A DNA stretch of 64,000 bases from assembly GCA_964619725.1 (NCBI GenBank), contig CAZUFC010000013.1, positions 1 through 64,000 of the forward strand, written 5' to 3'. Positions 1 through 64,000 of this stretch are shown here, piece after piece. The first letter of the stretch is position 1. Each line of letters begins with the position of its first letter. The position numbers and the translations under genes are program-made. Source of the DNA: an uncultured bacterium. Its GTDB lineage: Bacteria; CSSED10-310; CAZUFC01. The notes beneath the pieces are model-generated. The model worked only from the letters and a program-made list of their open reading frames with translations, was not told the origin of the DNA and did no database searches.

Positions 1-36
1 CATGAAGCACATGTAGGATGATGAGATGAATTTTTC

Positions 37-195
37 GGCATTGATCAACAATGCATGTATTGCGGTTACAATTCTACAGAATCTCCCATCATTTTCTTTC
101 TATTACGATTACGAGCACGAGCGCCGCTCCGCTGAGCACGAAAGTTATTTTTGATTATCGAGATCACAATTTGTAACCCCACTTTGATCAGTCCC
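37..195 (-). repeat. MITE/REP-like non-coding element, copy 1 (second copy at 56381..56553)
   Basis: Its reverse complement aligns to 56381..56553: left end 22/24 nt, internal block 34/36 nt, right end ttgatcaatgccg identical; imperfect terminal inverted repeats. Confidence 0.8.
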
Positions 196-244
196 CTTTT
201 CCGTATGTCTCAGGAATTTTATGAATTTTTATCTGCGAGACAGT

Positions 245-1729
245 TTATGGTTCATCTCCGATGTAGCCCAGGCTTTTCAGACGATCCAGGATTTCCGGGT
301 CCATTTTTGTTCCGAACGGTTTATTTACGAACGGGTCGGTTTTCATCAGAAAATCCAGCAAATCCCGGTAGGCTGATTTGTCTTTTGAATAAAGATTAAT
401 GGTTTCTCCAGGGTCTTCATTCAGATTGTAATATTCGCTTTTTTCGGGAAAGTCGGGCTTATAGATCAGCTTTCTCCCCTCACTCACAGCGCAATACAGC
501 AGCCCGTCGAAAGATCTTGTTTTGGAGATGCGGGAATTCAAATCATAGCGATTAACGGCATCGGCGTAGGCCATCCGTATCTGGCTTTTTTGTCCTTCCA
601 TCACCGGTATGAGACTGCATCCGTCACTTTTCGCCGAATGACTTAAATCAAGATAATCAATCACGGTAGGGGCGATATCGACGGTTCGCACGAGGTCGTT
701 GATCACTCCAGGTCCAGCCTGCCGGGGTAGACGTATAAGTATCGGCGTTTTAATCTGTTCCTGATATAATATGCGATGAAACCACCAGTCATGGTCTCCC
801 AGACCCTGCCCATGGTCCGCAGTGATTATCAGCATAGTGTCGTTGTAGATGCCCTTTTCTTTTAGCGAACGGATCAGGCGTCCTATTTGAGCATCCATAT
901 AATGAATTTCCGCTTCGTATATCCTGGGATTCTTCTTTATTTTTTTCGTCGAGGGGTCGGTAAAGGGGGCCAAATACATCGGCGGCGGAAGTATCTGGGG
1001 GTCATGAGGGTCCCAATAGTGAATCCACAGAAAAAAAGGGTCTTTGTTTGCTTTCAGCCATTTTAGAGCCGCATTCGTCGTATCGTCCGACCGGCGCTGA
1101 TTTTCGTTTAAGGACCACCTCCAAACATCATCATTGGACTTTTGAAATGCCTCTCCTGAAGACTCCTGAATTCCGCTGTCGAAAACATCGAATCCCTGGT
1201 TCAGGCCGTAAAATTCCGATACCGTAAAGGAGCTTAAAAAAGCTGCTGTCCTTCTGCCTGACTTTTTCAGCCGTTCGGCAAGCGTTTCCACGGAAGCGGG
1301 CAGTCTGCAGCCGGATTCCGCATAAATGACCCTTACTCCGTGATTATAGGGTTGAAGTCCGGTCAATATCGAGGCGTGGGAAACCGGAGTGGCGGCTGAG
1401 GAAGAGAGGGCGTTCAAAAAACAGAAACTTTTTTCGGAAAATTCGTCCAGGTGGGGCGTCAATGCCGTTTTATCGCCGTAGACGCCGATGCGGTCCGCTC
1501 TGACGGTATCCATCGTTATAAGCAACACATTGTACTCGGTGGTCACGGCAATGGATGACGGTTTAAAAAAATATAGCGTCAACGATGCAGTGACGGCCAG
1601 AAGGATAATCTTCAAAATAAACGAGGAAGATAAAAATTTTTTCTCTGTATAATGCGATGAAAACATGCTTGTGAACGATAAAGGTATTTTCATGGAGCGG
1701 AGAAGGTATTGTTCAGGATATTCATTCAA
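245..1729 (-). CDS. Sulfatase-like hydrolase/transferase (AlkP superfamily, Thr at nucleophile position), membrane anchored; true start probably downstream of 1729
   Basis: LLITMDTVRAD, TPVSHASILTG, HYWDPH, TADHG, YNLNEDPGE motifs; N-terminal TM; ends LKSLGY. Confidence 0.9.
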   Translation of the reverse strand: MNEYPEQYLLRSMKIPLSFTSMFSSHYTEKKFLSSSFILKIILLAVTASLTLYFFKPSSIAVTTEYNVLLITMDTVRADRIGVYGDKTALTPHLDEFSEKSFCFLNALSSSAATPVSHASILTGLQPYNHGVRVIYAESGCRLPASVETLAERLKKSGRRTAAFLSSFTVSEFYGLNQGFDVFDSGIQESSGEAFQKSNDDVWRWSLNENQRRSDDTTNAALKWLKANKDPFFLWIHYWDPHDPQILPPPMYLAPFTDPSTKKIKKNPRIYEAEIHYMDAQIGRLIRSLKEKGIYNDTMLIITADHGQGLGDHDWWFHRILYQEQIKTPILIRLPRQAGPGVINDLVRTVDIAPTVIDYLDLSHSAKSDGCSLIPVMEGQKSQIRMAYADAVNRYDLNSRISKTRSFDGLLYCAVSEGRKLIYKPDFPEKSEYYNLNEDPGETINLYSKDKSAYRDLLDFLMKTDPFVNKPFGTKMDPEILDRLKSLGYIGDEP

Positions 1730-3170
1730 TATATCCCAATGACTTCAGGGCAGAAAAAGTATTCGGGTTCATTCCCTGGTCTCTTTGGACGGTTTCAATT
1801 TCAAGCGCGCCTGTTTCTTCAATTTTTTCTCGTAATCGTTCGGCGATTTCCGGATGATTAAAATATAGATTATTTTTTTCACCAGGGTCCAGACTCAGGT
1901 TATAGAGTTCGGAATTTTCAGGATGCATAAGGTGGTAGATCAATTTCCAGTCATTCTCAACCAGGCAGAACAGGAGGTCTTTGTGTTTATCGGGTAATCT
2001 TTGGGGAAGGAAGTTGTCCAGAGTATTCAAAGCTTCAGCGTAGGCGTAATTATCCGAATTATTCTGATTGCGGATCAGAGGAATCAGATCGACGCCGTCG
2101 ATTTGTTCGGGGATGTCGATATTGAGGATGCTGAGAAGAGTTGGCATGAGGTCGACGTTTCGTGCAATTGACGGGCAGATATGCGGTGAAGGCAGATCAG
2201 GTATGATCAGCATGAATGGAATTTTTATCTGTTCCTGGTATAGAAGTCGATGCTGCAGCCAGCCATGGTCCATAAGGCCCTGTCCATGGTCTGAAAGAAC
2301 GGCTATGACTGTATCGTCCAGATGTCCGTATGCCTTGAGCTTATTAAGCAAACGACCGATCTGATAATCCATGTAGTAGATTTCGGGATCATAGAGCTCC
2401 AATCTTGATTGAGGACTCATAAGTCCGGGACCTGGCTGCGGAGCTTGAACGCCGAACAAACCGGCCGCTTCATCCGGAGGAAGAAGAGAAGGGTCATGGG
2501 GATCGAAATAATGAACCCATAAAAAATAAGGAGCTTCAACGTTTATTACCCATTCAAGCGCTTCATCGGTTACGGCATCTCCGCGACGTTGTTCACGCCT
2601 GTAGGGTTCCCGCAGAAAAACATTCGTTTTGCCGTAAGGTTTTTTCGGAGCATCGGGCATTTTATCTACTTCAAGATTGCTCTGAAACGTATCGAAACCT
2701 TTATCTAGTCCATAATGTTTTGAAGCCGTGAAGGCGCTGACGAATCCACCGGTTTTATATCCTGCTTCACCGAGAATGCCGGCCAGTGTGCGCACAGATT
2801 CATACAGATAATTGCCTGTCGGCCCGTAGAAAACTCTCACGCCGTGTTTATGCGGATACAGACCGGTCAGTATCGATGCATGAGCCATGGCGGTCATTCC
2901 GGATGTCGAATAAGTGTTGATGAAACTTACACCGCGGGATGCGATATTATCAAGGTTGGGCGTGTAACTGCCGGGATAACCGAAAAAACCCAGACGATCT
3001 GCGCGAGTCGTATCCAGGGTTATAAGGAGAACGTTCAAATCCCGTTTGCTGCTCTGCAATGGGAATTCTCGGCATGACAGAAGACATAAGGTTACTGACA
3101 ACAGGATCAAATTGAGTCCGCTTTTAAAAACTATTTTCATTATGTTTCCGGTTTTAAGGACAGATCGCAT
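1722..3170 (-). CDS. Sulfatase-like hydrolase/transferase (Thr type), probable lipoprotein
   Basis: LLITLDTTRAD, TAMAHASILTG, HYFDPH, SDHG; lipobox-like LLSC; ends LKSLGYIE; tandem paralog of the adjacent gene. Confidence 0.9.
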   Translation of the reverse strand: MRSVLKTGNIMKIVFKSGLNLILLSVTLCLLSCREFPLQSSKRDLNVLLITLDTTRADRLGFFGYPGSYTPNLDNIASRGVSFINTYSTSGMTAMAHASILTGLYPHKHGVRVFYGPTGNYLYESVRTLAGILGEAGYKTGGFVSAFTASKHYGLDKGFDTFQSNLEVDKMPDAPKKPYGKTNVFLREPYRREQRRGDAVTDEALEWVINVEAPYFLWVHYFDPHDPSLLPPDEAAGLFGVQAPQPGPGLMSPQSRLELYDPEIYYMDYQIGRLLNKLKAYGHLDDTVIAVLSDHGQGLMDHGWLQHRLLYQEQIKIPFMLIIPDLPSPHICPSIARNVDLMPTLLSILNIDIPEQIDGVDLIPLIRNQNNSDNYAYAEALNTLDNFLPQRLPDKHKDLLFCLVENDWKLIYHLMHPENSELYNLSLDPGEKNNLYFNHPEIAERLREKIEETGALEIETVQRDQGMNPNTFSALKSLGYIE

Positions 3171-3434
3171 GCCCGATTCTCCCCGCTTTATTATTACAGA
3201 AGCCCTGTCTGTTTGGCAAGAATGGAAGGAGCGATCGGAAACGGCATCGCCTCACGCGATGGGTTGCATAAGGCAAATCCAACGGCAATATTAACATTCT
3301 CCCGGGTTGCGGATGATCTTTGCTGTTCTCTGAAGCAGCAACCAGATTGATGATTTAAAACTGACGTCATTTTCGGTAGGATAGAGACTTCCGTAACGGT
3401 TACGGGACAAGAGGCCGTAAAATCAATCAAAAGC

Positions 3435-4949
3435 ATGAAAATAAGATCAGGATCGAAGTCAGGATATAACTCAGGGAATCATAAAAATGAAGCGTTTATG
3501 TCACCTCAGGTCATGAATCACTCTGACGCTTTCAAAAACAATAATTCGCGAATCGCCGGACGCTTTTACGCTTACTGCTTCGCCCTCATCATAATCGTCG
3601 GCGCGACCATAAGGCTTACGTTCCTTCTTTTGGCCGGATCGCTCGATCTGCATGCCGATGAATCGACTTACGTTTATCTGGCGCTGCAATGGAATCGATT
3701 CGGTTTTTTCGGCCATACGGCCTTCTTCGTATGGCCGCCGGGGTATCCCGCTTTTCTCGCTTTATTCTTTAGATTTTTCGCTGAATCTGGAATATTCGCC
3801 GCAAAATTCTGCCAGGTTCTCATCACCGGATTAATCGGTTCTTTTCTGATTTTGACGGGCCGTGAGTTATTCAACCGGAAGATCGCCCTGGTCGCCGGCG
3901 GCATATGGGCGGTTTACCTGCCTTTAATCGCTTATTCTCATTATTTATGGAGCGAAACGCTGTTTCTGGGTTTGTTGATGCCGCATATTTACTTTTTCAT
4001 ACGCCTTATGAAAAAAAACGGGGACATCCCGGCCAGGCATCTTATGGGGTTCGGCGTCATTTCGGGCCTGGAGTTATTTTTAAAAACGACTGTTTTACCG
4101 CTGATAATCGTATTCTGCATAATGCTGCTGTTCCGTCGCAGTCACGGGAAGCTGAAAGAACGAACCGTGAACGTTTTGATAATCGTATTGACGATAATGG
4201 CGACGGTGACTCCGTATATTATCCGGAACGCCGAAGTTTTCGGTCGATTCGTGCCCGTATCGTCGATTATGGGGTACAATCTCTGGCTGGGCGTCAACGC
4301 CAGGTACCACAACATGGACCTTCCCGGAGCAGACTATGAAGAAGTATACGATGAGGATGACTGGACATATCGCTGCCTGATGAAGGCGCCGAAGAGAGCT
4401 TTCTGGCGAAGGTCCAATTCTGTGAATCTTATCGACAAAACCAGGGAAGAGGTTAAAAGCGCCTGGAAGTTTGTTAGGAGTTATCCGGGATTTTTCGTGA
4501 GATCGCGGATAAAGAAACTGGCGGACTGGTTTACGCCCCTGACGTTTTTCATTCGGCATCATTACCTGGAACATTACCAGAAGCCGCTGAACCAGCTATG
4601 GGTTCGGAGAATACTCATCGTTGCATGTCTGCTGCAGACGATTTTCGTATTGGGTTGCTGGGCTCCGGGCCTGCTTTCAAGCGCTCTGGGACGGACGGAC
4701 CGGTTGATTGTAGTCGCCGTCATATTATGTTTTCTTGTATCCATGCCCGTCGTCAGCATGTCCCGTTTTCGACTCCCCGTCGAACCGGTTTTCATTATTC
4801 TCACGGCCGCTTTCGTCTGCGGACGGGGAAGACGCCGGCAGAAGAGAAGATTACGACTCTTTTCGACTGCAGGATATTGGATCATACTGGCTGCTCTTTG
4901 GATAATCAACTGGAAAGAAGTGCGCTACGTTCTTGAGAAAGCTCTCTAA
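3435..4949 (+). CDS. GT-C fold glycosyltransferase (ArnT/PMT family 39-like); start may be ATG 3498
   Basis: About 11 TM helices, ADE..Y and PPGYP.FLA in the first loop, SETLF, RN..VFG, late RFRLP motif. Confidence 0.8.
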   Translation: MKIRSGSKSGYNSGNHKNEAFMSPQVMNHSDAFKNNNSRIAGRFYAYCFALIIIVGATIRLTFLLLAGSLDLHADESTYVYLALQWNRFGFFGHTAFFVWPPGYPAFLALFFRFFAESGIFAAKFCQVLITGLIGSFLILTGRELFNRKIALVAGGIWAVYLPLIAYSHYLWSETLFLGLLMPHIYFFIRLMKKNGDIPARHLMGFGVISGLELFLKTTVLPLIIVFCIMLLFRRSHGKLKERTVNVLIIVLTIMATVTPYIIRNAEVFGRFVPVSSIMGYNLWLGVNARYHNMDLPGADYEEVYDEDDWTYRCLMKAPKRAFWRRSNSVNLIDKTREEVKSAWKFVRSYPGFFVRSRIKKLADWFTPLTFFIRHHYLEHYQKPLNQLWVRRILIVACLLQTIFVLGCWAPGLLSSALGRTDRLIVVAVILCFLVSMPVVSMSRFRLPVEPVFIILTAAFVCGRGRRRQKRRLRLFSTAGYWIILAALWIINWKEVRYVLEKAL

Positions 4950-4951
4950 TC

Positions 4952-5416
4952 ATGAAAAAAATGATAAAACGATTGGAATCAAATATCGGCCTCAAGAAAA
5001 AGAAATGGGCTTGTATTTTATCTCTTTCAGCGATGATCATTATTGAGATTACCGTAGGCATGATACTGCATCGCGATATGAAAGAACTATGGAAAGTTTA
5101 TCGAACGGGCGCTCCTTCAGAAAAAACAGAAGCCTTGTTCATCCTGTCCAACCGGAACGAACCTGATTATATCAACCGAAAATTCCTTAATGAATTGCTG
5201 CAATCGGACGAGGTGTTACTGAGAGAAGCGGCAATGACGGTTCATATCACCCGTTTCACGCGATCATTATTGCAGAAGAGATATATTAAAACTTGTGAAG
5301 ACAGGGATGAAAAAGTCCGGTGTCGATTTTTCCTGAGGCACAGCGTAGGAAAAGGTAAGCGCTCCTGGATCACGCAAAAAAGCCTGGAAGAATACTTTAG
5401 TGCATTGGAAAAATAG
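4952..5416 (+). CDS. Hypothetical membrane-anchored protein
   Basis: 154-aa ORF 2 nt after the GT gene; one N-terminal hydrophobic helix. Confidence 0.65.
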   Translation: MKKMIKRLESNIGLKKKKWACILSLSAMIIIEITVGMILHRDMKELWKVYRTGAPSEKTEALFILSNRNEPDYINRKFLNELLQSDEVLLREAAMTVHITRFTRSLLQKRYIKTCEDRDEKVRCRFFLRHSVGKGKRSWITQKSLEEYFSALEK

Positions 5417-5470
5417 CCGGAGAGCGATCCTGGTTTATCATGTGTGATGCGAATGCGAAAGAGCGAAAAT

Positions 5471-7969
5471 TTATGCCGCCTTGTTATTGAGGACTTTTCT
5501 GATCGACTGCAGCAGGTTTTTCATCGAATAGGGTTTATGTAGGAACTCTATTCCTCTTTTTTGAATTATTTTCCATTGAGATTTTTCATCTGTATAACCG
5601 CTGCAGAGAAGAACGGGGAGTTCAGGATTTCTTTTTCTCAAAGTATCTGTTAATTCAATCCCGTTTTTTCCGGGAAGAACCACATCGCTGAAAAGCATAT
5701 CGAATTTTTGTTCTTTTCTGTCATGCAACGACAATGCTTCCTCAGCGTCCTCAGCCTCAATAACGTTATAACCGTTTTGAACCAGGACCGCCTTGGCGAA
5801 GTTCCTGACGGAAAGCTCATCTTCAACCAGGAGAATGGTCTCGTGATTAGAAGAGTGAGCCTGGATTCCCGGGTTTGATCGCTGACTGTTTTCCTGGCAA
5901 TTTTCGGCAGAAGGGAGATAAACGTTGAATGACGTGCCTTTGCCGATTTGGCTTTTCACGTCGATCCAGCCGCCGTGCTGTTCCACTATGCCGTAAACGA
6001 CGGAGAGACCCAATCCGCTGCCTTCTCCGACTCGTTTAGTGCTGAAGAAAGGATCGAAAATATGTCTTAAGGTTTCTTTGTCCATGCCCGATCCGTTGTC
6101 TTTAACCGTCAGGATGACGAATGAGGAGGATATGAGATCGTCGTTTCGATTTTTCGGGGCGATCTCGGCTGGGGCGTTGGATGTGCCGATGGATAAGGTC
6201 CCGCCGTCAGGCATGGCATCCCTGGCGTTGACCGAAAGGTTGATGATGATCTGTTCTAACCTGACGGGATCGGCCTGAACTTTCCTGAGGTCCGACTCCA
6301 GAGAAGTTTCAATGACGATGTTTTCACTGATCAGCCGGCGCAGAAGATTCAGGACGTCTTTTATGGTATGATTTAGGTCAAGGGAAATGTACTTCATGGG
6401 TTGTTTGCGGCTGAAAGCCAGTAACTGGCTGGTCAGTTCAGCGGCTCTTTTGGCCGAATTGTCGATATTTTTCAGGTTCTTGTGCAGCGGGTTATCCTCA
6501 TCGACTGAAAGGAGAGTGAGTTCCGTGTAACCGAGTATGGCTGTGAGCAAGTTGTTGAAATCATGGGCAATTCCGCCTGCAAGCGTCCCGATGGCTTCTA
6601 TTTTTTGAGATTGCATTAATTGCTTTTGAATTTTTTCTTTTTCCTTTTCCACTTTGATTCTGTCCGTGATGTCCAGGGCCATTTCATAACGCACCAATCG
6701 ACCGTCGGGCCATCGAACGGCCCTGTCGATACATCGATACCAGCGACCGGTTTTTTTGTTTTGAAATTCCCAGATGTAGGGCTTGCCGGAATTATCGCCG
6801 AATATCCTGTCGTTCGTGCAGAAACGGCACGGTTCCTCAAAACCCTGCAATACCTCATGGCATTTCCGGCCGCAAATGTTTTCGCCGAATAAATCCCGCA
6901 GCGCCTTGTTCGCATAAATTAATTCATAAGTGCTCGGATCGCTGATGTATATCGGTTCGTTCGTACTGTCGAAAATAGATAAAAGCTGACGGCGTTCCAG
7001 ATTCAAATTTTCTTCGGCCAATTTGCGCTCCGTTACATCTTCAGCCAGAAAAAGGAATCCGGTTTCCTCCCTGGAATGGACGCTGTAAGAATTCACTGTG
7101 ATGTTCAAGTATCCGCTCTGACCATGAGGACGAATGAAATAGAAATCGCGCAAACGTGAAGCCTGCTCCGTGGCCCTGCAATTTTCAATGCAATCTAATA
7201 TCTGTTCGCTGTCCCATTTTATTCCGAGCTCAAAGAGTTTTTTGCCTTCGGCCTGTTCGGGCGTTATGCCGAAGGTTTCATAAGCGCCCTCGTTCCAGCG
7301 GTTAACGGTACCGTCAGCTTCAAGACCTACCAGTATTGACGTAATGGCATGCAATAACTGTTCATTCTGAAGATGAGCTTTCTTCAGCTCCCGCTCTGAA
7401 ATGACTCTCTGAATTATCATTCCCGCTAGACTCAGGTAAGCGTCCACCAGGTCTTTTAATTTCAGAGAGCCGTTAGCCGGCATTTGAATCATGCCCAGCG
7501 CCAGAATCTGATTTTCACGAACCGATGCGACCCTGTAACAGCGCCCGTTTTTCTCCGGAGTTTTGTTATATAATAATATCTCAGGGCAGCAATTCGGCAG
7601 GCACATGTTATGATTTCGGCACTCAAAAATTGGATACCGCTTTATTTGCTTTACGAGCAACTGGTTCAACTCGGCGGGTCTTTGGGGGAAATTCTTTACT
7701 GAATTCTGAATATTGCCGGCGACGTCCATCGATTCCGGTTTCAATTGATTGTTTTCCATATCGTAAGAGGCCAGAACAGCGTACCGGGCTTTGCACAACT
7801 TTCGTAAGTTCCTGCTTAAAATTGAAAATACCTGCTCCTCCCGCGCTCCTTCGATTTCCAGGACCGTGTCGTACAGTATCCTGAATGCCTTGTTCCTCTT
7901 TTCAAGAACTTGAAGCGCCCGAAGTTCAGCTTCAATTTCTTCCTGTTTGATTTTCGCCTTTTTTTCCAT
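5471..7969 (-). CDS. Hybrid PAS sensor histidine kinase / response regulator (CckA-like)
   Basis: Two PAS domains, GGIAHDFNNLL H-box, NARDAM, DNGSGM, GLGLS, C-terminal receiver (LLVEDE, SDVVLP, KPY). Confidence 0.95.
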   Translation of the reverse strand: MEKKAKIKQEEIEAELRALQVLEKRNKAFRILYDTVLEIEGAREEQVFSILSRNLRKLCKARYAVLASYDMENNQLKPESMDVAGNIQNSVKNFPQRPAELNQLLVKQIKRYPIFECRNHNMCLPNCCPEILLYNKTPEKNGRCYRVASVRENQILALGMIQMPANGSLKLKDLVDAYLSLAGMIIQRVISERELKKAHLQNEQLLHAITSILVGLEADGTVNRWNEGAYETFGITPEQAEGKKLFELGIKWDSEQILDCIENCRATEQASRLRDFYFIRPHGQSGYLNITVNSYSVHSREETGFLFLAEDVTERKLAEENLNLERRQLLSIFDSTNEPIYISDPSTYELIYANKALRDLFGENICGRKCHEVLQGFEEPCRFCTNDRIFGDNSGKPYIWEFQNKKTGRWYRCIDRAVRWPDGRLVRYEMALDITDRIKVEKEKEKIQKQLMQSQKIEAIGTLAGGIAHDFNNLLTAILGYTELTLLSVDEDNPLHKNLKNIDNSAKRAAELTSQLLAFSRKQPMKYISLDLNHTIKDVLNLLRRLISENIVIETSLESDLRKVQADPVRLEQIIINLSVNARDAMPDGGTLSIGTSNAPAEIAPKNRNDDLISSSFVILTVKDNGSGMDKETLRHIFDPFFSTKRVGEGSGLGLSVVYGIVEQHGGWIDVKSQIGKGTSFNVYLPSAENCQENSQRSNPGIQAHSSNHETILLVEDELSVRNFAKAVLVQNGYNVIEAEDAEEALSLHDRKEQKFDMLFSDVVLPGKNGIELTDTLRKRNPELPVLLCSGYTDEKSQWKIIQKRGIEFLHKPYSMKNLLQSIRKVLNNKAA

Positions 7970-8084
7970 AGCTGATTCTCAGAGCGGAAAAAGCGAGCTT
8001 TTCGCCGGCGCTGAATCATAAAGATTTGAAAGGCCGTATATGTTCCGTGCAGAAAGATTCATGATTCTGTCGATTTCATGCTGT

Positions 8085-8630
8085 CTATTCAACTTTTTTT
8101 CGTCGAATGAGCGTAAAAAGGAGAATTGAGGCAGCTAAAGCCAGGAATACGGCAATGATGAGCGCATTAATTCCCAGCAATTCAGGAAGGACTATTTTTT
8201 CAATATTATAGCCGTTTTCAAGGATTGGATTAATGACATAAACGATCAATGCCATTCCCGGAATAAATGATAGAAACACCACTAAAAACAGCATGTTTCC
8301 TTCGCCCATCTGACGCAGGGTTCCAAGAATGCAGCCCCCGTTCAGGAATATGCCCGCGCCGAAAAATATGCCGGCAAGAAGATTATAGAAACCAAATCCC
8401 CTCAATTGTCCAATCGGTTTCAGTCCCAGTTCCGGATTCAAGTATTTTGAAAGCGCAAAACCCAGGGTTGATATGACGAAGATGATCAGAAAAAGGCGCA
8501 GGATGCGTTTTCCCTTGCCCATGAATATCTCTCCAAGTCCGTGGGCGAAACATAGTCCGGAGCGCTGAACAAAGAACCCGAATCCTATCCCGAAAACGAA
8601 CCCCATTATTATCAATGACGTAAACGACAT
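8085..8630 (-). CDS. YeeE/YedE sulfur (thiosulfate) transporter family, N-half-like subunit
   Basis: GFFVQRSGLCF and GGCILG motifs; TM-rich; GGAGG SD before ATG at 8630. Confidence 0.85.
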   Translation of the reverse strand: MSFTSLIIMGFVFGIGFGFFVQRSGLCFAHGLGEIFMGKGKRILRLFLIIFVISTLGFALSKYLNPELGLKPIGQLRGFGFYNLLAGIFFGAGIFLNGGCILGTLRQMGEGNMLFLVVFLSFIPGMALIVYVINPILENGYNIEKIVLPELLGINALIIAVFLALAASILLFTLIRRKKVE

Positions 8631-8635
8631 GAACC

Positions 8636-9064
8636 TCACCTCCACACTATTCTGAAAACGATATAAGCGCCCAGAAAAATCCCGGCGACCGATAAAAACG
8701 AAGACACCGACAACATCGGCAGACCGATTACGAAGGCCGTCGTGCATGTACCAGGCGCCAGCGTTACGCCGATTCCTATCAAAACCCCGCCTGATATCGC
8801 TCTCGGCAAATTGACCGACTTCGGCAAACGAAATTTGAATTCCTTACTTGTTATTGCGCCCGCGAACGATCCGGCTATCACGCCTAAATTGACTATGAAG
8901 GCGAAAAGAAATTTGTTGCCGGGTCCCGTTTCGCCCACCATCGGAAGAAAACTGCTTCCGCCTATCCAAAATTTGTTTATCGTTAAATACATGATCACAT
9001 TCAACAGAGCGAAACTGCCCGCCAATATGATCGGCTTATATAAACTCCTCTTGCGAGACATCAA
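8636..9064 (-). CDS. YeeE/YedE family, C-half-like subunit
   Basis: G..AGSFAGA..SKEFKFR, GGVLIGIG..LAPGTCT. Confidence 0.85.
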   Translation of the reverse strand: MMSRKRSLYKPIILAGSFALLNVIMYLTINKFWIGGSSFLPMVGETGPGNKFLFAFIVNLGVIAGSFAGAITSKEFKFRLPKSVNLPRAISGGVLIGIGVTLAPGTCTTAFVIGLPMLSVSSFLSVAGIFLGAYIVFRIVWR

Positions 9065-9099
9065 AACACTCCTTTAACAAATAATCACAATCCCTAACA

Positions 9100-9327
9100 T
9101 TATTTTTCTCTTGAAATCAGAATTTCCCAACCCTCGGATTTTTTGCTGATGGAGAAAGATACGTCCTCGTATTCTTCCAGCTCCTCGGGAACCGATTTAA
9201 TGCACAAGGGATCATCAACGATGAACCGGTAACTTTCACCCTTCTTCATCTTGTGAACGTCCCGAATGATATGCATCACCACATAAGGGCAGACTTTCGA
9301 CATGAGGTCTATTTCGCTGGCCGGCAT
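9100..9327 (-). CDS. TusA/YeeD-family sulfurtransferase
   Basis: IDLMSKVCPY and IVDDP motifs, 75 aa; AGGAGG SD before ATG at 9327. Confidence 0.85.
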   Translation of the reverse strand: MPASEIDLMSKVCPYVVMHIIRDVHKMKKGESYRFIVDDPLCIKSVPEELEEYEDVSFSISKKSEGWEILISREK

Positions 9328-9660
9328 AACTCTCCTCCTTTTAATAAAACATAGATTAACGAAGACAATATCGATCAGCAGAATGAGCGGTTTTTTCTTC
9401 ACTCCGAAAGAAAAGCAGAAAGCCTGAATCGAAATGCTCTCCCTGCGCTAAATTGCTTTTTATGCTGAATTCGGTTGACATAAAAATATCCTGAGCGTTC
9501 TGCAGGCAGACCCATTAATTCTCGTTCTGCAAGAATTAACAGGCTCTCTGCCGAATCAAAATTGCGCTATTAAATTAAAAGCCAGTAAATCAGAATAGAG
9601 TAACTTGAGCATTCCCCACCGAGGTGAACGGGCTGCGAACTCCCGTTTTCAACACTTATC

Positions 9661-9689
9661 ATTAAACGGATAAGAGGGGTAAATGTCAA
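9661..9689 (-). promoter_or_regulatory. Putative sigma70 promoter of the tusA-yeeE operon
   Basis: TTGACA-N17-TTTAAT on the minus strand. Confidence 0.55.
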
Positions 9690-9775
9690 GAGAGACATGG
9701 AATATAGTCAGTTTCTGTTCACAAATAAGTTTTTTCGGCCAAACGTACTGCCGGTCAATTGTATTCGATGAGAAT

Positions 9776-11287
9776 TCAGAGCTTCAATTCTGCGATTAAA
9801 TCATCGGAAGCTAACGGGCGGTTTGTCGCATCTTCGATTTTTTTCCGCCAGTGAACTCTGCCGCCGGCCGTAAAGAAATTTTCTTTGAGAAATTCCAGGT
9901 TTCCGTAGTGAAACAGGGAACCGAATTTTTCCAGGAGTGCGGACCGAACTTGAGCGGTGATGGCCGCAGCGACGACATAGTTCTGCACGTAAATAGGATA
10001 GGAGATATAAACGGGATTGGCGGCCCAGAAAGAACCCTGCGGGATGTCCACTCCCAGATATTGTTTATGCAATTCGCGGAAAAGTTCATTCGGGTTTTTG
10101 GGTTCCCGCTGATACAGATTCAACTCGAAAAGCGCCAGCGTGATGTATTGCCTCATATGATAATAACGACTGAAACGCCGGCTTTTCATTAAATTGTCCA
10201 GTTCGGCCCCCTTGAATCCCCAGGTTTCTTTCAGCCAATCCGGCTCCAGGCAAAACGATTCGAATATGCCGGCCATCCCTTCAAAGAAAAATTCCGGGTC
10301 TCCCGTCGCAATCACATACGACGGTTCCTTGATGAGCGCTCCATGCAAAGCTCTTCCGAATTCATGAAACAATATCCGGTACCATTCATAACCGTTCCGG
10401 GGATTGGCGATTATTCGAATGTCACGGCCGGGGTCCACGATCAGACTGATGCCGCCGAACGGTATATCGTGTATATCAACCCGGATAGGCAGCTCCTTCA
10501 ACTCTACATGAAACTTTTTCAGAAAATCTTCAAAGAGAGGGATTATTTTGTCTTGCGGAAAATCATCGTCGTCGTAAGGATTCAGAACAGACTCAATGTA
10601 ATATTCTACATCCCAGGGGCTGATGTTTTTGATTCCCATGGCGCTCCGGCACTCCTCCAGAAATTCTTTCCAATCGCCGGCCGTAGCGTTGAGAACTTCC
10701 TTGAAGACCAGTTCGATTTTTTCCTGGCTTATCTGATCAATGAATAATGAAAAGCGAGGATAGTCGGGAAATTCGTTTTTAACGGATTTTATATTCCTGA
10801 GGCGCACTAGTTCCATCAAGTTGGTTTCGAGCTTGTCGGACATTTCATAGATGGTCCTCCATGCGCTTTCTCTATTGGTCCGGTTGGGATCGCTGCGAAC
10901 GCATTCCTGAAGAGCGCTGCGAGATAAGCGGCGCTGGTCCAGGTCCTTCTGATGACCTACGATGAGTTCATGGAGCGAATTTTCAAGAATGAACACTTCC
11001 GGGTCGAGCGTCACCTGAGCTTTTAAAAACAGCCGTCGCATGAGTTGCAGTATGCGTTGAAGTCTCAGATTCTCGGTTTTTTCCAACCACTCTTCGATTA
11101 ATTCTTTATAAGAATAGTTCAGAAATATTTCCGCCTGCTCGCGCCGAATCTTATCAGGGTCCTCATAGTTCTTTTCAAGGTACCGTCTCCAGGAAGAGTC
11201 CATCATACGAGAGGAGAGTTTTTTAATTTTTCGATCCAGCTCGTCAGCGAATTCGATAAATTCAGATTCATGAGTAATGTTATTCAT
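9776..11287 (-). CDS. M2/M3 (gluzincin) metallopeptidase-like protein with degenerate zinc motif
   Basis: LFHEFGRALH (canonical HEFGH), downstream FEGMA; R..AW and PWD motifs. Confidence 0.8.
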   Translation of the reverse strand: MNNITHESEFIEFADELDRKIKKLSSRMMDSSWRRYLEKNYEDPDKIRREQAEIFLNYSYKELIEEWLEKTENLRLQRILQLMRRLFLKAQVTLDPEVFILENSLHELIVGHQKDLDQRRLSRSALQECVRSDPNRTNRESAWRTIYEMSDKLETNLMELVRLRNIKSVKNEFPDYPRFSLFIDQISQEKIELVFKEVLNATAGDWKEFLEECRSAMGIKNISPWDVEYYIESVLNPYDDDDFPQDKIIPLFEDFLKKFHVELKELPIRVDIHDIPFGGISLIVDPGRDIRIIANPRNGYEWYRILFHEFGRALHGALIKEPSYVIATGDPEFFFEGMAGIFESFCLEPDWLKETWGFKGAELDNLMKSRRFSRYYHMRQYITLALFELNLYQREPKNPNELFRELHKQYLGVDIPQGSFWAANPVYISYPIYVQNYVVAAAITAQVRSALLEKFGSLFHYGNLEFLKENFFTAGGRVHWRKKIEDATNRPLASDDLIAELKL

Positions 11288-11639
11288 AAGATATCCCCTT
11301 TAATCCTCTAAATTTCATTCGCAGGAAAAGCCCGAAAACATCAACGCCCAATAAAGCGGCAGAAGATATTTCTACGGCCCATGAAAAAAGCGTATCAAAA
11401 ATCCGTTCGATAATCAAATGAAAAGATGCGTTTAAGGAGTGACATGAGGGCTTTTCCTTTATAATTTTTTATGCTACCATAATGGCCGTAGAATTTCTTT
11501 AACGGGAATTACGAGAGGGACTTAAAATGGGTGAGATGGGTATTGATCAGGGTCGCTGAGTGTGTGTCGGGGCTGTTTTTCCTGTGAAAAAGTCGATGAG
11601 TCGACTGCGAAATGTTTGTTTGAACCAGAGGAGGACTAA

Positions 11640-12833
11640 ATGGCGATTTCAGAGAAAATCAAAGATTATATGACCAGGGCTTCATGGATACGCCGGATGT
11701 TTGAACAAGGCGCAGCCATGAAAAAGGAATATGGGGAGGAGAATGTATTTGATTTCACGTTGGGTAATCCGATAATGGAACCGCCGAGGGAAGTGCAGCA
11801 GGTTCTGAAGAGCATGGCGGATCGCCCCAAACCTGGTTTGCACAGATACATGAGCAATGCGGGTTTCCCTGAAGTAAGGCAGGCGATAGCCGCTTATGCT
11901 CAAAAGAAATACGGATTGTCGTTTGAGCGAAAACACGTAGTGATGAGCGTAGGAGCCGGCGGCGCATTGAATGCGGCTTTGAAGGCTATATTGGATGACG
12001 GCGACGAAGTGATCATAATAGCGCCTTATTTTGTGGAGTATCTTTTTTACATCGACAATCATAACGGAAAAAGCGTATCGGTCGATTCCATGGAGAATTT
12101 CGAGCTCAATGTTGAAGGCATCGAAAGAGCGGTCAATGAACGAACGAAAGCGGTGATCATCAACAGTCCTCACAATCCGACCGGAGTCATTTACGATCGG
12201 AAATCGCTTGATGAGCTTTCCCTGGCGTTGCGGCGAAAGGAAAAGGAGCTGGGACGCGAGATATACATCATCAGCGACGAACCTTACAGGAAAATTGTAT
12301 TCGACGGGATGGAATGTCCCAGCATTCTTCACTCATATAAAAATTCAATCGTCGTTACTTCCCATTCCAAAGACCTCTCTCTGCCCGGCGAAAGAATTGG
12401 TTATGCATTGATCAATTCCAATGCCGAGAACGCTGATGCCCTGGTCGATGCCATGACTTTCACCACCCGGATTCTGGGTTTCGTCAACGCCCCGGCCATG
12501 CAGCAAATTATTGCCGCCAAATGTTGTGACGTTTCCGTCAACGTTTCCTGGTATCAGGAAAAACGGGACCTCCTTTATGACGGCCTGACGCGTATTGGCT
12601 ATGAAACCGTCAAACCCCAGGGCGCGTTCTACATGTTCCCGAAAAGTCCCATAAAAGATGATCAGGAATTTACCCGGATGGCGTTGAAAAAACGGATTCT
12701 TATCGTTCCAGGCATTGGTTTCGGCAAGCCGGGACACTTCAGGCTTTCTTATTGCACACTGGATAATGAAACCATCAGACGATCCATGGACGGCTTCGAA
12801 GAGCTGTACGAAGAAGCGATGCAGGAAAATTGA
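11640..12833 (+). CDS. PLP-dependent class I aminotransferase (aspartate aminotransferase-like)
   Basis: SWIRRMFE, DFTLGNP, NSPHNPTG, SDEPY, SHSKDLSLPGERIG. Confidence 0.93.
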   Translation: MAISEKIKDYMTRASWIRRMFEQGAAMKKEYGEENVFDFTLGNPIMEPPREVQQVLKSMADRPKPGLHRYMSNAGFPEVRQAIAAYAQKKYGLSFERKHVVMSVGAGGALNAALKAILDDGDEVIIIAPYFVEYLFYIDNHNGKSVSVDSMENFELNVEGIERAVNERTKAVIINSPHNPTGVIYDRKSLDELSLALRRKEKELGREIYIISDEPYRKIVFDGMECPSILHSYKNSIVVTSHSKDLSLPGERIGYALINSNAENADALVDAMTFTTRILGFVNAPAMQQIIAAKCCDVSVNVSWYQEKRDLLYDGLTRIGYETVKPQGAFYMFPKSPIKDDQEFTRMALKKRILIVPGIGFGKPGHFRLSYCTLDNETIRRSMDGFEELYEEAMQEN

Positions 12834-13015
12834 GGATTGGAAGAGTGGGCGAGTGAAAGAGTGATGAGTTGGAATGTTGAGTGAATGAAAGCCGGGAACG
12901 CTATATCAGAGCTCCATTGACACAGGATATAATCTTTTCAAAATAGTTTAATGATGTGAAGAGTTCATCCGATCGCTGAATCGACGGAGTGTACTGTCTT
13001 CTGCGGTTTTACCGG

Positions 13016-14707
13016 TTATTGGAAATACCCCAGGGCTTTCAGTTCCTCTATATCTTCCTGTGAAAGAGTGATTTTTTGTACTTTGTATCTTTTTTTGAGT
13101 TTTTGATTCTTTTCGTTCGTTTTAATCAGCATATTGAGTAAATCATTGTTTTTCGAAAGATTTTCAGAGGCAAGATTTATTTTTTCATCAGGATCATTTT
13201 TCAGGTCGTAAAGTTCAAATCTATCTTGTTCGGAATGAACGATAAGTCTTCTTGATTCGTCGCGAATGCTTTTGAGTCCAAGAGGGTCATCGGGAAGGGA
13301 AGTTCCTTCGGCGTATGCGGTTCTGTTATTCGTATCTGGGGTTTCTGACATTAAGGGATAAAATGATTTTCCCTGGGCTTTTTTAAGGGGCGGCAGTCCA
13401 ATAATGTCCAGGACGGTCGGGAGGATGTCTATGCTGAGGACTGTTGAACTTATTCTTCGTCCCTTGAACCGAGAGCCGGGAAGTTTTACGATCATGGGGA
13501 CATGAAGAATTTCTTCGTAGTGAGTATGTCCGTGCTCGATTTCTCCGTGCTCCATAAAGCCTTCTCCGTGATCAGAGGTTATGATTATCAAAGATTCATC
13601 ATATAAATTGCGTTGTTTAAGCGCATCAAGCATCCGTTCAATCTGACTGTCAGTATAATTGATTGCGCCGTCGTAAAGATCGAGTAAGCCTTGGACGAAA
13701 TTCCTGCGGAAGGATGGATTTTGTTTCCAGTGGACATTAAAAAAGAAATTTGATGCGCTTTGCCACCACGAAGGGTCTTCAACTTCTTGCCAATCGTATA
13801 ATCCCTGGTAGGAAGCGATCATGAAGAAACTCCATTCTTCTGCAGAGAGTTTTTTTTCAGATTCCCCTTTTGCAATTATCGCTTTAAGTTTTTCCATCCG
13901 AGCTTCCCGACTGAAGAAGTCCGTGTATTCTTTCAGAAAGGTTTCGGGGGGATCGTAAGGATAATGAGGTTCGAAAGTATGGAAGAAAAGGAAAAAGGGT
14001 GCAGACGTTTCTTCAAGCCAGGACAGGGTTCTTTGCATGTTTTCCTTAAGGCGGCTGCGAATTTTCAAATTTTCGAAATTGGAAGTTTCTTCACCTTCGA
14101 AGAGCGGATAGCGCTGGAAACCCTGTCCGAGTCCGAAATGAGGTTTAGTATAGCCTCCTTCGGTAAATGCGGCAGTCTGGTAGTTCTGTTTGAGCAGTAT
14201 TTCCGCCAGGGTTGTCGCTTTGGGATCGAGCGCATCAGGATTCGGATAGTTAACGACACCATGAACGGAGGGATAAAGTGAACAGAGCATTGAGATATGA
14301 GAAGGAGTAGTCCAGGGGGATTGAACGAAGGCATTTTCGAAAATTACGGCATCCTGAGCGAAGGCATCGATATAGGGTGATGTTTTTTTTAAATATCCGT
14401 AACAGGAGAGATGATCGGCCCTGAGCGTATCGATGGATATTAAGATAACCGGCGTTTCAGGCGGGACAAAAGTTTCCGTGATTTTTTCCAGGAGGTTCCC
14501 CTGGGAATCGTAAGAGATGTCCTGGTCTGTGCAACTGCAGCAGATGAGTAAAAGCAGTAACCAAACCGTAAAATTAAGTAGTTTTTGTCCATAAATGACG
14601 AGTTTTCCCGTTCTCTGCGTCATTATTCGGGTTTCTTGGTGCGGCCCATGCCCGATGCGCCTCCGCACAATCCCTTGAATTCCTTGATAAACAAAAAAAT
14701 CGCTCAT
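13016..14707 (-). CDS. Sulfatase-like hydrolase/transferase (Thr type), exported; likely start ATG 14623
   Basis: ISIDTLRAD, WTTPSHISML, HTFEPH, TSDHGE, YDLKNDPDE; ends LKALGYFQ. Confidence 0.9.
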   Translation of the reverse strand: MSDFFVYQGIQGIVRRRIGHGPHQETRIMTQRTGKLVIYGQKLLNFTVWLLLLLICCSCTDQDISYDSQGNLLEKITETFVPPETPVILISIDTLRADHLSCYGYLKKTSPYIDAFAQDAVIFENAFVQSPWTTPSHISMLCSLYPSVHGVVNYPNPDALDPKATTLAEILLKQNYQTAAFTEGGYTKPHFGLGQGFQRYPLFEGEETSNFENLKIRSRLKENMQRTLSWLEETSAPFFLFFHTFEPHYPYDPPETFLKEYTDFFSREARMEKLKAIIAKGESEKKLSAEEWSFFMIASYQGLYDWQEVEDPSWWQSASNFFFNVHWKQNPSFRRNFVQGLLDLYDGAINYTDSQIERMLDALKQRNLYDESLIIITSDHGEGFMEHGEIEHGHTHYEEILHVPMIVKLPGSRFKGRRISSTVLSIDILPTVLDIIGLPPLKKAQGKSFYPLMSETPDTNNRTAYAEGTSLPDDPLGLKSIRDESRRLIVHSEQDRFELYDLKNDPDEKINLASENLSKNNDLLNMLIKTNEKNQKLKKRYKVQKITLSQEDIEELKALGYFQ

Positions 14708-14956
14708 TTCCGGATCAAAAACTCGCTGCGCCTGTCCGCTCCGCCGGCATTACGAGTAAAAATGAGTTTGTGGACAACCGTTAAGTAATTTGATGCTGGG
14801 TTTAATATTTTTCATGACGTTGACAATTGTCCCGGCGCTTTTTTCGAGACGATTAATGATTGAGTTGATCAAAAGCCGGCAAAAAGGCATCAGCCGATTT
14901 GCCGGCTCGTGTAACAATCAGCATTTTTTTGGATGGGTCGACTCCGTATATTCCGT

Positions 14957-15391
14957 CTAATGACCGGAAGATGCAATAGGCGCATCCATACTTAACGAAA
15001 GGGGACCCAATTTTTGTATTTTTCTCGTGAAACTTTCGGCGACTTTGGCGAAATGATCGCCCTCCGAAGCTGAAATCCATTCCAGACGCACTCTTTCCGG
15101 ATCAACGCCGAATTCTTCCAGGACGTTCTGGAGCAACATGTGGCGACGTTTAGCCTTGTAATTTCCTTCCTGGTAATGGCAATCCCCGGGATGACATCCG
15201 CAGATAAGCACTCCGTCGGCTCCATCCTTGATCGCCTTAAGAACGAAAGAGGGGTCGACTCTTCCGCTGCACATAACCCGGATGATATTGATGTTGGCTG
15301 GATACTTGATTCTAGAGGTGCCCGCCAGGTCTGCGCCCGTATATGAACACCAATGACAGAGAAATGCTATGATTTTGGGTTCGTAACTCAT
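14957..15391 (-). CDS. mvhD: Methyl-viologen-reducing hydrogenase delta subunit ([2Fe-2S])
   Basis: FLCHWCSYTGADLAG, RVMCSGRVDP, GCHPGDCHY, WISASEG. Confidence 0.95.
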   Translation of the reverse strand: MSYEPKIIAFLCHWCSYTGADLAGTSRIKYPANINIIRVMCSGRVDPSFVLKAIKDGADGVLICGCHPGDCHYQEGNYKAKRRHMLLQNVLEEFGVDPERVRLEWISASEGDHFAKVAESFTRKIQKLGPLSLSMDAPIASSGH

Positions 15392-17361
15392 GACGTCAGA
15401 ATTCCTTCTATTTCTTTATAGATTTGTCGATCGTTGAAGTGTCTGGCTTGAGCCGCGCCGCTGGGGCATGCCGCGGCACAGGTTCCGCAGCCTTTACATA
15501 ATACTTCGTTAACAACGGAAATCATTTTTTCCTCATCGAAACCGATGGCGTTATAGGGACAAAGAGCAATGCAAACTTTACAACCTGAACAGAGGTCTTC
15601 ATCAATGCAGGCGACCGCTCCTTCGATTTCGACTTCCCCTTTGACGAGCAATTGCAGAGCTTTGGCGCCTGCAGCCTGGGCCTGAGCCACAGTGTCCGGA
15701 ATATCCTTGGGACCCTGACAGCATCCCGCAATAAAAACTCCGTCCGAAGCGGTATCGATCGGCGCCAGCTTGGGATGCTTTTCAATCAGGAAACCGTCTT
15801 TATCAATAGAGCATTTAAGCAATGACGCGATGATTCCGGTACTTTCCGAAGCCGCAAGTCCAGGACTCAATATCACCATATCCACTGGCGTTCTGAGTCT
15901 TTTTTTCGACAAGGTATCTTCTGCCACTACGATCAATTTTCCCTCTTCTTCGTCGTTTAAAGCCACATCAGTTATTTCGCCGACCTTTCCCCGGATCATG
16001 TGAACGCCTTCATCCCGAATCCTGTCGTAAAATTCTTCATAGCTTTTCCCCGGAGAACGCATATCAATATAAAACTGATATACTTCAGCATCTGTTTTTT
16101 CTTTGACTAAATGAGAAAATTTCAACGAATACATGCAACAAACACGCGAGCAATATTCCAGGTAATTCTTGTCCCGGCTGCCCACGCAGTGCAATATGGC
16201 GACCGATTCCGGCTTCTCTCCGTTTTTCAGCGTTACTTCGCCGCCCGTGGGTCCAGATGCGTTGTTTAACCTCTCAAATTCCATTGCTGTTATAACGTTG
16301 TCCAGTCTTTTATGTCCGTAATACTCAAGCGCCGGTCCGTCATAATATTTGTACCCTGTGGCGACTATTATGGACCCGACCTTTATTTCTTTAAAGTCAT
16401 CCTGATCATCGAAGTTGATAGCCTGCGGTTCGCAAATCTTTTCGCAAACTCTGCATTTGCCCTTTTGAAAATATATGCAGGCATCGACGTCAATAACGGG
16501 TTTGTTGGGCACGGCCTGAGGGAAGGGCGTATAAATGGCTTTTCGGTCGACAAGTTCCACGTCGAATTCACTGGGAGCTTTCCCGGGGCATTTCTGCATG
16601 CATAAACCGCAACCGTTGCACAGGTCATGATTTACGTAACGGGCTTTTTGTTTTACCGTGACGTCGAAATTTCCCACATATCCTGATACGTCGGTTACTT
16701 CCGAATAAGTCATCAGTTCGATGTTGGGATGAAAGCCAACGCTGTTCATTTTAGGCGTCAAAATGCAGGCGGAGCAGTCAAGAGTGGGAAACGTCTTGTC
16801 GAACTGAGCCATATGACCGCCTATCGTAGGGTCTTTTTCAACCAGGTAAACCTTTTGTCCGGAATCGGCTACCGTGAGAGCCGCTTCGATCCCTGCGATA
16901 CCGCCGCCGATTACCAGCACGCCGGGATGAACTTCGACCATCCGGGTATCCAGAGGTTCGTGTTCCTGAACGCGCCGGACTGCAGCGCGTGTCAGCGCTA
17001 TCGCTTTCAATGTCGCTCTTTTTTCGTCTTCGGTAACCCAGGAGTCCTGCTCACGGACATTTACCATCTGAAAATAGTAGGGATTCAACCCGGCCTTTTT
17101 GCACGCACCTCTGAAAGTCTCCTCGTGCATGCGGGGAGAGCAGGCCGCTACGACGATCCGGTTCAGGTTATATTTCTTTATGTCTTCCACTATCATATCC
17201 TGTCCTGGCGTCGAACACATGAATTTATAATTACGCGCTACGATCACTGACTGTTCATTCTTTATTTCTTCAACCACTTCTTCAACGTTTACCGTTGCGG
17301 ATATATTTACCCCGCAATGACAAACATAAACTCCTAATCTTCTTTCACCATCATTATTCAT
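15388..17361 (-). CDS. hdrA: Heterodisulfide reductase subunit A (FAD, Fe-S)
   Basis: VYVCHCG.NI, ACSPRMHE, GGGIAG, KTFPTLDCSACIL, CVGSRD..YCSRVCC, GPKDIPD, ferredoxin motifs. Confidence 0.96.
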   Translation of the reverse strand: MNNDGERRLGVYVCHCGVNISATVNVEEVVEEIKNEQSVIVARNYKFMCSTPGQDMIVEDIKKYNLNRIVVAACSPRMHEETFRGACKKAGLNPYYFQMVNVREQDSWVTEDEKRATLKAIALTRAAVRRVQEHEPLDTRMVEVHPGVLVIGGGIAGIEAALTVADSGQKVYLVEKDPTIGGHMAQFDKTFPTLDCSACILTPKMNSVGFHPNIELMTYSEVTDVSGYVGNFDVTVKQKARYVNHDLCNGCGLCMQKCPGKAPSEFDVELVDRKAIYTPFPQAVPNKPVIDVDACIYFQKGKCRVCEKICEPQAINFDDQDDFKEIKVGSIIVATGYKYYDGPALEYYGHKRLDNVITAMEFERLNNASGPTGGEVTLKNGEKPESVAILHCVGSRDKNYLEYCSRVCCMYSLKFSHLVKEKTDAEVYQFYIDMRSPGKSYEEFYDRIRDEGVHMIRGKVGEITDVALNDEEEGKLIVVAEDTLSKKRLRTPVDMVILSPGLAASESTGIIASLLKCSIDKDGFLIEKHPKLAPIDTASDGVFIAGCCQGPKDIPDTVAQAQAAGAKALQLLVKGEVEIEGAVACIDEDLCSGCKVCIALCPYNAIGFDEEKMISVVNEVLCKGCGTCAAACPSGAAQARHFNDRQIYKEIEGILTS

Positions 17362-18532
17362 TTTCGCCGCCTCCGCTTAAAGATTCCCAAAGCAGTTCAG
17401 AAACCGTCGCCACTTTCAGTTTTTCCTGCAGATTGAAACCCAGTATGCTGGCTTCAAGCATTTGCACGCAATAGGGACAGGCCGTGGCTATGCATTCGGC
17501 CCCCGTGTCCAGCGCCTCAAATATCCTCACGTCCCCAATTCGTTCGCCCTTCTTGGTTTCCAGCCAGGCGCCGCCGCCGCCTCCTCCGCAGCATAGACTC
17601 CTTTCGCGATTGTGCGCCATTTCGATCAGCTCTAATCCGGGTATGGCAGACAACACATTGCGAGGAGCATCATATATCTCGTTATAACGGCCCAGATAAC
17701 ACGGATCATGATAAGTGATCTTTTTTTCTACCGTATGAAGATTCCCCAGCCTGTTTTCCAGGAGAAGACGCTCCAGCAGCTCCGTTATGTGGATGCTGTT
17801 TATCCCCGCATCAGCGGGATAGCGATTCCTGAAAGAATTAAGACAGTGAGGCGATATGGTGATGACTTCTTCGGGGGATAGCTCGTTCAGCGTTTGGATG
17901 TTCCTGTCTGACAATTGATCGAAAACTTCCGTTTCTCCTATGGAGTAGACCATATCGCCGCAGCATGTGCCCCGGTTTCCTAAATATCCGAAATCCAGCT
18001 TTGCTTTTTTTAATATATTAACGGTTGCTGCAGCAGCTTCCTGGTTTCTAGAATCATAATCATTCGCACAGCATGTAAACAGCATCTGCTCCATGCCCTT
18101 CTCATAAAAAGGAACTTCTTTTTTCTCCGCCCAGTTCTGACGTTCATCGCGCTTTTCGCCCCAGGGATTGCCCTCGTTACGCAATCCGGAAACGGAAAAC
18201 TTCAATTCCGAGGGAATGGAGCCCCATTCCAACAGGACGCTTCTGACAGCCTGGAATAATTCTGGTATGTTGATCTGTTGCGGACATCGGTCCCAGCATA
18301 ACTTGCAGTTGACGCATGTCCATACCGCTTCTTCAAAATCCTCCAAGCCCAAGTTGACCATCTGGATAAAGTTTCTGGGATTGAAATCCATTAAATTTCC
18401 CCAGGGACATACGCTGGTGCAAGTTCCGCATTGGTAACACTTGCGAAGTTCTTCTCCGCCGACCTCCTCAACTGCTTGAGCGATTTCCAGCATCGGACTC
18501 AAACAGAGAGCTACTTCCTCCACTCGCGACAT
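17354..18532 (-). CDS. HdrD/GlpC-like Fe-S oxidoreductase (ferredoxin domain plus two CCG domains)
   Basis: CYQCGTCTSVCP, CVNCKLCWDRCP, TCCG, YHDPCYLGR, LCCGGGGG, TACPYC; AGGAGG SD before ATG 18532. Confidence 0.9.
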   Translation of the reverse strand: MSRVEEVALCLSPMLEIAQAVEEVGGEELRKCYQCGTCTSVCPWGNLMDFNPRNFIQMVNLGLEDFEEAVWTCVNCKLCWDRCPQQINIPELFQAVRSVLLEWGSIPSELKFSVSGLRNEGNPWGEKRDERQNWAEKKEVPFYEKGMEQMLFTCCANDYDSRNQEAAAATVNILKKAKLDFGYLGNRGTCCGDMVYSIGETEVFDQLSDRNIQTLNELSPEEVITISPHCLNSFRNRYPADAGINSIHITELLERLLLENRLGNLHTVEKKITYHDPCYLGRYNEIYDAPRNVLSAIPGLELIEMAHNRERSLCCGGGGGGAWLETKKGERIGDVRIFEALDTGAECIATACPYCVQMLEASILGFNLQEKLKVATVSELLWESLSGGGENE

Positions 18533-18645
18533 ATTTACCCTCCTGAAAGAAACTTGAAAAAATAATAACACAAAGTCGGTTCAAGGATTAAAGGTTTTAC
18601 CGGAGCCACAGGAATCAGTTCGCCTGAAATACCTTAACCCGTCCA

Positions 18646-18674
18646 AAATTAGCATGTTCAGAGCAAACCGTCAA
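18646..18674 (-). promoter_or_regulatory. Putative sigma70 promoter of the hdr operon
   Basis: TTGACG-N17-TAATTT with extended -10 TG. Confidence 0.55.
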
Positions 18675-18810
18675 ATATTTTACTGTTTAAGGTAAAAAAG
18701 TCCAATCAGCGCCTGTCCGCACATTATTTAATCGCAAAAAATGTGATGCACAATCGGTGCTGCATATTTTTAAAAGAAACAAAGGGCGCTCATATAATGC
18801 GAATACGACA

Positions 18811-18839
18811 TTGACTTGATTCGATGTAAGGATTAGGAT
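18811..18839 (+). promoter_or_regulatory. Putative sigma70 promoter of the hyp operon
   Basis: TTGACT-N17-TAGGAT. Confidence 0.6.
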
Positions 18840-19067
18840 CATCGGCGGACTTTCGTTTTCGGTCGGCCGGGATAGTGACTGTCCAGAGAGGTCAACGTCC
18901 ATTTCATGGAAGAGGCATACAGAGATAGGGACCCAGCGGCAGAAGCTAAGAGAACAAGGACGCCGGCTTCCGTGAATTTTTTGCACCTTTAACGCTGGAT
19001 GTTAATCATAATAAAGGGTGGTTGAGGAAATTGGGGAACTAGAAGGAAAAAATGTGAGGTCTTAGAA

Positions 19068-21383
19068 TTGGAGAGGGTAAAGGAAAAGAAAAACATCAGG
19101 GTCAACGTCTGGGGTGTCGTTCAGGGTGTGGGTTTCCGGCCTTTTATATATCGGATTGCTTTGCGCCGGGGACTTGAAGGATGGGTCAGAAACACATCGG
19201 AAAAGGTAGAGATTGAGATTGAGGGTCATGAAAATGCTCTCAGGACATTTCTGGACGAGTTGAAGTCGGAGGCGCCGCCGGTTTCCCGGATAGAGAAGGT
19301 TGAGGTGGTAAGAGGCGAGGTTAAGGGATATGATTCTTTCCGCATAGTAAAAAGTCTCGAGCAGAGTTCGCTGTATCAGTTGGTATCTCCGGACATAGCG
19401 GTATGCGGTGATTGCATAAGGGAGATAATTTCGCCGAAAGACAGAAGATACAGGTATGCGTTTACCAACTGCACCAATTGCGGGCCGCGTTTTACTATAA
19501 TAGAGGATATCCCCTATGATCGACCCAAGACGACAATGCGCGAGTTTGAGATGTGTTCCAGTTGCCGGAGCGAATATGAGGATATGTTGGACAGGAGATT
19601 TCATGCGCAACCTAATGCCTGTCCGGTTTGCGGTCCGCAACTGGAGTTAAGGGACAGGAATGATGATAGGGTAGAATCGAAGGATATAATCAGGAGTGCG
19701 GCTGAATTGCTTAACCAGGGAAATATACTGGCGATAAAAGGACTGGGCGGTTTTCAATTGGCGTGCGATGCGACGAATTCGAAGGCAGTGGAAGAATTGA
19801 GGAAGCGGAAGAAGCGGCCGGCAAAACCTTTTGCGGTTATGATAAAATCGTTGGATGAAGTGAGAAAGCATTGTCTGGTGAACAGTGCGGAGAAGCATAC
19901 GCTGGAATCGCCCGAAAGTCCCATCGTTCTGCTGAGATGGAAAACCGAGGTATCGGATATTACGGAGGAGACGGCGCCGGGATTGAAATATCTGGGCGTC
20001 ATGTTGCCTTATACGCCGCTGCATTACCTGCTTCTGCATGATTGTGGAAAACCTCTGATTATGACCAGCGGAAACGTCAGCGAAGAAACTATTGCGAAGG
20101 ACAACGAAGAAGCGCTGGAGAAGTTGAAGGGGATCGCTGATTATTTCGTACTGCACAATCGCGATATCCGGGCGAGATATGACGACAGCGTTTACATGAC
20201 GGAAGTGAAGACTCAGCCGATCAGGAGGGCCCGGGGAGTCGCTCCTTATCCGGTTTTTCTTCCTTTCCGTTCGAAACAAATCCTGGCGTGCGGGGCTGAA
20301 GAAAAAAATACGATATGCCTGACGAAAGACGATCATGCTTTCGTCAGTCAACATATTGGAGACCTGGAGAACCTGGAGACCCTGGAAAGTTTTGAAGAAA
20401 CCATAGAAATTTACCGGAGATTATTCAGGATCGATCCGGAGTGGGCGGCCTGCGATCTACACCCGGAATACCTTTCCTCTAAATATGCCCGTGAAAAAGC
20501 AAGAGAGATGAATATTCCTTTGATCGAGGTGCAGCACCATCACGCTCATATCGCAAGCGGAATGGTCGAGTACGGGTTGCAGGAACCGGTTATAGGAGCC
20601 GCGCTTGACGGGACCGGTTATGGAGCGGATGGAACCATCTGGGGAGGGGAATTTCTGGTTGCCGATTTACATGGATATAAGCGGGCGGCGCATTTAGAGA
20701 CCTTACCGTTGGCCGGGGGAGCTGCAGCAATAAAAAAGCCTTATCGCGCGGCCCTGGGTTACATTTATTCTTTATTCGGAGATGATTTTCCATGGGATGA
20801 GTTGCCGCTGAAGGCGAATAAGACGGAACGCGGGATCATTCGGAAACAGGTTGAAAAAGGGATAAACGCTCCGCTGACTTCCAGCGCAGGACGCCTGTTC
20901 GATGCCGTTTCCGCCATGCTGGGAATAAGACAAACAATAGATTACAGCGCCCAGGCCGCTATCGAGCTTGAAATGGCGGCTTCAAGCCCGCGGATGTTTC
21001 ATGATCTGAATGATGAGTTTGTTGATCCTTATGCTTATTCGATAGTTGGGGGAGAGCCGGCGGTTATACAGCTTAAAGAACTGTTTTGGAGCGTAACGCA
21101 GGACATCATGGGCAAAAAAACGAAGCGCGAAATATCAGACAGATTCCATATGACAGTAGCCTGCATTGTTTTAGATACGGTTCGTCGCATTTCAGAAACG
21201 ACCGGAATAAACAAGGTCGTTCTCAGCGGCGGCGTTTTTCAGAACCGACTGCTTTTGAATTTGACTTATCGGCTTTTAATGAAAAATAAATTTGAAGTGT
21301 TCATCCATCATTTGCTACCATGCAATGACGGATGCATCGCCCTGGGACAGGCGGCGGTCGCCGCTGCAAAAGCAGACCATTAA
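19068..21383 (+). CDS. hypF: Carbamoyltransferase HypF
   Basis: GVVQGVGFRPF acylphosphatase domain, CTNCGPRF zinc fingers, QHHHAH, GRLFDAV, NDG.IALGQ. Confidence 0.97.
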   Translation: MERVKEKKNIRVNVWGVVQGVGFRPFIYRIALRRGLEGWVRNTSEKVEIEIEGHENALRTFLDELKSEAPPVSRIEKVEVVRGEVKGYDSFRIVKSLEQSSLYQLVSPDIAVCGDCIREIISPKDRRYRYAFTNCTNCGPRFTIIEDIPYDRPKTTMREFEMCSSCRSEYEDMLDRRFHAQPNACPVCGPQLELRDRNDDRVESKDIIRSAAELLNQGNILAIKGLGGFQLACDATNSKAVEELRKRKKRPAKPFAVMIKSLDEVRKHCLVNSAEKHTLESPESPIVLLRWKTEVSDITEETAPGLKYLGVMLPYTPLHYLLLHDCGKPLIMTSGNVSEETIAKDNEEALEKLKGIADYFVLHNRDIRARYDDSVYMTEVKTQPIRRARGVAPYPVFLPFRSKQILACGAEEKNTICLTKDDHAFVSQHIGDLENLETLESFEETIEIYRRLFRIDPEWAACDLHPEYLSSKYAREKAREMNIPLIEVQHHHAHIASGMVEYGLQEPVIGAALDGTGYGADGTIWGGEFLVADLHGYKRAAHLETLPLAGGAAAIKKPYRAALGYIYSLFGDDFPWDELPLKANKTERGIIRKQVEKGINAPLTSSAGRLFDAVSAMLGIRQTIDYSAQAAIELEMAASSPRMFHDLNDEFVDPYAYSIVGGEPAVIQLKELFWSVTQDIMGKKTKREISDRFHMTVACIVLDTVRRISETTGINKVVLSGGVFQNRLLLNLTYRLLMKNKFEVFIHHLLPCNDGCIALGQAAVAAAKADH

Positions 21384-21403
21384 TTTATCAGGAGGAATGA
21401 CAA

Positions 21404-21622
21404 ATGTGTGTTGCCGTTCCTGGTCGTATTAAATCGATTGAAGGAACAGAAGCGGAAGTAGAGATCGGCGGAATAACAAGACGCACGAGTCTCTATCTGA
21501 CTCCTCAGGCGAAAGTGGGCGATTACGTTTTGATTCACGCCGGATACGCCATCAACGTCATAGATGAGGAGGACGCTAAAGAAACTTTAAGGCTTTTTCG
21601 CGAAATAGCCGAAGCAGGCTGA
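21404..21622 (+). CDS. hypC: Hydrogenase chaperone HypC
   Basis: MCVAVP N-terminus, VGDYVLIHAGYA. Confidence 0.95.
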   Translation: MCVAVPGRIKSIEGTEAEVEIGGITRRTSLYLTPQAKVGDYVLIHAGYAINVIDEEDAKETLRLFREIAEAG

Positions 21623-21629
21623 GGAAGAA

Positions 21630-22724
21630 GTGAAGTATTCTAAAGAATATCAGAATCCTGAGTATGCGGAAAAAATAATAAACCGGATAAGGCAGAGGAA
21701 GCTTCCGCGAGTCAGATTCATGGAGTTTTGCGGGGGACATACGGTGACCATTTTCCGTTATGCCATAAGGGATGTGCTGCCCGATGAGATTGAAATGGTT
21801 TCCGGTCCCGGATGCCCCGTATGCGTCACATCCATGCGTGACATTGATAAAGCCGTTTTGACAGCTCAGTCTGAAGACGCGATCATAACTACTTTCGGGG
21901 ATATGATGAAGGTGCCGGGCTCGCATTCCAGCCTGCAGGAAGCCAAAGCGGAGGGCGCTGACGTCCGGATGGTCTATTCAACCATGGATGCCCTGGAAAT
22001 TGCCCGAACCCATCGGGACAGAAAGGTCGTCTTCCTGGGCATAGGTTTTGAAACGACCGCTCCGACGGTTGCAGCCTCTATCCTGCAAGCCCGTGAGAAA
22101 GGCATAGACAATTACAGCGTTCTGTCCATGCATAAACTCAGTCCCCCGGCCATTCACGCAGTACTGGAGTCGGGAGATGTTAAATTGGACGGTCTGATCT
22201 GTCCGGGACACGTCTGTGCTGTAATCGGAGCGATTCCCTGGGAGAATCTGGCTCAAAAACATCATATACCTTGCGTTATTTCAGGCTTCGAACCCCTGGA
22301 TATTCTGCTGGCCGTCGATATGATCGCCGCACAAATTGAAGATAACCTCTCGAATGTGGAAATAGCTTATCGTCGAGGAGTAAAAAATGAGGGTAATGTT
22401 CATGCTTTAAATCTCATGAACAGAGTTTTTGAAACTTCTGATGCAGAATGGCGGGGATTGGGGAGAATACCTCGAAGCGGGTTGAAAATAAAAGAGGAAT
22501 ATTCCCGTTTTGATGCAGAAAAGGCTTTTGCCGTCGAACCCGAAGAAAGCCGTGAACCTCCGGGATGCATTTGTGGAGAGATACTGAGAGGAGTGAAAAC
22601 GCCTCTGGATTGCAAACTTTTCGGGAAAAAATGCACACCGGAATCTCCCGTGGGCGCATGCATGGTTTCTGCAGAAGGCTGTTGTTCGACTTATTTTCTG
22701 TACGGAGGAGCAATTGGAAAATAA
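21630..22724 (+). CDS. hypD: Hydrogenase maturation protein HypD
   Basis: MEFCGGHT, GPGCPVCVT, GFETT, PGHV, C-terminal Cys cluster. Confidence 0.97.
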   Translation: MKYSKEYQNPEYAEKIINRIRQRKLPRVRFMEFCGGHTVTIFRYAIRDVLPDEIEMVSGPGCPVCVTSMRDIDKAVLTAQSEDAIITTFGDMMKVPGSHSSLQEAKAEGADVRMVYSTMDALEIARTHRDRKVVFLGIGFETTAPTVAASILQAREKGIDNYSVLSMHKLSPPAIHAVLESGDVKLDGLICPGHVCAVIGAIPWENLAQKHHIPCVISGFEPLDILLAVDMIAAQIEDNLSNVEIAYRRGVKNEGNVHALNLMNRVFETSDAEWRGLGRIPRSGLKIKEEYSRFDAEKAFAVEPEESREPPGCICGEILRGVKTPLDCKLFGKKCTPESPVGACMVSAEGCCSTYFLYGGAIGK

Positions 22725-23718
22725 GATACTTTTATCACATGGAAGCGGTGGTAAACTTTCACAGAAGTTGGTTCGGGAAGTATTTGTCGATGAATTGCAC
22801 AATGAATTTTTAGATAAACTGGACGATTATGCCGCTTTCACCGTCAAAGGGAAGATCGCTTTCACGACCGACAGTTACGTTATAAATCCGATTTTTTTCC
22901 CAGGCGGAGACATCGGTAAACTGGCCGTCTGCGGAACAGTGAACGACGTTTCGATGTCCGGGGCAAGACCTCTGTATTTGAGTCTGGGGATGATTATTGA
23001 AGAGGGGTTATCGATAGAGGATTTGAAGAGAATCGTAAAGTCTGTGCGGATGACGGCGGAGGAAGCTGGAGTGAAAATAGTGGCAGGAGATACAAAGGTA
23101 GTCCACAAAGGGAAAGCGGACCAGCTTTTTATTAATACGACGGGAATAGGAGAAATACCTGACGGCGTAAATATATCAGGAAACAATGCTCAGCCTGGTG
23201 ATGCCGTAATAGTGAGCGGAACGATAGGAGATCACGGCATAGCCGTCATCAGCAGGAGAGAAGGGTTGGAATTCGGGACGGAGCTGGAAAGCGACTGCGC
23301 CCCGCTCAACAGACTGGTTGAAAAAATGCTTGGCATCTGCCCGCAGATTCATTGTATGAGGGACCCCACCAGGGGAGGATTGGCGGTTACCTTAAATGAA
23401 CTGGCGGGGCAATCAGGCGTCGGCATTCATCTGAGACAGAAAGATATACCCGTCAGGGAAGAGGTTGAAGCCGCTTGCGAGATGCTGGGCTTCGATCCTC
23501 TGTATGTTGCTAACGAAGGAAAATTGGTCGCATTCTGTCCATCGCAATATGCCGATAAAATCGTCGAAACCATGAGAAGAACGCGATACGGTGAGAATGC
23601 CGCCGTTATCGGCGAGGTCGTTTCCCGGGGGCCGGGAAAAGTGGTCCTGGAAACGTCCATCGGCGGATCGAGAATCGTCGATATGTTGGTCGGCGATATG
23701 CTTCCGAGGATTTGTTGA
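22714..23718 (+). CDS. hypE: Carbamoyl dehydratase HypE
   Basis: HGSGG, TTDSYV, GTVND, RDPTRGG, C-terminal PRIC. Confidence 0.97.
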   Translation: MENKILLSHGSGGKLSQKLVREVFVDELHNEFLDKLDDYAAFTVKGKIAFTTDSYVINPIFFPGGDIGKLAVCGTVNDVSMSGARPLYLSLGMIIEEGLSIEDLKRIVKSVRMTAEEAGVKIVAGDTKVVHKGKADQLFINTTGIGEIPDGVNISGNNAQPGDAVIVSGTIGDHGIAVISRREGLEFGTELESDCAPLNRLVEKMLGICPQIHCMRDPTRGGLAVTLNELAGQSGVGIHLRQKDIPVREEVEAACEMLGFDPLYVANEGKLVAFCPSQYADKIVETMRRTRYGENAAVIGEVVSRGPGKVVLETSIGGSRIVDMLVGDMLPRIC

Positions 23719-23719
23719 T

Positions 23720-24061
23720 ATGCACGAATTATCCGTTACCCAAAGCATGCTTGAACTTGTTCTGAAACAAGCTGAGGAAAATAATGCTTCAAAAGTCGAA
23801 AAAATAAACATAGTTATCGGTCACATGACCGGGATCGTCGACGAGTGCGTCAAATTTTATTTTGATTTTTTAAGTAAAGGAACCATTGCAGAAGGCGCCG
23901 AACTTTCTGTACAGACGCTGCCTACTCAAGCCGAATGCCGAGATTGCGGTGAAAAATATGAAGTCGGGGAGCTTGACTGGAGTTGTCCTTCTTGCGGAAG
24001 CCTTCGCATCAAGATGGTCTCAGGAAAAGAACTTTATGTGGAAAGTATAGAGGTGGAATAA
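23720..24061 (+). CDS. hypA: Nickel metallochaperone HypA
   Basis: MHELS start at 23720; CRDC/CPSC zinc motifs. Confidence 0.95.
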   Translation: MHELSVTQSMLELVLKQAEENNASKVEKINIVIGHMTGIVDECVKFYFDFLSKGTIAEGAELSVQTLPTQAECRDCGEKYEVGELDWSCPSCGSLRIKMVSGKELYVESIEVE

Positions 24062-24063
24062 AA

Positions 24064-24723
24064 ATGGAAGTTAAAGTACTGAAAAATATTTTGGGCGCGA
24101 ACGATCAAATCGCTGGGGAGAATCTCAGAATAGCCCGGGAGAAAAAAGTCTTTGTGGTCAACGTTATGGCTACTCCGGGCGCCGGCAAAACGAGCCTTAT
24201 TCTGCACACTATCAGGAAACTGAAGAGAAAGGTCAGAGTCGGAGTCATTGAGGGAGATGTCGCCTCTCAGGTGGATGCTGATATTGTCGCCAAAGAGGAC
24301 GTTCCGGTTCTTCAGATAAATACCGGCGGCGCATGTCACCTTGATGCGCGCATGCTCTCAGGCGCTTACAAGGATATGGACCTTGATCAGATCGATCTGC
24401 TCTTCATTGAAAACGTGGGTAATCTCATCTGCACGGCCGGATACAACCTGGGCGAACACCTTAAAATAGTCATATCAAGCGTCCCCGAAGGCGATGATAA
24501 GCCCTATAAGTATCCCCACATGTTCCACAAAGTCGATGTCGTTCTGCTGAATAAGGTCGACCTGAAACCTTATGTAAAATTTAATTTCGATTCCTTTGAA
24601 AAAGCCGTCGGCACGATTAATGAGAACCATACCATTCTGCCGGTTTCCTGTGAGACAGGTGAAGGCATCGATGAATGGATCGACTGGCTGATGAAAAAAT
24701 TCCGGGAGACAAATCCGTCTTAG
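24064..24723 (+). CDS. hypB: Nickel incorporation GTPase HypB
   Basis: PGAGKT, GACHLDA, ENVGNLIC, EGDDKP.KYP, NKVD. Confidence 0.96.
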   Translation: MEVKVLKNILGANDQIAGENLRIAREKKVFVVNVMATPGAGKTSLILHTIRKLKRKVRVGVIEGDVASQVDADIVAKEDVPVLQINTGGACHLDARMLSGAYKDMDLDQIDLLFIENVGNLICTAGYNLGEHLKIVISSVPEGDDKPYKYPHMFHKVDVVLLNKVDLKPYVKFNFDSFEKAVGTINENHTILPVSCETGEGIDEWIDWLMKKFRETNPS

Positions 24724-24791
24724 GGTTTCAGAACTGAGAACCATAAAATTCAGAACTGCGGTTTATCCGCTGATTTCATCCTGGTCCTGCC

Positions 24792-27107
24792 TTGAATAAA
24801 ATTCTGCCTTACATCCTCTTTTTTTCCTTCCCTTTTGTTTTTTTCGCCTGCTCAGAGCTAAAAAAAGAGCAGAACAGGAATACGTCTCAATACAAATTGA
24901 AATACGACCTAATCGAACTGAATCCGTATGCAGAAATTTTTGAAGAAACGAAAGAAATATTCTTCTACCGGGGGGCAGACAGAACCAACCTGATAGAAGG
25001 GTGGACGGACGATGAGGAAATGAGCTGGTCGAACAGGAAAAAATCAACCTTGCACGTGCATTTCATGAACAAAGATACTAAAGATATGAGCCTGAGAATT
25101 AAGCCTCTTCATTATCCGGAAAGTCCGGGGCAGACTTTGCAAGTTTTTCTGAACGGCGAGTCTCTTGAAAAGTTGAAATTGAAAAAGGGGTGGCGCACTT
25201 ATCGCGTGAGGCTGCCGGGGAGTCGCCTTAACGCGGGTTTGAACGAGATTCAATTTGAATACGGGTATTTAAAGGCTCCGAGAGACGTTTATCCCAATAG
25301 TACCGATCCGAGAACCTTGGGAGTCGGTTTCAGAGAAATTCGCTTTGATGGAAAAGAACCTCAGATCGGAGATAAAGGCGTGCCAGAGAAAAGTTCAGCG
25401 GAACAAGATTTTCCGCTTGAATATAAGAATGAGAATATCGTAATTAAACGACCATTGCAGATAGATTATTACCTGGAGTTACCTGAAAAATGCGAGCTTC
25501 GATTAAGCGGTTTTACGAAGGGGAATGCGGAAGTGACGGTAACCGCAGAAACAGACGAACAACCCGGAAGGGTGCTGGGAAAATACGTATTTGATGAACT
25601 GAAGGAGCCGCAGGAGCTGAATGTAAGGATACCCGAAATTTACAGCGGGATAGCCAGGCTTTCTTTCATCTTTTCAGTTAATTCCCTTGGAAACGGACTG
25701 GAGTTTTACGATGCGGGGCTTTACGCCGAGGTCAAACGCGGAGCGCTGGTTTCCAGTGCGGGGGGATTTTCCCGCGGTCAGAAAAAGGAAAATGAAAGCC
25801 GGCGCAGCGGCAATGTCATCATTTATGTAATAGATGCACTGCGGGCCGATGCATTGGGAGCCTACGGGAATCCCGAAGGTCTAACGCCGGAAATGGATGC
25901 TCTCGCTCAATCTTCCGCTCTGTTCGCAAAAGCGCGCAGTCAATCTTCCTGGACCCGTTCATCCGTCGCGACCATTCTTACGGGATTATATCCGTCTGAA
26001 CATGGAGCGCTGAAAAGGACCGACGGCATAAGGAAGGGGATAAAATCTATCGCCGACTATTTGAATGAGGCGGATTACACGACAATCGGATTAACGACAA
26101 ATGGAAATATTGAAGGGAAAAGTTTCAGGAGAGGATTCGATCATTTCCTTCATCTTGCCGAAAACCTGAATAACCCCGCTGTTCACAGAACCGGAATCGA
26201 ATTGAACGAAACGATCTTTGAGATAATCGATTCCTGTTCTGACCGCCCTTTCTTTATTTATGCTCATGCCACAGACCCGCACAGTCCCTACGTTCCTCCG
26301 AGAAAATACAAAGAACGGTTTTTCGGCATGAAAAACTCTCAATTGAACGGGAGTTCCGCAGCATTGAGAAGACTGCTTCGGGACCGGATTAACATTACGA
26401 ACGAACAGATCGACGCCGTTTATAATCTTTACAAAGCTGAAGTCGCTTTCGTCGACCGGGCTGTCGGCGATTTCATCAGAGGCCTTAAAACACGTAATTT
26501 ATGGAATGATATGCTTTTCATCCTTACAGCCGATCACGGAGAAGAGTTCTTCGAACACGGCAATCTGGAACACGGGCGAAGCCTTTACGAAGAACAGCTT
26601 CATATTCCACTTATCATTAAAATCGCTCATTCAGCCAATTCAAAACTGGTTTCTGCCCCTGTTATGCACCTCGATATTCTGCCTACCGCTCTCAGTCAAT
26701 TACAGCTAAATCAGATGGCCCGCAAATTGCCAGGCATCGATATGATGCTCCTGCCGGACTCCATAATTCGAAATCCTTCCAGAAACCTCTACGCTGAATT
26801 GAATCTCGACCGCTTGCAATTGGAAACTTTTTACTTCAAAAACTGGAAATTCATCCTTAATGAACTCAAATACGATTACTGGGGCGATATTGTTCCGAGC
26901 GGCGCATTATTGAACGTTAAAGAAGACCCTGAAGAAAAATTCGACCTGGCTGCTGAAAAGAAAATACTGGCCGGGTGGTTCAGGTTCCTTATACGCAAAA
27001 AGAAAATGATCCTGCTGAAAAGGGGAGATGAACGAGGCCCACGCGTGACCGAAGATAAGGGAGAGGAACTTTTGGAGGTCCTTAGAGCCTTGGGGTACGT
27101 CAGTTAA
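24792..27107 (+). CDS. Sulfatase-like hydrolase/transferase (Thr type) with N-terminal beta-sandwich domains, probable lipoprotein
   Basis: Lipobox-like FFAC; DPRTLGVGF; VIDALRAD, WTRSSVATILTG, DPHSPY, TADHGE; ends LRALGYVS. Confidence 0.88.
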   Translation: MNKILPYILFFSFPFVFFACSELKKEQNRNTSQYKLKYDLIELNPYAEIFEETKEIFFYRGADRTNLIEGWTDDEEMSWSNRKKSTLHVHFMNKDTKDMSLRIKPLHYPESPGQTLQVFLNGESLEKLKLKKGWRTYRVRLPGSRLNAGLNEIQFEYGYLKAPRDVYPNSTDPRTLGVGFREIRFDGKEPQIGDKGVPEKSSAEQDFPLEYKNENIVIKRPLQIDYYLELPEKCELRLSGFTKGNAEVTVTAETDEQPGRVLGKYVFDELKEPQELNVRIPEIYSGIARLSFIFSVNSLGNGLEFYDAGLYAEVKRGALVSSAGGFSRGQKKENESRRSGNVIIYVIDALRADALGAYGNPEGLTPEMDALAQSSALFAKARSQSSWTRSSVATILTGLYPSEHGALKRTDGIRKGIKSIADYLNEADYTTIGLTTNGNIEGKSFRRGFDHFLHLAENLNNPAVHRTGIELNETIFEIIDSCSDRPFFIYAHATDPHSPYVPPRKYKERFFGMKNSQLNGSSAALRRLLRDRINITNEQIDAVYNLYKAEVAFVDRAVGDFIRGLKTRNLWNDMLFILTADHGEEFFEHGNLEHGRSLYEEQLHIPLIIKIAHSANSKLVSAPVMHLDILPTALSQLQLNQMARKLPGIDMMLLPDSIIRNPSRNLYAELNLDRLQLETFYFKNWKFILNELKYDYWGDIVPSGALLNVKEDPEEKFDLAAEKKILAGWFRFLIRKKKMILLKRGDERGPRVTEDKGEELLEVLRALGYVS

Positions 27108-27228
27108 TGCGAAGTATGAGACGATGCGTATAAGAAAATGTCATTGAGGTCTTATAGTTTTTTTTTCCGAATATGGTAAGCGCGCGGCAATCATCATAAC
27201 TATTTGAAATATAAACATAATTATTATG

Positions 27229-27257
27229 TTGACACGGATGGTGATTTGTGCTATAAG
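27229..27257 (+). promoter_or_regulatory. Putative sigma70 promoter of gltX
   Basis: TTGACA-N17-TATAAG with extended -10 TG, followed by GGGAGG SD. Confidence 0.65.
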
Positions 27258-27277
27258 GCGAAAGACCGGGAGGTTCA

Positions 27278-28642
27278 ATGGTAAAAATGGAATCAGTTCG
27301 GGTCCGATTCGCCCCCAGTCCTTCAGGAAATCTTCATATTGGAGGAGCCAGAACAGCGCTTTTCAACTGGCTTTTCGCAAAGCATCACCAGGGATCATTT
27401 ATCCTGAGGATCGAGGATACAGACGTATCCAGGACGTATGCGAATGCGGCGAGAGTTGCGATTGAGAGTATGCGATGGCTGGGATTGAATTGGGATGATG
27501 AGATTATTCGCCAAAGCGAGCGTTTGAGCCTGTATAAGGGAATCCAGAACCAATTGCTCGAATCGGGTAAGGCATACAATTGCGATTGCGATCCGGAATT
27601 GAAGAAGGCGGAGAGACGATGTGAGTGTCGTCTAAAGGGTGTGCCTCGGTCGGCAAAGACTGCCCTGCGGTTCAAGACGCCGGAATCCGGGACGACTCGA
27701 TTCAGGGATATGATTCGCGGAGAGTTAACTTTTCAAAACGAGGAGATAGAGGATTTCGTAATAGCCCGCAGCGACGGAACGCCGACTTACAATCTGGCAG
27801 CGGCTGTCGACGATTCGGATATGCGAATCACCCATGTAATCAGGGGTGATGATCACATCAACAACACGCCGAAACAGATTCTTTTGTATGAAGCATTGAA
27901 AATGAGTCTTCCGGAATTCGCACATTTGCCTCAGATATTGGGTCCCGACAGGACGCGTTTAAGCAAGAGGCATGGTGCGGAATCGGTTTTGGTTTATAGA
28001 GAACGGGGATATTTGCCTGAAGCGATGATCAATTGTCTGGCCCGATTATCGTGGGGACACGGCGACAGGGAAATTTTCAGCAGGGAAGAGCTGATAGAGT
28101 TTTTTTCGCTTGATTCCGTCATCAAGTCGCCGGCGATTTTTGATCCGGAGAAGTTGAAGTGGTTGAATTTGCAGCATATAAAAATGATGCCGGACGAAAA
28201 ATTAAAACAATATTTGGAACCATTTCTGGATTCGCATGCTGCAGCGACCATGAAATCGCCGTTATTCGATCATCTTCTGCAATTATTAAAACCCAGATCG
28301 GAAACTTTGAATGATATGAAGGATCAATGCCGGTTTTTCTTCCGTGGAGAGCCGGATTATGATGAAAAAGCCGTAACCAGGTATTTGAAACCGTCAAAAA
28401 CAAGCATCTTTCCTGAATTGATGGATATGTTGGACCGGATGGATGAGTGGAGCGTTTCTTCATTGGAGTCCGGAATACGGAAATTTTTGGAACAGAGGGA
28501 AATGAAGCTTTCCAAAGTCGCTCAGCCGGTGAGGGTGGCATTGACGGGCTCGACGAAAAGTCCCGGATTATTCGATGTGATCTATGTGTTGGGACGAGGG
28601 CGAGTAAAGGATCGGCTGTCAAAGTTTTCAAATAACGACTGA
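27278..28642 (+). CDS. gltX: Glutamate--tRNA ligase
   Basis: RFAPSPSG.LHIGGAR, LRIEDTD, RGDDH..NT, LSKRHG. Confidence 0.96.
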   Translation: MVKMESVRVRFAPSPSGNLHIGGARTALFNWLFAKHHQGSFILRIEDTDVSRTYANAARVAIESMRWLGLNWDDEIIRQSERLSLYKGIQNQLLESGKAYNCDCDPELKKAERRCECRLKGVPRSAKTALRFKTPESGTTRFRDMIRGELTFQNEEIEDFVIARSDGTPTYNLAAAVDDSDMRITHVIRGDDHINNTPKQILLYEALKMSLPEFAHLPQILGPDRTRLSKRHGAESVLVYRERGYLPEAMINCLARLSWGHGDREIFSREELIEFFSLDSVIKSPAIFDPEKLKWLNLQHIKMMPDEKLKQYLEPFLDSHAAATMKSPLFDHLLQLLKPRSETLNDMKDQCRFFFRGEPDYDEKAVTRYLKPSKTSIFPELMDMLDRMDEWSVSSLESGIRKFLEQREMKLSKVAQPVRVALTGSTKSPGLFDVIYVLGRGRVKDRLSKFSNND

Positions 28643-28679
28643 TATTTCACCGCAAATCAAACACCAGGTAGATTTAATC

Positions 28680-30497
28680 ATGACAAAGAAGAAAACAACG
28701 AAGCAGAAAACGACGACAAGGGGTCTCGGTAAAGCCGATAAAGAGGAAACACGAAAGAAGTTGCTGGAATTATTTTCGCGTGAGGACGAAATCGGGGACC
28801 GGCATCCCAGACGGGAGATATTCGAGAATTTAGAAAACATGAGGAGTTTCCGGTTCGGTTTGCTCAACAGGGACTTCGAAAGAATCAGGGACGTCTGCAA
28901 AGTCTTGTATTCACGGGGGAACGCGCTAATGACCGAGGTTCACTCGCTGGGTACGATTCTTCTGACTTCCGCCCGGCTTTCGGAAGCCAAAAAAATGAAG
29001 CAGGGCAAAAGCGGTGCAGTAATGGACCAGCATCTGGCTCGCTGTATCTCTGAGGGTATAATGAAGGATTTCGGAAGCGACATAACTACGGCTTTGTATG
29101 CGTTGCTGGACTTTCTTTATGAAAATGAGGACGAACCTGTTCGGACCGCTGCCAGGGGCGGGAGAGACCTGGTCAAAGAGATTCCTCTTCAGAGTAATCT
29201 TCTTGTCGCTTATATTGCGGTACACAGTTGTATAGCGTGGTTGCAGATGAATACGATAAATTTCACTCCATCAGTTCAAGATATTCTCCAGGACCCGGGC
29301 GATGAAGAGGCGTGGCTGATGTATGCGGAATATCTGGCTGAGAGCGGTGGGGTAACTGCCGTCGATAGAATTTCACGTATGCTGAACCGATACGCCAGGA
29401 ACAAGAAAAAAGTTAAGGCGAAATTGAAAAAAATCAGAGAAATGATCGAAAAAGAGTCTCCGGTCAAGAAGAAGACGGAATCCTATGGAGTTATAAGAAA
29501 TGCTTCCTGGATACTGAAAACGGCTCGTCCTCCTAAGTTTGACGATTTATTGAAGAGCAAGAAATTTAAAGAGCCCGAAGATGCTTTTCATGTAACAGCG
29601 TATTATAAGGAGATAAAGGATGAGACGTTTCGCATGGAGACTTCGATAGAGATCAGGGATATGAGGGATAAGAAGGCCGGCAAGCAGATACAGGAGAAAT
29701 TAAGAGAACTTGGTTTTAATGAAAAAACGGCCTGGATACTATACAGGATGAAGTTGCATCATTTGTCGGATTTAACTGATATACTGACGACCGACGATAT
29801 CACTTTACCGGGTATGTCGGAAAAGAAACTGAACAAGATTCGCCAGAAGATCAGAAAAGGCATCGGCTTCGCAGATCGGCCGCCTCGCACGGATTTGCAG
29901 CGCTTGGAACTGCCGACTCGACTGGAGCGCGTTCTTCTTGACGCCGGCATACGCCGTATAGATCAATTGAGAAACATGGACGACAAACAATTACTTGAGG
30001 TAAAGGGCGTCGGCGCCACATCCCTTACCACGATCAGAAATGCGGTCGGACGTTATGCGGATGCGGAAGTGGTCGAAGGGGCTGAGCTGGATGAGGAGTT
30101 CGAATCATTGAAGGAAGTCGGCGGAAACCGTCCTGAAGAGGTTTTTCACAGATTGATGGTGAGATTGGAGCCGGAGGAGCGGCGGGTGCTTTATCTCAGG
30201 TATGGGGTGGAATGGGAGGAACCGCTTGGCTACAGAAAGATATCGAATATTATGGGAATTTCGGAGTCTCAGTGTCGTGCGCTGAATGAATCCGCCATGA
30301 AAAAATTGAAGGACCCTGTTATTCTGAATTACATCAATGAGTGGATGACTGGTCCTTTTACTGAATGGACGCTCAGCCTGGTGCCGTCCATGTCGCGTAA
30401 CGCCATATCCCAGAAGGAAATTAAAGCGCACCTGGGAAGACGCGACAGAAATGCCCTGAATTTGCTTGAACTTCTCCTGTCTGAAGCTCAAAAATAA
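28680..30497 (+). CDS. Uncharacterised protein with two RNAP alpha-CTD-like repeats and a sigma70 region-4 HTH
   Basis: LQRLELPTRLERVLLDAGIRRIDQL..LLEVKGVGATSL (alpha-CTD-like); LEPEERRVLYLRYG..ISNIMGISESQCRAL..AMKKLK (sigma region 4). Confidence 0.75.
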   Translation: MTKKKTTKQKTTTRGLGKADKEETRKKLLELFSREDEIGDRHPRREIFENLENMRSFRFGLLNRDFERIRDVCKVLYSRGNALMTEVHSLGTILLTSARLSEAKKMKQGKSGAVMDQHLARCISEGIMKDFGSDITTALYALLDFLYENEDEPVRTAARGGRDLVKEIPLQSNLLVAYIAVHSCIAWLQMNTINFTPSVQDILQDPGDEEAWLMYAEYLAESGGVTAVDRISRMLNRYARNKKKVKAKLKKIREMIEKESPVKKKTESYGVIRNASWILKTARPPKFDDLLKSKKFKEPEDAFHVTAYYKEIKDETFRMETSIEIRDMRDKKAGKQIQEKLRELGFNEKTAWILYRMKLHHLSDLTDILTTDDITLPGMSEKKLNKIRQKIRKGIGFADRPPRTDLQRLELPTRLERVLLDAGIRRIDQLRNMDDKQLLEVKGVGATSLTTIRNAVGRYADAEVVEGAELDEEFESLKEVGGNRPEEVFHRLMVRLEPEERRVLYLRYGVEWEEPLGYRKISNIMGISESQCRALNESAMKKLKDPVILNYINEWMTGPFTEWTLSLVPSMSRNAISQKEIKAHLGRRDRNALNLLELLLSEAQK

Positions 30498-30596
30498 TTC
30501 ATCGCAAATTTTCGTTCTTTCAGCATCACTCTACTAAGGCAATCGAAATATTCTGTGCCTTGAATCGATTTTCATAAAAAAGGGAACACTCACGGA

Positions 30597-31058
30597 TTGA
30601 AGCATATTTTCTGTACGCGGTTAAATCACTATAAAGACATCATCGTCTGTCTTTCGAGATGCGACAAATGGTGCAGAGAGTTTAAGAACATTATCGTCCG
30701 GGACCGCGAGGAATTTTGGACCAGGGTGAAAAGTCAATACAACGAGGTTTATGCGGACAAATATTTGCTGGTTTATGATTTAATCCCCCTAATGGGGAAG
30801 GGAGCAGGAAAAATGAGCGTCACGAAGGAAAAACTTTTTATTGGCGTAGGACAGGATGGTCAGCTTGTTTTGGGTTCTGATCAGGATATCATCCAGGCTG
30901 CCGAAGAGGGAAAGGAATTCAAAAACATTTATGCCGTTGGGAATGAGCATGAATTGGTGCTGAAGTTAGTTCCGAAGAGGAGTAAGTCGGCATCGGGCAT
31001 TAAGAAGGGAGACAAGAAACGCAAGAGTTCCGGCGGAAAATCGAGCAAGACGAAGTGA
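30597..31058 (+). CDS. Hypothetical protein with Cys-rich N-terminus and basic tail
   Basis: 153-aa ORF filling the intergenic space; alternative internal start ATG 30813 with SD-like sequence. Confidence 0.6.
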   Translation: MKHIFCTRLNHYKDIIVCLSRCDKWCREFKNIIVRDREEFWTRVKSQYNEVYADKYLLVYDLIPLMGKGAGKMSVTKEKLFIGVGQDGQLVLGSDQDIIQAAEEGKEFKNIYAVGNEHELVLKLVPKRSKSASGIKKGDKKRKSSGGKSSKTK

Positions 31059-31212
31059 AGATATGAGCAGGGAGTGATAAACACAAAAAAATTATATATA
31101 AAGCCCGCGGTACGGTAATATTTCATTTGCCTTTCCCGGCGTTTTTCATTATGTTGAGTAGATTGTAAGGAGAATAATCTCTGTTATTCAAACAACAACC
31201 AAGGAGAACAAA

Positions 31213-32442
31213 TTGAATGGACTGAGGCAACTGAATTTCTTGTCGGTCATGATGATGTTGCTTTTTCTGTCGATTCCCTGGTCTTTTCTCCAGGCGCAGG
31301 AACCGACGGAAGAGATGTCGACGGAAATAACGGAGGAGGAACTCGCAGCTCCGGAAGCCGAGCCGGAAGTAACGGAGCCGACCTTGGAACCGCCCCGTTC
31401 TTTGACAGCCGGCGATAAGGAATACGACAAAGGCGGCGCTATTCAACTGAACTGGGAGCATCCGGAAGGAGAGAGACCTGAGATTTACGTCATTGAAAGG
31501 CGGAGGAAGGATACGGAGGAGTGGAGTTCGATCGGGGTTACTGTAAGAAACAGCTATGTGGACTCCAGCACGCGTGATGACGTGGAATATCAATACCGGA
31601 TAAAAGCTGCGGCCGGAGAGGAGGAAAGCGAATTCATCGTCAGCGATTTAGCCGTCAGCAGCGATACTTGGTTCAGAGCCGACCGGTTGACTATATTCAT
31701 AAGCATCGTAATTTTTACGTCATTTGTCGTTTATTTCATCCTGGCGGCTCGTCGCGGCGTTGAACTGTTTATTCGGAGGATACCCGGTTTGACGGCAGTT
31801 GAGGAGGCCATCGGAAGAGCGACGGAGATGGGGCGGCCGGTTTTGTATGTTCCCGGCACCGGATACATTGAAGACGTTGCGACTGTCGCTTCCTTGAATT
31901 TGCTCGGTGAAATAGCCCGGAGGACCGTCAGATACAACGTCAGGATTATTTGTCCGAACATGGACCCAATCGTTTATACGGTGGCCAGAGAAATCGTCAA
32001 GGAAACTTATGCCCAGGAAGGTCATCCGGACTTTTTTGATCCCAATTCAGTATTTTTTGTAGTTAGCGATCAGTTTGCCTTTGCCGCAGCAGTGGACGGC
32101 ATTATGATCAGGGAAAAGCCTGCCACGAATTTTCTTTTGGGACTGTTCCGCGCTGAATCTCTGATTCTGGCCGAAACGGGAGCCATGACGGGAGCGATTC
32201 AGATAGCCGGAACCGACGATACTTCGCAGCTTCCGTTTTTCATTACGGCATGCGACTATACTCTGATCGGAGAAGAACTTTACGCTGCATCTTCCTATTT
32301 GTCAGGCGAACCGATTCTTCTGGGTACAATCAAGGCTCAGGATTACGGAAAATTAGTCATTCTGGCGGTTATGATTCTTGGAACTTTATTATCTCTTATC
32401 TTCAACATGGACATTCAGAATTGGTTATTCACATACATATAA
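31213..32442 (+). CDS. Fibronectin type III + DUF6754-like membrane protein
   Basis: Signal peptide, acidic linker, Fn3 (LNW..P, Y.IER, Y.YRI.A), TM, IRRIPGL.AVEEAIGRATEMG, LIGEELYAASSYLS. Confidence 0.8.
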   Translation: MNGLRQLNFLSVMMMLLFLSIPWSFLQAQEPTEEMSTEITEEELAAPEAEPEVTEPTLEPPRSLTAGDKEYDKGGAIQLNWEHPEGERPEIYVIERRRKDTEEWSSIGVTVRNSYVDSSTRDDVEYQYRIKAAAGEEESEFIVSDLAVSSDTWFRADRLTIFISIVIFTSFVVYFILAARRGVELFIRRIPGLTAVEEAIGRATEMGRPVLYVPGTGYIEDVATVASLNLLGEIARRTVRYNVRIICPNMDPIVYTVAREIVKETYAQEGHPDFFDPNSVFFVVSDQFAFAAAVDGIMIREKPATNFLLGLFRAESLILAETGAMTGAIQIAGTDDTSQLPFFITACDYTLIGEELYAASSYLSGEPILLGTIKAQDYGKLVILAVMILGTLLSLIFNMDIQNWLFTYI

Positions 32443-32463
32443 CGATGGAGGATTTGTTCGATT

Positions 32464-33126
32464 ATGAAACGTAAATTACCTCTGGCGCTTGTTTTCATCC
32501 TGGCGATATGGGGAATTCTGTCCTATTTCGTTTTTGAAAAGCATGTCCAGACTGCCGATGAATTATACAGAAATAAATTCCTGGTCATCATAGCGGCTTT
32601 CGCCATTATACTGGGAATCGGCAGTCTGATTCAGTACCACATCAACAAAATTAAGCATAAGCAACGTTACTGGCCCTACAGCATCGTTACATTATTATCT
32701 CTCGTCGTATCGTCGCTCATCGGAATCTTTGGGGGGCCCAGCGGTCAGGAAGGCTGGTTCAGTCCCGCGGTGGGTTCATTCCGGTTTGACATTCAGCAGT
32801 TATATGAGGGCATCATTGTTCCTTGCGGCTCGACTATGTTTTCCCTGCTGGCGTTTTTTATGAGCAGCGCCGCATACAGGGCGTTCAGGGCTCGCAACAT
32901 GCATGCAATCATGCTGCTGAGCGCAGCCTTCATCGTTATGATTGGTCAGATACCTCTCACAAACACGTGGATTCCCTGGGTCTTCGAAATAAGACAGTGG
33001 ATACTCGATGTTCCCAATCTCGCTGCCAAGAGGGGAATACTTATAGGCATAGGTTTGGGCAGCATCGCTACTTCACTTAAGATTATTCTCGGCATTGAAC
33101 GTTCCTGGTTAGGAGGTGGCGACTGA
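32464..33126 (+). CDS. Conserved hypothetical integral membrane protein
   Basis: About 6 TM; TMFSLLAFF..SAAYRAFR, W...VPN.AAKRGI.IG, LGIER motifs. Confidence 0.85.
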   Translation: MKRKLPLALVFILAIWGILSYFVFEKHVQTADELYRNKFLVIIAAFAIILGIGSLIQYHINKIKHKQRYWPYSIVTLLSLVVSSLIGIFGGPSGQEGWFSPAVGSFRFDIQQLYEGIIVPCGSTMFSLLAFFMSSAAYRAFRARNMHAIMLLSAAFIVMIGQIPLTNTWIPWVFEIRQWILDVPNLAAKRGILIGIGLGSIATSLKIILGIERSWLGGGD

Positions 33127-34001
33127 TGCACTGGTCAGAAAAGCTGATACAAATAGATCGACGAATTATTTTCCTCATAGTGGCGATTGTGATGATCATT
33201 CCCATTATTTTTCCTTTTGGGATGCCGATAAGGGTTTCCAGGCCCACTCAACAGCTTTACGACGCTGTGGAGGAGTCGGCGGCGGACGGCAACAGAGTCG
33301 TTATGATATCCGCTGATCTTGATCCCAAGGATCAGCCTGAGCTTTACCCGATGCTTGTTTCGGTTATGAGGCATTGTTTTCACAGGAATATCCGTGTTCT
33401 TATACTGTGTTTGTACGCACCGAGTCTGGGGTTGGCGGAACAGGCTATTCAGCAGGTTACGGCAGAGTTTAAAGAATCGGGAAACGACAAAGTGAACGGC
33501 GAAGATTACGTTTTCCTGGGTTGGAAGCCTCCGCCTATCATCCCGTTGCTCGGTATGGGCGAGGATATACGTCAGGTTTTCCCCAGGGATTTTTATGGCG
33601 TTCCCATTTACGACCGACCCATGATGAACAACATACGTAATTACCAGGATGTCGATATTTGCGTGGCCCTTTCCGGAGGCAGTCCGCCCCTATGGTATGT
33701 GGCTTATGCTCAGGTCAGGTTCGACCTGAGAGTCGGGGCCGGCTTTACGGCTGTTTCCGCTGCAGATATGTACCCCTACTTGCATTCAGGACAGTTCAGC
33801 GGGCTGCTCGAAGGCATGAAAGGCGCCGCTGAATACGAAGCGATGGTGCAATCCGCCTTTAAAGACGAAAACAGAAGGTTGGCTACTGAAGGCATGAGCT
33901 CACAATCGTTATCTCATCTCAGTATCATTGTCTTCATCATTATCGGCAATATCGGATACTTCACTCAACGAGCCTTGTCGAAAAGGAGGATTACATCGTG
34001 A
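33126..34001 (+). CDS. Conserved hypothetical membrane protein with large extracytoplasmic domain
   Basis: IDRRIIF TM, GEDYVFLGW, PYL.SGQ..GLL.GMKGAAEYE, C-terminal TM ending IIGNI; TGATG overlap with the upstream gene. Confidence 0.85.
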   Translation: MHWSEKLIQIDRRIIFLIVAIVMIIPIIFPFGMPIRVSRPTQQLYDAVEESAADGNRVVMISADLDPKDQPELYPMLVSVMRHCFHRNIRVLILCLYAPSLGLAEQAIQQVTAEFKESGNDKVNGEDYVFLGWKPPPIIPLLGMGEDIRQVFPRDFYGVPIYDRPMMNNIRNYQDVDICVALSGGSPPLWYVAYAQVRFDLRVGAGFTAVSAADMYPYLHSGQFSGLLEGMKGAAEYEAMVQSAFKDENRRLATEGMSSQSLSHLSIIVFIIIGNIGYFTQRALSKRRITS

Positions 34002-34684
34002 GCATATCTCCTGAATTTTGGATTTGGATACAGGCTTTACTGACGCTGTTTATCTTTTCGTTTCTTTATAAGGATAATCCGTTTTACCGGTTCGCCGAGC
34101 ATCTGTTCATTGGCGTTTCCAACGGGTACTTCATTACGTTGATATTTTACAACGTCGTCGTTCCCATGCTTTACGATCCCATTCGCATGGGATTCCAGCA
34201 ACTGGCGGAAGAGGGATTATCCTGGCAACTGTTCAATCCCATAAACGAAGCCAATTTTTTCGTGATAATACCGATTCTCATCGGAAGCCTCTATATCACC
34301 CGATTCATTCCGAAAATCTCCTGGATGATTCGCATACCCATCGGCGCCACTATGGGATACTCCGTCGCCATCGCCATTCCGGCGCTGCTGGAAGCTTCGA
34401 TACTCAAACAATTGAAATCTTCAATCCTGACGCAGGCGGACATGACGGGTTTCTGGCCCAGCGTAAGTTTGATTCTTACGCTGCTCGGTACCCTCGCCAC
34501 GCTGGTCTACTTCTTCTTTTCCAAAGAACATAAAGGCGCATTAAAAATAACTTCGCAGATCGGAATCGCTTTCGTGATGGTCGCTTTCGGCGCCTCTTTC
34601 GGTTTAACCGTCCTGGGTCGTGTGGCCCTGGCCATCGGCCGTTTCGTGTTCCTGTTCAAAGACTGGCTGGGCATGTCCCTTTAA
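33998..34684 (+). CDS. Conserved hypothetical integral membrane protein
   Basis: SFLYKDNPFYRFAEHLFIG, YFFFSKEH, MVAFGASFG.TV.GR; GTGA overlap. Confidence 0.85.
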   Translation: MSISPEFWIWIQALLTLFIFSFLYKDNPFYRFAEHLFIGVSNGYFITLIFYNVVVPMLYDPIRMGFQQLAEEGLSWQLFNPINEANFFVIIPILIGSLYITRFIPKISWMIRIPIGATMGYSVAIAIPALLEASILKQLKSSILTQADMTGFWPSVSLILTLLGTLATLVYFFFSKEHKGALKITSQIGIAFVMVAFGASFGLTVLGRVALAIGRFVFLFKDWLGMSL

Positions 34685-34730
34685 CGGAATACCCGGTTCC
34701 GACAGAGAGTTGAAATGAATTAACATAGCC

Positions 34731-34786
34731 TGTTCTGTGCCGTTGTCCGGTTAGTCTCGCCGTGTGCCGGACGACGGCGCAGAATA
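34731..34786 (+). terminator. Long stem-loop closing the four-gene membrane operon
   Basis: 20-bp stem with three G-U pairs, 16-nt loop, followed by a pyrimidine-rich tract. Confidence 0.55.
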
Positions 34787-34833
34787 TCTTTCCTTTATTC
34801 TTTGAAGTGCGATTACATTTCGACCGCTTTATC

Positions 34834-34863
34834 TTGACATTGCTTGACCGGCGCTGTTAAATT
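34834..34863 (+). promoter_or_regulatory. Putative sigma70 promoter of the flippase/sulfatase operon
   Basis: TTGACA-N18-TAAATT with extended -10 TG. Confidence 0.45.
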
Positions 34864-35007
34864 CTTTCCCTGATTTGTCGGGTTGCGTCTTTACGTCCCG
34901 GAATCTTATCAGGATGATTTGAAATCTGAAACGAACGCTGTAGCTAATTTCCCTGGCAATATCGCCGGCTTGGGCTTTCTCAGTCAAGCCTGAAAAGGAA
35001 CCTTAAA

Positions 35008-36399
35008 ATGAAGAATACAATCAAATGGATCATCAAATTTTTTGTGACGCTGGCATTATTTTTCATGATTTTCACCGAACTGGGAGAACGTTATGTCCAG
35101 ACGCCCAGGAATTCCTGGAAAACAGGAGCGAGTGAGGATTTATTTTATGAACGCGGCAAACGTTTTCTGGGTTTCATCAGGGGACAGCCTGCCGCTGAAC
35201 CTTCCGATCTTGAAGACGCCTGCTCCCTGGATATGAAAAAAGTAAAACTCATTAAAACCAAGGAGGCGGGTCTGAAACCGATAGATTTGGACTTGCACTG
35301 CCATGAAGGTTTTTTTTCGCAGGTATTCGTCAAGTCGGGAAAAGGTTACGCGCTCACGCCGTTGGAGAATGTGCCGCCCGAAGAGCCCATATACATCAAG
35401 ACGAAAGGCTGGTGGCGAATTGCGCCTATCAAGCCGAAGGACTTATGGGATGAGATACGCAATTTAAATACAGGCGTTTTTTGGTTCTGGATATTTTTCG
35501 CTACAGTGATGAAAACCCTGGGCATTTTTTCCAGTTTGGGGCGCTGGTTTGTTTTATTGCGGGGACAGGGAATACGATTGCCCTTACGTTATCTGGCGGG
35601 AACATTTTTCGTGGGCCGTTTTTTCGGAATGTTTTTACCGAGTACCCTGGGTTTGGACGGATACAGGCTTTATGATTCCATTCGACAGACCAAGCGCGCC
35701 ATAGAATGCACCGCCGTCATTGCTGTGGAAAAACTGATCGGATTCGTCGCTTTATTCGGGCTCGTATTCCTGACGCTGCCCCTGGGCACCCGCCTGATCG
35801 ACATACAAAAACCGATTATCCTGGTAGTGATGCTTTTTATTCTCGCATGTTTCATCGGATTCGTCTTCATGCTGCTTTTCGTTCCCCAGACCGCAAAATT
35901 CATCGTCAGAATTCTTCCGATACCTTTTAAAAGCAAAATTTCCGGGAAAATTGATGAAGTCGTCAAGTCGACGACTATTTATTCCGATAAAAAACCGCTG
36001 TTGTGGAAGGCGATAGGTTTAGGCTTCTGCGTCCATCTGGGTACCATAATGATGTATTTTGGAACCATGAGGGCCGTTATGGCCGCGGACGTAGATATGT
36101 TTGATATCTTTTTTACGAGTCCTCTGATGATAACCGGAACAGTTTTCGGTCCTACTATCGGGGGAGAGGGAATAAGGGAACTTGTTTTCACTTATTTGCT
36201 GGGGCCTGTTGCAGGCGCGGCCAAGGCTTTTCTGATCGGTCACCTCGGATTCTGGATCGGCGAATTTCTACTGAGCATACCCGGCGGCATAGTTTATCTG
36301 TCAAGACCCGCGGGATATAAGGTTAAACTGACCTCTGACGATATCAGAAAACTGACTGATCAGAAAAACATTGACCCTATAGAACTTGAGAAGGAGTAA
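35008..36399 (+). CDS. Lysylphosphatidylglycerol synthase TM-domain / flippase-like protein (UPF0104) with extracytoplasmic insertion
   Basis: RW..LLRGQG, FFGMFLPSTLGLDGYR, EKLIG, GGEGIRE; multiple TM. Confidence 0.8.
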   Translation: MKNTIKWIIKFFVTLALFFMIFTELGERYVQTPRNSWKTGASEDLFYERGKRFLGFIRGQPAAEPSDLEDACSLDMKKVKLIKTKEAGLKPIDLDLHCHEGFFSQVFVKSGKGYALTPLENVPPEEPIYIKTKGWWRIAPIKPKDLWDEIRNLNTGVFWFWIFFATVMKTLGIFSSLGRWFVLLRGQGIRLPLRYLAGTFFVGRFFGMFLPSTLGLDGYRLYDSIRQTKRAIECTAVIAVEKLIGFVALFGLVFLTLPLGTRLIDIQKPIILVVMLFILACFIGFVFMLLFVPQTAKFIVRILPIPFKSKISGKIDEVVKSTTIYSDKKPLLWKAIGLGFCVHLGTIMMYFGTMRAVMAADVDMFDIFFTSPLMITGTVFGPTIGGEGIRELVFTYLLGPVAGAAKAFLIGHLGFWIGEFLLSIPGGIVYLSRPAGYKVKLTSDDIRKLTDQKNIDPIELEKE

Positions 36400-36401
36400 A
36401 A

Positions 36402-38330
36402 ATGGAATCGAAAGGCTTTGATTTTTCAAGGCAGTTTTTCATTAGAGCAAAGACGGGATTGTTAAGCGGTTTATGTGCCGGCGCGCTTATGGGGTTGATT
36501 GAAGGCGCCTGGGTTTTTACGATCAACTGGGGAACCGTGAAACCTTATATTTTACCTTACGGCGCTGTTCTTTACGGGATCATAGGATTATTCGCGGGAT
36601 TGGGAGCGGGAATCGCCCTGGGTGTAATCGCGGTTATTCTGAAAAGGACTACCTTGCCTGCGAACAGTTACGCTTTTATCGGAAGCGCTTATTTCTGGGG
36701 ATTGTTTTTTATTTTATCGCGGTTCAGGATTTTCAGAGACGTCATGAAAGAACATGCTTTGCCGTTGTGGCTGCAAATGGGTTTGTTCGCCGGAAGTCTC
36801 GTTTTATTCCTTTTATCCTTCGTGCTGCTCAGGCTCATTCTGCGAAAAGGGATTTTTCAGCATCTAACGAAAATCTCCGGCAGCGCTGCGTTGTTCATTA
36901 TTTTGGCGGCGCTGAGTTTCTTTGTTGGAAGCATACTCAATCCCGTCGAACAGGAATACGCGGATACCCAGCTTGGCCTCAGTCCCGAAATGAAGGACAA
37001 ACCGAATATTTTCTATGTGGTGGTGGATACGTTGCGGGCTGATTATGTTACGGCCTATGGATATAGAAAGGCGTTTACGCCTAATCTGGACAAGTTTGCA
37101 GAGGATGCCGTCCTATTTGAGAAGAATATCGTTCAGTCTTCCTGGACTCGACCTTCCGTCGCCTCTCTGCTGACATCTCTTTATCCGTCGTCGCATCAGG
37201 CTTTCAGAAAACCGGACGTTTTGTCGGATGAAGTGCATTCCATAGCCGAAGTTTTAACCGATGCGGGATGGGTGACGTCAGGCATAGCGAACAACATAAA
37301 CATCTCGCCGGGCTTTAATTTCCACCAGGGATTCACCGATTACATATATCTGTCTCCCGACTATTATTTTTTCGCTGACTCAGGCGGCTCAACTCTGGCC
37401 TTTTATCAAATATTAAGGAGAATAAAGGAAAGATTCCTGGGCTCCAAAAAATACGTGAATCACTACTATCAGGATGCGGACGTCGTAAACGAAACATTCT
37501 TCGATTGGATCGACAAACGGGGCATAGACCGAAAATTCTTTGCTTTTATTCATTATATGGACCCTCATGATCCTTATTTCGTGCATCCTTATAACGGAGT
37601 CGGATATGCCAGGGTCAGCATGCCTGACCCGGACCCGGATATGGCGGATGAGATGATTAAGGCTTACCGGCAGGAAGTGGAATTTTTCGACGAAAAATTC
37701 GGCGACTTTATTGACCGTTTAAAGCGTATGAATTTATACGAAGATGCCGTCATCATTCTTACCGCTGACCACGGGGAAGAATTTTACGAACACGGCGGAT
37801 GGTGGCACGGGACCACTTTATACGAAGAGCAGATTCATGTGCCTTTGATAGTCAAGTTGCCCTCGAACAGAGCAGCCGGGACATCCGTAAAGCGTATGAT
37901 ACGGAGCATAGATATACCTTCCATGATCCTTGGTGAAGTAGGCATTGAGCAACCGGATTCATGGCAGGGAATACCCTTTCCCGTTCCTCCTCCAGAAGAA
38001 GAATTGGCGGAAAAAGTTCCCATGGTTTTTTCAGAAGAAGATTTTGAAGGCAATGTTCTCGCTTCGCTCAGGACGGAAACATGGAAACTTATTAAAGCGA
38101 ATCCCGGCAATCCCCGGGGGCTTCCGACTGAGGAATTGTTCAATTTGGAGGAAGACCCATTGGAAAAGAAAAATTTAAGAGACCAGGAAATCGTGTGGCT
38201 GAAGAAATTGGGCTATCATATGGGCGAAGCCTTGCAGGAAGCAGCAGCGTCGCGAGTGGAGAGGAGCACCGCCGATCTGGATGAAGACACCATTCAGCGT
38301 TTGAAAAAATTGGGATATGTTGAAGAATGA
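36402..38330 (+). CDS. Membrane-bound sulfatase-like hydrolase/transferase (5 TM + Thr-type catalytic domain, LtaS-like topology)
   Basis: VVDTLRAD, WTRPSVASLLTS, HYMDPHDPY, TADHGE; ends LKKLGYVEE. Confidence 0.9.
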   Translation: MESKGFDFSRQFFIRAKTGLLSGLCAGALMGLIEGAWVFTINWGTVKPYILPYGAVLYGIIGLFAGLGAGIALGVIAVILKRTTLPANSYAFIGSAYFWGLFFILSRFRIFRDVMKEHALPLWLQMGLFAGSLVLFLLSFVLLRLILRKGIFQHLTKISGSAALFIILAALSFFVGSILNPVEQEYADTQLGLSPEMKDKPNIFYVVVDTLRADYVTAYGYRKAFTPNLDKFAEDAVLFEKNIVQSSWTRPSVASLLTSLYPSSHQAFRKPDVLSDEVHSIAEVLTDAGWVTSGIANNINISPGFNFHQGFTDYIYLSPDYYFFADSGGSTLAFYQILRRIKERFLGSKKYVNHYYQDADVVNETFFDWIDKRGIDRKFFAFIHYMDPHDPYFVHPYNGVGYARVSMPDPDPDMADEMIKAYRQEVEFFDEKFGDFIDRLKRMNLYEDAVIILTADHGEEFYEHGGWWHGTTLYEEQIHVPLIVKLPSNRAAGTSVKRMIRSIDIPSMILGEVGIEQPDSWQGIPFPVPPPEEELAEKVPMVFSEEDFEGNVLASLRTETWKLIKANPGNPRGLPTEELFNLEEDPLEKKNLRDQEIVWLKKLGYHMGEALQEAAASRVERSTADLDEDTIQRLKKLGYVEE

Positions 38331-38364
38331 TAACTTGATGCGAACTTTTTTGTTTTGAGTCATT

Positions 38365-40092
38365 ATGTCTGAATCCAAAGGTCTGACCCGTCTGCTTATC
38401 ATCGGTCTGGACGGCGCGGACTACAATATCGTACGACAATTCATGCGGGAAGGCGATCTGCCCAATCTTGCCGGTGTGGCGCAAGAAGGTGTTTTCGGCA
38501 AATTGCGCTCCACCTTGCCTCCCTTTACATTCCCGGCCTGGTCGTCTTTCCTGACAGGATGCAATCCCGGAAAACATGGAATTTTCGATTTTACCAGACG
38601 GATTCTTTCTACCTACAAAGTGAAATTTGTAAATTCTCACTCAAGATGCAGACCCTCCGTCTTCAAAATTCTCGATCAGGCTAACTGTCGTTCCGGCGTT
38701 ATGGGAATACCTACGACCTATCCCCCTGAAAAAATTAAGGGCTTTATGATCAGCGGTTTCGACGCGCCGGTTACTGTCGGCGTCGATAAGTCTTTCATGC
38801 AGCCTCCGCAGCTTTACCGGGAGATCAGAGATAATGTCGGCGAATTCGTTATCACGGAATTTCAGGAGTTGAGAAAAGGGAACAGGTGGCATGAAACAGC
38901 GTTGAACAGTCTCTTGAATACCGCTGAACGGCGCCGAAGAATCGCTGAATTCCTCCTTAAAAAAGGAGACTATGATTGTTTCATGGTTCTTTTCGGCGAA
39001 ACGGATACTGCCGGGCACCATTTCTGGGCTTTCCACGATCAGAATTCTCCCAGACACATTCCCGCAGATTCGGAAAATATAAAAATTGCCTTAAGACTCG
39101 TTTACAGGGCTGCAGATCGCGCCGTCGGAAACCTTATGGCTCTATGCGGCGAAAATACCGATTTGATGATCCTTTCTGATCATGGAATGGGAGGATCGAG
39201 CGACCAGGTTATCTATCTGAATCGGCTGCTCGCTCAGTGGGGCTACTTGAAATTTGCACCGAAAAAATTCAGTTCTTCTGTGATCGGCAAAGCAAAAAAT
39301 ATCGCATTGGATATTCTTCCGGCACATGTTCAGGAAATGGTTTTCAGAAAGGGAAAAGGTAAAATCGCAAATTGGGTCGAATCCGCAGTCCGCTTCCAGG
39401 GCATCAAGTGGAATCAGACAAGAGCCTTCTCCGAAGAGATGAACTCTTTGCCGTCAATATGGCTGCACGTTCAGGGCAGGGACCCCCTAGGTATCGTTAA
39501 GCAGGGAAAACAATACGAATCGTTAAGGTCGGAGCTCATTGGAAAACTGGAATCCTGGATGAATCCTTTCACTGGAAATAAAGTTTTTAAACATGTCCAT
39601 AAACGGGAGGATATCTATTCCGGAGAATGTCTTAAATTCGCCCCCGATTTGATCCTGGAGCCGGAATTATGCGGAAATTACGCCTATAATTTTCAGCATT
39701 CAAGCAAATCTCCCCCAGGCCATACCGCGCCCATAAGAAAATTGAATACGCATGAATTTGCGGGGTGTAAGGGCGAAACCATGAACGGAACTCATAGACC
39801 CGACGGCATCTTTTTCGCCCGCGGGCCCTCTTTCAAAAAGAATTACAAACTTACGGGCGCTTCGATTAAAGATATAACACCTACGATCTTGCAGTTGCTT
39901 CATGTGAACGCTGATTTGAAAATGGACGGCAGTTCGTTGCAACGGGCGCTGAATCAGAAAACTCAGCGGGTCGATGGCCGGTATTTTTCTGAAAGCCCGT
40001 CAGCCGAATATCAGGAAAATAAGAAAACGGAATTGACCGAGGAAGAAGAAAAAATTTTAAAAGAGCGACTGGAGAATCTGGGATATTTGTAG
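38365..40092 (+). CDS. Type I phosphodiesterase / nucleotide pyrophosphatase family protein
   Basis: IGLDGAD, STLPPFTFPAW, NPGKHGIFDF, D..GH.FW, SDHG, GTHRPDGIF; ends LENLGYL. Confidence 0.9.
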   Translation: MSESKGLTRLLIIGLDGADYNIVRQFMREGDLPNLAGVAQEGVFGKLRSTLPPFTFPAWSSFLTGCNPGKHGIFDFTRRILSTYKVKFVNSHSRCRPSVFKILDQANCRSGVMGIPTTYPPEKIKGFMISGFDAPVTVGVDKSFMQPPQLYREIRDNVGEFVITEFQELRKGNRWHETALNSLLNTAERRRRIAEFLLKKGDYDCFMVLFGETDTAGHHFWAFHDQNSPRHIPADSENIKIALRLVYRAADRAVGNLMALCGENTDLMILSDHGMGGSSDQVIYLNRLLAQWGYLKFAPKKFSSSVIGKAKNIALDILPAHVQEMVFRKGKGKIANWVESAVRFQGIKWNQTRAFSEEMNSLPSIWLHVQGRDPLGIVKQGKQYESLRSELIGKLESWMNPFTGNKVFKHVHKREDIYSGECLKFAPDLILEPELCGNYAYNFQHSSKSPPGHTAPIRKLNTHEFAGCKGETMNGTHRPDGIFFARGPSFKKNYKLTGASIKDITPTILQLLHVNADLKMDGSSLQRALNQKTQRVDGRYFSESPSAEYQENKKTELTEEEEKILKERLENLGYL

Positions 40093-40148
40093 GATTATGA
40101 GGATTTGTATGAAGCATTTAAATTCAGCGCTGATCGAAGAAGGAGAAA

Positions 40149-42332
40149 ATGATTATGTTCATTAGAAAAGCCAGCTTTATCCTTTACTTAATATGGTGTT
40201 TTGCAGCCCCTGCTTCCTTGCGTTCTGCTGATTGTACGGATGAAGGAACCGAAGGCGGGCCTGAAATTGTTTCTTTCCCTTATTCCTTAACGGAAGCGGA
40301 GTCAAAGCCGACATTTTTCGCACAGGACCCCGGCGGCTGGTTCTGGCTCGGATATCAAAACGATAATTTTCTGTCTGTTTTTGACGGTCGGGAACATTTT
40401 TTTAGTCTTCCAGGTCCCGACAGTCAGGAACTCGGCTGCGTTAAGGACTTGATGTTCGACTTTTTCGAAAAACGCATCTTGCTGGCTACGGAAAAGGGTC
40501 TATGGGTAAAAGAATTCGAAAAACAAAATTGGGCGGGACCGTTCGGCTCCGAAGCATCGGAAGTTCATGAATTCACGTCGATAGCGATTTCTCAAGACGG
40601 CGCACTGTTTGCTGTGAATCCTCATGAGGGTTTATTCTCGGCCGGCCCCGGTCAATTGGAAAACTGGAATCTGGTGAATGGAATCCAAGGCATTAACGCT
40701 ATTCACATCGATAATGAAAATCATGTCTGGCTGGGACTCCAATCCGGCGCTCTGTTGATGAGGAGGCCGGATACCGACGCTCTGCAAGCGTTCTTTACGG
40801 TCGCCGAATTGCCCTCTGTTTCATCTATCGTTACGAATAATGACGGGCGAATCGTCGCCGGAACGGATAAAGGCTGTTTTATCATCAAAGAAAAGGACAA
40901 TGATTACACTATTGATCCCATTGTCGAGATACCATCAAAACCTGTTGTGCAATGTCAGGCGCAGGACGGCATACTCTGGGTTCTGTTTAAGGACTCGACC
41001 CTGGGTTGTTTTTCTTATAAACAAAAGAGCTACTTCGCTTTTAATAAACAGGAATTCCTGGGCGAAGGCGGCGATGTCCGATATATTTTCTTTGATGATC
41101 ATAAAAGAATCTGGTTATTGAGGGATGAGTTGATCAGCCGAATCGATTTGCAACCCGAAAAGAACAGCACAACGGATTACGTCGACAGCGAGAACGCCAT
41201 GGTCTGCCTGACCCCTGATTCCACGGAACTGCATAATTTTGCGGAAACAGCGCTTCCTCGCTCCTACCATGGAAAACTTCTTTGGCATTGCCTGGAAATT
41301 AAAAGCGATACTGGAATAGAGGACTTCGAGTCTTCGGTCATTTTAAAGCGGGATTTGTTCAATAACGTTACTTTGCGTTTAAAAACGGATGCTGATCGCC
41401 TGATGGTTTCATCACGCACCTATTCTCAGGGAGAAATCCAGAAAAAGGAAAGGCTTCGATTGAGCGCCAAATACCCGTTTCCGGACGATTATCATTTCAA
41501 TGTTAAGCCTTTTGCCCAATATGATGAAAGTTCCTTATCGTCCGAGCGCCTGCTGAACGCAATATCTCCCTATATCAAGGAATCATCGAAAAACAACAAT
41601 CTGAAAGTCGTGCAGGACCTGATCTATTCGGAAATTTTTTCTCGAAAAGACGGTTTGCAGATTGTGGAACACTGCTTCGATGCGACTACGGCAAAAGGAC
41701 CGGAAAAAAGAACCCGGATAGCCGCTCAGTGTCTCAGAGTTCTCGGTATTCCGGTGAGATTGGTCGCTCAGTCAATGGAGCATTTTTTGGGAGAAGTATG
41801 GATTTCTCAGGTCGGTTGGATTCCTTTCGATGTTTCTGATATTCCTGAAAAATTCTGGTCGAAAAAGCGGATTTCTTTCCCCTTGTTCACAAATGAAACT
41901 CATTTCTACAACTATAAACGTGGAGTGAACGATGAGATGACGGTGATTTTCCGTAATGACCGCGGTGATGCGACATTTGAAACCAAAAAGGAGGGATTCT
42001 CTGCGGAGAATATGAAAAAAACTCTGATATTGTTTAAACCTGCAGAAACAGAGAATATACCCGCCGAAGCGCGTTTGCCGCTTGTGTTTAACATTACTGC
42101 CGCTCTTTTCGATACTGAACACGGTTACAGTCTCAATATCTATGATCAACTCGGAAACGCCATTTTTAAAATCCCCGTCAAAAATTTCGGCGTTCCCCAG
42201 GTACTGAACATAGTAAAGTTTTTCTCGATAGAATTCGTCGCTTATAAGATAGACGAATATGTCGTTTTAAACGTAACAGAATGGATTCCCGCTGAAGTTA
42301 ATCCTCTGGAAAGTCTCATACGCGACAGATAG
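40149..42332 (+). CDS. Secreted beta-propeller protein with C-terminal transglutaminase-like domain
   Basis: Signal peptide; propeller repeats (D..G..W.G, ATEKGL, GTDKG); LRVLGIPVR..H..GEVW...GWIPFD. Confidence 0.7.
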   Translation: MIMFIRKASFILYLIWCFAAPASLRSADCTDEGTEGGPEIVSFPYSLTEAESKPTFFAQDPGGWFWLGYQNDNFLSVFDGREHFFSLPGPDSQELGCVKDLMFDFFEKRILLATEKGLWVKEFEKQNWAGPFGSEASEVHEFTSIAISQDGALFAVNPHEGLFSAGPGQLENWNLVNGIQGINAIHIDNENHVWLGLQSGALLMRRPDTDALQAFFTVAELPSVSSIVTNNDGRIVAGTDKGCFIIKEKDNDYTIDPIVEIPSKPVVQCQAQDGILWVLFKDSTLGCFSYKQKSYFAFNKQEFLGEGGDVRYIFFDDHKRIWLLRDELISRIDLQPEKNSTTDYVDSENAMVCLTPDSTELHNFAETALPRSYHGKLLWHCLEIKSDTGIEDFESSVILKRDLFNNVTLRLKTDADRLMVSSRTYSQGEIQKKERLRLSAKYPFPDDYHFNVKPFAQYDESSLSSERLLNAISPYIKESSKNNNLKVVQDLIYSEIFSRKDGLQIVEHCFDATTAKGPEKRTRIAAQCLRVLGIPVRLVAQSMEHFLGEVWISQVGWIPFDVSDIPEKFWSKKRISFPLFTNETHFYNYKRGVNDEMTVIFRNDRGDATFETKKEGFSAENMKKTLILFKPAETENIPAEARLPLVFNITAALFDTEHGYSLNIYDQLGNAIFKIPVKNFGVPQVLNIVKFFSIEFVAYKIDEYVVLNVTEWIPAEVNPLESLIRDR

Positions 42333-42523
42333 AAAAATGAGGATAGACTCTTTTTCCTGAAGGGGGGCACGTCGATTCAGCGATCAGCGCCTGTCTGATT
42401 TTTTTCCTCTCCTAGGATTACTGATTATTTGAAAACGTTGCGGGTTTATTGAGAATAGATACTGACGACTGCGGATAATTGGATGATTGACGATAAAAAA
42501 TTTTATTTTTTCAGTAAAAACTG

Positions 42524-42552
42524 TTGACAAATTGATGATGAGTTCCTATGGT
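42524..42552 (+). promoter_or_regulatory. Putative sigma70 promoter of rpsU
   Basis: TTGACA-N17-TATGGT with an AT-rich UP-like tract upstream. Confidence 0.6.
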
Positions 42553-42598
42553 GACTTCTGCTTTGATTTCTGCGATGAGCAGGAAGGGGTGAAGATGG

Positions 42599-42796
42599 AT
42601 GGTTGGTATTAGAGTGAAGCCTGAAGAATCTTTTGAAAGCGCGTTGCGTCGTTTCAAGAAACAATGCGAGAAGGCTGGGGTTCTGTCAGAGCTTCGACGC
42701 AGGGAACATTACGAAAAACCGAGCACGAAGAAAAAGCGCAAAGCTCTGGCTGCTCGAAAAAAACAGGCGAAACTGTCAAGAAAAACCAGAAGTTAA
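42599..42796 (+). CDS. rpsU: 30S ribosomal protein S21
   Basis: [26 protein letters not shown]. Confidence 0.97.
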
Positions 42797-42889
42797 ACAT
42801 AATAAACATGTTGCTTCAAGTGACCGGCAACGCTATAACAGCGGAAACACTCCTAAGGGAATGTTCAATAAATTCACCCGGGAGCCGAA

Positions 42890-45328
42890 ATGGATGTGCA
42901 TTCGCTCAAGGTTCTTCAATACGATCAGGTTTTGGATATCCTTGGGCGATATGCCTCATCAAGCTGGACCAGAGAACGAATAAAGAGACTCACCCCTTCA
43001 GTCGATCAAAAATCAATCATAGAAGAACTTAACCTGGTTGAAGAGTATCGTTTGTTGATTGATGAAAAGGAGGCGCCGCCCAGGCCCCGCGTTTTTGATC
43101 TGCGTGAAGCTCTGGACAAATCCGAAACCCTCGGATACGCTCTGGAATCCTCTTACTTTTTGAAGATAGCGGATGCTTATCGTCATCTGCGGGAATTATC
43201 CAGTTATCTTTCCAGGGTGAAAGAAAGCTCTCCCCGGCTTTATGCTGTCCGAGAAAAGTTGAAAACAGACCGTGGATTTGAGGAAGAGATACTGAGAAAA
43301 ATCGACGAGCACGGAAACGTCAAGGACAGGGCGAGCGCCGAATTGGCTTCAATACGAAGCAGGATCAATGGATTAAGAGACCGGATAAGAACAAGGATTT
43401 ACGGGATACTGGAGGGATTGTTGCCGAGAGATATCGTCAGCGATACAGTGGTAACGATACGCAACAACAGATTAGTGATTCCTGTAAAGACGGAGGCGAA
43501 GAACCGGGTGCCCGGGATCATGCACGATCAATCTTCAAGCGGAGCGACGGTTTTTATTGAACCTAATGCGACGGTAGGGATGAACAATGAGCTTGCGGAG
43601 CTGCAGATAAAGGAGAAGCAGGAAGTCCATAAAATACTTGTTGATTTGACCGACAAATTGCGTGAGCGTGCGGGTATGATCCAGATATCGCTTGAGGCAT
43701 TGATAAAACTGGACATGGTGCATTGTAAAGCAATGTTTGCGGAGGAATATGACTGCCATAATCCGGCAGTGACTTCCGAAAGAACCTTTTTTCTTCAGAA
43801 AGCCCGGCATCCTTTACTCGTACTCCAGAAAATAAAAGAGAAAACCGCCGGAAAAAAAACGATAAACATCGTGCCGACTACACTTAAACTTACTCCTGAA
43901 CAGCCTGTAATGCTTATTTCAGGCCCTAATGCTGGAGGTAAGACGGTAGCGCAGAAGACAGCAGGACTGATTGCTTTGATGGTTCAGACCGGTATTCCGG
44001 CGCCCTGTTCGCCGGACAGCGTTATCCCCGTCTTTTCCGGCATATTCGCCGATATCGGGGATGAGCAGTCGATTGAGGAATCCTTATCGACCTTTTCCGG
44101 TCATATGTTGAGGATAAAGCAATTTTTTCAGAAAGCGGATGCTCATAGTCTTGTTCTTCTGGATGAGCTGGGAGCCGGCACGGATGCTTCTGAAGGTTCG
44201 GCGCTGGGCGTCGCGGTTTTAAAAGAGTTCATCAGGCGTGAATCTTTGACTATAGCCGTCACGCATGGGGAGGGCATTAAAAATTTCGCAGTTACGCAGT
44301 CCAATATCATTAATGCTTCCGTTTCATTTGATGAAGAAAAGCTGGTACCGACGTATCGACTGGTTAAAGATAAACTGGGTAGAAGCTACGGTTTTCAGGT
44401 CGCTGCCTCTCTTGGAATGCCCCAACATATCATTGAAGAAGCGGAGAAAGCTCTGGATCAGGAAACCTGGCAAAGGTTAAGACTTATCGAAGTCCTCGAA
44501 AAAGAAAGAGAAAGTCTCGCCGAATTGCGTCAGAACATGATGATAAAACAGCAAGAAATAGATATCAACGATGAGCGTACCCGGAAACTTTTGAAAGAAA
44601 CTGAAGAAAAAACCAAAAAAGATATTTCAGAAGCCAGGGAAAAGGGATATCGTTTAATAAAGGATATGAAAAATCGATTCGAAATCCTTTTTAAAAACAT
44701 CCAAAGGCAAGCGAAAGACGACGCTGAAATAAAGAAAACATTTCAAAAAGAGATCGACAGGGCGAGGAACCTGATGTTTGACAGACTGGCCGTACCGGAA
44801 AGCAAATCGCCGAAAAAGAAGCAGCGACTGAAAAAAGGAGATCGGGTGTGGGTCACATCGCTTAACAAGGAGGGGCGAGTCGAAACGGTAGAAGAGAACA
44901 AGGCGAAGATCAGGGTAGGAGCGGTGACCGTTACCCTTTCAGATGATGAATTGAGAAATATAAGGATTCTGGCGCCTCAAAAGGACGAAGAAAAAAGAGA
45001 ACCTGAGGTTGAAAAGAAGCAGGCGGATGAGAGAGTGTCCATTGATTTCGATGAGACTGAAATAAACTATGAATTGCCTATGCGCTTGTATTTGTTGGGT
45101 TATAGAGTTGAAGAAGCGATAAGAGAGACTGATCGATATCTGGATCAGGCTTTTAGGGCCGGTTATCCGGAAGTGGCGCTCATTCACGGAATCGGCACGG
45201 GACGACTGATGAGAGGGCTGCATCAGCGCTTAAGGAAAACACCTAACGTTTCATCTTTTCGGATGGGCCGCCCTGAAGAAGGCGGCAGGGGAGTTACGGT
45301 CGTTTCTTTGAAGCGCAGGGAATACTGA
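42890..45328 (+). CDS. mutS2: Endonuclease MutS2
   Basis: SSSGATVFIEP, GPNAGGKT, DIGDEQSIE.SLSTFS, LDELGAGTD, Smr domain IHGIGTG..EGG.GVT. Confidence 0.95.
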   Translation: MDVHSLKVLQYDQVLDILGRYASSSWTRERIKRLTPSVDQKSIIEELNLVEEYRLLIDEKEAPPRPRVFDLREALDKSETLGYALESSYFLKIADAYRHLRELSSYLSRVKESSPRLYAVREKLKTDRGFEEEILRKIDEHGNVKDRASAELASIRSRINGLRDRIRTRIYGILEGLLPRDIVSDTVVTIRNNRLVIPVKTEAKNRVPGIMHDQSSSGATVFIEPNATVGMNNELAELQIKEKQEVHKILVDLTDKLRERAGMIQISLEALIKLDMVHCKAMFAEEYDCHNPAVTSERTFFLQKARHPLLVLQKIKEKTAGKKTINIVPTTLKLTPEQPVMLISGPNAGGKTVAQKTAGLIALMVQTGIPAPCSPDSVIPVFSGIFADIGDEQSIEESLSTFSGHMLRIKQFFQKADAHSLVLLDELGAGTDASEGSALGVAVLKEFIRRESLTIAVTHGEGIKNFAVTQSNIINASVSFDEEKLVPTYRLVKDKLGRSYGFQVAASLGMPQHIIEEAEKALDQETWQRLRLIEVLEKERESLAELRQNMMIKQQEIDINDERTRKLLKETEEKTKKDISEAREKGYRLIKDMKNRFEILFKNIQRQAKDDAEIKKTFQKEIDRARNLMFDRLAVPESKSPKKKQRLKKGDRVWVTSLNKEGRVETVEENKAKIRVGAVTVTLSDDELRNIRILAPQKDEEKREPEVEKKQADERVSIDFDETEINYELPMRLYLLGYRVEEAIRETDRYLDQAFRAGYPEVALIHGIGTGRLMRGLHQRLRKTPNVSSFRMGRPEEGGRGVTVVSLKRREY

Positions 45329-45435
45329 ATCGAAGCAGAATTCCGATCGTTCGGCGTTGAGTGAAGAATTGAAATAAGTCGAATTTTTTGATAAATTAAA
45401 AACGGTTTCATGGTTGATTTTTCAAGGGCAGTGTT

Positions 45436-47259
45436 ATGACTTTAATTAATCAGGCTGTGGTAGAGGAAATAAGACATCGCGTCGATATCATTGATGTCGT
45501 TTCTGGATACGTCTCCCTTAAAAAAGCTGGACGTTCCTTTAAGGGATTATGTCCTTTTCACAGGGAAAAAACGCCCTCTTTTGTCGTAACGCCTGAAAAG
45601 CAAATTTACCATTGCTTCGGTTGTGGAAAAGGCGGGGATGTCTTCAATTTTGTCATGGAGATGGAAGGTTTAGGATTCGTCGAAACCGCCAGAATGCTGG
45701 CTCAGAAAGCCGGCGTTGTTATTCCCGAAGGACCCAAAGATTCCCGTGCTATAAAAAGAAAAAAGGAATCGGAGCTCATAAGAGCGGCAAATAAAGTCGC
45801 CTGCCGCTGGTTTAAAGACCAGTTGAAAAGCTCCAGGTGGGGCGGTATTCCCCGTAATTATCTGAAACATAGACAAATTTCTCAGGATTCTATCGAATTC
45901 TTTGATCTGGGATATGCTCCGGAAAGCTGGAACTCGTTGATCGAATTTATGACCAAACAGGATTTCTCCCGAGAGATTCTGATAAAAAGCGGACTCGCAA
46001 AAAAAGGAAAAACATCCGCCTATGACGCGTTTCGCAACAGGCTTATTTTTCCTATCAAAAGCATTTCCGGCGACGTTATAGCCTTTGGCGGCAGAATTCT
46101 CAGCGATCAGGAACCCAAATATCTCAACTCCCCCGAAACGCCTGTTTACAGGAAAAGTTCTTCTATTTTCGGGCTTCATCAGGCCAGATCGCATATCAGA
46201 GACGCAGGGTTCGCCATCATAGTGGAAGGATATTTCGATGTGATCGGGCTCGCAGACAGGGGAATTAAAAACGTGGTTGCCCCTCTCGGCACATCTCTAA
46301 CCGAAAATCAAATACAGATACTGCGGAGATACTCAACCGACATCTATCTGATGTTCGATTCCGATGCCGGCGGCATTAAAGCCGTTCTCAGAAGCATTGA
46401 AATGTTGCTTGGTTTCGAATTGAATCAAATTCGCGTCGTCATGCTCCCCGAAGGCGATGATCCCGATGATATTGCACGAAGAGAGGGACCTGAAAAACTC
46501 AACTCACTGATTGCCGAAGCCCCGGATGCCTTCGACTTTCTCTTTCGGCATTTCTTCTCAGGCAAATGCGATTCGCTTCCTGAGCAGACAAAAATAGTCA
46601 ACAGCATGCTGCCCTATATACAAAAACTGCCCAGTCGATTCAAACGATCTTATTATATCGAGCGCCTGGCTGAAAAACTGAAAGTCGACGACTCGCTGCT
46701 TCTTGATGAACTTAATAAAGTCAAAAAGAACAGAATAAAAAAAGTTTCCCCCACCGAAACAGCCTGCAATCCCGCATATGAAATTGAAAGTCAGCTCCTG
46801 TGGCTTATTCTGAACGAACCTCATAAAGCTTCCTGGATTTTTTCAGAAATTTCCTGGGAAATTTTTCATTGCTCAGAATTAAAAAAAATCGCCAGAGAAA
46901 TTTATCGAATCTTGCTGGAAGGCAAAAAACCTTCCTTCAATTCCGTATGCGACCGCTTGAATGATCCCTCTCTCAAATCGGAACTCAGTCGCCTGTGCTT
47001 TCCTCAACGAAGAGAGCTTCACATTGACGAAATTAACAAGGATGCTACTTTGAACGGATGCCTGCAAAATTTGAAAAACCGCATCGAAAGACAGGAAGAT
47101 TCTATTCTCCAAAATGCGATAAAAGATGCGGAAAAAGAGAAAAATGACGAAGAACTCAGAAGATTGATACTGGAAAGACAAAGAAGACGCAGGGAGGAGG
47201 CTGAGTCGTTCAACCGAAGGTTGAACGATGACGGAGAGTTTTTGAAATCAGGTTTTTAA
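45436..47259 (+). CDS. dnaG: DNA primase
   Basis: CPFH.EKTPSF..CFGC, KYLNSPET, VEGYFDV, FDSD.GG, DPD. Confidence 0.97.
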   Translation: MTLINQAVVEEIRHRVDIIDVVSGYVSLKKAGRSFKGLCPFHREKTPSFVVTPEKQIYHCFGCGKGGDVFNFVMEMEGLGFVETARMLAQKAGVVIPEGPKDSRAIKRKKESELIRAANKVACRWFKDQLKSSRWGGIPRNYLKHRQISQDSIEFFDLGYAPESWNSLIEFMTKQDFSREILIKSGLAKKGKTSAYDAFRNRLIFPIKSISGDVIAFGGRILSDQEPKYLNSPETPVYRKSSSIFGLHQARSHIRDAGFAIIVEGYFDVIGLADRGIKNVVAPLGTSLTENQIQILRRYSTDIYLMFDSDAGGIKAVLRSIEMLLGFELNQIRVVMLPEGDDPDDIARREGPEKLNSLIAEAPDAFDFLFRHFFSGKCDSLPEQTKIVNSMLPYIQKLPSRFKRSYYIERLAEKLKVDDSLLLDELNKVKKNRIKKVSPTETACNPAYEIESQLLWLILNEPHKASWIFSEISWEIFHCSELKKIAREIYRILLEGKKPSFNSVCDRLNDPSLKSELSRLCFPQRRELHIDEINKDATLNGCLQNLKNRIERQEDSILQNAIKDAEKEKNDEELRRLILERQRRRREEAESFNRRLNDDGEFLKSGF

Positions 47260-47315
47260 TTTTTTCCTTGACAAATGTCCTCAATATCCTTATTCATTGT
47301 GATGGTATGAATGTT

Positions 47316-47388
47316 GGGCCCATAGCTCATGTGGTAGAGCCACCGGCTCATAACCGGTAGGTGCCAGGTTCGAGTCCTGGTGGGCCCA
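47316..47388 (+). tRNA. tRNA with CAT anticodon, most likely tRNA-Ile2 (lysidine); CCA not encoded
   Basis: Cloverleaf: GGGCCCA/TGGGCCC acceptor stem, anticodon loop CTCATAA (CAT at 47349-47351), GGTTCGAGTCC T-arm; lacks initiator features. Confidence 0.92.
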
Positions 47389-47467
47389 CTTACTTGCTTT
47401 GGTTTTCCGGGAGGAAACAAATACGTTGATTTCTTATATAAAATTCCCTTTTGGGAGAAGGATTCCG

Positions 47468-47505
47468 AAAAAAAAGTGTACCGAATCTGGTACACTTTTT
47501 TTTTT
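47468..47505. terminator. Bidirectional-type intrinsic terminator
   Basis: A8-GTGTACC-N6-GGTACAC-T10. Confidence 0.65.
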
Positions 47506-47561
47506 CCCCATAATGATGATTTTCGATTAGTTTCAGAATCGCATATAAAAGGAGTTTAAAG

Positions 47562-48269
47562 GTGAATTCCAGGCTAAAAAAAGTGATCGAATTACAAAAA
47601 ATCGATCACGTCATCAGGGAAATAGAAGAACGGAAAAAGGAGGTTCCCCGAGCCGTTGACGAGCTGGACAGGGAACTTGAAGAATCGACCACAGTTCTGT
47701 CCGAATATCGTAAACGGCTCGAAACGATTGAAACGGACCGCCGGTCCAAGGAAAGAGATGTAGAATCGAACAACGAGAAAAAGAAGAAATATGAAACGCA
47801 GTTATACAGCGTCAAAACGAACAAGGAATATACAGCTCTGCTGAACGAAATTGAAGATATGAATCGCCAGAATTTGAGTCTGGAAGAAGAAATTCTGGAG
47901 CTGATGGAAGAAGCGGATTCGCTTAAGAAAACTCTGGCCTTGAAAGAAGCGGAATTTAAGGAAGAAAAACGTAATATTCAGAAGAAAAAACAGGTCAGGG
48001 AAGAAGGGCTGGAATCGTTAAACAAAAAACTGGAAGAGAATCAAAAGCAGAGGGCGGATATCCTTAAAGCGATTGACCGGAATTTGATGAACAGGTATCT
48101 CAGGATTTCGAAAGTACGCCGCAACGTCGTGGTCCCGATTAAAGGAAATGCCTGTTCAGGATGTTTTATGGTGGTCAGGCCGCAGGTCCTGGCAAGAGTG
48201 AGAGAAAGCGAGCAAATAGTAACTTGCGATAATTGTTCTCGAATATTATATTATGAAGAGGACGAATGA
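47562..48269 (+). CDS. Coiled-coil protein with C-terminal C4 zinc ribbon (DUF164 / CT398-like)
   Basis: LQKID start, NKEY.AL..EI, CSGC and CDNCSRILY. Confidence 0.9.
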   Translation: MNSRLKKVIELQKIDHVIREIEERKKEVPRAVDELDRELEESTTVLSEYRKRLETIETDRRSKERDVESNNEKKKKYETQLYSVKTNKEYTALLNEIEDMNRQNLSLEEEILELMEEADSLKKTLALKEAEFKEEKRNIQKKKQVREEGLESLNKKLEENQKQRADILKAIDRNLMNRYLRISKVRRNVVVPIKGNACSGCFMVVRPQVLARVRESEQIVTCDNCSRILYYEEDE

Positions 48270-48279
48270 TTCGTCCGGG

Positions 48280-48661
48280 AGCGAGTCTGAGAGGCGATCG
48301 CCGTCATGTTCGCATGTCGGAGGAAAGTCCGAGCTCCGGAGAGCAAAGCGCCGGCTAACGGCCGGGAACCGCGAGGTTACGGAAAGTGCCGCAGAAAACA
48401 TACCGCCTAAGTCCAACGTTTTGAATAAGATTCGGACAAGGACCGGTAAGGGTGAAAAGGTGCGGTAAGAGCGCACCGCGTGTCCGGCGACGGTCACGGC
48501 AGGGCAAACCCCGCTTGGAGAAAGACCAAATAGGAGGACGCTTGAGGGCTGCTCGTCCGATGTCTTTGGGTAGGTCGTTAGAAGGATCGAGTAATCGATT
48601 CTCAAGATTAATGATCGCCGCCCTTCGAAGGGAACAGAACTCGGCTTATTGAAGGCTCGCT
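48280..48661 (+). ncRNA. rnpB: RNase P RNA, bacterial type A
   Basis: GAGGAAAGTCCGAGCT, GGAAAGTGCCGCAGAAA, GGGTGAAAAGGTGCGGTAAGAGCGCACC, ACAGAACTCGGCTTA; P1 pairing agcgagtct/aggctcgct. Confidence 0.97.
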
Positions 48662-48663
48662 TT

Positions 48664-48696
48664 ATGGTTGCGGTTGTCCGCAACCATTTTTATTTT
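48664..48696 (+). terminator. Intrinsic terminator after rnpB
   Basis: ATGGTTGCGG-ttgt-CCGCAACCAT followed by a T-tract. Confidence 0.8.
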
Positions 48697-48731
48697 GATA
48701 TATTTCTGAATGGCAGATGGAATAAAAAGGC

Positions 48732-49703
48732 ATGAGCAAAAAGGTCGGCATATGCAACGCATTGATGGACCGTCGTTATGTCAGGCGCTGGAGATCATTT
48801 CTGGAAAGTCTTGATTTTGATGTAATCGTATCTCCTGAAACAAATGTACAGATAAAAAATATGGGCCTTGAAAAGGCGACCGCTGAATGTTGTCTTCCGC
48901 TCAAGATTTTTTTTGGTCACTGTTGCAGTCTTAAAGACAGGGTTGATCATATCCTTGTACCCCGTTACGTCAGAATAACAAAAGGGACTTACATGTGCCC
49001 CGTATTTCTGGGATTGCCGGATATGGTTCGGGCGATTCTTTGCGATGATTCGATGATTTGGGAAATCAAGATCGATTTCCATACTGCCAAAAAAACGGAT
49101 GCCGGCCTCAGAGTATTCGCTGAAAAGGCGCAAAAGCCCCTGGCGGAAGTGAAAAAGGCTTTTAATAACTCCTTGGAGGAAATTCCGCAAGAAGCGACCC
49201 ACTGGTCGCCTTCAGAAAACAAAGACTTTTCTGAAGGACTTTACAAGAGAAAAAACTTACGTGTAGCGGTTATAGGCAGGCCGTACGTGATTTTTGATCC
49301 CGAATGCGGAGGAATGGCGGTAAAAATTCTGCAGGAAGAAGGATGTACGGTTTATTTTCCGAATTATACGGATGAGAAGGATAGGGAACGTTCATTGGAA
49401 TGTTTGGCCCGGCCCTTGTTCTGGTCGTCTGCGATTGAAACTGCAGGATCGGCTTTTCATATGCTGAGAGATTCGAATATCGACGGTATAGTTCATATTT
49501 CCAGTTTTGCATGCGGACCGGATTCCCTGGTAACGGCTCTGATAGGAAATCGAGCCGATGAATTGGGAGGCAAAACGCCTTTTTTGTCATTGATTGTTGA
49601 CGAACATTCGTCGGTTGAAGGGATAAGGACGCGTCTGGAAGCGTTTTTAGATATTCTTGACAGAATGCCTGATAATCAAACGGAAGACGAAAAGAGCGAC
49701 TGA
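48732..49703 (+). CDS. Acyl-CoA dehydratase activase-related protein (DUF2229-like)
   Basis: CLPLKIFFGH, CP.FLGLPD, GRPY, F.CGPD, DEH...G..TRLEAF. Confidence 0.85.
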   Translation: MSKKVGICNALMDRRYVRRWRSFLESLDFDVIVSPETNVQIKNMGLEKATAECCLPLKIFFGHCCSLKDRVDHILVPRYVRITKGTYMCPVFLGLPDMVRAILCDDSMIWEIKIDFHTAKKTDAGLRVFAEKAQKPLAEVKKAFNNSLEEIPQEATHWSPSENKDFSEGLYKRKNLRVAVIGRPYVIFDPECGGMAVKILQEEGCTVYFPNYTDEKDRERSLECLARPLFWSSAIETAGSAFHMLRDSNIDGIVHISSFACGPDSLVTALIGNRADELGGKTPFLSLIVDEHSSVEGIRTRLEAFLDILDRMPDNQTEDEKSD

Positions 49704-49716
49704 AAAGAGGCGAGAA

Positions 49717-51024
49717 GTGAATTTACGATTGGCTTTGGTATTTCCCTGGGACCAAATGGAGCCGTGGCGAGGCAAGAAATCTTCGTTCGTGTTTCCTCCC
49801 CTCGCTCTACCTCTGCTGGCGGCTCTAACTCCTCCGCACATTGATCTGAAAATCATCGACGAAGCCGTTGATCCGCTGAATTATCCTTATCCTGACTTTG
49901 ATGCCGTAGCTTTTTCTGTGGTTACGCCTTCAGCTCCCAGAGCCTATCAACTGGCGCAGATTTATCGGGAAAAAGGAGCCAAGATTATCATGGGCGGTCT
50001 TCATCCGACTGTGCTTCCTGATGAAAGCGGCAATTATGCGGATTCGGTCGTGATCGGGGAGGCTGAATTGATATGGAGACAATTATTGAACGATCTGGAA
50101 AACGATGAGTTGGCGCCTGTATACAAGAGTGCCGCAATGACTCCTCCGGAAATGATACCGTTCGCAGACAGATCGGGACTGAATCTGAGAAAATACGCCA
50201 TACCTTATACGGTACAAGCGACCAGAGGTTGTCCCTGGGGATGTTCCTTCTGCTGCACAACCAGACTTTTCGGTTCTAAAGTTCGGATGAGGCCTGTGGA
50301 TCAGGTGATTGAGGAAATAAAAAGTTTCCCGCGCAAGTTTTTCGTTTTTACTGATGATAACCTTTTCTTCGACAAGCGTTACGGGACTGAATTGGTCCAG
50401 GCTTTAAAACCCCTGAAAAAATGGTGGGTTACGCAAACGGATATGAGTCTCGCAAATCACCCCAATCTGATTAAATCAGCAGTTAATGCCGGCTTACTGG
50501 GCATTCTGGTGGGCTTTGAAACCATTCTTGAAGAAAACAGACGGGACATCGGAAAAGGAATCAAGAGTGCGGCTTTCTACAAAAACGCAGTGGAGGTTTT
50601 CCATCGTAACGGCCTGCTCGTTCAGGGTTCTTTCGTCGTCGGCTTCGACCACGACACTCCCGACATGTTTCCGAAATTGCTGCGTTTCTGCCGGGATTTG
50701 AAATTGGATACGGCCAACTTTTGCATTTTGACGCCACTGCCGGGTACCCGAATTTATGACAGGTTGAATTCCCAAAATCGTATAATTACCCCAGACTGGA
50801 AATTCTTCAATCGGCACTCGCTTGTTTTTCAACCTGAAAAATTAACTCCCCGGGAATTGCTCGAAGGCAGAAATTTTTTATACCGGAACTTCTATTCCTG
50901 GAAATCAATATGGAGAAGAAAACCCGGAAAATTACGTCATAACCTTTTTTATTGGACCTATAACATCAATTTCAGACGCGGAATCAGGGAAATTGTAAAC
51001 TTATCCCATAAGCTGGAGGACTGA
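49717..51024 (+). CDS. B12-binding domain radical SAM protein
   Basis: PPLAL..LAALTP, GGLHPT, GEAE, RGCPWGCSFC, DDN, TPLPGT; GTG start after GAGG SD. Confidence 0.92.
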   Translation: MNLRLALVFPWDQMEPWRGKKSSFVFPPLALPLLAALTPPHIDLKIIDEAVDPLNYPYPDFDAVAFSVVTPSAPRAYQLAQIYREKGAKIIMGGLHPTVLPDESGNYADSVVIGEAELIWRQLLNDLENDELAPVYKSAAMTPPEMIPFADRSGLNLRKYAIPYTVQATRGCPWGCSFCCTTRLFGSKVRMRPVDQVIEEIKSFPRKFFVFTDDNLFFDKRYGTELVQALKPLKKWWVTQTDMSLANHPNLIKSAVNAGLLGILVGFETILEENRRDIGKGIKSAAFYKNAVEVFHRNGLLVQGSFVVGFDHDTPDMFPKLLRFCRDLKLDTANFCILTPLPGTRIYDRLNSQNRIITPDWKFFNRHSLVFQPEKLTPRELLEGRNFLYRNFYSWKSIWRRKPGKLRHNLFYWTYNINFRRGIREIVNLSHKLED

Positions 51025-51115
51025 TATCTTTAAATTCTGATGAAAAAGTCAATAAACGCTCTCGACTCGCCATTCTCAATCGCATACAATAGTTCACAGA
51101 AGAGGTGAAGGGCTG

Positions 51116-52129
51116 ATGTCTTTGCATTTGAGTCGGTTTAAAATAAGCATCATTTTAATGGCGCTTATCGCTTGCACCGGCGTTCTTGGTTATGAAATTA
51201 TTGAGGGAATGTCGTTTCTGGATGCTGTTTACATGACTGTCATTACTTTGGCGACTGTCGGGTATCAGGAAGTCAAACCGCTCAGCGATGGAGGCAGAAT
51301 TTTTACTGTCGGTTTGATTCTCAGCGGCGCCATGCTGGCGGCTTACGTCGTGACAGCCTCAGCAAATATTATTTTTGAAGGGCGCCTGAAATCGTTTTAC
51401 CGGAGAAAATCCATGAAAAACAGAATTATGAATTTAAAGAATCATCATATTTTGGCCGGGTATAATCGCATCGGAGTGCAGGTCGGAAGAGAGTTCCATA
51501 GTCGCAAAACGGATTTTGTGGTCATTGAAAAAGACGCAGAAAAAGCCGAAGAACTGATGGAGAAAAACTTTCTGGTTGTAACGGGAGATGCGCTGGAGGA
51601 TGAAGTGCTGGTGGAAGCGGGGATTAAAAGAGCCAAAACGCTTATTACAGCCCTTACCGATGATGCGGATAATGTTTATGTTACGCTGACGGCTAAAAGC
51701 CTGAATCCGAATGTTATCGTCGTCGCACAGACAAACTCCGAAATGACCGCTAGAAAGCTCGGCCGGGCCGGCGCCGACAAAGTTATCCTGCCCTACGAGA
51801 TCGGCGGCAATATGATGGCGCTCGCTGCCATAAGACCTCACGTAACCGACTTGATCGAACTCACAACCGTAAGGCATGAATTGGACCTGGAAATAATGGG
51901 CGTTCAGGTCGAATCAGGTTCTGTTTTATGCCGAAAAACACTGGCTGATACTCGTTTGTCCAGAGAATTGGGATTGATCGTCATCGCAGTCAAAAAAGGG
52001 GAAGAAACCGTTTTCAATCCTTCCTTCGAAACTCTGATTGAAGACAAGGATATTCTGTTCGTCATTGGCAGCGAAAAACAACTCAGAAAATTGGAAAGAC
52101 TGGCTTTGAAATTAGATTCAGATGCCTGA
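51116..52129 (+). CDS. Potassium channel family protein (ion channel + RCK/TrkA-N and TrkA-C)
   Basis: Y..VITLATVGY pore, GDA....L..AGI.RA, C-terminal TrkA-C FNP. Confidence 0.92.
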   Translation: MSLHLSRFKISIILMALIACTGVLGYEIIEGMSFLDAVYMTVITLATVGYQEVKPLSDGGRIFTVGLILSGAMLAAYVVTASANIIFEGRLKSFYRRKSMKNRIMNLKNHHILAGYNRIGVQVGREFHSRKTDFVVIEKDAEKAEELMEKNFLVVTGDALEDEVLVEAGIKRAKTLITALTDDADNVYVTLTAKSLNPNVIVVAQTNSEMTARKLGRAGADKVILPYEIGGNMMALAAIRPHVTDLIELTTVRHELDLEIMGVQVESGSVLCRKTLADTRLSRELGLIVIAVKKGEETVFNPSFETLIEDKDILFVIGSEKQLRKLERLALKLDSDA

Positions 52130-52165
52130 AAAAATATACGCCCATTCTTCAGGACTGCCGCAGGA

Positions 52166-53122
52166 TTAATCCAGATTATACTTTTTTCTTTTTTCCAAAA
52201 GAGTTTTACGGTTGATCTTAAGGATTTCCGCTGCGCGGGTTTTATTCCCCCCCGTCTTTTCCAGAACACTTATAATGTAATGCTTTTCCAGCTCCTGAAG
52301 GCTCCAGTTCTGCATAGCCGCCGTTGAAATTAAATCCTCCTCGGGCGCATTTCGCGTAATCTGAATTTCATTCAGCGTGATACAACCGTCCTCCGATAAA
52401 AGAGTCGCTCTTTCCAGCACGTTGAAAAGCTGTCTGACATTTCCCGGCCAATGGTAATTCGCCAACGCTTTCATTATCTCAGGGTCCGCTCTTTTGAATA
52501 TTTTATTTTTCGTCCTGTCCTGACGGTCAAAAAATGCGCGAACCAGCAATGGTATATCGCTCAGTCGCTCTCTTAACGGAGGAATTCTTATAGGAAATAC
52601 GTTCAGAGTATAATAGAGTTCCTTTCTGAGGCGACCATGCTTGAGAGCCGTTTGAATATCCTCATTGCAGGCTGCTATTACCCGCGCTTTCAGCTTGATT
52701 ACATTGTGGCCGCCGAGTTTCCCGAACTCTCTGTCCTGGAGAACTCGCGCCAGTTTCGGCTGATATGAAGGCGGCATTGAAAGCACATTGTCCAAATACA
52801 ACGATCCTTCTTCAGCTATTTCAAATTTGCCGGCTTTCGATTCCACCGCTCCCGTAAAAGTTCCCTTTTCATGCCCGAATAATTCTGAATCCAGTAAAGA
52901 TTCGGGAATGGTCGAAAAATCTACTTTTACCATTGGAGATTCGCTGCGATATGATTGTTGATGAATGTATCGAGCCAGATGTTCTTTTCCGCAACCGGTC
53001 TCGCCTGAGATCAGAACAGTTGCGCTTGAATCCGCTACTTTGCTCACTGCCGATTTTATCTTGAGTATCTCTGAGTGGTTGCCGACAAATTTGATTCCTG
53101 CCGCTTTTTTTTTGTCCTTCAT
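52166..53122 (-). CDS. Sigma54-interaction-domain (NtrC-like AAA+) / Fis-HTH regulator lacking a sensory domain
   Basis: GETGCGKE, ELFGHEKGTFTGA, WPGNVRQL, GNKTRAAEILKINRKTL. Confidence 0.9.
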   Translation of the reverse strand: MKDKKKAAGIKFVGNHSEILKIKSAVSKVADSSATVLISGETGCGKEHLARYIHQQSYRSESPMVKVDFSTIPESLLDSELFGHEKGTFTGAVESKAGKFEIAEEGSLYLDNVLSMPPSYQPKLARVLQDREFGKLGGHNVIKLKARVIAACNEDIQTALKHGRLRKELYYTLNVFPIRIPPLRERLSDIPLLVRAFFDRQDRTKNKIFKRADPEIMKALANYHWPGNVRQLFNVLERATLLSEDGCITLNEIQITRNAPEEDLISTAAMQNWSLQELEKHYIISVLEKTGGNKTRAAEILKINRKTLLEKRKKYNLD

Positions 53123-53508
53123 TCTATATCATTCGTAATATCCGCAGTATGCAATTTTTTTTCGATCATATCTTCGAGCAGACGAGGCGCCTCCCGCCAT
53201 AAGTGTTCAAGATTGTAATATTCGCGCTTTTCCTTGATGAATACATGAATAACTACATCCACGTAATCCATCAGTACCCATTGGCCTTGCTCCTTTCCCT
53301 CTATATGACGCAACCTGTAGCCCTGCTCAGATAATTTCTCTTCCACTCTCTCGGCAATGGCCTTTACCTGTCTTTCAGAGTCGCCGGAACAAATAATGAA
53401 ATGATCAGTTATGGTTGAAAAGCCCTTTAAATCCAATACTGTAATATCGTCTGCCTTTTTTTCTGCTGCCGCTGAAACGGCGTATTCCAACAAATCTTGG
53501 TGTGAAAT
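53119..53508 (-). CDS. rsfS: Ribosome silencing factor (probable ATT start at 53508; first conventional start TTG 53493)
   Basis: KKADDI.VLD, D.FIICSG.S.RQV.AIA, WVLMDY.DVVIHVF, REYYNLE.LW. Confidence 0.93.
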   Translation of the reverse strand: MSHQDLLEYAVSAAAEKKADDITVLDLKGFSTITDHFIICSGDSERQVKAIAERVEEKLSEQGYRLRHIEGKEQGQWVLMDYVDVVIHVFIKEKREYYNLEHLWREAPRLLEDMIEKKLHTADITNDIE

Positions 53509-53655
53509 CGGAGTTACCTCCTATATGAGTTATTTTGTTGATCTCATCGAGGAACTGAAAAGATTCCCTCATAAATATAAACAAAACAAAAGGAAGTGTC
53601 AAATTGATTTCATCGAACGAAGTGATTTCTTCCCCAAATCTATTTCTCAGAAATC

Positions 53656-54330
53656 TTACGAATACAATCCGTGTTCTTTAATGTAAGTATATGTCTTCTC
53701 AGGAACAAGGTAGCGGAAACAGCGGTTCTCGCTGATTCGTTTCCTTATGCCGGAAGAGGAAACTTCGATGGATGATATACGAAAAAACCATATGCGGGTT
53801 GGATGGCGGCATTCCTTTGACAACAAAGTATTAGTATCCAAAGGTTTCATATTTTGTTCATCGAGGGAAAAATTCAATTTTTGCGTGAAATGACCCGGCA
53901 AGTTTTTCAGGTCCTTGATGTACCGGTTAGGCCTGGATGTGACAATAAAATGACAGGTTTTCAGCAGTTGCTCCCAGTCTTTCCAGGTATTGATCTCGGC
54001 GAAAGCATCAATGCCCAGGATGAAATAAAATTCAGCCTCCGGATTCGTTTTCATCAAATAATGAATCGTATCGATGGAATAGGAATAGCCGGGCCGTCTC
54101 GATTCGCAACGTTCTATTCTTAATCGTTCGTTGTTTTCGATGGCGGCTTCGACCATATTCGCCCTGTGCTTGAATGAAAGAACATCCGTTTGTTTTTTAT
54201 GAGGCGGCGATTTTGAGGGGATAAAAAGGACATGATCGAGTTTGAATATTTCAAGAGTTTCTTCGGATGATATAAGATGTCCGATATGGACCGGATCGAA
54301 AGTGCCTCCTAAAACTCCGATTTTTTTCAT
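53656..54330 (-). CDS. nadD: Nicotinate-nucleotide adenylyltransferase
   Basis: GGTFDPVHIGH, PPHK, SYSIDT, GIDAF...W, SSSGIR. Confidence 0.95.
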   Translation of the reverse strand: MKKIGVLGGTFDPVHIGHLISSEETLEIFKLDHVLFIPSKSPPHKKQTDVLSFKHRANMVEAAIENNERLRIERCESRRPGYSYSIDTIHYLMKTNPEAEFYFILGIDAFAEINTWKDWEQLLKTCHFIVTSRPNRYIKDLKNLPGHFTQKLNFSLDEQNMKPLDTNTLLSKECRHPTRIWFFRISSIEVSSSGIRKRISENRCFRYLVPEKTYTYIKEHGLYS

Positions 54331-54331
54331 C

Positions 54332-55354
54332 TTATTGATCGCTGTCTTTTGTAAGTCCTTCGTAAAGCTGCCAGACCTTTCCCAATAATTCCCGAACGCC
54401 CTTTCCCGTAACCGCTGAGATAGCCTGAAAAGCATAATCGCGGGAAAGAGCAAACTGACGCAACTTTTCCAGTTTCTCTTCATGCCCCGGTATATCGATT
54501 TTGGCGGCAACGATTATAAACGGCTTTTTCGCCAGATCAGCATGGTGCGATTTTAATTCTTCCTTGAGAATAACAAATTCGTCAACCGGTTGATTCGTGT
54601 TCGCCGGAGATACGTCAATCAAATGGAGAAGCGCCTCTGTTCTTTCCACATGCTTCAGGAATTGAAGCCCCAGACCGGCTCCCTTGTGAGCATTCTCGAT
54701 GATACCGGGAATATCGGCAAAAACGAGCTGTTTTTCATCTTTATATGTTACGATTCCGAGATTGGGGATTAGGGTCGTAAAAGGATACCCGGCAATTTTG
54801 GGTTTGGCTGCGGAAACGCAACTGATGAGCGTTGATTTTCCTGCATTGGGAAAACCGATTAATCCGATGTTAGCTAAAAGCTTCAATTCCAGTCTTATTT
54901 TTCTGTACTGTCCGGGTTTGCCTTCTTCAGCATAGGTCGGCGTCTGATTCGTGGAAGAGGTAAAACGGGCGTTGCCTCGTCCGCCGCGGCCTCCTTGGGC
55001 GATTAAAACTTCCTTTCCGTCGCGATCTACATCGGCAATGATCGAACCTGTCTGTTCATCATATACCACGGTTCCTACAGGAGCCTGTAAAATCATAGGT
55101 TCGGCGCTTCTGCCTGTACTTTTTTTCCCTCTTCCCGGCTTGCCGTTTTCCGCCCAATAATGCATTTTATAATGATAATCCATCAGTGAGCTCATATGGG
55201 AATTGCCCTTGATTATCACATCTCCGCCTTTTCCTCCGTCGCCGCCGTCAGGACCGCCTTTAGGGACATACTTTTCCCTCCTGAAACCGACGCACCCGTC
55301 GCCTCCCTTGCCTGATTTAACTTCGATTACAGCCTCGTCGATGAATTTGCTCAT
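54332..55354 (-). CDS. obgE: GTPase ObgE
   Basis: FRREKYVPKGGPDGGDGG, GFPNAGKST, YPFTT, DIPG. Confidence 0.97.
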   Translation of the reverse strand: MSKFIDEAVIEVKSGKGGDGCVGFRREKYVPKGGPDGGDGGKGGDVIIKGNSHMSSLMDYHYKMHYWAENGKPGRGKKSTGRSAEPMILQAPVGTVVYDEQTGSIIADVDRDGKEVLIAQGGRGGRGNARFTSSTNQTPTYAEEGKPGQYRKIRLELKLLANIGLIGFPNAGKSTLISCVSAAKPKIAGYPFTTLIPNLGIVTYKDEKQLVFADIPGIIENAHKGAGLGLQFLKHVERTEALLHLIDVSPANTNQPVDEFVILKEELKSHHADLAKKPFIIVAAKIDIPGHEEKLEKLRQFALSRDYAFQAISAVTGKGVRELLGKVWQLYEGLTKDSDQ

Positions 55355-55362
55355 ATGCAAAT

Positions 55363-55393
55363 TAACCCCTTACCCATGAATGGGCAGGGGTTA
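55363..55393 (-). promoter_or_regulatory. Stem-loop between rpmA and obgE that covers the obgE SD
   Basis: taacccctgcccat-tc-atgggtaaggggtta on the minus strand, ending about 9 nt before the ATG. Confidence 0.5.
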
Positions 55394-55414
55394 GAAATAT
55401 TCGAAAAAAATTGC

Positions 55415-55675
55415 TCAGTTTACTCTGGGGTATACGCTGATCTTCTTGCGCAGCCGGCCGTGCTTCTCGAATGCCACGATTCCGTCGATTTTAGCGAATA
55501 AACTGTCGTCCTTGGCCTTGCCGACGTTTAACCCGGGGTAATATTTCGTTCCCCGCTGCCTTATCAAAATGCTTCCCGCAGTTACGAAATTTCCGCCGAA
55601 TCGCTTTATTCCGAGTCTCTGGGCGTTACTGTCCCGGCCGTTCCTTGAACTCCCCACACCTTTTTTGTGTGCCAT
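55415..55675 (-). CDS. rpmA: 50S ribosomal protein L27
   Basis: [21 protein letters not shown]. Confidence 0.98.
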
Positions 55676-55714
55676 TTTTTCGCTCCTTATGAATTAAAGC
55701 AATGATCCGAAAAC

Positions 55715-56254
55715 CTACTCGTTTTCCCTCTTTTCCTCTTCCGGAGCTTCCGATTCTTCTACGGATTCATCGGGAGACTCCATCTCCGGTTCTTCCGTCA
55801 CTTCTTCGGCCGCCTCTTCAGTCTCCGCTCCTGAAGATTCAGGCTCAGTATCGCCGGAATCCTCTATGCTTGCCGCAGATTCAGCTTCAGTCTTCGTTTC
55901 CTCAGCTTCTTCTTCAGCCGCAGGCGCTTCCTCCACTCCAAAAGGTCCCTGGATGGACTCAACCCTGATGCCTGTGAAAAGTTGTCTGTGACCTATTTTC
56001 CGACGATACTTCTTGCGGCGTTTCTTTTTTCCCACGATTATTTTTTTGCCTTTGCCCTGTTCAACGATCTTGGCGTTGACGACGGCATCCTCGATGACAG
56101 GCGAGCCTATCAACACGGTCTCATCGGTTCCTATCATAAGAACTCGGTCCAATTGAACGCTTGATCCCGGTTCACCTTCTATTCGCTCAATTCGAAGATA
56201 ATCATTGGGTTCGATCTTGTACTGTTTTCCACCTGTTTTGATGACAGCAAACAT
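55715..56254 (-). CDS. rplU: 50S ribosomal protein L21 with acidic C-terminal extension
   Basis: MFAVIKTGGKQY, KRRK.Y...GHRQ. Confidence 0.97.
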   Translation of the reverse strand: MFAVIKTGGKQYKIEPNDYLRIERIEGEPGSSVQLDRVLMIGTDETVLIGSPVIEDAVVNAKIVEQGKGKKIIVGKKKRRKKYRRKIGHRQLFTGIRVESIQGPFGVEEAPAAEEEAEETKTEAESAASIEDSGDTEPESSGAETEEAAEEVTEEPEMESPDESVEESEAPEEEKRENE

Positions 56255-56302
56255 TGTTCTTTACCTCCCCGTTAAAACCGCCAGGGTTAAAACGAATGTA
56301 TA

Positions 56303-56331
56303 ATCATAATTTCTGAAAATTGCGAAGTCAA
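56303..56331 (-). promoter_or_regulatory. Putative sigma70 promoter of the rplU operon
   Basis: TTGACT-N17-TATGAT. Confidence 0.6.
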
Positions 56332-56380
56332 GCCTTTTCAACACATTTCTCGCTCTTTAAACTCGGTTTAAAGTGATTTC

Positions 56381-56553
56381 GGGACTGATCAAAACGGGGT
56401 TACACTTCTTTCAAGACTTTTGATAGTTTGTTTCAGTAATAGGAGTCCTTATCGGGGTCGGGATCGAGTTCGCAATCGAAATCGAAATCGAAACAAAATG
56501 ATGGAAGATTCTGTCGAATTGTAACCGCAAAAGACCTGTTTTTGATCAATGCC
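56381..56553 (+). repeat. MITE/REP-like non-coding element, copy 2
   Basis: gggactgatcaaa...tttgatcaatgcc termini; internal ATCGRR hexamer run; matches 37..195 in inverted orientation. Confidence 0.8.
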
Positions 56554-56747
56554 GTAACTTTTCTTCACTAAATTAACCTGTCGCTGTTCAGAATCTGATT
56601 CGACACAGCAATTCATATTGCGGTTTTTTTCCTTGCCGCTTATTATTCTTAACAGGGCAGGTAATTTCTCTGCTGCAGCGCCGTGCGAATTATGGACGGT
56701 TCATTGCGCCGGCGTAAATATGAAGTTGAATCCCTGGAGGAAAGATA

Positions 56748-58769
56748 ATGAATGCCCAGCAAGCGAAAAGTCGAATCGAGGAATTAAGAAAAGAAATTAA
56801 TCATCATAACTATTTATATTACATCAGAAATGAACCGGCAATCCCGGATGCGGAGTATGACGCTCTAATGCGTGAGCTGATGAAACTTGAGGCGGAGTAT
56901 CCCGAATATGACAGTATCGATTCTCCGACCAGGAAAGTGGGCGCTCCGCCGGTTGGGGAGCTGGGCAAGGTGGAACATACTTCGCCCATGCTGAGTCTTG
57001 ATGCTTCATTGAATAAGTCTGATGTTATTCAATTCGATCAGCGCATAAAAAAGGCTGCCGGAGTCGACCGAATCGAATACTCGGCAGAACTGAAATTAGA
57101 CGGTTTATCCGTTGAACTCGTCTATGAAAACGGCCTTTTCATAAGGGGCTCTACCAGGGGAGACGGAAGAATAGGAGAAGAAGTCACCTTGAACCTCAGG
57201 ACGATTCGATCGCTGCCATTGAGGTTATGGGAAGAAGGGATACCTGTTCCCGGCATGTTGGCGGTTCGCGGTGAAGTCGTTATGCCTGTGAATGCCTTTC
57301 TCCAGTACAATAAGCAACTTACTGAAAAAGGCGAAGCCCCTTTCGCTAATCCTCGTAATGCAGCCGCAGGTTCGCTCAGACAGATTGATTCCCGCATAAC
57401 GGCTTCACGCCCCCTGGATATCTATGTCTACGATGTTATGACAGCGGAGGGCGCAGCCTTCTCTTCCCACTGGGAAATACTGGAGCAGCTTCCGAGATGG
57501 GGATTCAAAGTGACGGAACATTGGAGAAGGTGCAACGACATCAGGGATGCCGTAACTTTCCATTCTGAGATAGAAAAAATACGAGAAGACCTCGAAGCTG
57601 AAATAGATGGAATAGTGATAAAAGTCAACGACTTGAAGTTGCGTGATCAATTGGGTTCGCGTGACAGAAGTCCGCGATGGGCCATGGCGTTGAAATTTCA
57701 ACCCAGACGAGAAACTACCGAAGTTCTGGGAATTGCCGTTCAGGTCGGAAGGACAGGTATTTTAACTCCAGTGGCTATTCTGAAACCGGTGGATGTTGGA
57801 GGCGTTACTGTCAGTCGGGCCACTCTTCATAACTTGGATATCGTCAGGAAATTGGACGTCAGGGTCGGCGACAAGGTCAAAGTAATCAGAGCAGGTGATG
57901 TGATTCCTGAGATTGCCGAGGTCGATAAATCCGCAAGGCGCATTGAGAAAAAAGAATTCAATATGCCAGATGCGTGTCCGGTTTGCGGGTCTGCCGTCAC
58001 CAGAGAAGGAGCTTATTATTTTTGCTCAGGCGGGTTGGCCTGTCCCGCTCAATTGAAAAGCTCCATTACTCATTATGCATCCCGGTATGCAATGGATATC
58101 GCCAATCTTTCGGAACAAACTGTCGGCCTGTTCGTCAATTTAGGCATAGTAAAACACGTTTACGACCTTTATAATCTGAAAAAGGAAGAAGTTGAAGAAC
58201 TGAAAGGATGGGGCCCCAAAGCGACCCAAAATTTGTTGCAGGCCATTGAACAAAGCAAATCCAGACCTCTTTCTCAATTTATTTACGCCCTGGGCATCAG
58301 ACATGTGGGTACGCATGTAGCTCAATTACTGGCTGAAAATTTCGGAACCCTCGATGCGCTTATGAATGCAGATCGCAATACTTTGGAGTCGATTGATCAA
58401 ATAGGGCCGCGAATCAGCGAGAGTATTGTGTGCTTCTTCTCAGAAAAGCATAACAGGCAGACCATAAAAGCATTGATGGATTCAGGCGTGAAACCGTTGC
58501 CTGTCGAGAAATCAGAATCAAAGAATGGTGACGACAAGAAACCGTATAACCTTTCCTTCATCTTTACAGGGGGCCTTGAGTCAATGACCAGGGATGAAGC
58601 CAAGCGAAAAGTGGAGGCTTTAGGCGGACGCGTCGTTAATTCCGTCAGTAATAAAACAGATTACGTCGTTACCGGAAAGAATCCGGGGTCTAAACTGAGT
58701 AAAGCGAGAAAGTTGAATCTAAATGTTATATCTGAACAGGAATTCATCGATATGGTGAATTCCGGCTGA
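56748..58769 (+). CDS. ligA: NAD-dependent DNA ligase
   Basis: ELKLDG, TRGDG, FANPRNAAAGSLRQ, QVGRTG, RAGDVIP, zinc finger, BRCT. Confidence 0.98.
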   Translation: MNAQQAKSRIEELRKEINHHNYLYYIRNEPAIPDAEYDALMRELMKLEAEYPEYDSIDSPTRKVGAPPVGELGKVEHTSPMLSLDASLNKSDVIQFDQRIKKAAGVDRIEYSAELKLDGLSVELVYENGLFIRGSTRGDGRIGEEVTLNLRTIRSLPLRLWEEGIPVPGMLAVRGEVVMPVNAFLQYNKQLTEKGEAPFANPRNAAAGSLRQIDSRITASRPLDIYVYDVMTAEGAAFSSHWEILEQLPRWGFKVTEHWRRCNDIRDAVTFHSEIEKIREDLEAEIDGIVIKVNDLKLRDQLGSRDRSPRWAMALKFQPRRETTEVLGIAVQVGRTGILTPVAILKPVDVGGVTVSRATLHNLDIVRKLDVRVGDKVKVIRAGDVIPEIAEVDKSARRIEKKEFNMPDACPVCGSAVTREGAYYFCSGGLACPAQLKSSITHYASRYAMDIANLSEQTVGLFVNLGIVKHVYDLYNLKKEEVEELKGWGPKATQNLLQAIEQSKSRPLSQFIYALGIRHVGTHVAQLLAENFGTLDALMNADRNTLESIDQIGPRISESIVCFFSEKHNRQTIKALMDSGVKPLPVEKSESKNGDDKKPYNLSFIFTGGLESMTRDEAKRKVEALGGRVVNSVSNKTDYVVTGKNPGSKLSKARKLNLNVISEQEFIDMVNSG

Positions 58770-59312
58770 ATGAACCGGTTTCAGAGTGCAAAAACAGGCA
58801 CATGAGTCGTCGTGCGCTTTGCTTTAGAAGTTCTAAACGTGAATCCTGCAGCAGGTTGAAATCGGACGAGTAAAACATGAGCGCCAAGTACTGGGACCTG
58901 AGGTTGCCGCAAGAAATTTGTTAGTTTCTTTCCTTAAACGGCCATTTTTCCCCAACGCTGCGTCAGATTACATCTGCTTATGGCGTATTCAAGACGCAAA
59001 CCCTTTTATGGAGCATTACCGTGAATCAACGATACACTTGAACCTGTTTTGGGACACGACGGGCGCCCATAAATTCGTAACGGAGCGTTTTCTGCCTCCA
59101 AAAATTCCGAATTTTATAATAATGAAATAATATTTAAAATTCGCGTCGTATATGACCATTTCTGAATATTTTATATAAATTCTCCGCCTTTCTGATTCAT
59201 TCCGTCGAATTGGAATTATGAATTAAATCTCATCAGATAAAAAGCAAAGGCATGAATTATGCTCTGTATCTTCCGGTTGGATTTTTTGATCGTTCAATTT
59301 GAGGAGGTAAAA

Positions 59313-59897
59313 ATGCAGAACAAAATTTTAGTGTTGAGTTTAATGATTTTACCGTTTCTGCCGGTTCATCCTTGGGCGGCGGCGAACGATGCGTTTTTCG
59401 GGATGGGACCTCGCGTGGGTTTTTACAGCACGGAGGAAAACGGTAATGATGAACTGGACGGGTATTTAGGCGTTCAGATGCGTTTTCGATTCAACAGCGT
59501 TTTCGGAATTGAAGCTTCATTCGACTGGAGGGAAGATGAGTATACGATAGTGACGCCCTATGAGGAGACTAAAATGACTGTAGAACATCATCCCGTTTTG
59601 GTTTCCGCTATGTTTGACCTTGTGCCTTTCTCCAGCGTTTCTCCCTATGTGTTGATGGGTATCGGTTGGTATTACATGGAAGAAAAATATGAAGGGTACG
59701 ATTATTACTATGAAACAGATGACCGGGATTTCGGATATCATCTTGGAGGCGGAATTAATGCCTACTTCAATCCCAACATGTGTTTCAACGCTGATCTTCG
59801 CTATAATTTTCTGAAGATAACCGAAGATGAATGGGGAGACTCAGAACTCGATGCCGGCGGTTGGATAGTCAATATGGGCTTGACGTTTTTCTTTTAA
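59313..59897 (+). CDS. Outer-membrane beta-barrel protein (OmpW / OmpA-TM-like)
   Basis: Signal peptide, alternating beta strands, PYVLMGIGWY, C-terminal Phe; GAGGAGG SD. Confidence 0.85.
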   Translation: MQNKILVLSLMILPFLPVHPWAAANDAFFGMGPRVGFYSTEENGNDELDGYLGVQMRFRFNSVFGIEASFDWREDEYTIVTPYEETKMTVEHHPVLVSAMFDLVPFSSVSPYVLMGIGWYYMEEKYEGYDYYYETDDRDFGYHLGGGINAYFNPNMCFNADLRYNFLKITEDEWGDSELDAGGWIVNMGLTFFF

Positions 59898-59951
59898 TTT
59901 GAAAAGGTCTGCGCCGGATCAATATAAAACCCTCGTGGAAGTTCTAAAAAC

Positions 59952-59992
59952 CGGCCCGTCCCGTGAAATTTTTCATGGAACGGGCCGATTTT
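59952..59992 (+). terminator. Intrinsic terminator after the OMP gene
   Basis: cggcccgtcccgtgaaa / tttcatggaacgggccg stem followed by T-rich tract. Confidence 0.65.
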
Positions 59993-60047
59993 CTTGGCTT
60001 TTCTTTTCGATCAATTGCCATTACAATAAATGATCGAGGTTTGGATT

Positions 60048-61460
60048 ATGAAATTGAAGCTGGAATATCTTAGGTCAATGCTCAGAAAATTAAGAGTGTT
60101 TTTCGAAAGGGAGTTGTGGATAGGCAAAGAGAAAGAAAGGGCTCTCCGTCACAAGATCGTACGAGGTTTTTTAAGGCGAATATCACTAACAATTGAGGGT
60201 TCCATTGATGATCAGATTACGCTCAAGGCATCGGCTCTGACTTATATGACCTTGTTGTCGATCGTGCCGTTCTTAGCTTTTCTGTTTTCCATCTCGAAAG
60301 GATTTGGTATCCAGAAAGCGGTTTTACCCTCCCTGGTGAAAAGTCTGACGGTGGGGCAGACGGCCGTTATGGAAAAAATAATCCAATACGTGGAAAACAC
60401 AGATGTCAAAGCCCTGGGAACTGCAGGACTCGTTTTTCTTTTGTACACCGTAATAAAAGTCCTGGCTAATATTGAAAAATCATTTAATGAGATATGGGGC
60501 GTAAGGAAAAACCGAACATGGGGAAGAAAATTTACCGACTACTTGAGCGTAATGATGATATGGCCTTTTCTTATGATATTCGTCACGGGACTCAATACCA
60601 CATTGACGGGTTTTTCCATAGTCAGAAAAATGCAGGAAATCGCCGTCATCAGTTCGTTCGTTGGGATCGCTCTGAGACTCATACCTTTTGTGGCCATCTG
60701 GGTCGCTTTTACCTTTCTTTACGTGTTCATGCCCAACAAAAAAATCAGATTCTTTTCCGCTCTTCCAGCCGGTATAATCGCCGGCATCCTATGGCTCGCA
60801 GCACAATGGGGGTATATCTACTTCCAGGTCGGCGTTTCAAAATACAACGCCATTTACGGAACTTTCGCCTCCCTCCCTATATTCCTCGTATGGCTGTATC
60901 TCAGTTGGGTCATAGTTCTGCTCGGCGCTGAAATCGCCTGGGCCGATCAAAACGTTTCATTCAAGAAATATCAGGTCATAAGAAAATTCATGTCTCCCAG
61001 GGAAAAAGTGGAAAATGCGCTCAGAGTAATCTCGGTAATCACTAAACAATACTATTACGGCAATTCTCCTGCTCATATTGAAATGATATCGGAAAAGCTG
61101 GGTTACACTCAAGAACTGACGGAAAGCGCCGTGGATGACCTTCAAAAAATCGGACTGCTTATCGTTACTGGTGAAGATGAACAGCAATGCATTCCCGCAG
61201 TCAATCCCGAAAACCTTACCGTCGTCGATTTCATACTCAGGTTCTCTGAGGGGCATTTCAAGAAATCCAAAACCAAAAACGATGAGGACCAGATAACCAG
61301 TCAAATTAAAGACATCTTTCACAGCTTTGAAAAAGAATTAAAAAAATTAGAAGATAACAAAAACCTCAAACAACTGGCCCTTCATGAATTTAAAAATATG
61401 AAAAAAAAAGAAAATAATTCTTTTTCGGTTCACTCCGATTCGCTTGACAATGTTCAATAA
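60048..61460 (+). CDS. YihY / virulence factor BrkB family membrane protein with C-terminal wHTH-like domain
   Basis: ASALTY.TLLSIVP, IEKSFNEIW, Y.FMPN, YNAIYGTFA.LPIFL.WLY.SW..VLLGAE. Confidence 0.92.
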   Translation: MKLKLEYLRSMLRKLRVFFERELWIGKEKERALRHKIVRGFLRRISLTIEGSIDDQITLKASALTYMTLLSIVPFLAFLFSISKGFGIQKAVLPSLVKSLTVGQTAVMEKIIQYVENTDVKALGTAGLVFLLYTVIKVLANIEKSFNEIWGVRKNRTWGRKFTDYLSVMMIWPFLMIFVTGLNTTLTGFSIVRKMQEIAVISSFVGIALRLIPFVAIWVAFTFLYVFMPNKKIRFFSALPAGIIAGILWLAAQWGYIYFQVGVSKYNAIYGTFASLPIFLVWLYLSWVIVLLGAEIAWADQNVSFKKYQVIRKFMSPREKVENALRVISVITKQYYYGNSPAHIEMISEKLGYTQELTESAVDDLQKIGLLIVTGEDEQQCIPAVNPENLTVVDFILRFSEGHFKKSKTKNDEDQITSQIKDIFHSFEKELKKLEDNKNLKQLALHEFKNMKKKENNSFSVHSDSLDNVQ

Positions 61461-61466
61461 TCCAAA

Positions 61467-63767
61467 ATGATAAACGATTCTCAAAACTATTTTATTAAAT
61501 ATTCTCTGCTGGGCGCTTCACTGGTCCTCCTGTCTGTCGCTTTTATTTTGCTGCTCTATTTTTCTCTTAATCAAGGCGACTTCGACGTTATCTTCTTCCT
61601 GTCTTCAGGATTGCTTGGAGCGCTCATCTGCATCTATATCGTAACATCGAACATCACGAAGGAAATTAAACGTTTATTTTTCTTCCTGTTTGCATTTTTC
61701 ATCTTCTCCATGGCAGAAAGCATACTGGAAAACATACTCGTCGGAACCGCTGTCCGTCCGTATATCCTCCTTTTAACCGATATGATTATTCTCGCTTCTC
61801 TCGCCTTGAGCGTCCTGCACGTTATAAAACTGAACAAATTGAGTCGTAAATATACGCATCCGCTGTTTATCATTCTGGTGTTTATTTTTGCCTCCGGCCT
61901 GCTGATTCTTCAATTGAACCGGTTCATCATCAGCAGGATGTTTGTTGCATCCATCAATATGACAGATATCGATTCGATATTTTGCGCAATCCTCATGGTT
62001 TGCGCCTCTTTCGGATTGGGAATAAGGGCGATGGGATCAGATGACATTTCCAATATTACTCGGATGCTCGGTTTGACGTTGCTTTTCCTGTTGTCGGGAA
62101 GAATGGGCCTGAATATCTACGAATCGAACCGATTCTCACTCTCAATACCAATTATTCAATGCACGGCATCAACTGCTTATTACTTGAATTTCATCAGCCT
62201 GACCGCGCTCCTGTTCATTCCGCCCTTCATCTCAAAAGCGACCGAAAAAAAGGAAATTTCTAAGGAGCATTCCTCCTTGAATATCTATAAAGACCTGCTG
62301 GAAACGTCTTCCATGATCTTCGCCTGGCTTGACGGAAAATTCAACGTTAAATGGATCAATCGCGCTGCAGAAGAACAAACGGGATATCACAGAAATTTAT
62401 GGTTGAAGCCCGGGGCAGGCTGGCTTGGGTTCGTTTATCCTCCGGATATTGAAAAAGTCCGTAAATTGATGACGAATGTAAAGGCTCTGAACAGCAAGTG
62501 TAAAGTCAATGCCCGATTCATAATGAAGAATAGAAAAATTAAATATCTCGAATTAACCTGTTTCCCCCTCGATGTTTTTGCTAATGACGATTATTTCGGT
62601 CTTATCCTCCGCAATATTACTCCCCAGGTCAAAAAAAACCTGTACTGGCGTTACAGACTGAAAAAGAAAAAACTGCTTTTCGATATGCGCTCCATAGCGC
62701 TGAAAGCCAAAACCAGAGAACAATTTATTACAAATTCGCTCAGCGCCGCCGGCAAAATGCTTAACGGAATACCGGCCGCATGGTACATCAAAGAAGGAAA
62801 AAATCCTTTTCAATTGGTATATGCTGTCGATCATCATGATGATTTTAAAAATAATCTGAATGATTATAAAGGAACCTGGAAAAATTTGAATTTGGAAATC
62901 AAAATGATGATCCTCAAATCTTTGGAGAACAATACCAAAACAAACTCAATTAAAGAATGCCTTCTGAAATTTGAATTCGAAACTCAAGAAAATGTCGAAA
63001 TGGCCGTCCTCTTTAAAAAACATATAGTTAATGCTCCCACTGAACTGCTGATCGATCTCCTCAACCTGCTCAGAAAAATTTTTAAAGGCCGCTATAAAGA
63101 AAACTGCCGAATGAGAAACATCAGAGATGGAAAAATCGCATTCGCTCGCCTGAAAAGATTGATGAACTCCGGACGCTCACCTCTCAACCTCGATTCTTTG
63201 CTCGCCTTTCTATCCGCTGAGCTGACCGATATATTCAAATCCCAACAAATTTACTTCTACTTGCACGAATCAATGAAAAAACAATTTATTCTGAGGGAAG
63301 ACAATTCTCCTAATCAAGACATATCCTCCTTGCCGATAAAGCAAAACTTACCCGAAGATGTAGCTGTTCCTTCCGAGGTAATGGATAGTGATAATTTCGA
63401 TTTTCACGGCAGAGCCATATTAGATATCGAATCCGAAATAAATGTCGAGAATTGCCTTTTTATTCCCTGCTACTGGTGGAGAAGACCAAAAGCCATTATC
63501 GTTATGATTGACGTGAAAAATAAACAGCTTATGAAACAAAAAGAAATTCTCAAATTCTTATCCATCGTTTGCGCCTTATTGATTGAAAAAAATCTCCTGA
63601 CCGAAAAATCTTCTCTGATATCTCAGTCTCTTTCAGCTAAATATAAAATCTTAAGCGAAAATCAGAACAGAATAACGGAACTCATGGAAAAATACCAAAA
63701 AAAGAAATCAGCCTTCGAGAAACTGGTCCGAAAAAAAACAAATTCCGATATGGACAACAATCGCTGA
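61467..63767 (+). CDS. Multi-TM membrane protein with PAS and GAF-like cytoplasmic domains
   Basis: About 8 TM helices, then YKDLLETSSM..WINRAAEEQTGY..FVYPPD..RNIT (PAS); coiled-coil tail. Confidence 0.7.
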   Translation: MINDSQNYFIKYSLLGASLVLLSVAFILLLYFSLNQGDFDVIFFLSSGLLGALICIYIVTSNITKEIKRLFFFLFAFFIFSMAESILENILVGTAVRPYILLLTDMIILASLALSVLHVIKLNKLSRKYTHPLFIILVFIFASGLLILQLNRFIISRMFVASINMTDIDSIFCAILMVCASFGLGIRAMGSDDISNITRMLGLTLLFLLSGRMGLNIYESNRFSLSIPIIQCTASTAYYLNFISLTALLFIPPFISKATEKKEISKEHSSLNIYKDLLETSSMIFAWLDGKFNVKWINRAAEEQTGYHRNLWLKPGAGWLGFVYPPDIEKVRKLMTNVKALNSKCKVNARFIMKNRKIKYLELTCFPLDVFANDDYFGLILRNITPQVKKNLYWRYRLKKKKLLFDMRSIALKAKTREQFITNSLSAAGKMLNGIPAAWYIKEGKNPFQLVYAVDHHDDFKNNLNDYKGTWKNLNLEIKMMILKSLENNTKTNSIKECLLKFEFETQENVEMAVLFKKHIVNAPTELLIDLLNLLRKIFKGRYKENCRMRNIRDGKIAFARLKRLMNSGRSPLNLDSLLAFLSAELTDIFKSQQIYFYLHESMKKQFILREDNSPNQDISSLPIKQNLPEDVAVPSEVMDSDNFDFHGRAILDIESEINVENCLFIPCYWWRRPKAIIVMIDVKNKQLMKQKEILKFLSIVCALLIEKNLLTEKSSLISQSLSAKYKILSENQNRITELMEKYQKKKSAFEKLVRKKTNSDMDNNR

Positions 63768-64000
63768 CGCCTCATCTTAAGAATGCATTTCCAGCAAACC
63801 GCCGGTTGTTTTTATTTTTGAAAAATCCGGTTGGTTGATCAGAGACTGGATTCTGCTTGAAAGCTTTGGCGGGCGTCACCCTTGATAGAGTTCTGATGCT
63901 TGTGATTCAATCGCTTTTTAACGGCTTGACTGCTGTGATCAGGCAGGCATATCCCTTTAAGAAACGTATCAGTTTATCCAGTCTCGTTATCGAATAGGTG

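Follow-up and report, generated by a model that had tools for sequence, protein, structure and literature searches.

The locus at positions 31213–34684 of the window (the whole stretch of 64,000 nucleotides analysed here, from an uncultured bacterium of the CSSED10-310 lineage) encodes four membrane proteins, referred to below as g1 to g4, and raises the question of what these proteins do and whether they do it together. The quartet seems to be a system of a new type.

Organisation and conservation of the operon

All four open reading frames lie on the forward strand. The first gene, g1 (31213–32442; 409 aa), begins with a TTG codon located 6 nt downstream from a ribosome-binding site, AAGGAG (31201–31206; site and start codon together, 31201–31215). 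It is followed, after a 21-nt gap with GGAGG ahead of the next start, by g2 (32464–33126; 220 aa), which shares a TGATG overlap with g3 (33126–34001; 291 aa); a GTGA overlap then joins g3 to g4 (33998–34684; 228 aa), which has a GTG start. These junctions, read directly from the sequence, bear out the earlier note, which had described four co-oriented, translationally coupled genes closed by a 20-bp hairpin. The hairpin (34731–34786, forward strand) is indeed present, with 21 pairs, and begins 47 nt beyond the last coordinate of g4 (34684). Its stem encloses a 14-nt loop and is followed by a U-rich stretch; the predicted folding energy is −38.2 kcal/mol (z = −7.6), with none of 200 shuffled sequences folding as well, and a terminator scan also flagged its inner part. 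This hairpin is likely to be the terminator of the quartet operon.

The set is also kept together elsewhere. Among 76 loci from other genomes, 67 g1 homologues had at least 2500 nt of downstream DNA and were testable for gene order; in 63 of these 67, g2, g3 and g4 followed g1 with order and strand unchanged. The four exceptions were two over-extended g4 ORF calls, one g1-g1-g2-g3-g4 arrangement and one lone g1. g2 was found in 71 of the 76 loci and g4 in 64, and the median gaps at the g1-g2, g2-g3 and g3-g4 junctions were 9, −1 and −4 nt. The entire quartet may be repeated in tandem (triplicate in L005 and L046, duplicate in at least six other loci), four cassettes are present in the 2.3-Mb genome CP070705.1 (loci L005 and L041), and extra copies of single genes occur in the arrangements g1-g1-g2-g3-g4 (L009) and g1-g2-g3-g4-g3 (L037 and L054). 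The g1 and g3 trees share a deep split: a 14-member clade seen with g1 reappears as the same bipartition with g3 at a cost of 1 change, whereas shuffled labels need 13.0 changes on average (0 of 500 shuffles as low). The recurrence of the quartet as a unit across candidate phyla, stated in the earlier note, is borne out, and its link to anaerobic peptide fermenters proves too narrow, as MAGs of Poribacteria, which are aerobic sponge symbionts, also carry it.

It is well supported that g1–g4 function together as one unit, and the conserved order, tight junctions and joint duplication make a hetero-oligomeric membrane complex the natural reading. The four proteins would be subunits of a single inner-membrane complex, of a family undescribed so far. 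The contrary reading, that the genes are mere neighbours and form no complex, can appeal to the purely genomic nature of the case for assembly; it is nevertheless highly improbable in view of an order kept in nearly all testable cases across many phyla, overlapping junctions, cassettes duplicated jointly and congruent g1 and g3 trees. In a complex prediction for g1 (residues 151–409), g2, g3 and g4, scored on g1, a control in which g3 had been replaced was nearly equal to the real set. The earlier proposal of a hetero-oligomeric transporter or receptor is retained for the complex, on the basis of order, junctions and joint duplication, and transport or receptor action stays a candidate role; no link to a transporter fold was found in sequence or structure.

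The flanking genes vary between lineages, so the quartet stands alone as a module. Its neighbours in the window include a flippase-like gene (LPG_synthase_TM) and genes for membrane-anchored proteins of the sulfatase family (Pfam). The downstream flippase-like gene and the upstream genes encoding proteins of 153 and 605 aa were considered as parts of the system and rejected, each being present in 0 of the 76 loci; a sulfatase-like gene was found in 9. In 10 of the 76 loci the genes immediately upstream encode a GlmL-family ASKHA protein and a soluble protein of 375 aa; a soluble protein encoded upstream in these loci has a weak barrel-sandwich segment similar to RnfC_N/NqrA_N (best E = 1.9e-4). 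An ExbB-type gene lies beside the quartet in L041 (match to PDB ExbB, E = 2e-11). Across the 76 loci no ATPase gene is a conserved neighbour, and the genes nearby do not point consistently to a substrate. Nor did the region upstream of the operon, in the window and at 19 loci, contain a riboswitch or other regulatory RNA hinting at one. Plasmid and phage collections gave no match.

Predicted structure of the four subunits

g1 consists of a signal peptide, an Fn3 domain, a transmembrane (TM) helix, a DUF6754 domain and a second TM helix. TM segments were placed by hydropathy in g1, g2 and g4, and the sides of the membrane in g2, g3 and g4 were assigned with the help of charges. The N-terminal hydrophobic segment (residues 1–28; 31213–31296) is probably a signal peptide ending in LQA, with the cleavage site placed by eye. 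It precedes the Fn3 domain (residues 58–150; 31384–31662), which is predicted to be external to the cytoplasmic membrane and is recognised both by sequence profile and by fold: the family profile matched the Fn3 domain of titin in the PDB (E = 2.3e-37), the AF2 model had a pLDDT above 90 over residues 60–150, and Foldseek matched this model to Fn3 structures (E = 9e-8, TM-score against target 0.72–0.78). The single g1 sequence of the window gave weak matches only in the PDB (titin, E = 5e-4) and none to Pfam fn3 at E ≤ 0.01. The N-terminal part of g1 ranges from about 150 to about 1170 residues in length, and one form combines an RGI-lyase beta-sheet domain with Fn3. In 15 long forms scanned, DUF6754 was at the C-terminus and the N-terminal part was extended; none of these forms was fused to another subunit or an enzyme.

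TM helix 1 (residues 156–180; 31678–31752) and TM helix 2 (residues 379–405; 32347–32427), neither of which contains an invariant residue, flank the alpha/beta DUF6754 domain (residues 181–378; 31753–32346). The Pfam DUF6754 model (PF20539) was matched by residues 151–401 over model positions 3–253 of 257, above the gathering score (E = 1.8e-111; 371.8 bits for a cut-off of 27), and the g1 homologues form at least 7999 clusters at 90% identity. The domain is predicted to be cytoplasmic, because only one TM helix separates it from the Fn3 domain outside and K/R-rich segments flank it (a mean of 4.4 K+R in the 20 residues after TM helix 1, in 82 sequences). Of the two subunits to which the earlier note had attributed large extracytoplasmic alpha/beta domains, only g3 is predicted to have one. 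DUF6754 is the most conserved part of the whole system, with 40 invariant columns in 60 sequences and a mean pairwise identity of 60% for residues 181–286 and 74% for residues 287–378, against 30% for the Fn3 ectodomain and 27% for TM helix 2. A cytoplasmic location together with this conservation would shift the likely working end of the system to the cytoplasmic face. The AF2 model of g1 (mean pLDDT 65.8) is of moderate confidence over residues 190–285 and falls below 50 over residues 287–378; its secondary structure, at this low to moderate confidence, suggests a Rossmann-like fold for DUF6754, and the Foldseek search with the model returned Fn3 matches only. The domain alone had no match to PDB sequences at E ≤ 10 and no usable match in the ESM Atlas outside its own family.

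g3 (33126–34001) was modelled with high confidence (pLDDT 93.3, pTM 0.87) as one alpha/beta domain with a TM helix on either side. Both termini are predicted to be inside, with the Rossmann-like domain extracytoplasmic. Three residues in the TM helices are invariant (P26, H264 and N275), the latter two in TM helix 2. The family is large (5314 representatives at 50% identity) and takes insertions at two sites, one of which contains a CARDB domain; the long forms examined had internal insertions with no match to g1, g2 or g4 and no fusion to an enzyme. Foldseek found nothing in the PDB at E ≤ 0.001. The best matches were GT-B half domains (E = 2.5e-3, TM-score against query 0.35), with TIM barrels and GPCR fusion proteins also among the top matches, and the model thus seems to represent a generic Rossmann-like fold and nothing more. 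Glycosyltransferases of the GT-B type have two Rossmann domains with a nucleotide-sugar site and act in the cytoplasm. Such an enzyme was considered for g3 and rejected, given its one Rossmann-like domain, predicted to lie outside, the weak Foldseek matches and the lack of a family match: no binding-protein or glycosyltransferase family of Pfam was matched by the 33 g3 members at E ≤ 1.

The other two subunits are polytopic. g2 (32464–33126) has about six predicted TM helices, both termini inside, and carries the motif SAAYRAFR in a predicted cytoplasmic loop between TM4 and TM5. g4 (33998–34684) has six or seven TM segments, with the motifs KDNPFYRFAEH and FFFSxEHKG in predicted cytoplasmic loops and a glycine-rich GFGASFG stretch in its last hydrophobic region. 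The two proteins are not homologous (hhalign probability 2.7%); no hhalign probability above 5.2% was obtained for g2 with g4, g1 with g3, or the N- with the C-terminal half of g2 and of g4, and no internal repeat was found in g2 or g4. All five motifs from the earlier note lie in columns that are invariant or conserved to at least 90%. GRATEMG and GEELYAA belong to the DUF6754 domain of g1 (82 sequences), SAAYRAFR to g2 (35 sequences), GMKGAAEYE to g3 (33 sequences) and KDNPFYRFAEH to g4 (31 sequences).

Database searches gave little beyond these assignments. g2, g3 and g4 had no match in Pfam, NCBIfam, PADLOC or PDB sequences; no quartet protein matched an NCBIfam entry, none of the four matched an anti-phage defence family in PADLOC (0 families at E ≤ 0.01), and PDB sequence and profile searches with all four families returned nothing other than Fn3. 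Lenient Pfam scans of every member of the g2, g3 and g4 alignments yielded weak matches that were scattered and inconsistent. Walker A, CxxC and CxxCH motifs are absent from all four proteins, in line with the reported lack of ATPase, Fe-S and heme motifs, and no characterised transporter, motor or enzyme family was matched, which agrees with the earlier statement that the set has no assigned function.

Candidate functions and comparison with known systems

The reading preferred here, tentatively and with low confidence, is that the quartet may take up a substrate at the expense of an ion gradient, with a layout similar to that of importers that depend on a binding protein. The membrane path would be formed by g2 and g4, with about 12–13 TM helices together; the substrate would be captured or presented by the tethered periplasmic domain of g3 and by the variable g1 ectodomain (here Fn3); and DUF6754, as a new kind of cytoplasmic domain, would dock on the conserved loops that g2 and g4 expose to the cytoplasm, gating the path or coupling energy to it. 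As the conserved set includes no ATPase, the system might be powered by an ion gradient or by some activity of DUF6754 not yet recognised. Mean identity falls from 60–74% in the cytoplasmic domain to 47–48% in the polytopic subunits, 42% in periplasmic g3 and 30% in the ectodomain, a gradient resembling that of ABC-type importers, in which conservation falls from engine to permease to binding protein. Uptake is also suggested by the presence of several paralogous cassettes per genome (four in CP070705.1), by operons with an additional copy of an ectodomain-bearing subunit alone (L009, L037 and L054), by the variability of the outward-facing parts of g1 and g3, which differ in sequence, length and inserted domains, and by the conserved motifs of g2 and g4 in predicted cytoplasmic loops facing DUF6754. 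However, no subunit matches a transporter family by sequence, and g2 and g4 are non-homologous and lack internal repeats, unlike most transporter folds. An identity of 74% across phyla would be unusual for a substrate-specific transporter and fits an enzyme, or a domain binding a universal partner, at least as well. Neither regulatory RNA nor gene neighbourhoods hint at a substrate, and the GlmL-family and 375-aa proteins upstream in 10 of the 76 loci are not explained by a transporter.

ABC and TRAP importers resemble the quartet in having two polytopic subunits, a periplasmic alpha/beta subunit and a conserved cytoplasmic part, and in the occurrence of several paralogous operons per genome with extra copies of the outward-facing subunits. 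They differ in that their periplasmic protein is two-lobed, whereas g3 has a single Rossmann-like lobe anchored at both ends, and in that the cytoplasmic domain of the quartet belongs to a membrane subunit, g1. The quartet has no Walker A motif, ABC ATPase or ABC family match, and no match to DctP, DctQ, DctM or a binding-protein family. The Rnf and Nqr complexes likewise have two 6-TM subunits of about 220 aa and a bitopic subunit with a periplasmic domain, and the RnfC_N/NqrA_N-like segment upstream in 10 of the 76 loci recalls them weakly, but g2 and g4 are homologous neither to each other nor to Rnf-Nqr, no Rnf-Nqr family is among the Pfam matches listed for their members at E ≤ 1, and the quartet has no CxxC motifs, FMN-binding or Fer4 matches, or Fe-S and flavin subunits.

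A trans-envelope transducer of energy or force, like ExbB-ExbD-TonB, TolQRA or GldLM, seems rather unlikely. g2 and g4 would conduct ions, and g3 and g1 would relay the resulting movement to the g1 ectodomain, an arm of varying length that would span the periplasm and reach the wall or outer membrane. In the Ton and Tol operons, too, polytopic subunits of the inner membrane are combined with bitopic ones and a single periplasmic arm varies in length, and several paralogous operons per genome are common for TonB systems too. A transducer would account for the g1 ectodomain, whose length varies from about 150 to about 1170 residues and whose modules are Ig-like or unassigned, next to membrane and cytoplasmic parts that remain constant, and for a membrane-anchored periplasmic g3 with the invariant polar residues H264 and N275 in its TM helix. 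However, sequence similarity to MotA, ExbB or TolQ is absent (a sole match in 1 of 31 g4 members, E = 0.38; MotA_ExbB not among the 25 families listed of 88 matched by 35 g2 members), the numbers of TM helices differ and the bitopic subunits have no invariant TM aspartate. The ion path should be the most conserved part of such a machine, and it is a cytoplasmic globular domain that is most conserved instead. The separately encoded ExbB homologue beside the quartet in L041 suggests that the quartet is no simple replacement for it.

A similarly doubtful candidate is an enzyme in the membrane that makes a polymer or lipid of the cell envelope and also exports it. DUF6754 would then be catalytic, g2 and g4 would move the product across the membrane and g3 would finish or attach it outside. 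The very high conservation of DUF6754 and its many invariant acidic, basic and polar residues (R188, R202, E205, Q287, R300, E315, E321, Q330, C347, D348, E354 and E355) do resemble an active site, its secondary structure points to a Rossmann-like fold, GT-B half domains are the best, albeit weak, structural neighbours of g3, and the operon adjoins flippase-like and sulfatase-family genes in the window. These neighbours are not conserved, however, no glycosyltransferase or other enzyme family is matched, no DxD or nucleotide-binding motif is conserved, and up to four paralogous cassettes in a small genome, with variable ectodomains, would be atypical of a biosynthetic core. A transmembrane receptor, in which variable outside domains would sense a ligand and the conserved cytoplasmic domain would signal to a partner, is less probable again. 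The layout of g1 (variable ectodomain, TM helix, conserved cytoplasmic domain) is that of a receptor, and the GlmL-family and 375-aa proteins could be its partners, but known output domains (kinase, cyclase, anti-sigma) are absent, no regulator is conserved nearby, and a sensor would not need the three other membrane subunits, with their roughly 14 TM helices.

Extent and significance of the family

The chances seem evenly balanced that the quartet represents a new class of inner-membrane machine, unrelated to known transporter, motor or synthase superfamilies, in which DUF6754, as a near-invariant alpha/beta core not recognised before, couples events in the cytoplasm to variable periplasmic modules. 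In that case the quartet, in as many as four copies per genome, would be among the main envelope features of WOR-3, Cloacimonadota, Poribacteria, Eisenbacteria, CSSED10-310 and related uncultured phyla. Family databases include none of g2, g3 and g4, and the Pfam entry for DUF6754 covers only one subunit, g1, and carries no function. Literature searches found nothing on the four-gene set, and full-text searches for DUF6754 and PF20539 gave no paper; one article treats the Fn3 proteins of Poribacteria in general terms (PMC3909097).

The family is very large and spread over many phyla without cultured members, often with several copies in a small genome, and its DUF6754 domain is conserved like a core housekeeping enzyme. 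Knowledge of its role would fill a gap in the understanding of how these phyla feed or build their envelope, and could extend the short list of membrane machine architectures. As four genes suffice and no neighbour is conserved, the quartet is a practical target for expression and cryo-EM. Its range may extend beyond bacteria: searches of the ESM Atlas with g3 returned unnamed clusters only, one of which is labelled mostly Bathyarchaeota and provides a lead to an archaeal occurrence of the quartet.

Organization of the operon and predicted topology of its products

The quartet lies on the + strand and consists of g1 (31213–32442, 409 aa), g2 (32464–33126, 220 aa), g3 (33126–34001, 291 aa) and g4 (33998–34684, 228 aa), with lengths taken from the ORF listing. 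The gap 5' of g1 is 154 nt long, and the start codon of this gene, as read from the sequence, is TTG, with AAGGAG 6 nt upstream. The spacer between g1 and g2 (21 nt) contains GGAGG 5' of g2, the g2 stop and the g3 start overlap by one base (TGATG), and g4 starts with a GTG overlapping the g3 stop (GTGA), with AAGGAGG immediately 5' of it. The four co-oriented ORFs, the gap and the two overlaps described in an earlier note are all seen in the sequence at the positions it reported, and the closing hairpin, described there as 20 bp long, is also present, at 34731–34786 (21 pairs, −38.2 kcal/mol, z = −7.6 with 200 shuffles). This hairpin begins 47 nt past the g4 stop, and the following gene runs from 35008.

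Topology was predicted from the hydropathy of the window proteins and from loop charge averaged over alignments. The N-terminus of g1 is a hydrophobic, signal-like segment, with cleavage after LQA judged by eye. The Fn3 domain of this protein, predicted to lie outside, is recognized by profile (family profile versus titin Fn3, E = 2.3e-37) and by structure (AF2 pLDDT > 90; Foldseek match, E = 9e-8), and is followed by a TM helix, a K/R-rich stretch (mean of 4.4 K+R per 20 residues), DUF6754, a second TM helix and a short tail. Given an outside Fn3 domain followed by a single TM helix and a K/R-rich stretch, DUF6754 is predicted to be cytoplasmic. The g3 protein has a TM helix at either end and positive termini (mean K+R of 3.5 at the N-terminus and 3.7 at the C-terminus), and its central domain of 215 residues, predicted to lie outside the membrane, is modelled by AF2 as a parallel-stranded, Rossmann-like alpha/beta fold (pLDDT 93.3, pTM 0.87). 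Long relatives of g3 (P0369, P0499 and others) carry large insertions at two fixed sites (~116–122 and ~245–250), which, in the 13 long relatives scanned, included one CARDB domain and one set of HEAT repeats. CARDB is a domain of cell-surface type, and its occurrence in an insertion agrees with the outside placement of the g3 domain. Of the two extracytoplasmic alpha/beta domains proposed in the earlier note, that of g3 is thus retained, whereas DUF6754 is moved to the cytoplasmic side on the basis of loop charges.

The other two subunits are polytopic by hydropathy, as had been claimed, with about six TM helices in g2 and six or seven TM segments in g4. Both ends of g2 are predicted to lie inside, and its SAAYRAFR motif, near-invariant H59 and GIERxWLGG tail are predicted to be on the cytoplasmic side. 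The loops of g4 bearing KDNPFYRFAEH and FFFSxEHKG are also predicted to be cytoplasmic, and a conserved, glycine-rich GFGASFG motif occupies the middle of its last hydrophobic stretch, of 39 residues.

Comparison with known families and occurrence in other genomes

The g1 protein matches Pfam DUF6754 (PF20539) with E = 1.8e-111, and among the 8000 best candidates scored its homologues form at least 7999 clusters at 90% identity. With the g3 profile, E ≤ 0.001 is reached by 5314 representatives at 50% identity, of which 4110 have E ≤ 1e-10. In alignments of 82 g1, 35 g2, 33 g3 and 31 g4 sequences, each of the five motifs singled out in the earlier note falls on columns that are invariant or at least 90% conserved. 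Judged from these matches and alignments, the four genes are real and conserved.

Searches of Pfam and NCBIfam gave no match for g2, g3 or g4, and lenient Pfam scans of every alignment member returned only scattered weak matches. Family profiles of g2, g3, g4 and the DUF6754 domain alone matched no PDB sequence at E ≤ 10, PADLOC recognized none of the quartet proteins, and the quartet had no match in plasmid and phage collections. A Foldseek search of the PDB with the g3 model yielded nothing at E ≤ 0.001; its best structural neighbours are single Rossmann domains of GT-B glycosyltransferases (E = 2.5e-3, TM-score versus query of 0.35). There is no paralogy between g2 and g4 or between g1 and g3, and no internal repeats were found in g2 or g4. 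Walker A, CxxC and CxxCH are absent from all four proteins, as expected from the earlier statement that they carry no ATPase, Fe-S or heme motif, and a match to a characterized transporter family, which would have contradicted the proposal of a new type of complex, was found neither in Pfam, NCBIfam and the PDB nor, for g3, with Foldseek. No Rfam elements were found 5' of the operon in the window or in 19 of the related loci. Full-text literature searches found no paper naming DUF6754 or PF20539, none linking WOR-3, fibronectin type III and membrane, and none on the quartet gene set; PMC3909097 treats the Fn3 proteins of Poribacteria in a general way. By these comparisons, made for g2 and g4 at the sequence level, the quartet appears to belong to none of the known kinds of membrane system.

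A scan of GTDB with one genome per species identified 618 places encoding a g1 relative, and 76 of these loci (designated L plus a number) were kept. Their MAG labels are WOR-3, Stahlbacteria, Eisenbacteria, Edwardsbacteria, Coatesbacteria, Latescibacterota, Fermentibacteria, Poribacteria, Armatimonadota, Ignavibacteria, Desulfuromonadaceae and CSSED10-310, the nearest being a CSSED10-310 locus (59% identity). The label Cloacimonadota also occurs among long g1 forms, and archaea are candidate carriers from one Atlas cluster label. When the window proteins were searched against six-frame ORFs, g1 was found in 76, g2 in 71, g3 in 67 and g4 in 64 of the 76 loci, the missing subunits being mostly at contig ends. 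Order was counted strictly: 88 g1 ORFs reach 300 aa, and 67 of them have at least 2500 nt downstream; g2, g3 and g4 follow on the same strand and in the same order in 63 of these 67, so that the quartet does co-occur elsewhere, as the earlier note had put forward. Two of the exceptions (L022 and L049) do have g4, with a start over-extended by the longest-ORF call; the others are a g1-g1-g2-g3-g4 arrangement (L009, 6753–11304) and a lone g1 adjoining rplM (L026, 6792–7925). Apparent lone g1 genes also occur in L010 and L035, with shorter downstream DNA. Median junction gaps are 9, −1 and −4 nt, with a bias toward overlap from the use of the longest possible ORF starts.

The flanks of the quartet vary between lineages, with purF 5' of it in WOR-3 and, in Poribacteria, aroK and aroB 5' and a TIM-barrel gene and a sulfatase 3'; this makes the quartet a self-contained module. 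The 153-aa and 605-aa upstream genes and the flippase-like downstream gene of the window were discarded as candidate further parts of the system, each being beside the quartet in none of the 76 loci. The 605-aa protein (28680–30497, +), encoded two genes 5' of the quartet, is unusual in that it combines an RNA polymerase alpha-CTD-like helix-hairpin-helix with sigma-70 region 4, and it lacks a counterpart in the related loci. One WOR-3/Stahlbacteria lineage (L041:11150–16268, L069:11309–16434 and L060) has a DUF4388 gene and then several small genes 3' of the quartet; further downstream lies an ExbB/TolQ homologue (PDB ExbB, E = 2e-11), near which ExbD-like and TonB-like genes were recognized by eye only. 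About 5.5 kb 5' of the quartet, L041 contains a match to part of the bacterial 16S rRNA model (1938–2306, −; model positions 39–400 only), and L069 has a full-length 16S gene at the matching position.

Joint divergence of the subunits and possible modes of action

Tandem quartets are present in three copies in L005 and L046 and in two copies in L021, L029, L038, L050 and L064; L075 has two convergent quartets, and the 2.3-Mb genome CP070705.1 has four copies, in L005 and L041. A tree of the DUF6754 part from 76 cassettes (whole g1-g2-g3-g4 sets) contains a 14-member clade (SH-aLRT 88) that includes the second cassettes of L038, L050 and L064, the first cassettes lying across the split. The partner g3 tree has the identical bipartition, with a branch support of only 64, and requires 1 change, versus a mean of 13.0 with shuffled labels (0 of 500 shuffles as low). 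Two ancient cassette types, often side by side, are therefore seen in both trees, and the joint tandem copies together with this shared split indicate that the subunits duplicate and diverge together. Such joint divergence is what would be expected of parts of one complex, short of proving binding, and formation of a single complex by the four proteins is well supported on genomic grounds. Some operons have a single extra outward-facing subunit, as in the g1-g2-g3-g4-g3 arrangement of L037 (1444–6044) and L054 (3752–8108).

Conservation is highest in DUF6754 (mean pairwise identity of 74% for g1 residues 287–378 and 60% for residues 181–286), followed by g4 (48%), g2 (47%), g3 (~42%), and the Fn3 domain (30%) and TM helices (27–31%) of g1. 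Same-genome paralogues repeat this gradient, the g1 pair of L044 being 98% identical in the C-terminal half of DUF6754 and 37% identical in Fn3. Residues 287–378, modelled alone, have an AF2 pLDDT below 50. Longer g1 forms number 739 proteins of 717–2045 aa; in all 15 scanned, DUF6754 is C-terminal, with an N-terminal part of up to ~1170 residues. Two of these 15 have fn3, one of them also with an RGI-lyase beta-sheet domain, and none is fused with an enzyme or with g2, g3 or g4.

In ten of the 76 loci (L036 (2030–5032), L038, L040, L042, L050, L054, L058, L064, L072 and L075), the quartet has beside it a co-oriented gene for a soluble protein of 375 aa, positioned 8–71 nt 5' of g1 in the seven loci measured. 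This protein is highly conserved (mean column identity of 66%), resembles the RnfC_N/NqrA_N barrel-sandwich only weakly (best E = 1.9e-4) and has no significant relative in the PDB (best E = 0.035). In nine of the ten loci it is preceded by a GlmL/MutL-family ASKHA protein of about 600 aa (PF13941; Pfam E of ~1e-118 to 1e-130), which falls under the NCBIfam GlmL cut-offs. Neither gene of this pair occurs in the window, and the loci that have it tend to contain both ancient cassette types, arranged in tandem. The pair suggests that an ATP-using cytoplasmic protein may work with the quartet complex in some organisms.

The quartet may tentatively be read as an uptake system that resembles binding-protein-dependent importers in its layout and in its order of conservation. 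The membrane path would be formed by g2 and g4, g3 and the g1 ectodomain would be tethered binding parts on the outside, and DUF6754 would be a conserved cytoplasmic domain for coupling or gating. Uptake is suggested by the fall in conservation from the cytoplasmic part through the membrane subunits and the periplasmic subunit to the ectodomain, by the expansion of cassettes in small genomes, by the extra copies of only g1 or only g3 in some operons (L009, L037 and L054), by the variation of the outward modules, one form having a carbohydrate-enzyme-type module, and by the lack of a required conserved partner gene. However, no transporter fold is recognized, g2 and g4 lack both homology to each other and internal repeats, g3 has a single lobe, and the near-invariance of DUF6754 would fit an enzyme, or a domain with a universal binding partner. 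The main alternatives to uptake, both rather unlikely, are a Ton/Tol-like trans-envelope transducer and, with a slightly lower probability, a membrane-bound enzyme for envelope synthesis and export. A receptor, which the earlier note had offered beside a transporter, is made less likely by the lack of any output domain.

Other features of the window

A heterodisulfide-reductase/MvhD-like set (14960–18571, −; FlpD, Fer4/FAD and CCG domains) adjoins the hydrogenase maturation genes hypF, hypD, hypE and hypB (19068–24720, +), which points to an anaerobic, hydrogen-metabolising host. Six genes, at 248–1729, 1725–3170, 13019–14707, 24792–27104, 36402–38327 and 38365–40089, belong to the sulfatase family (five) or to the type I phosphodiesterase family (one); two of the six have long N-terminal extensions, and the gene at 36402–38327 encodes several hydrophobic segments. 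A tRNA gene lies at 47316–47388 (+) and a bacterial RNase P RNA of class A at 48282–48663 (+; 300 bits), so the minus-strand ORF at 48249–48683 is spurious.
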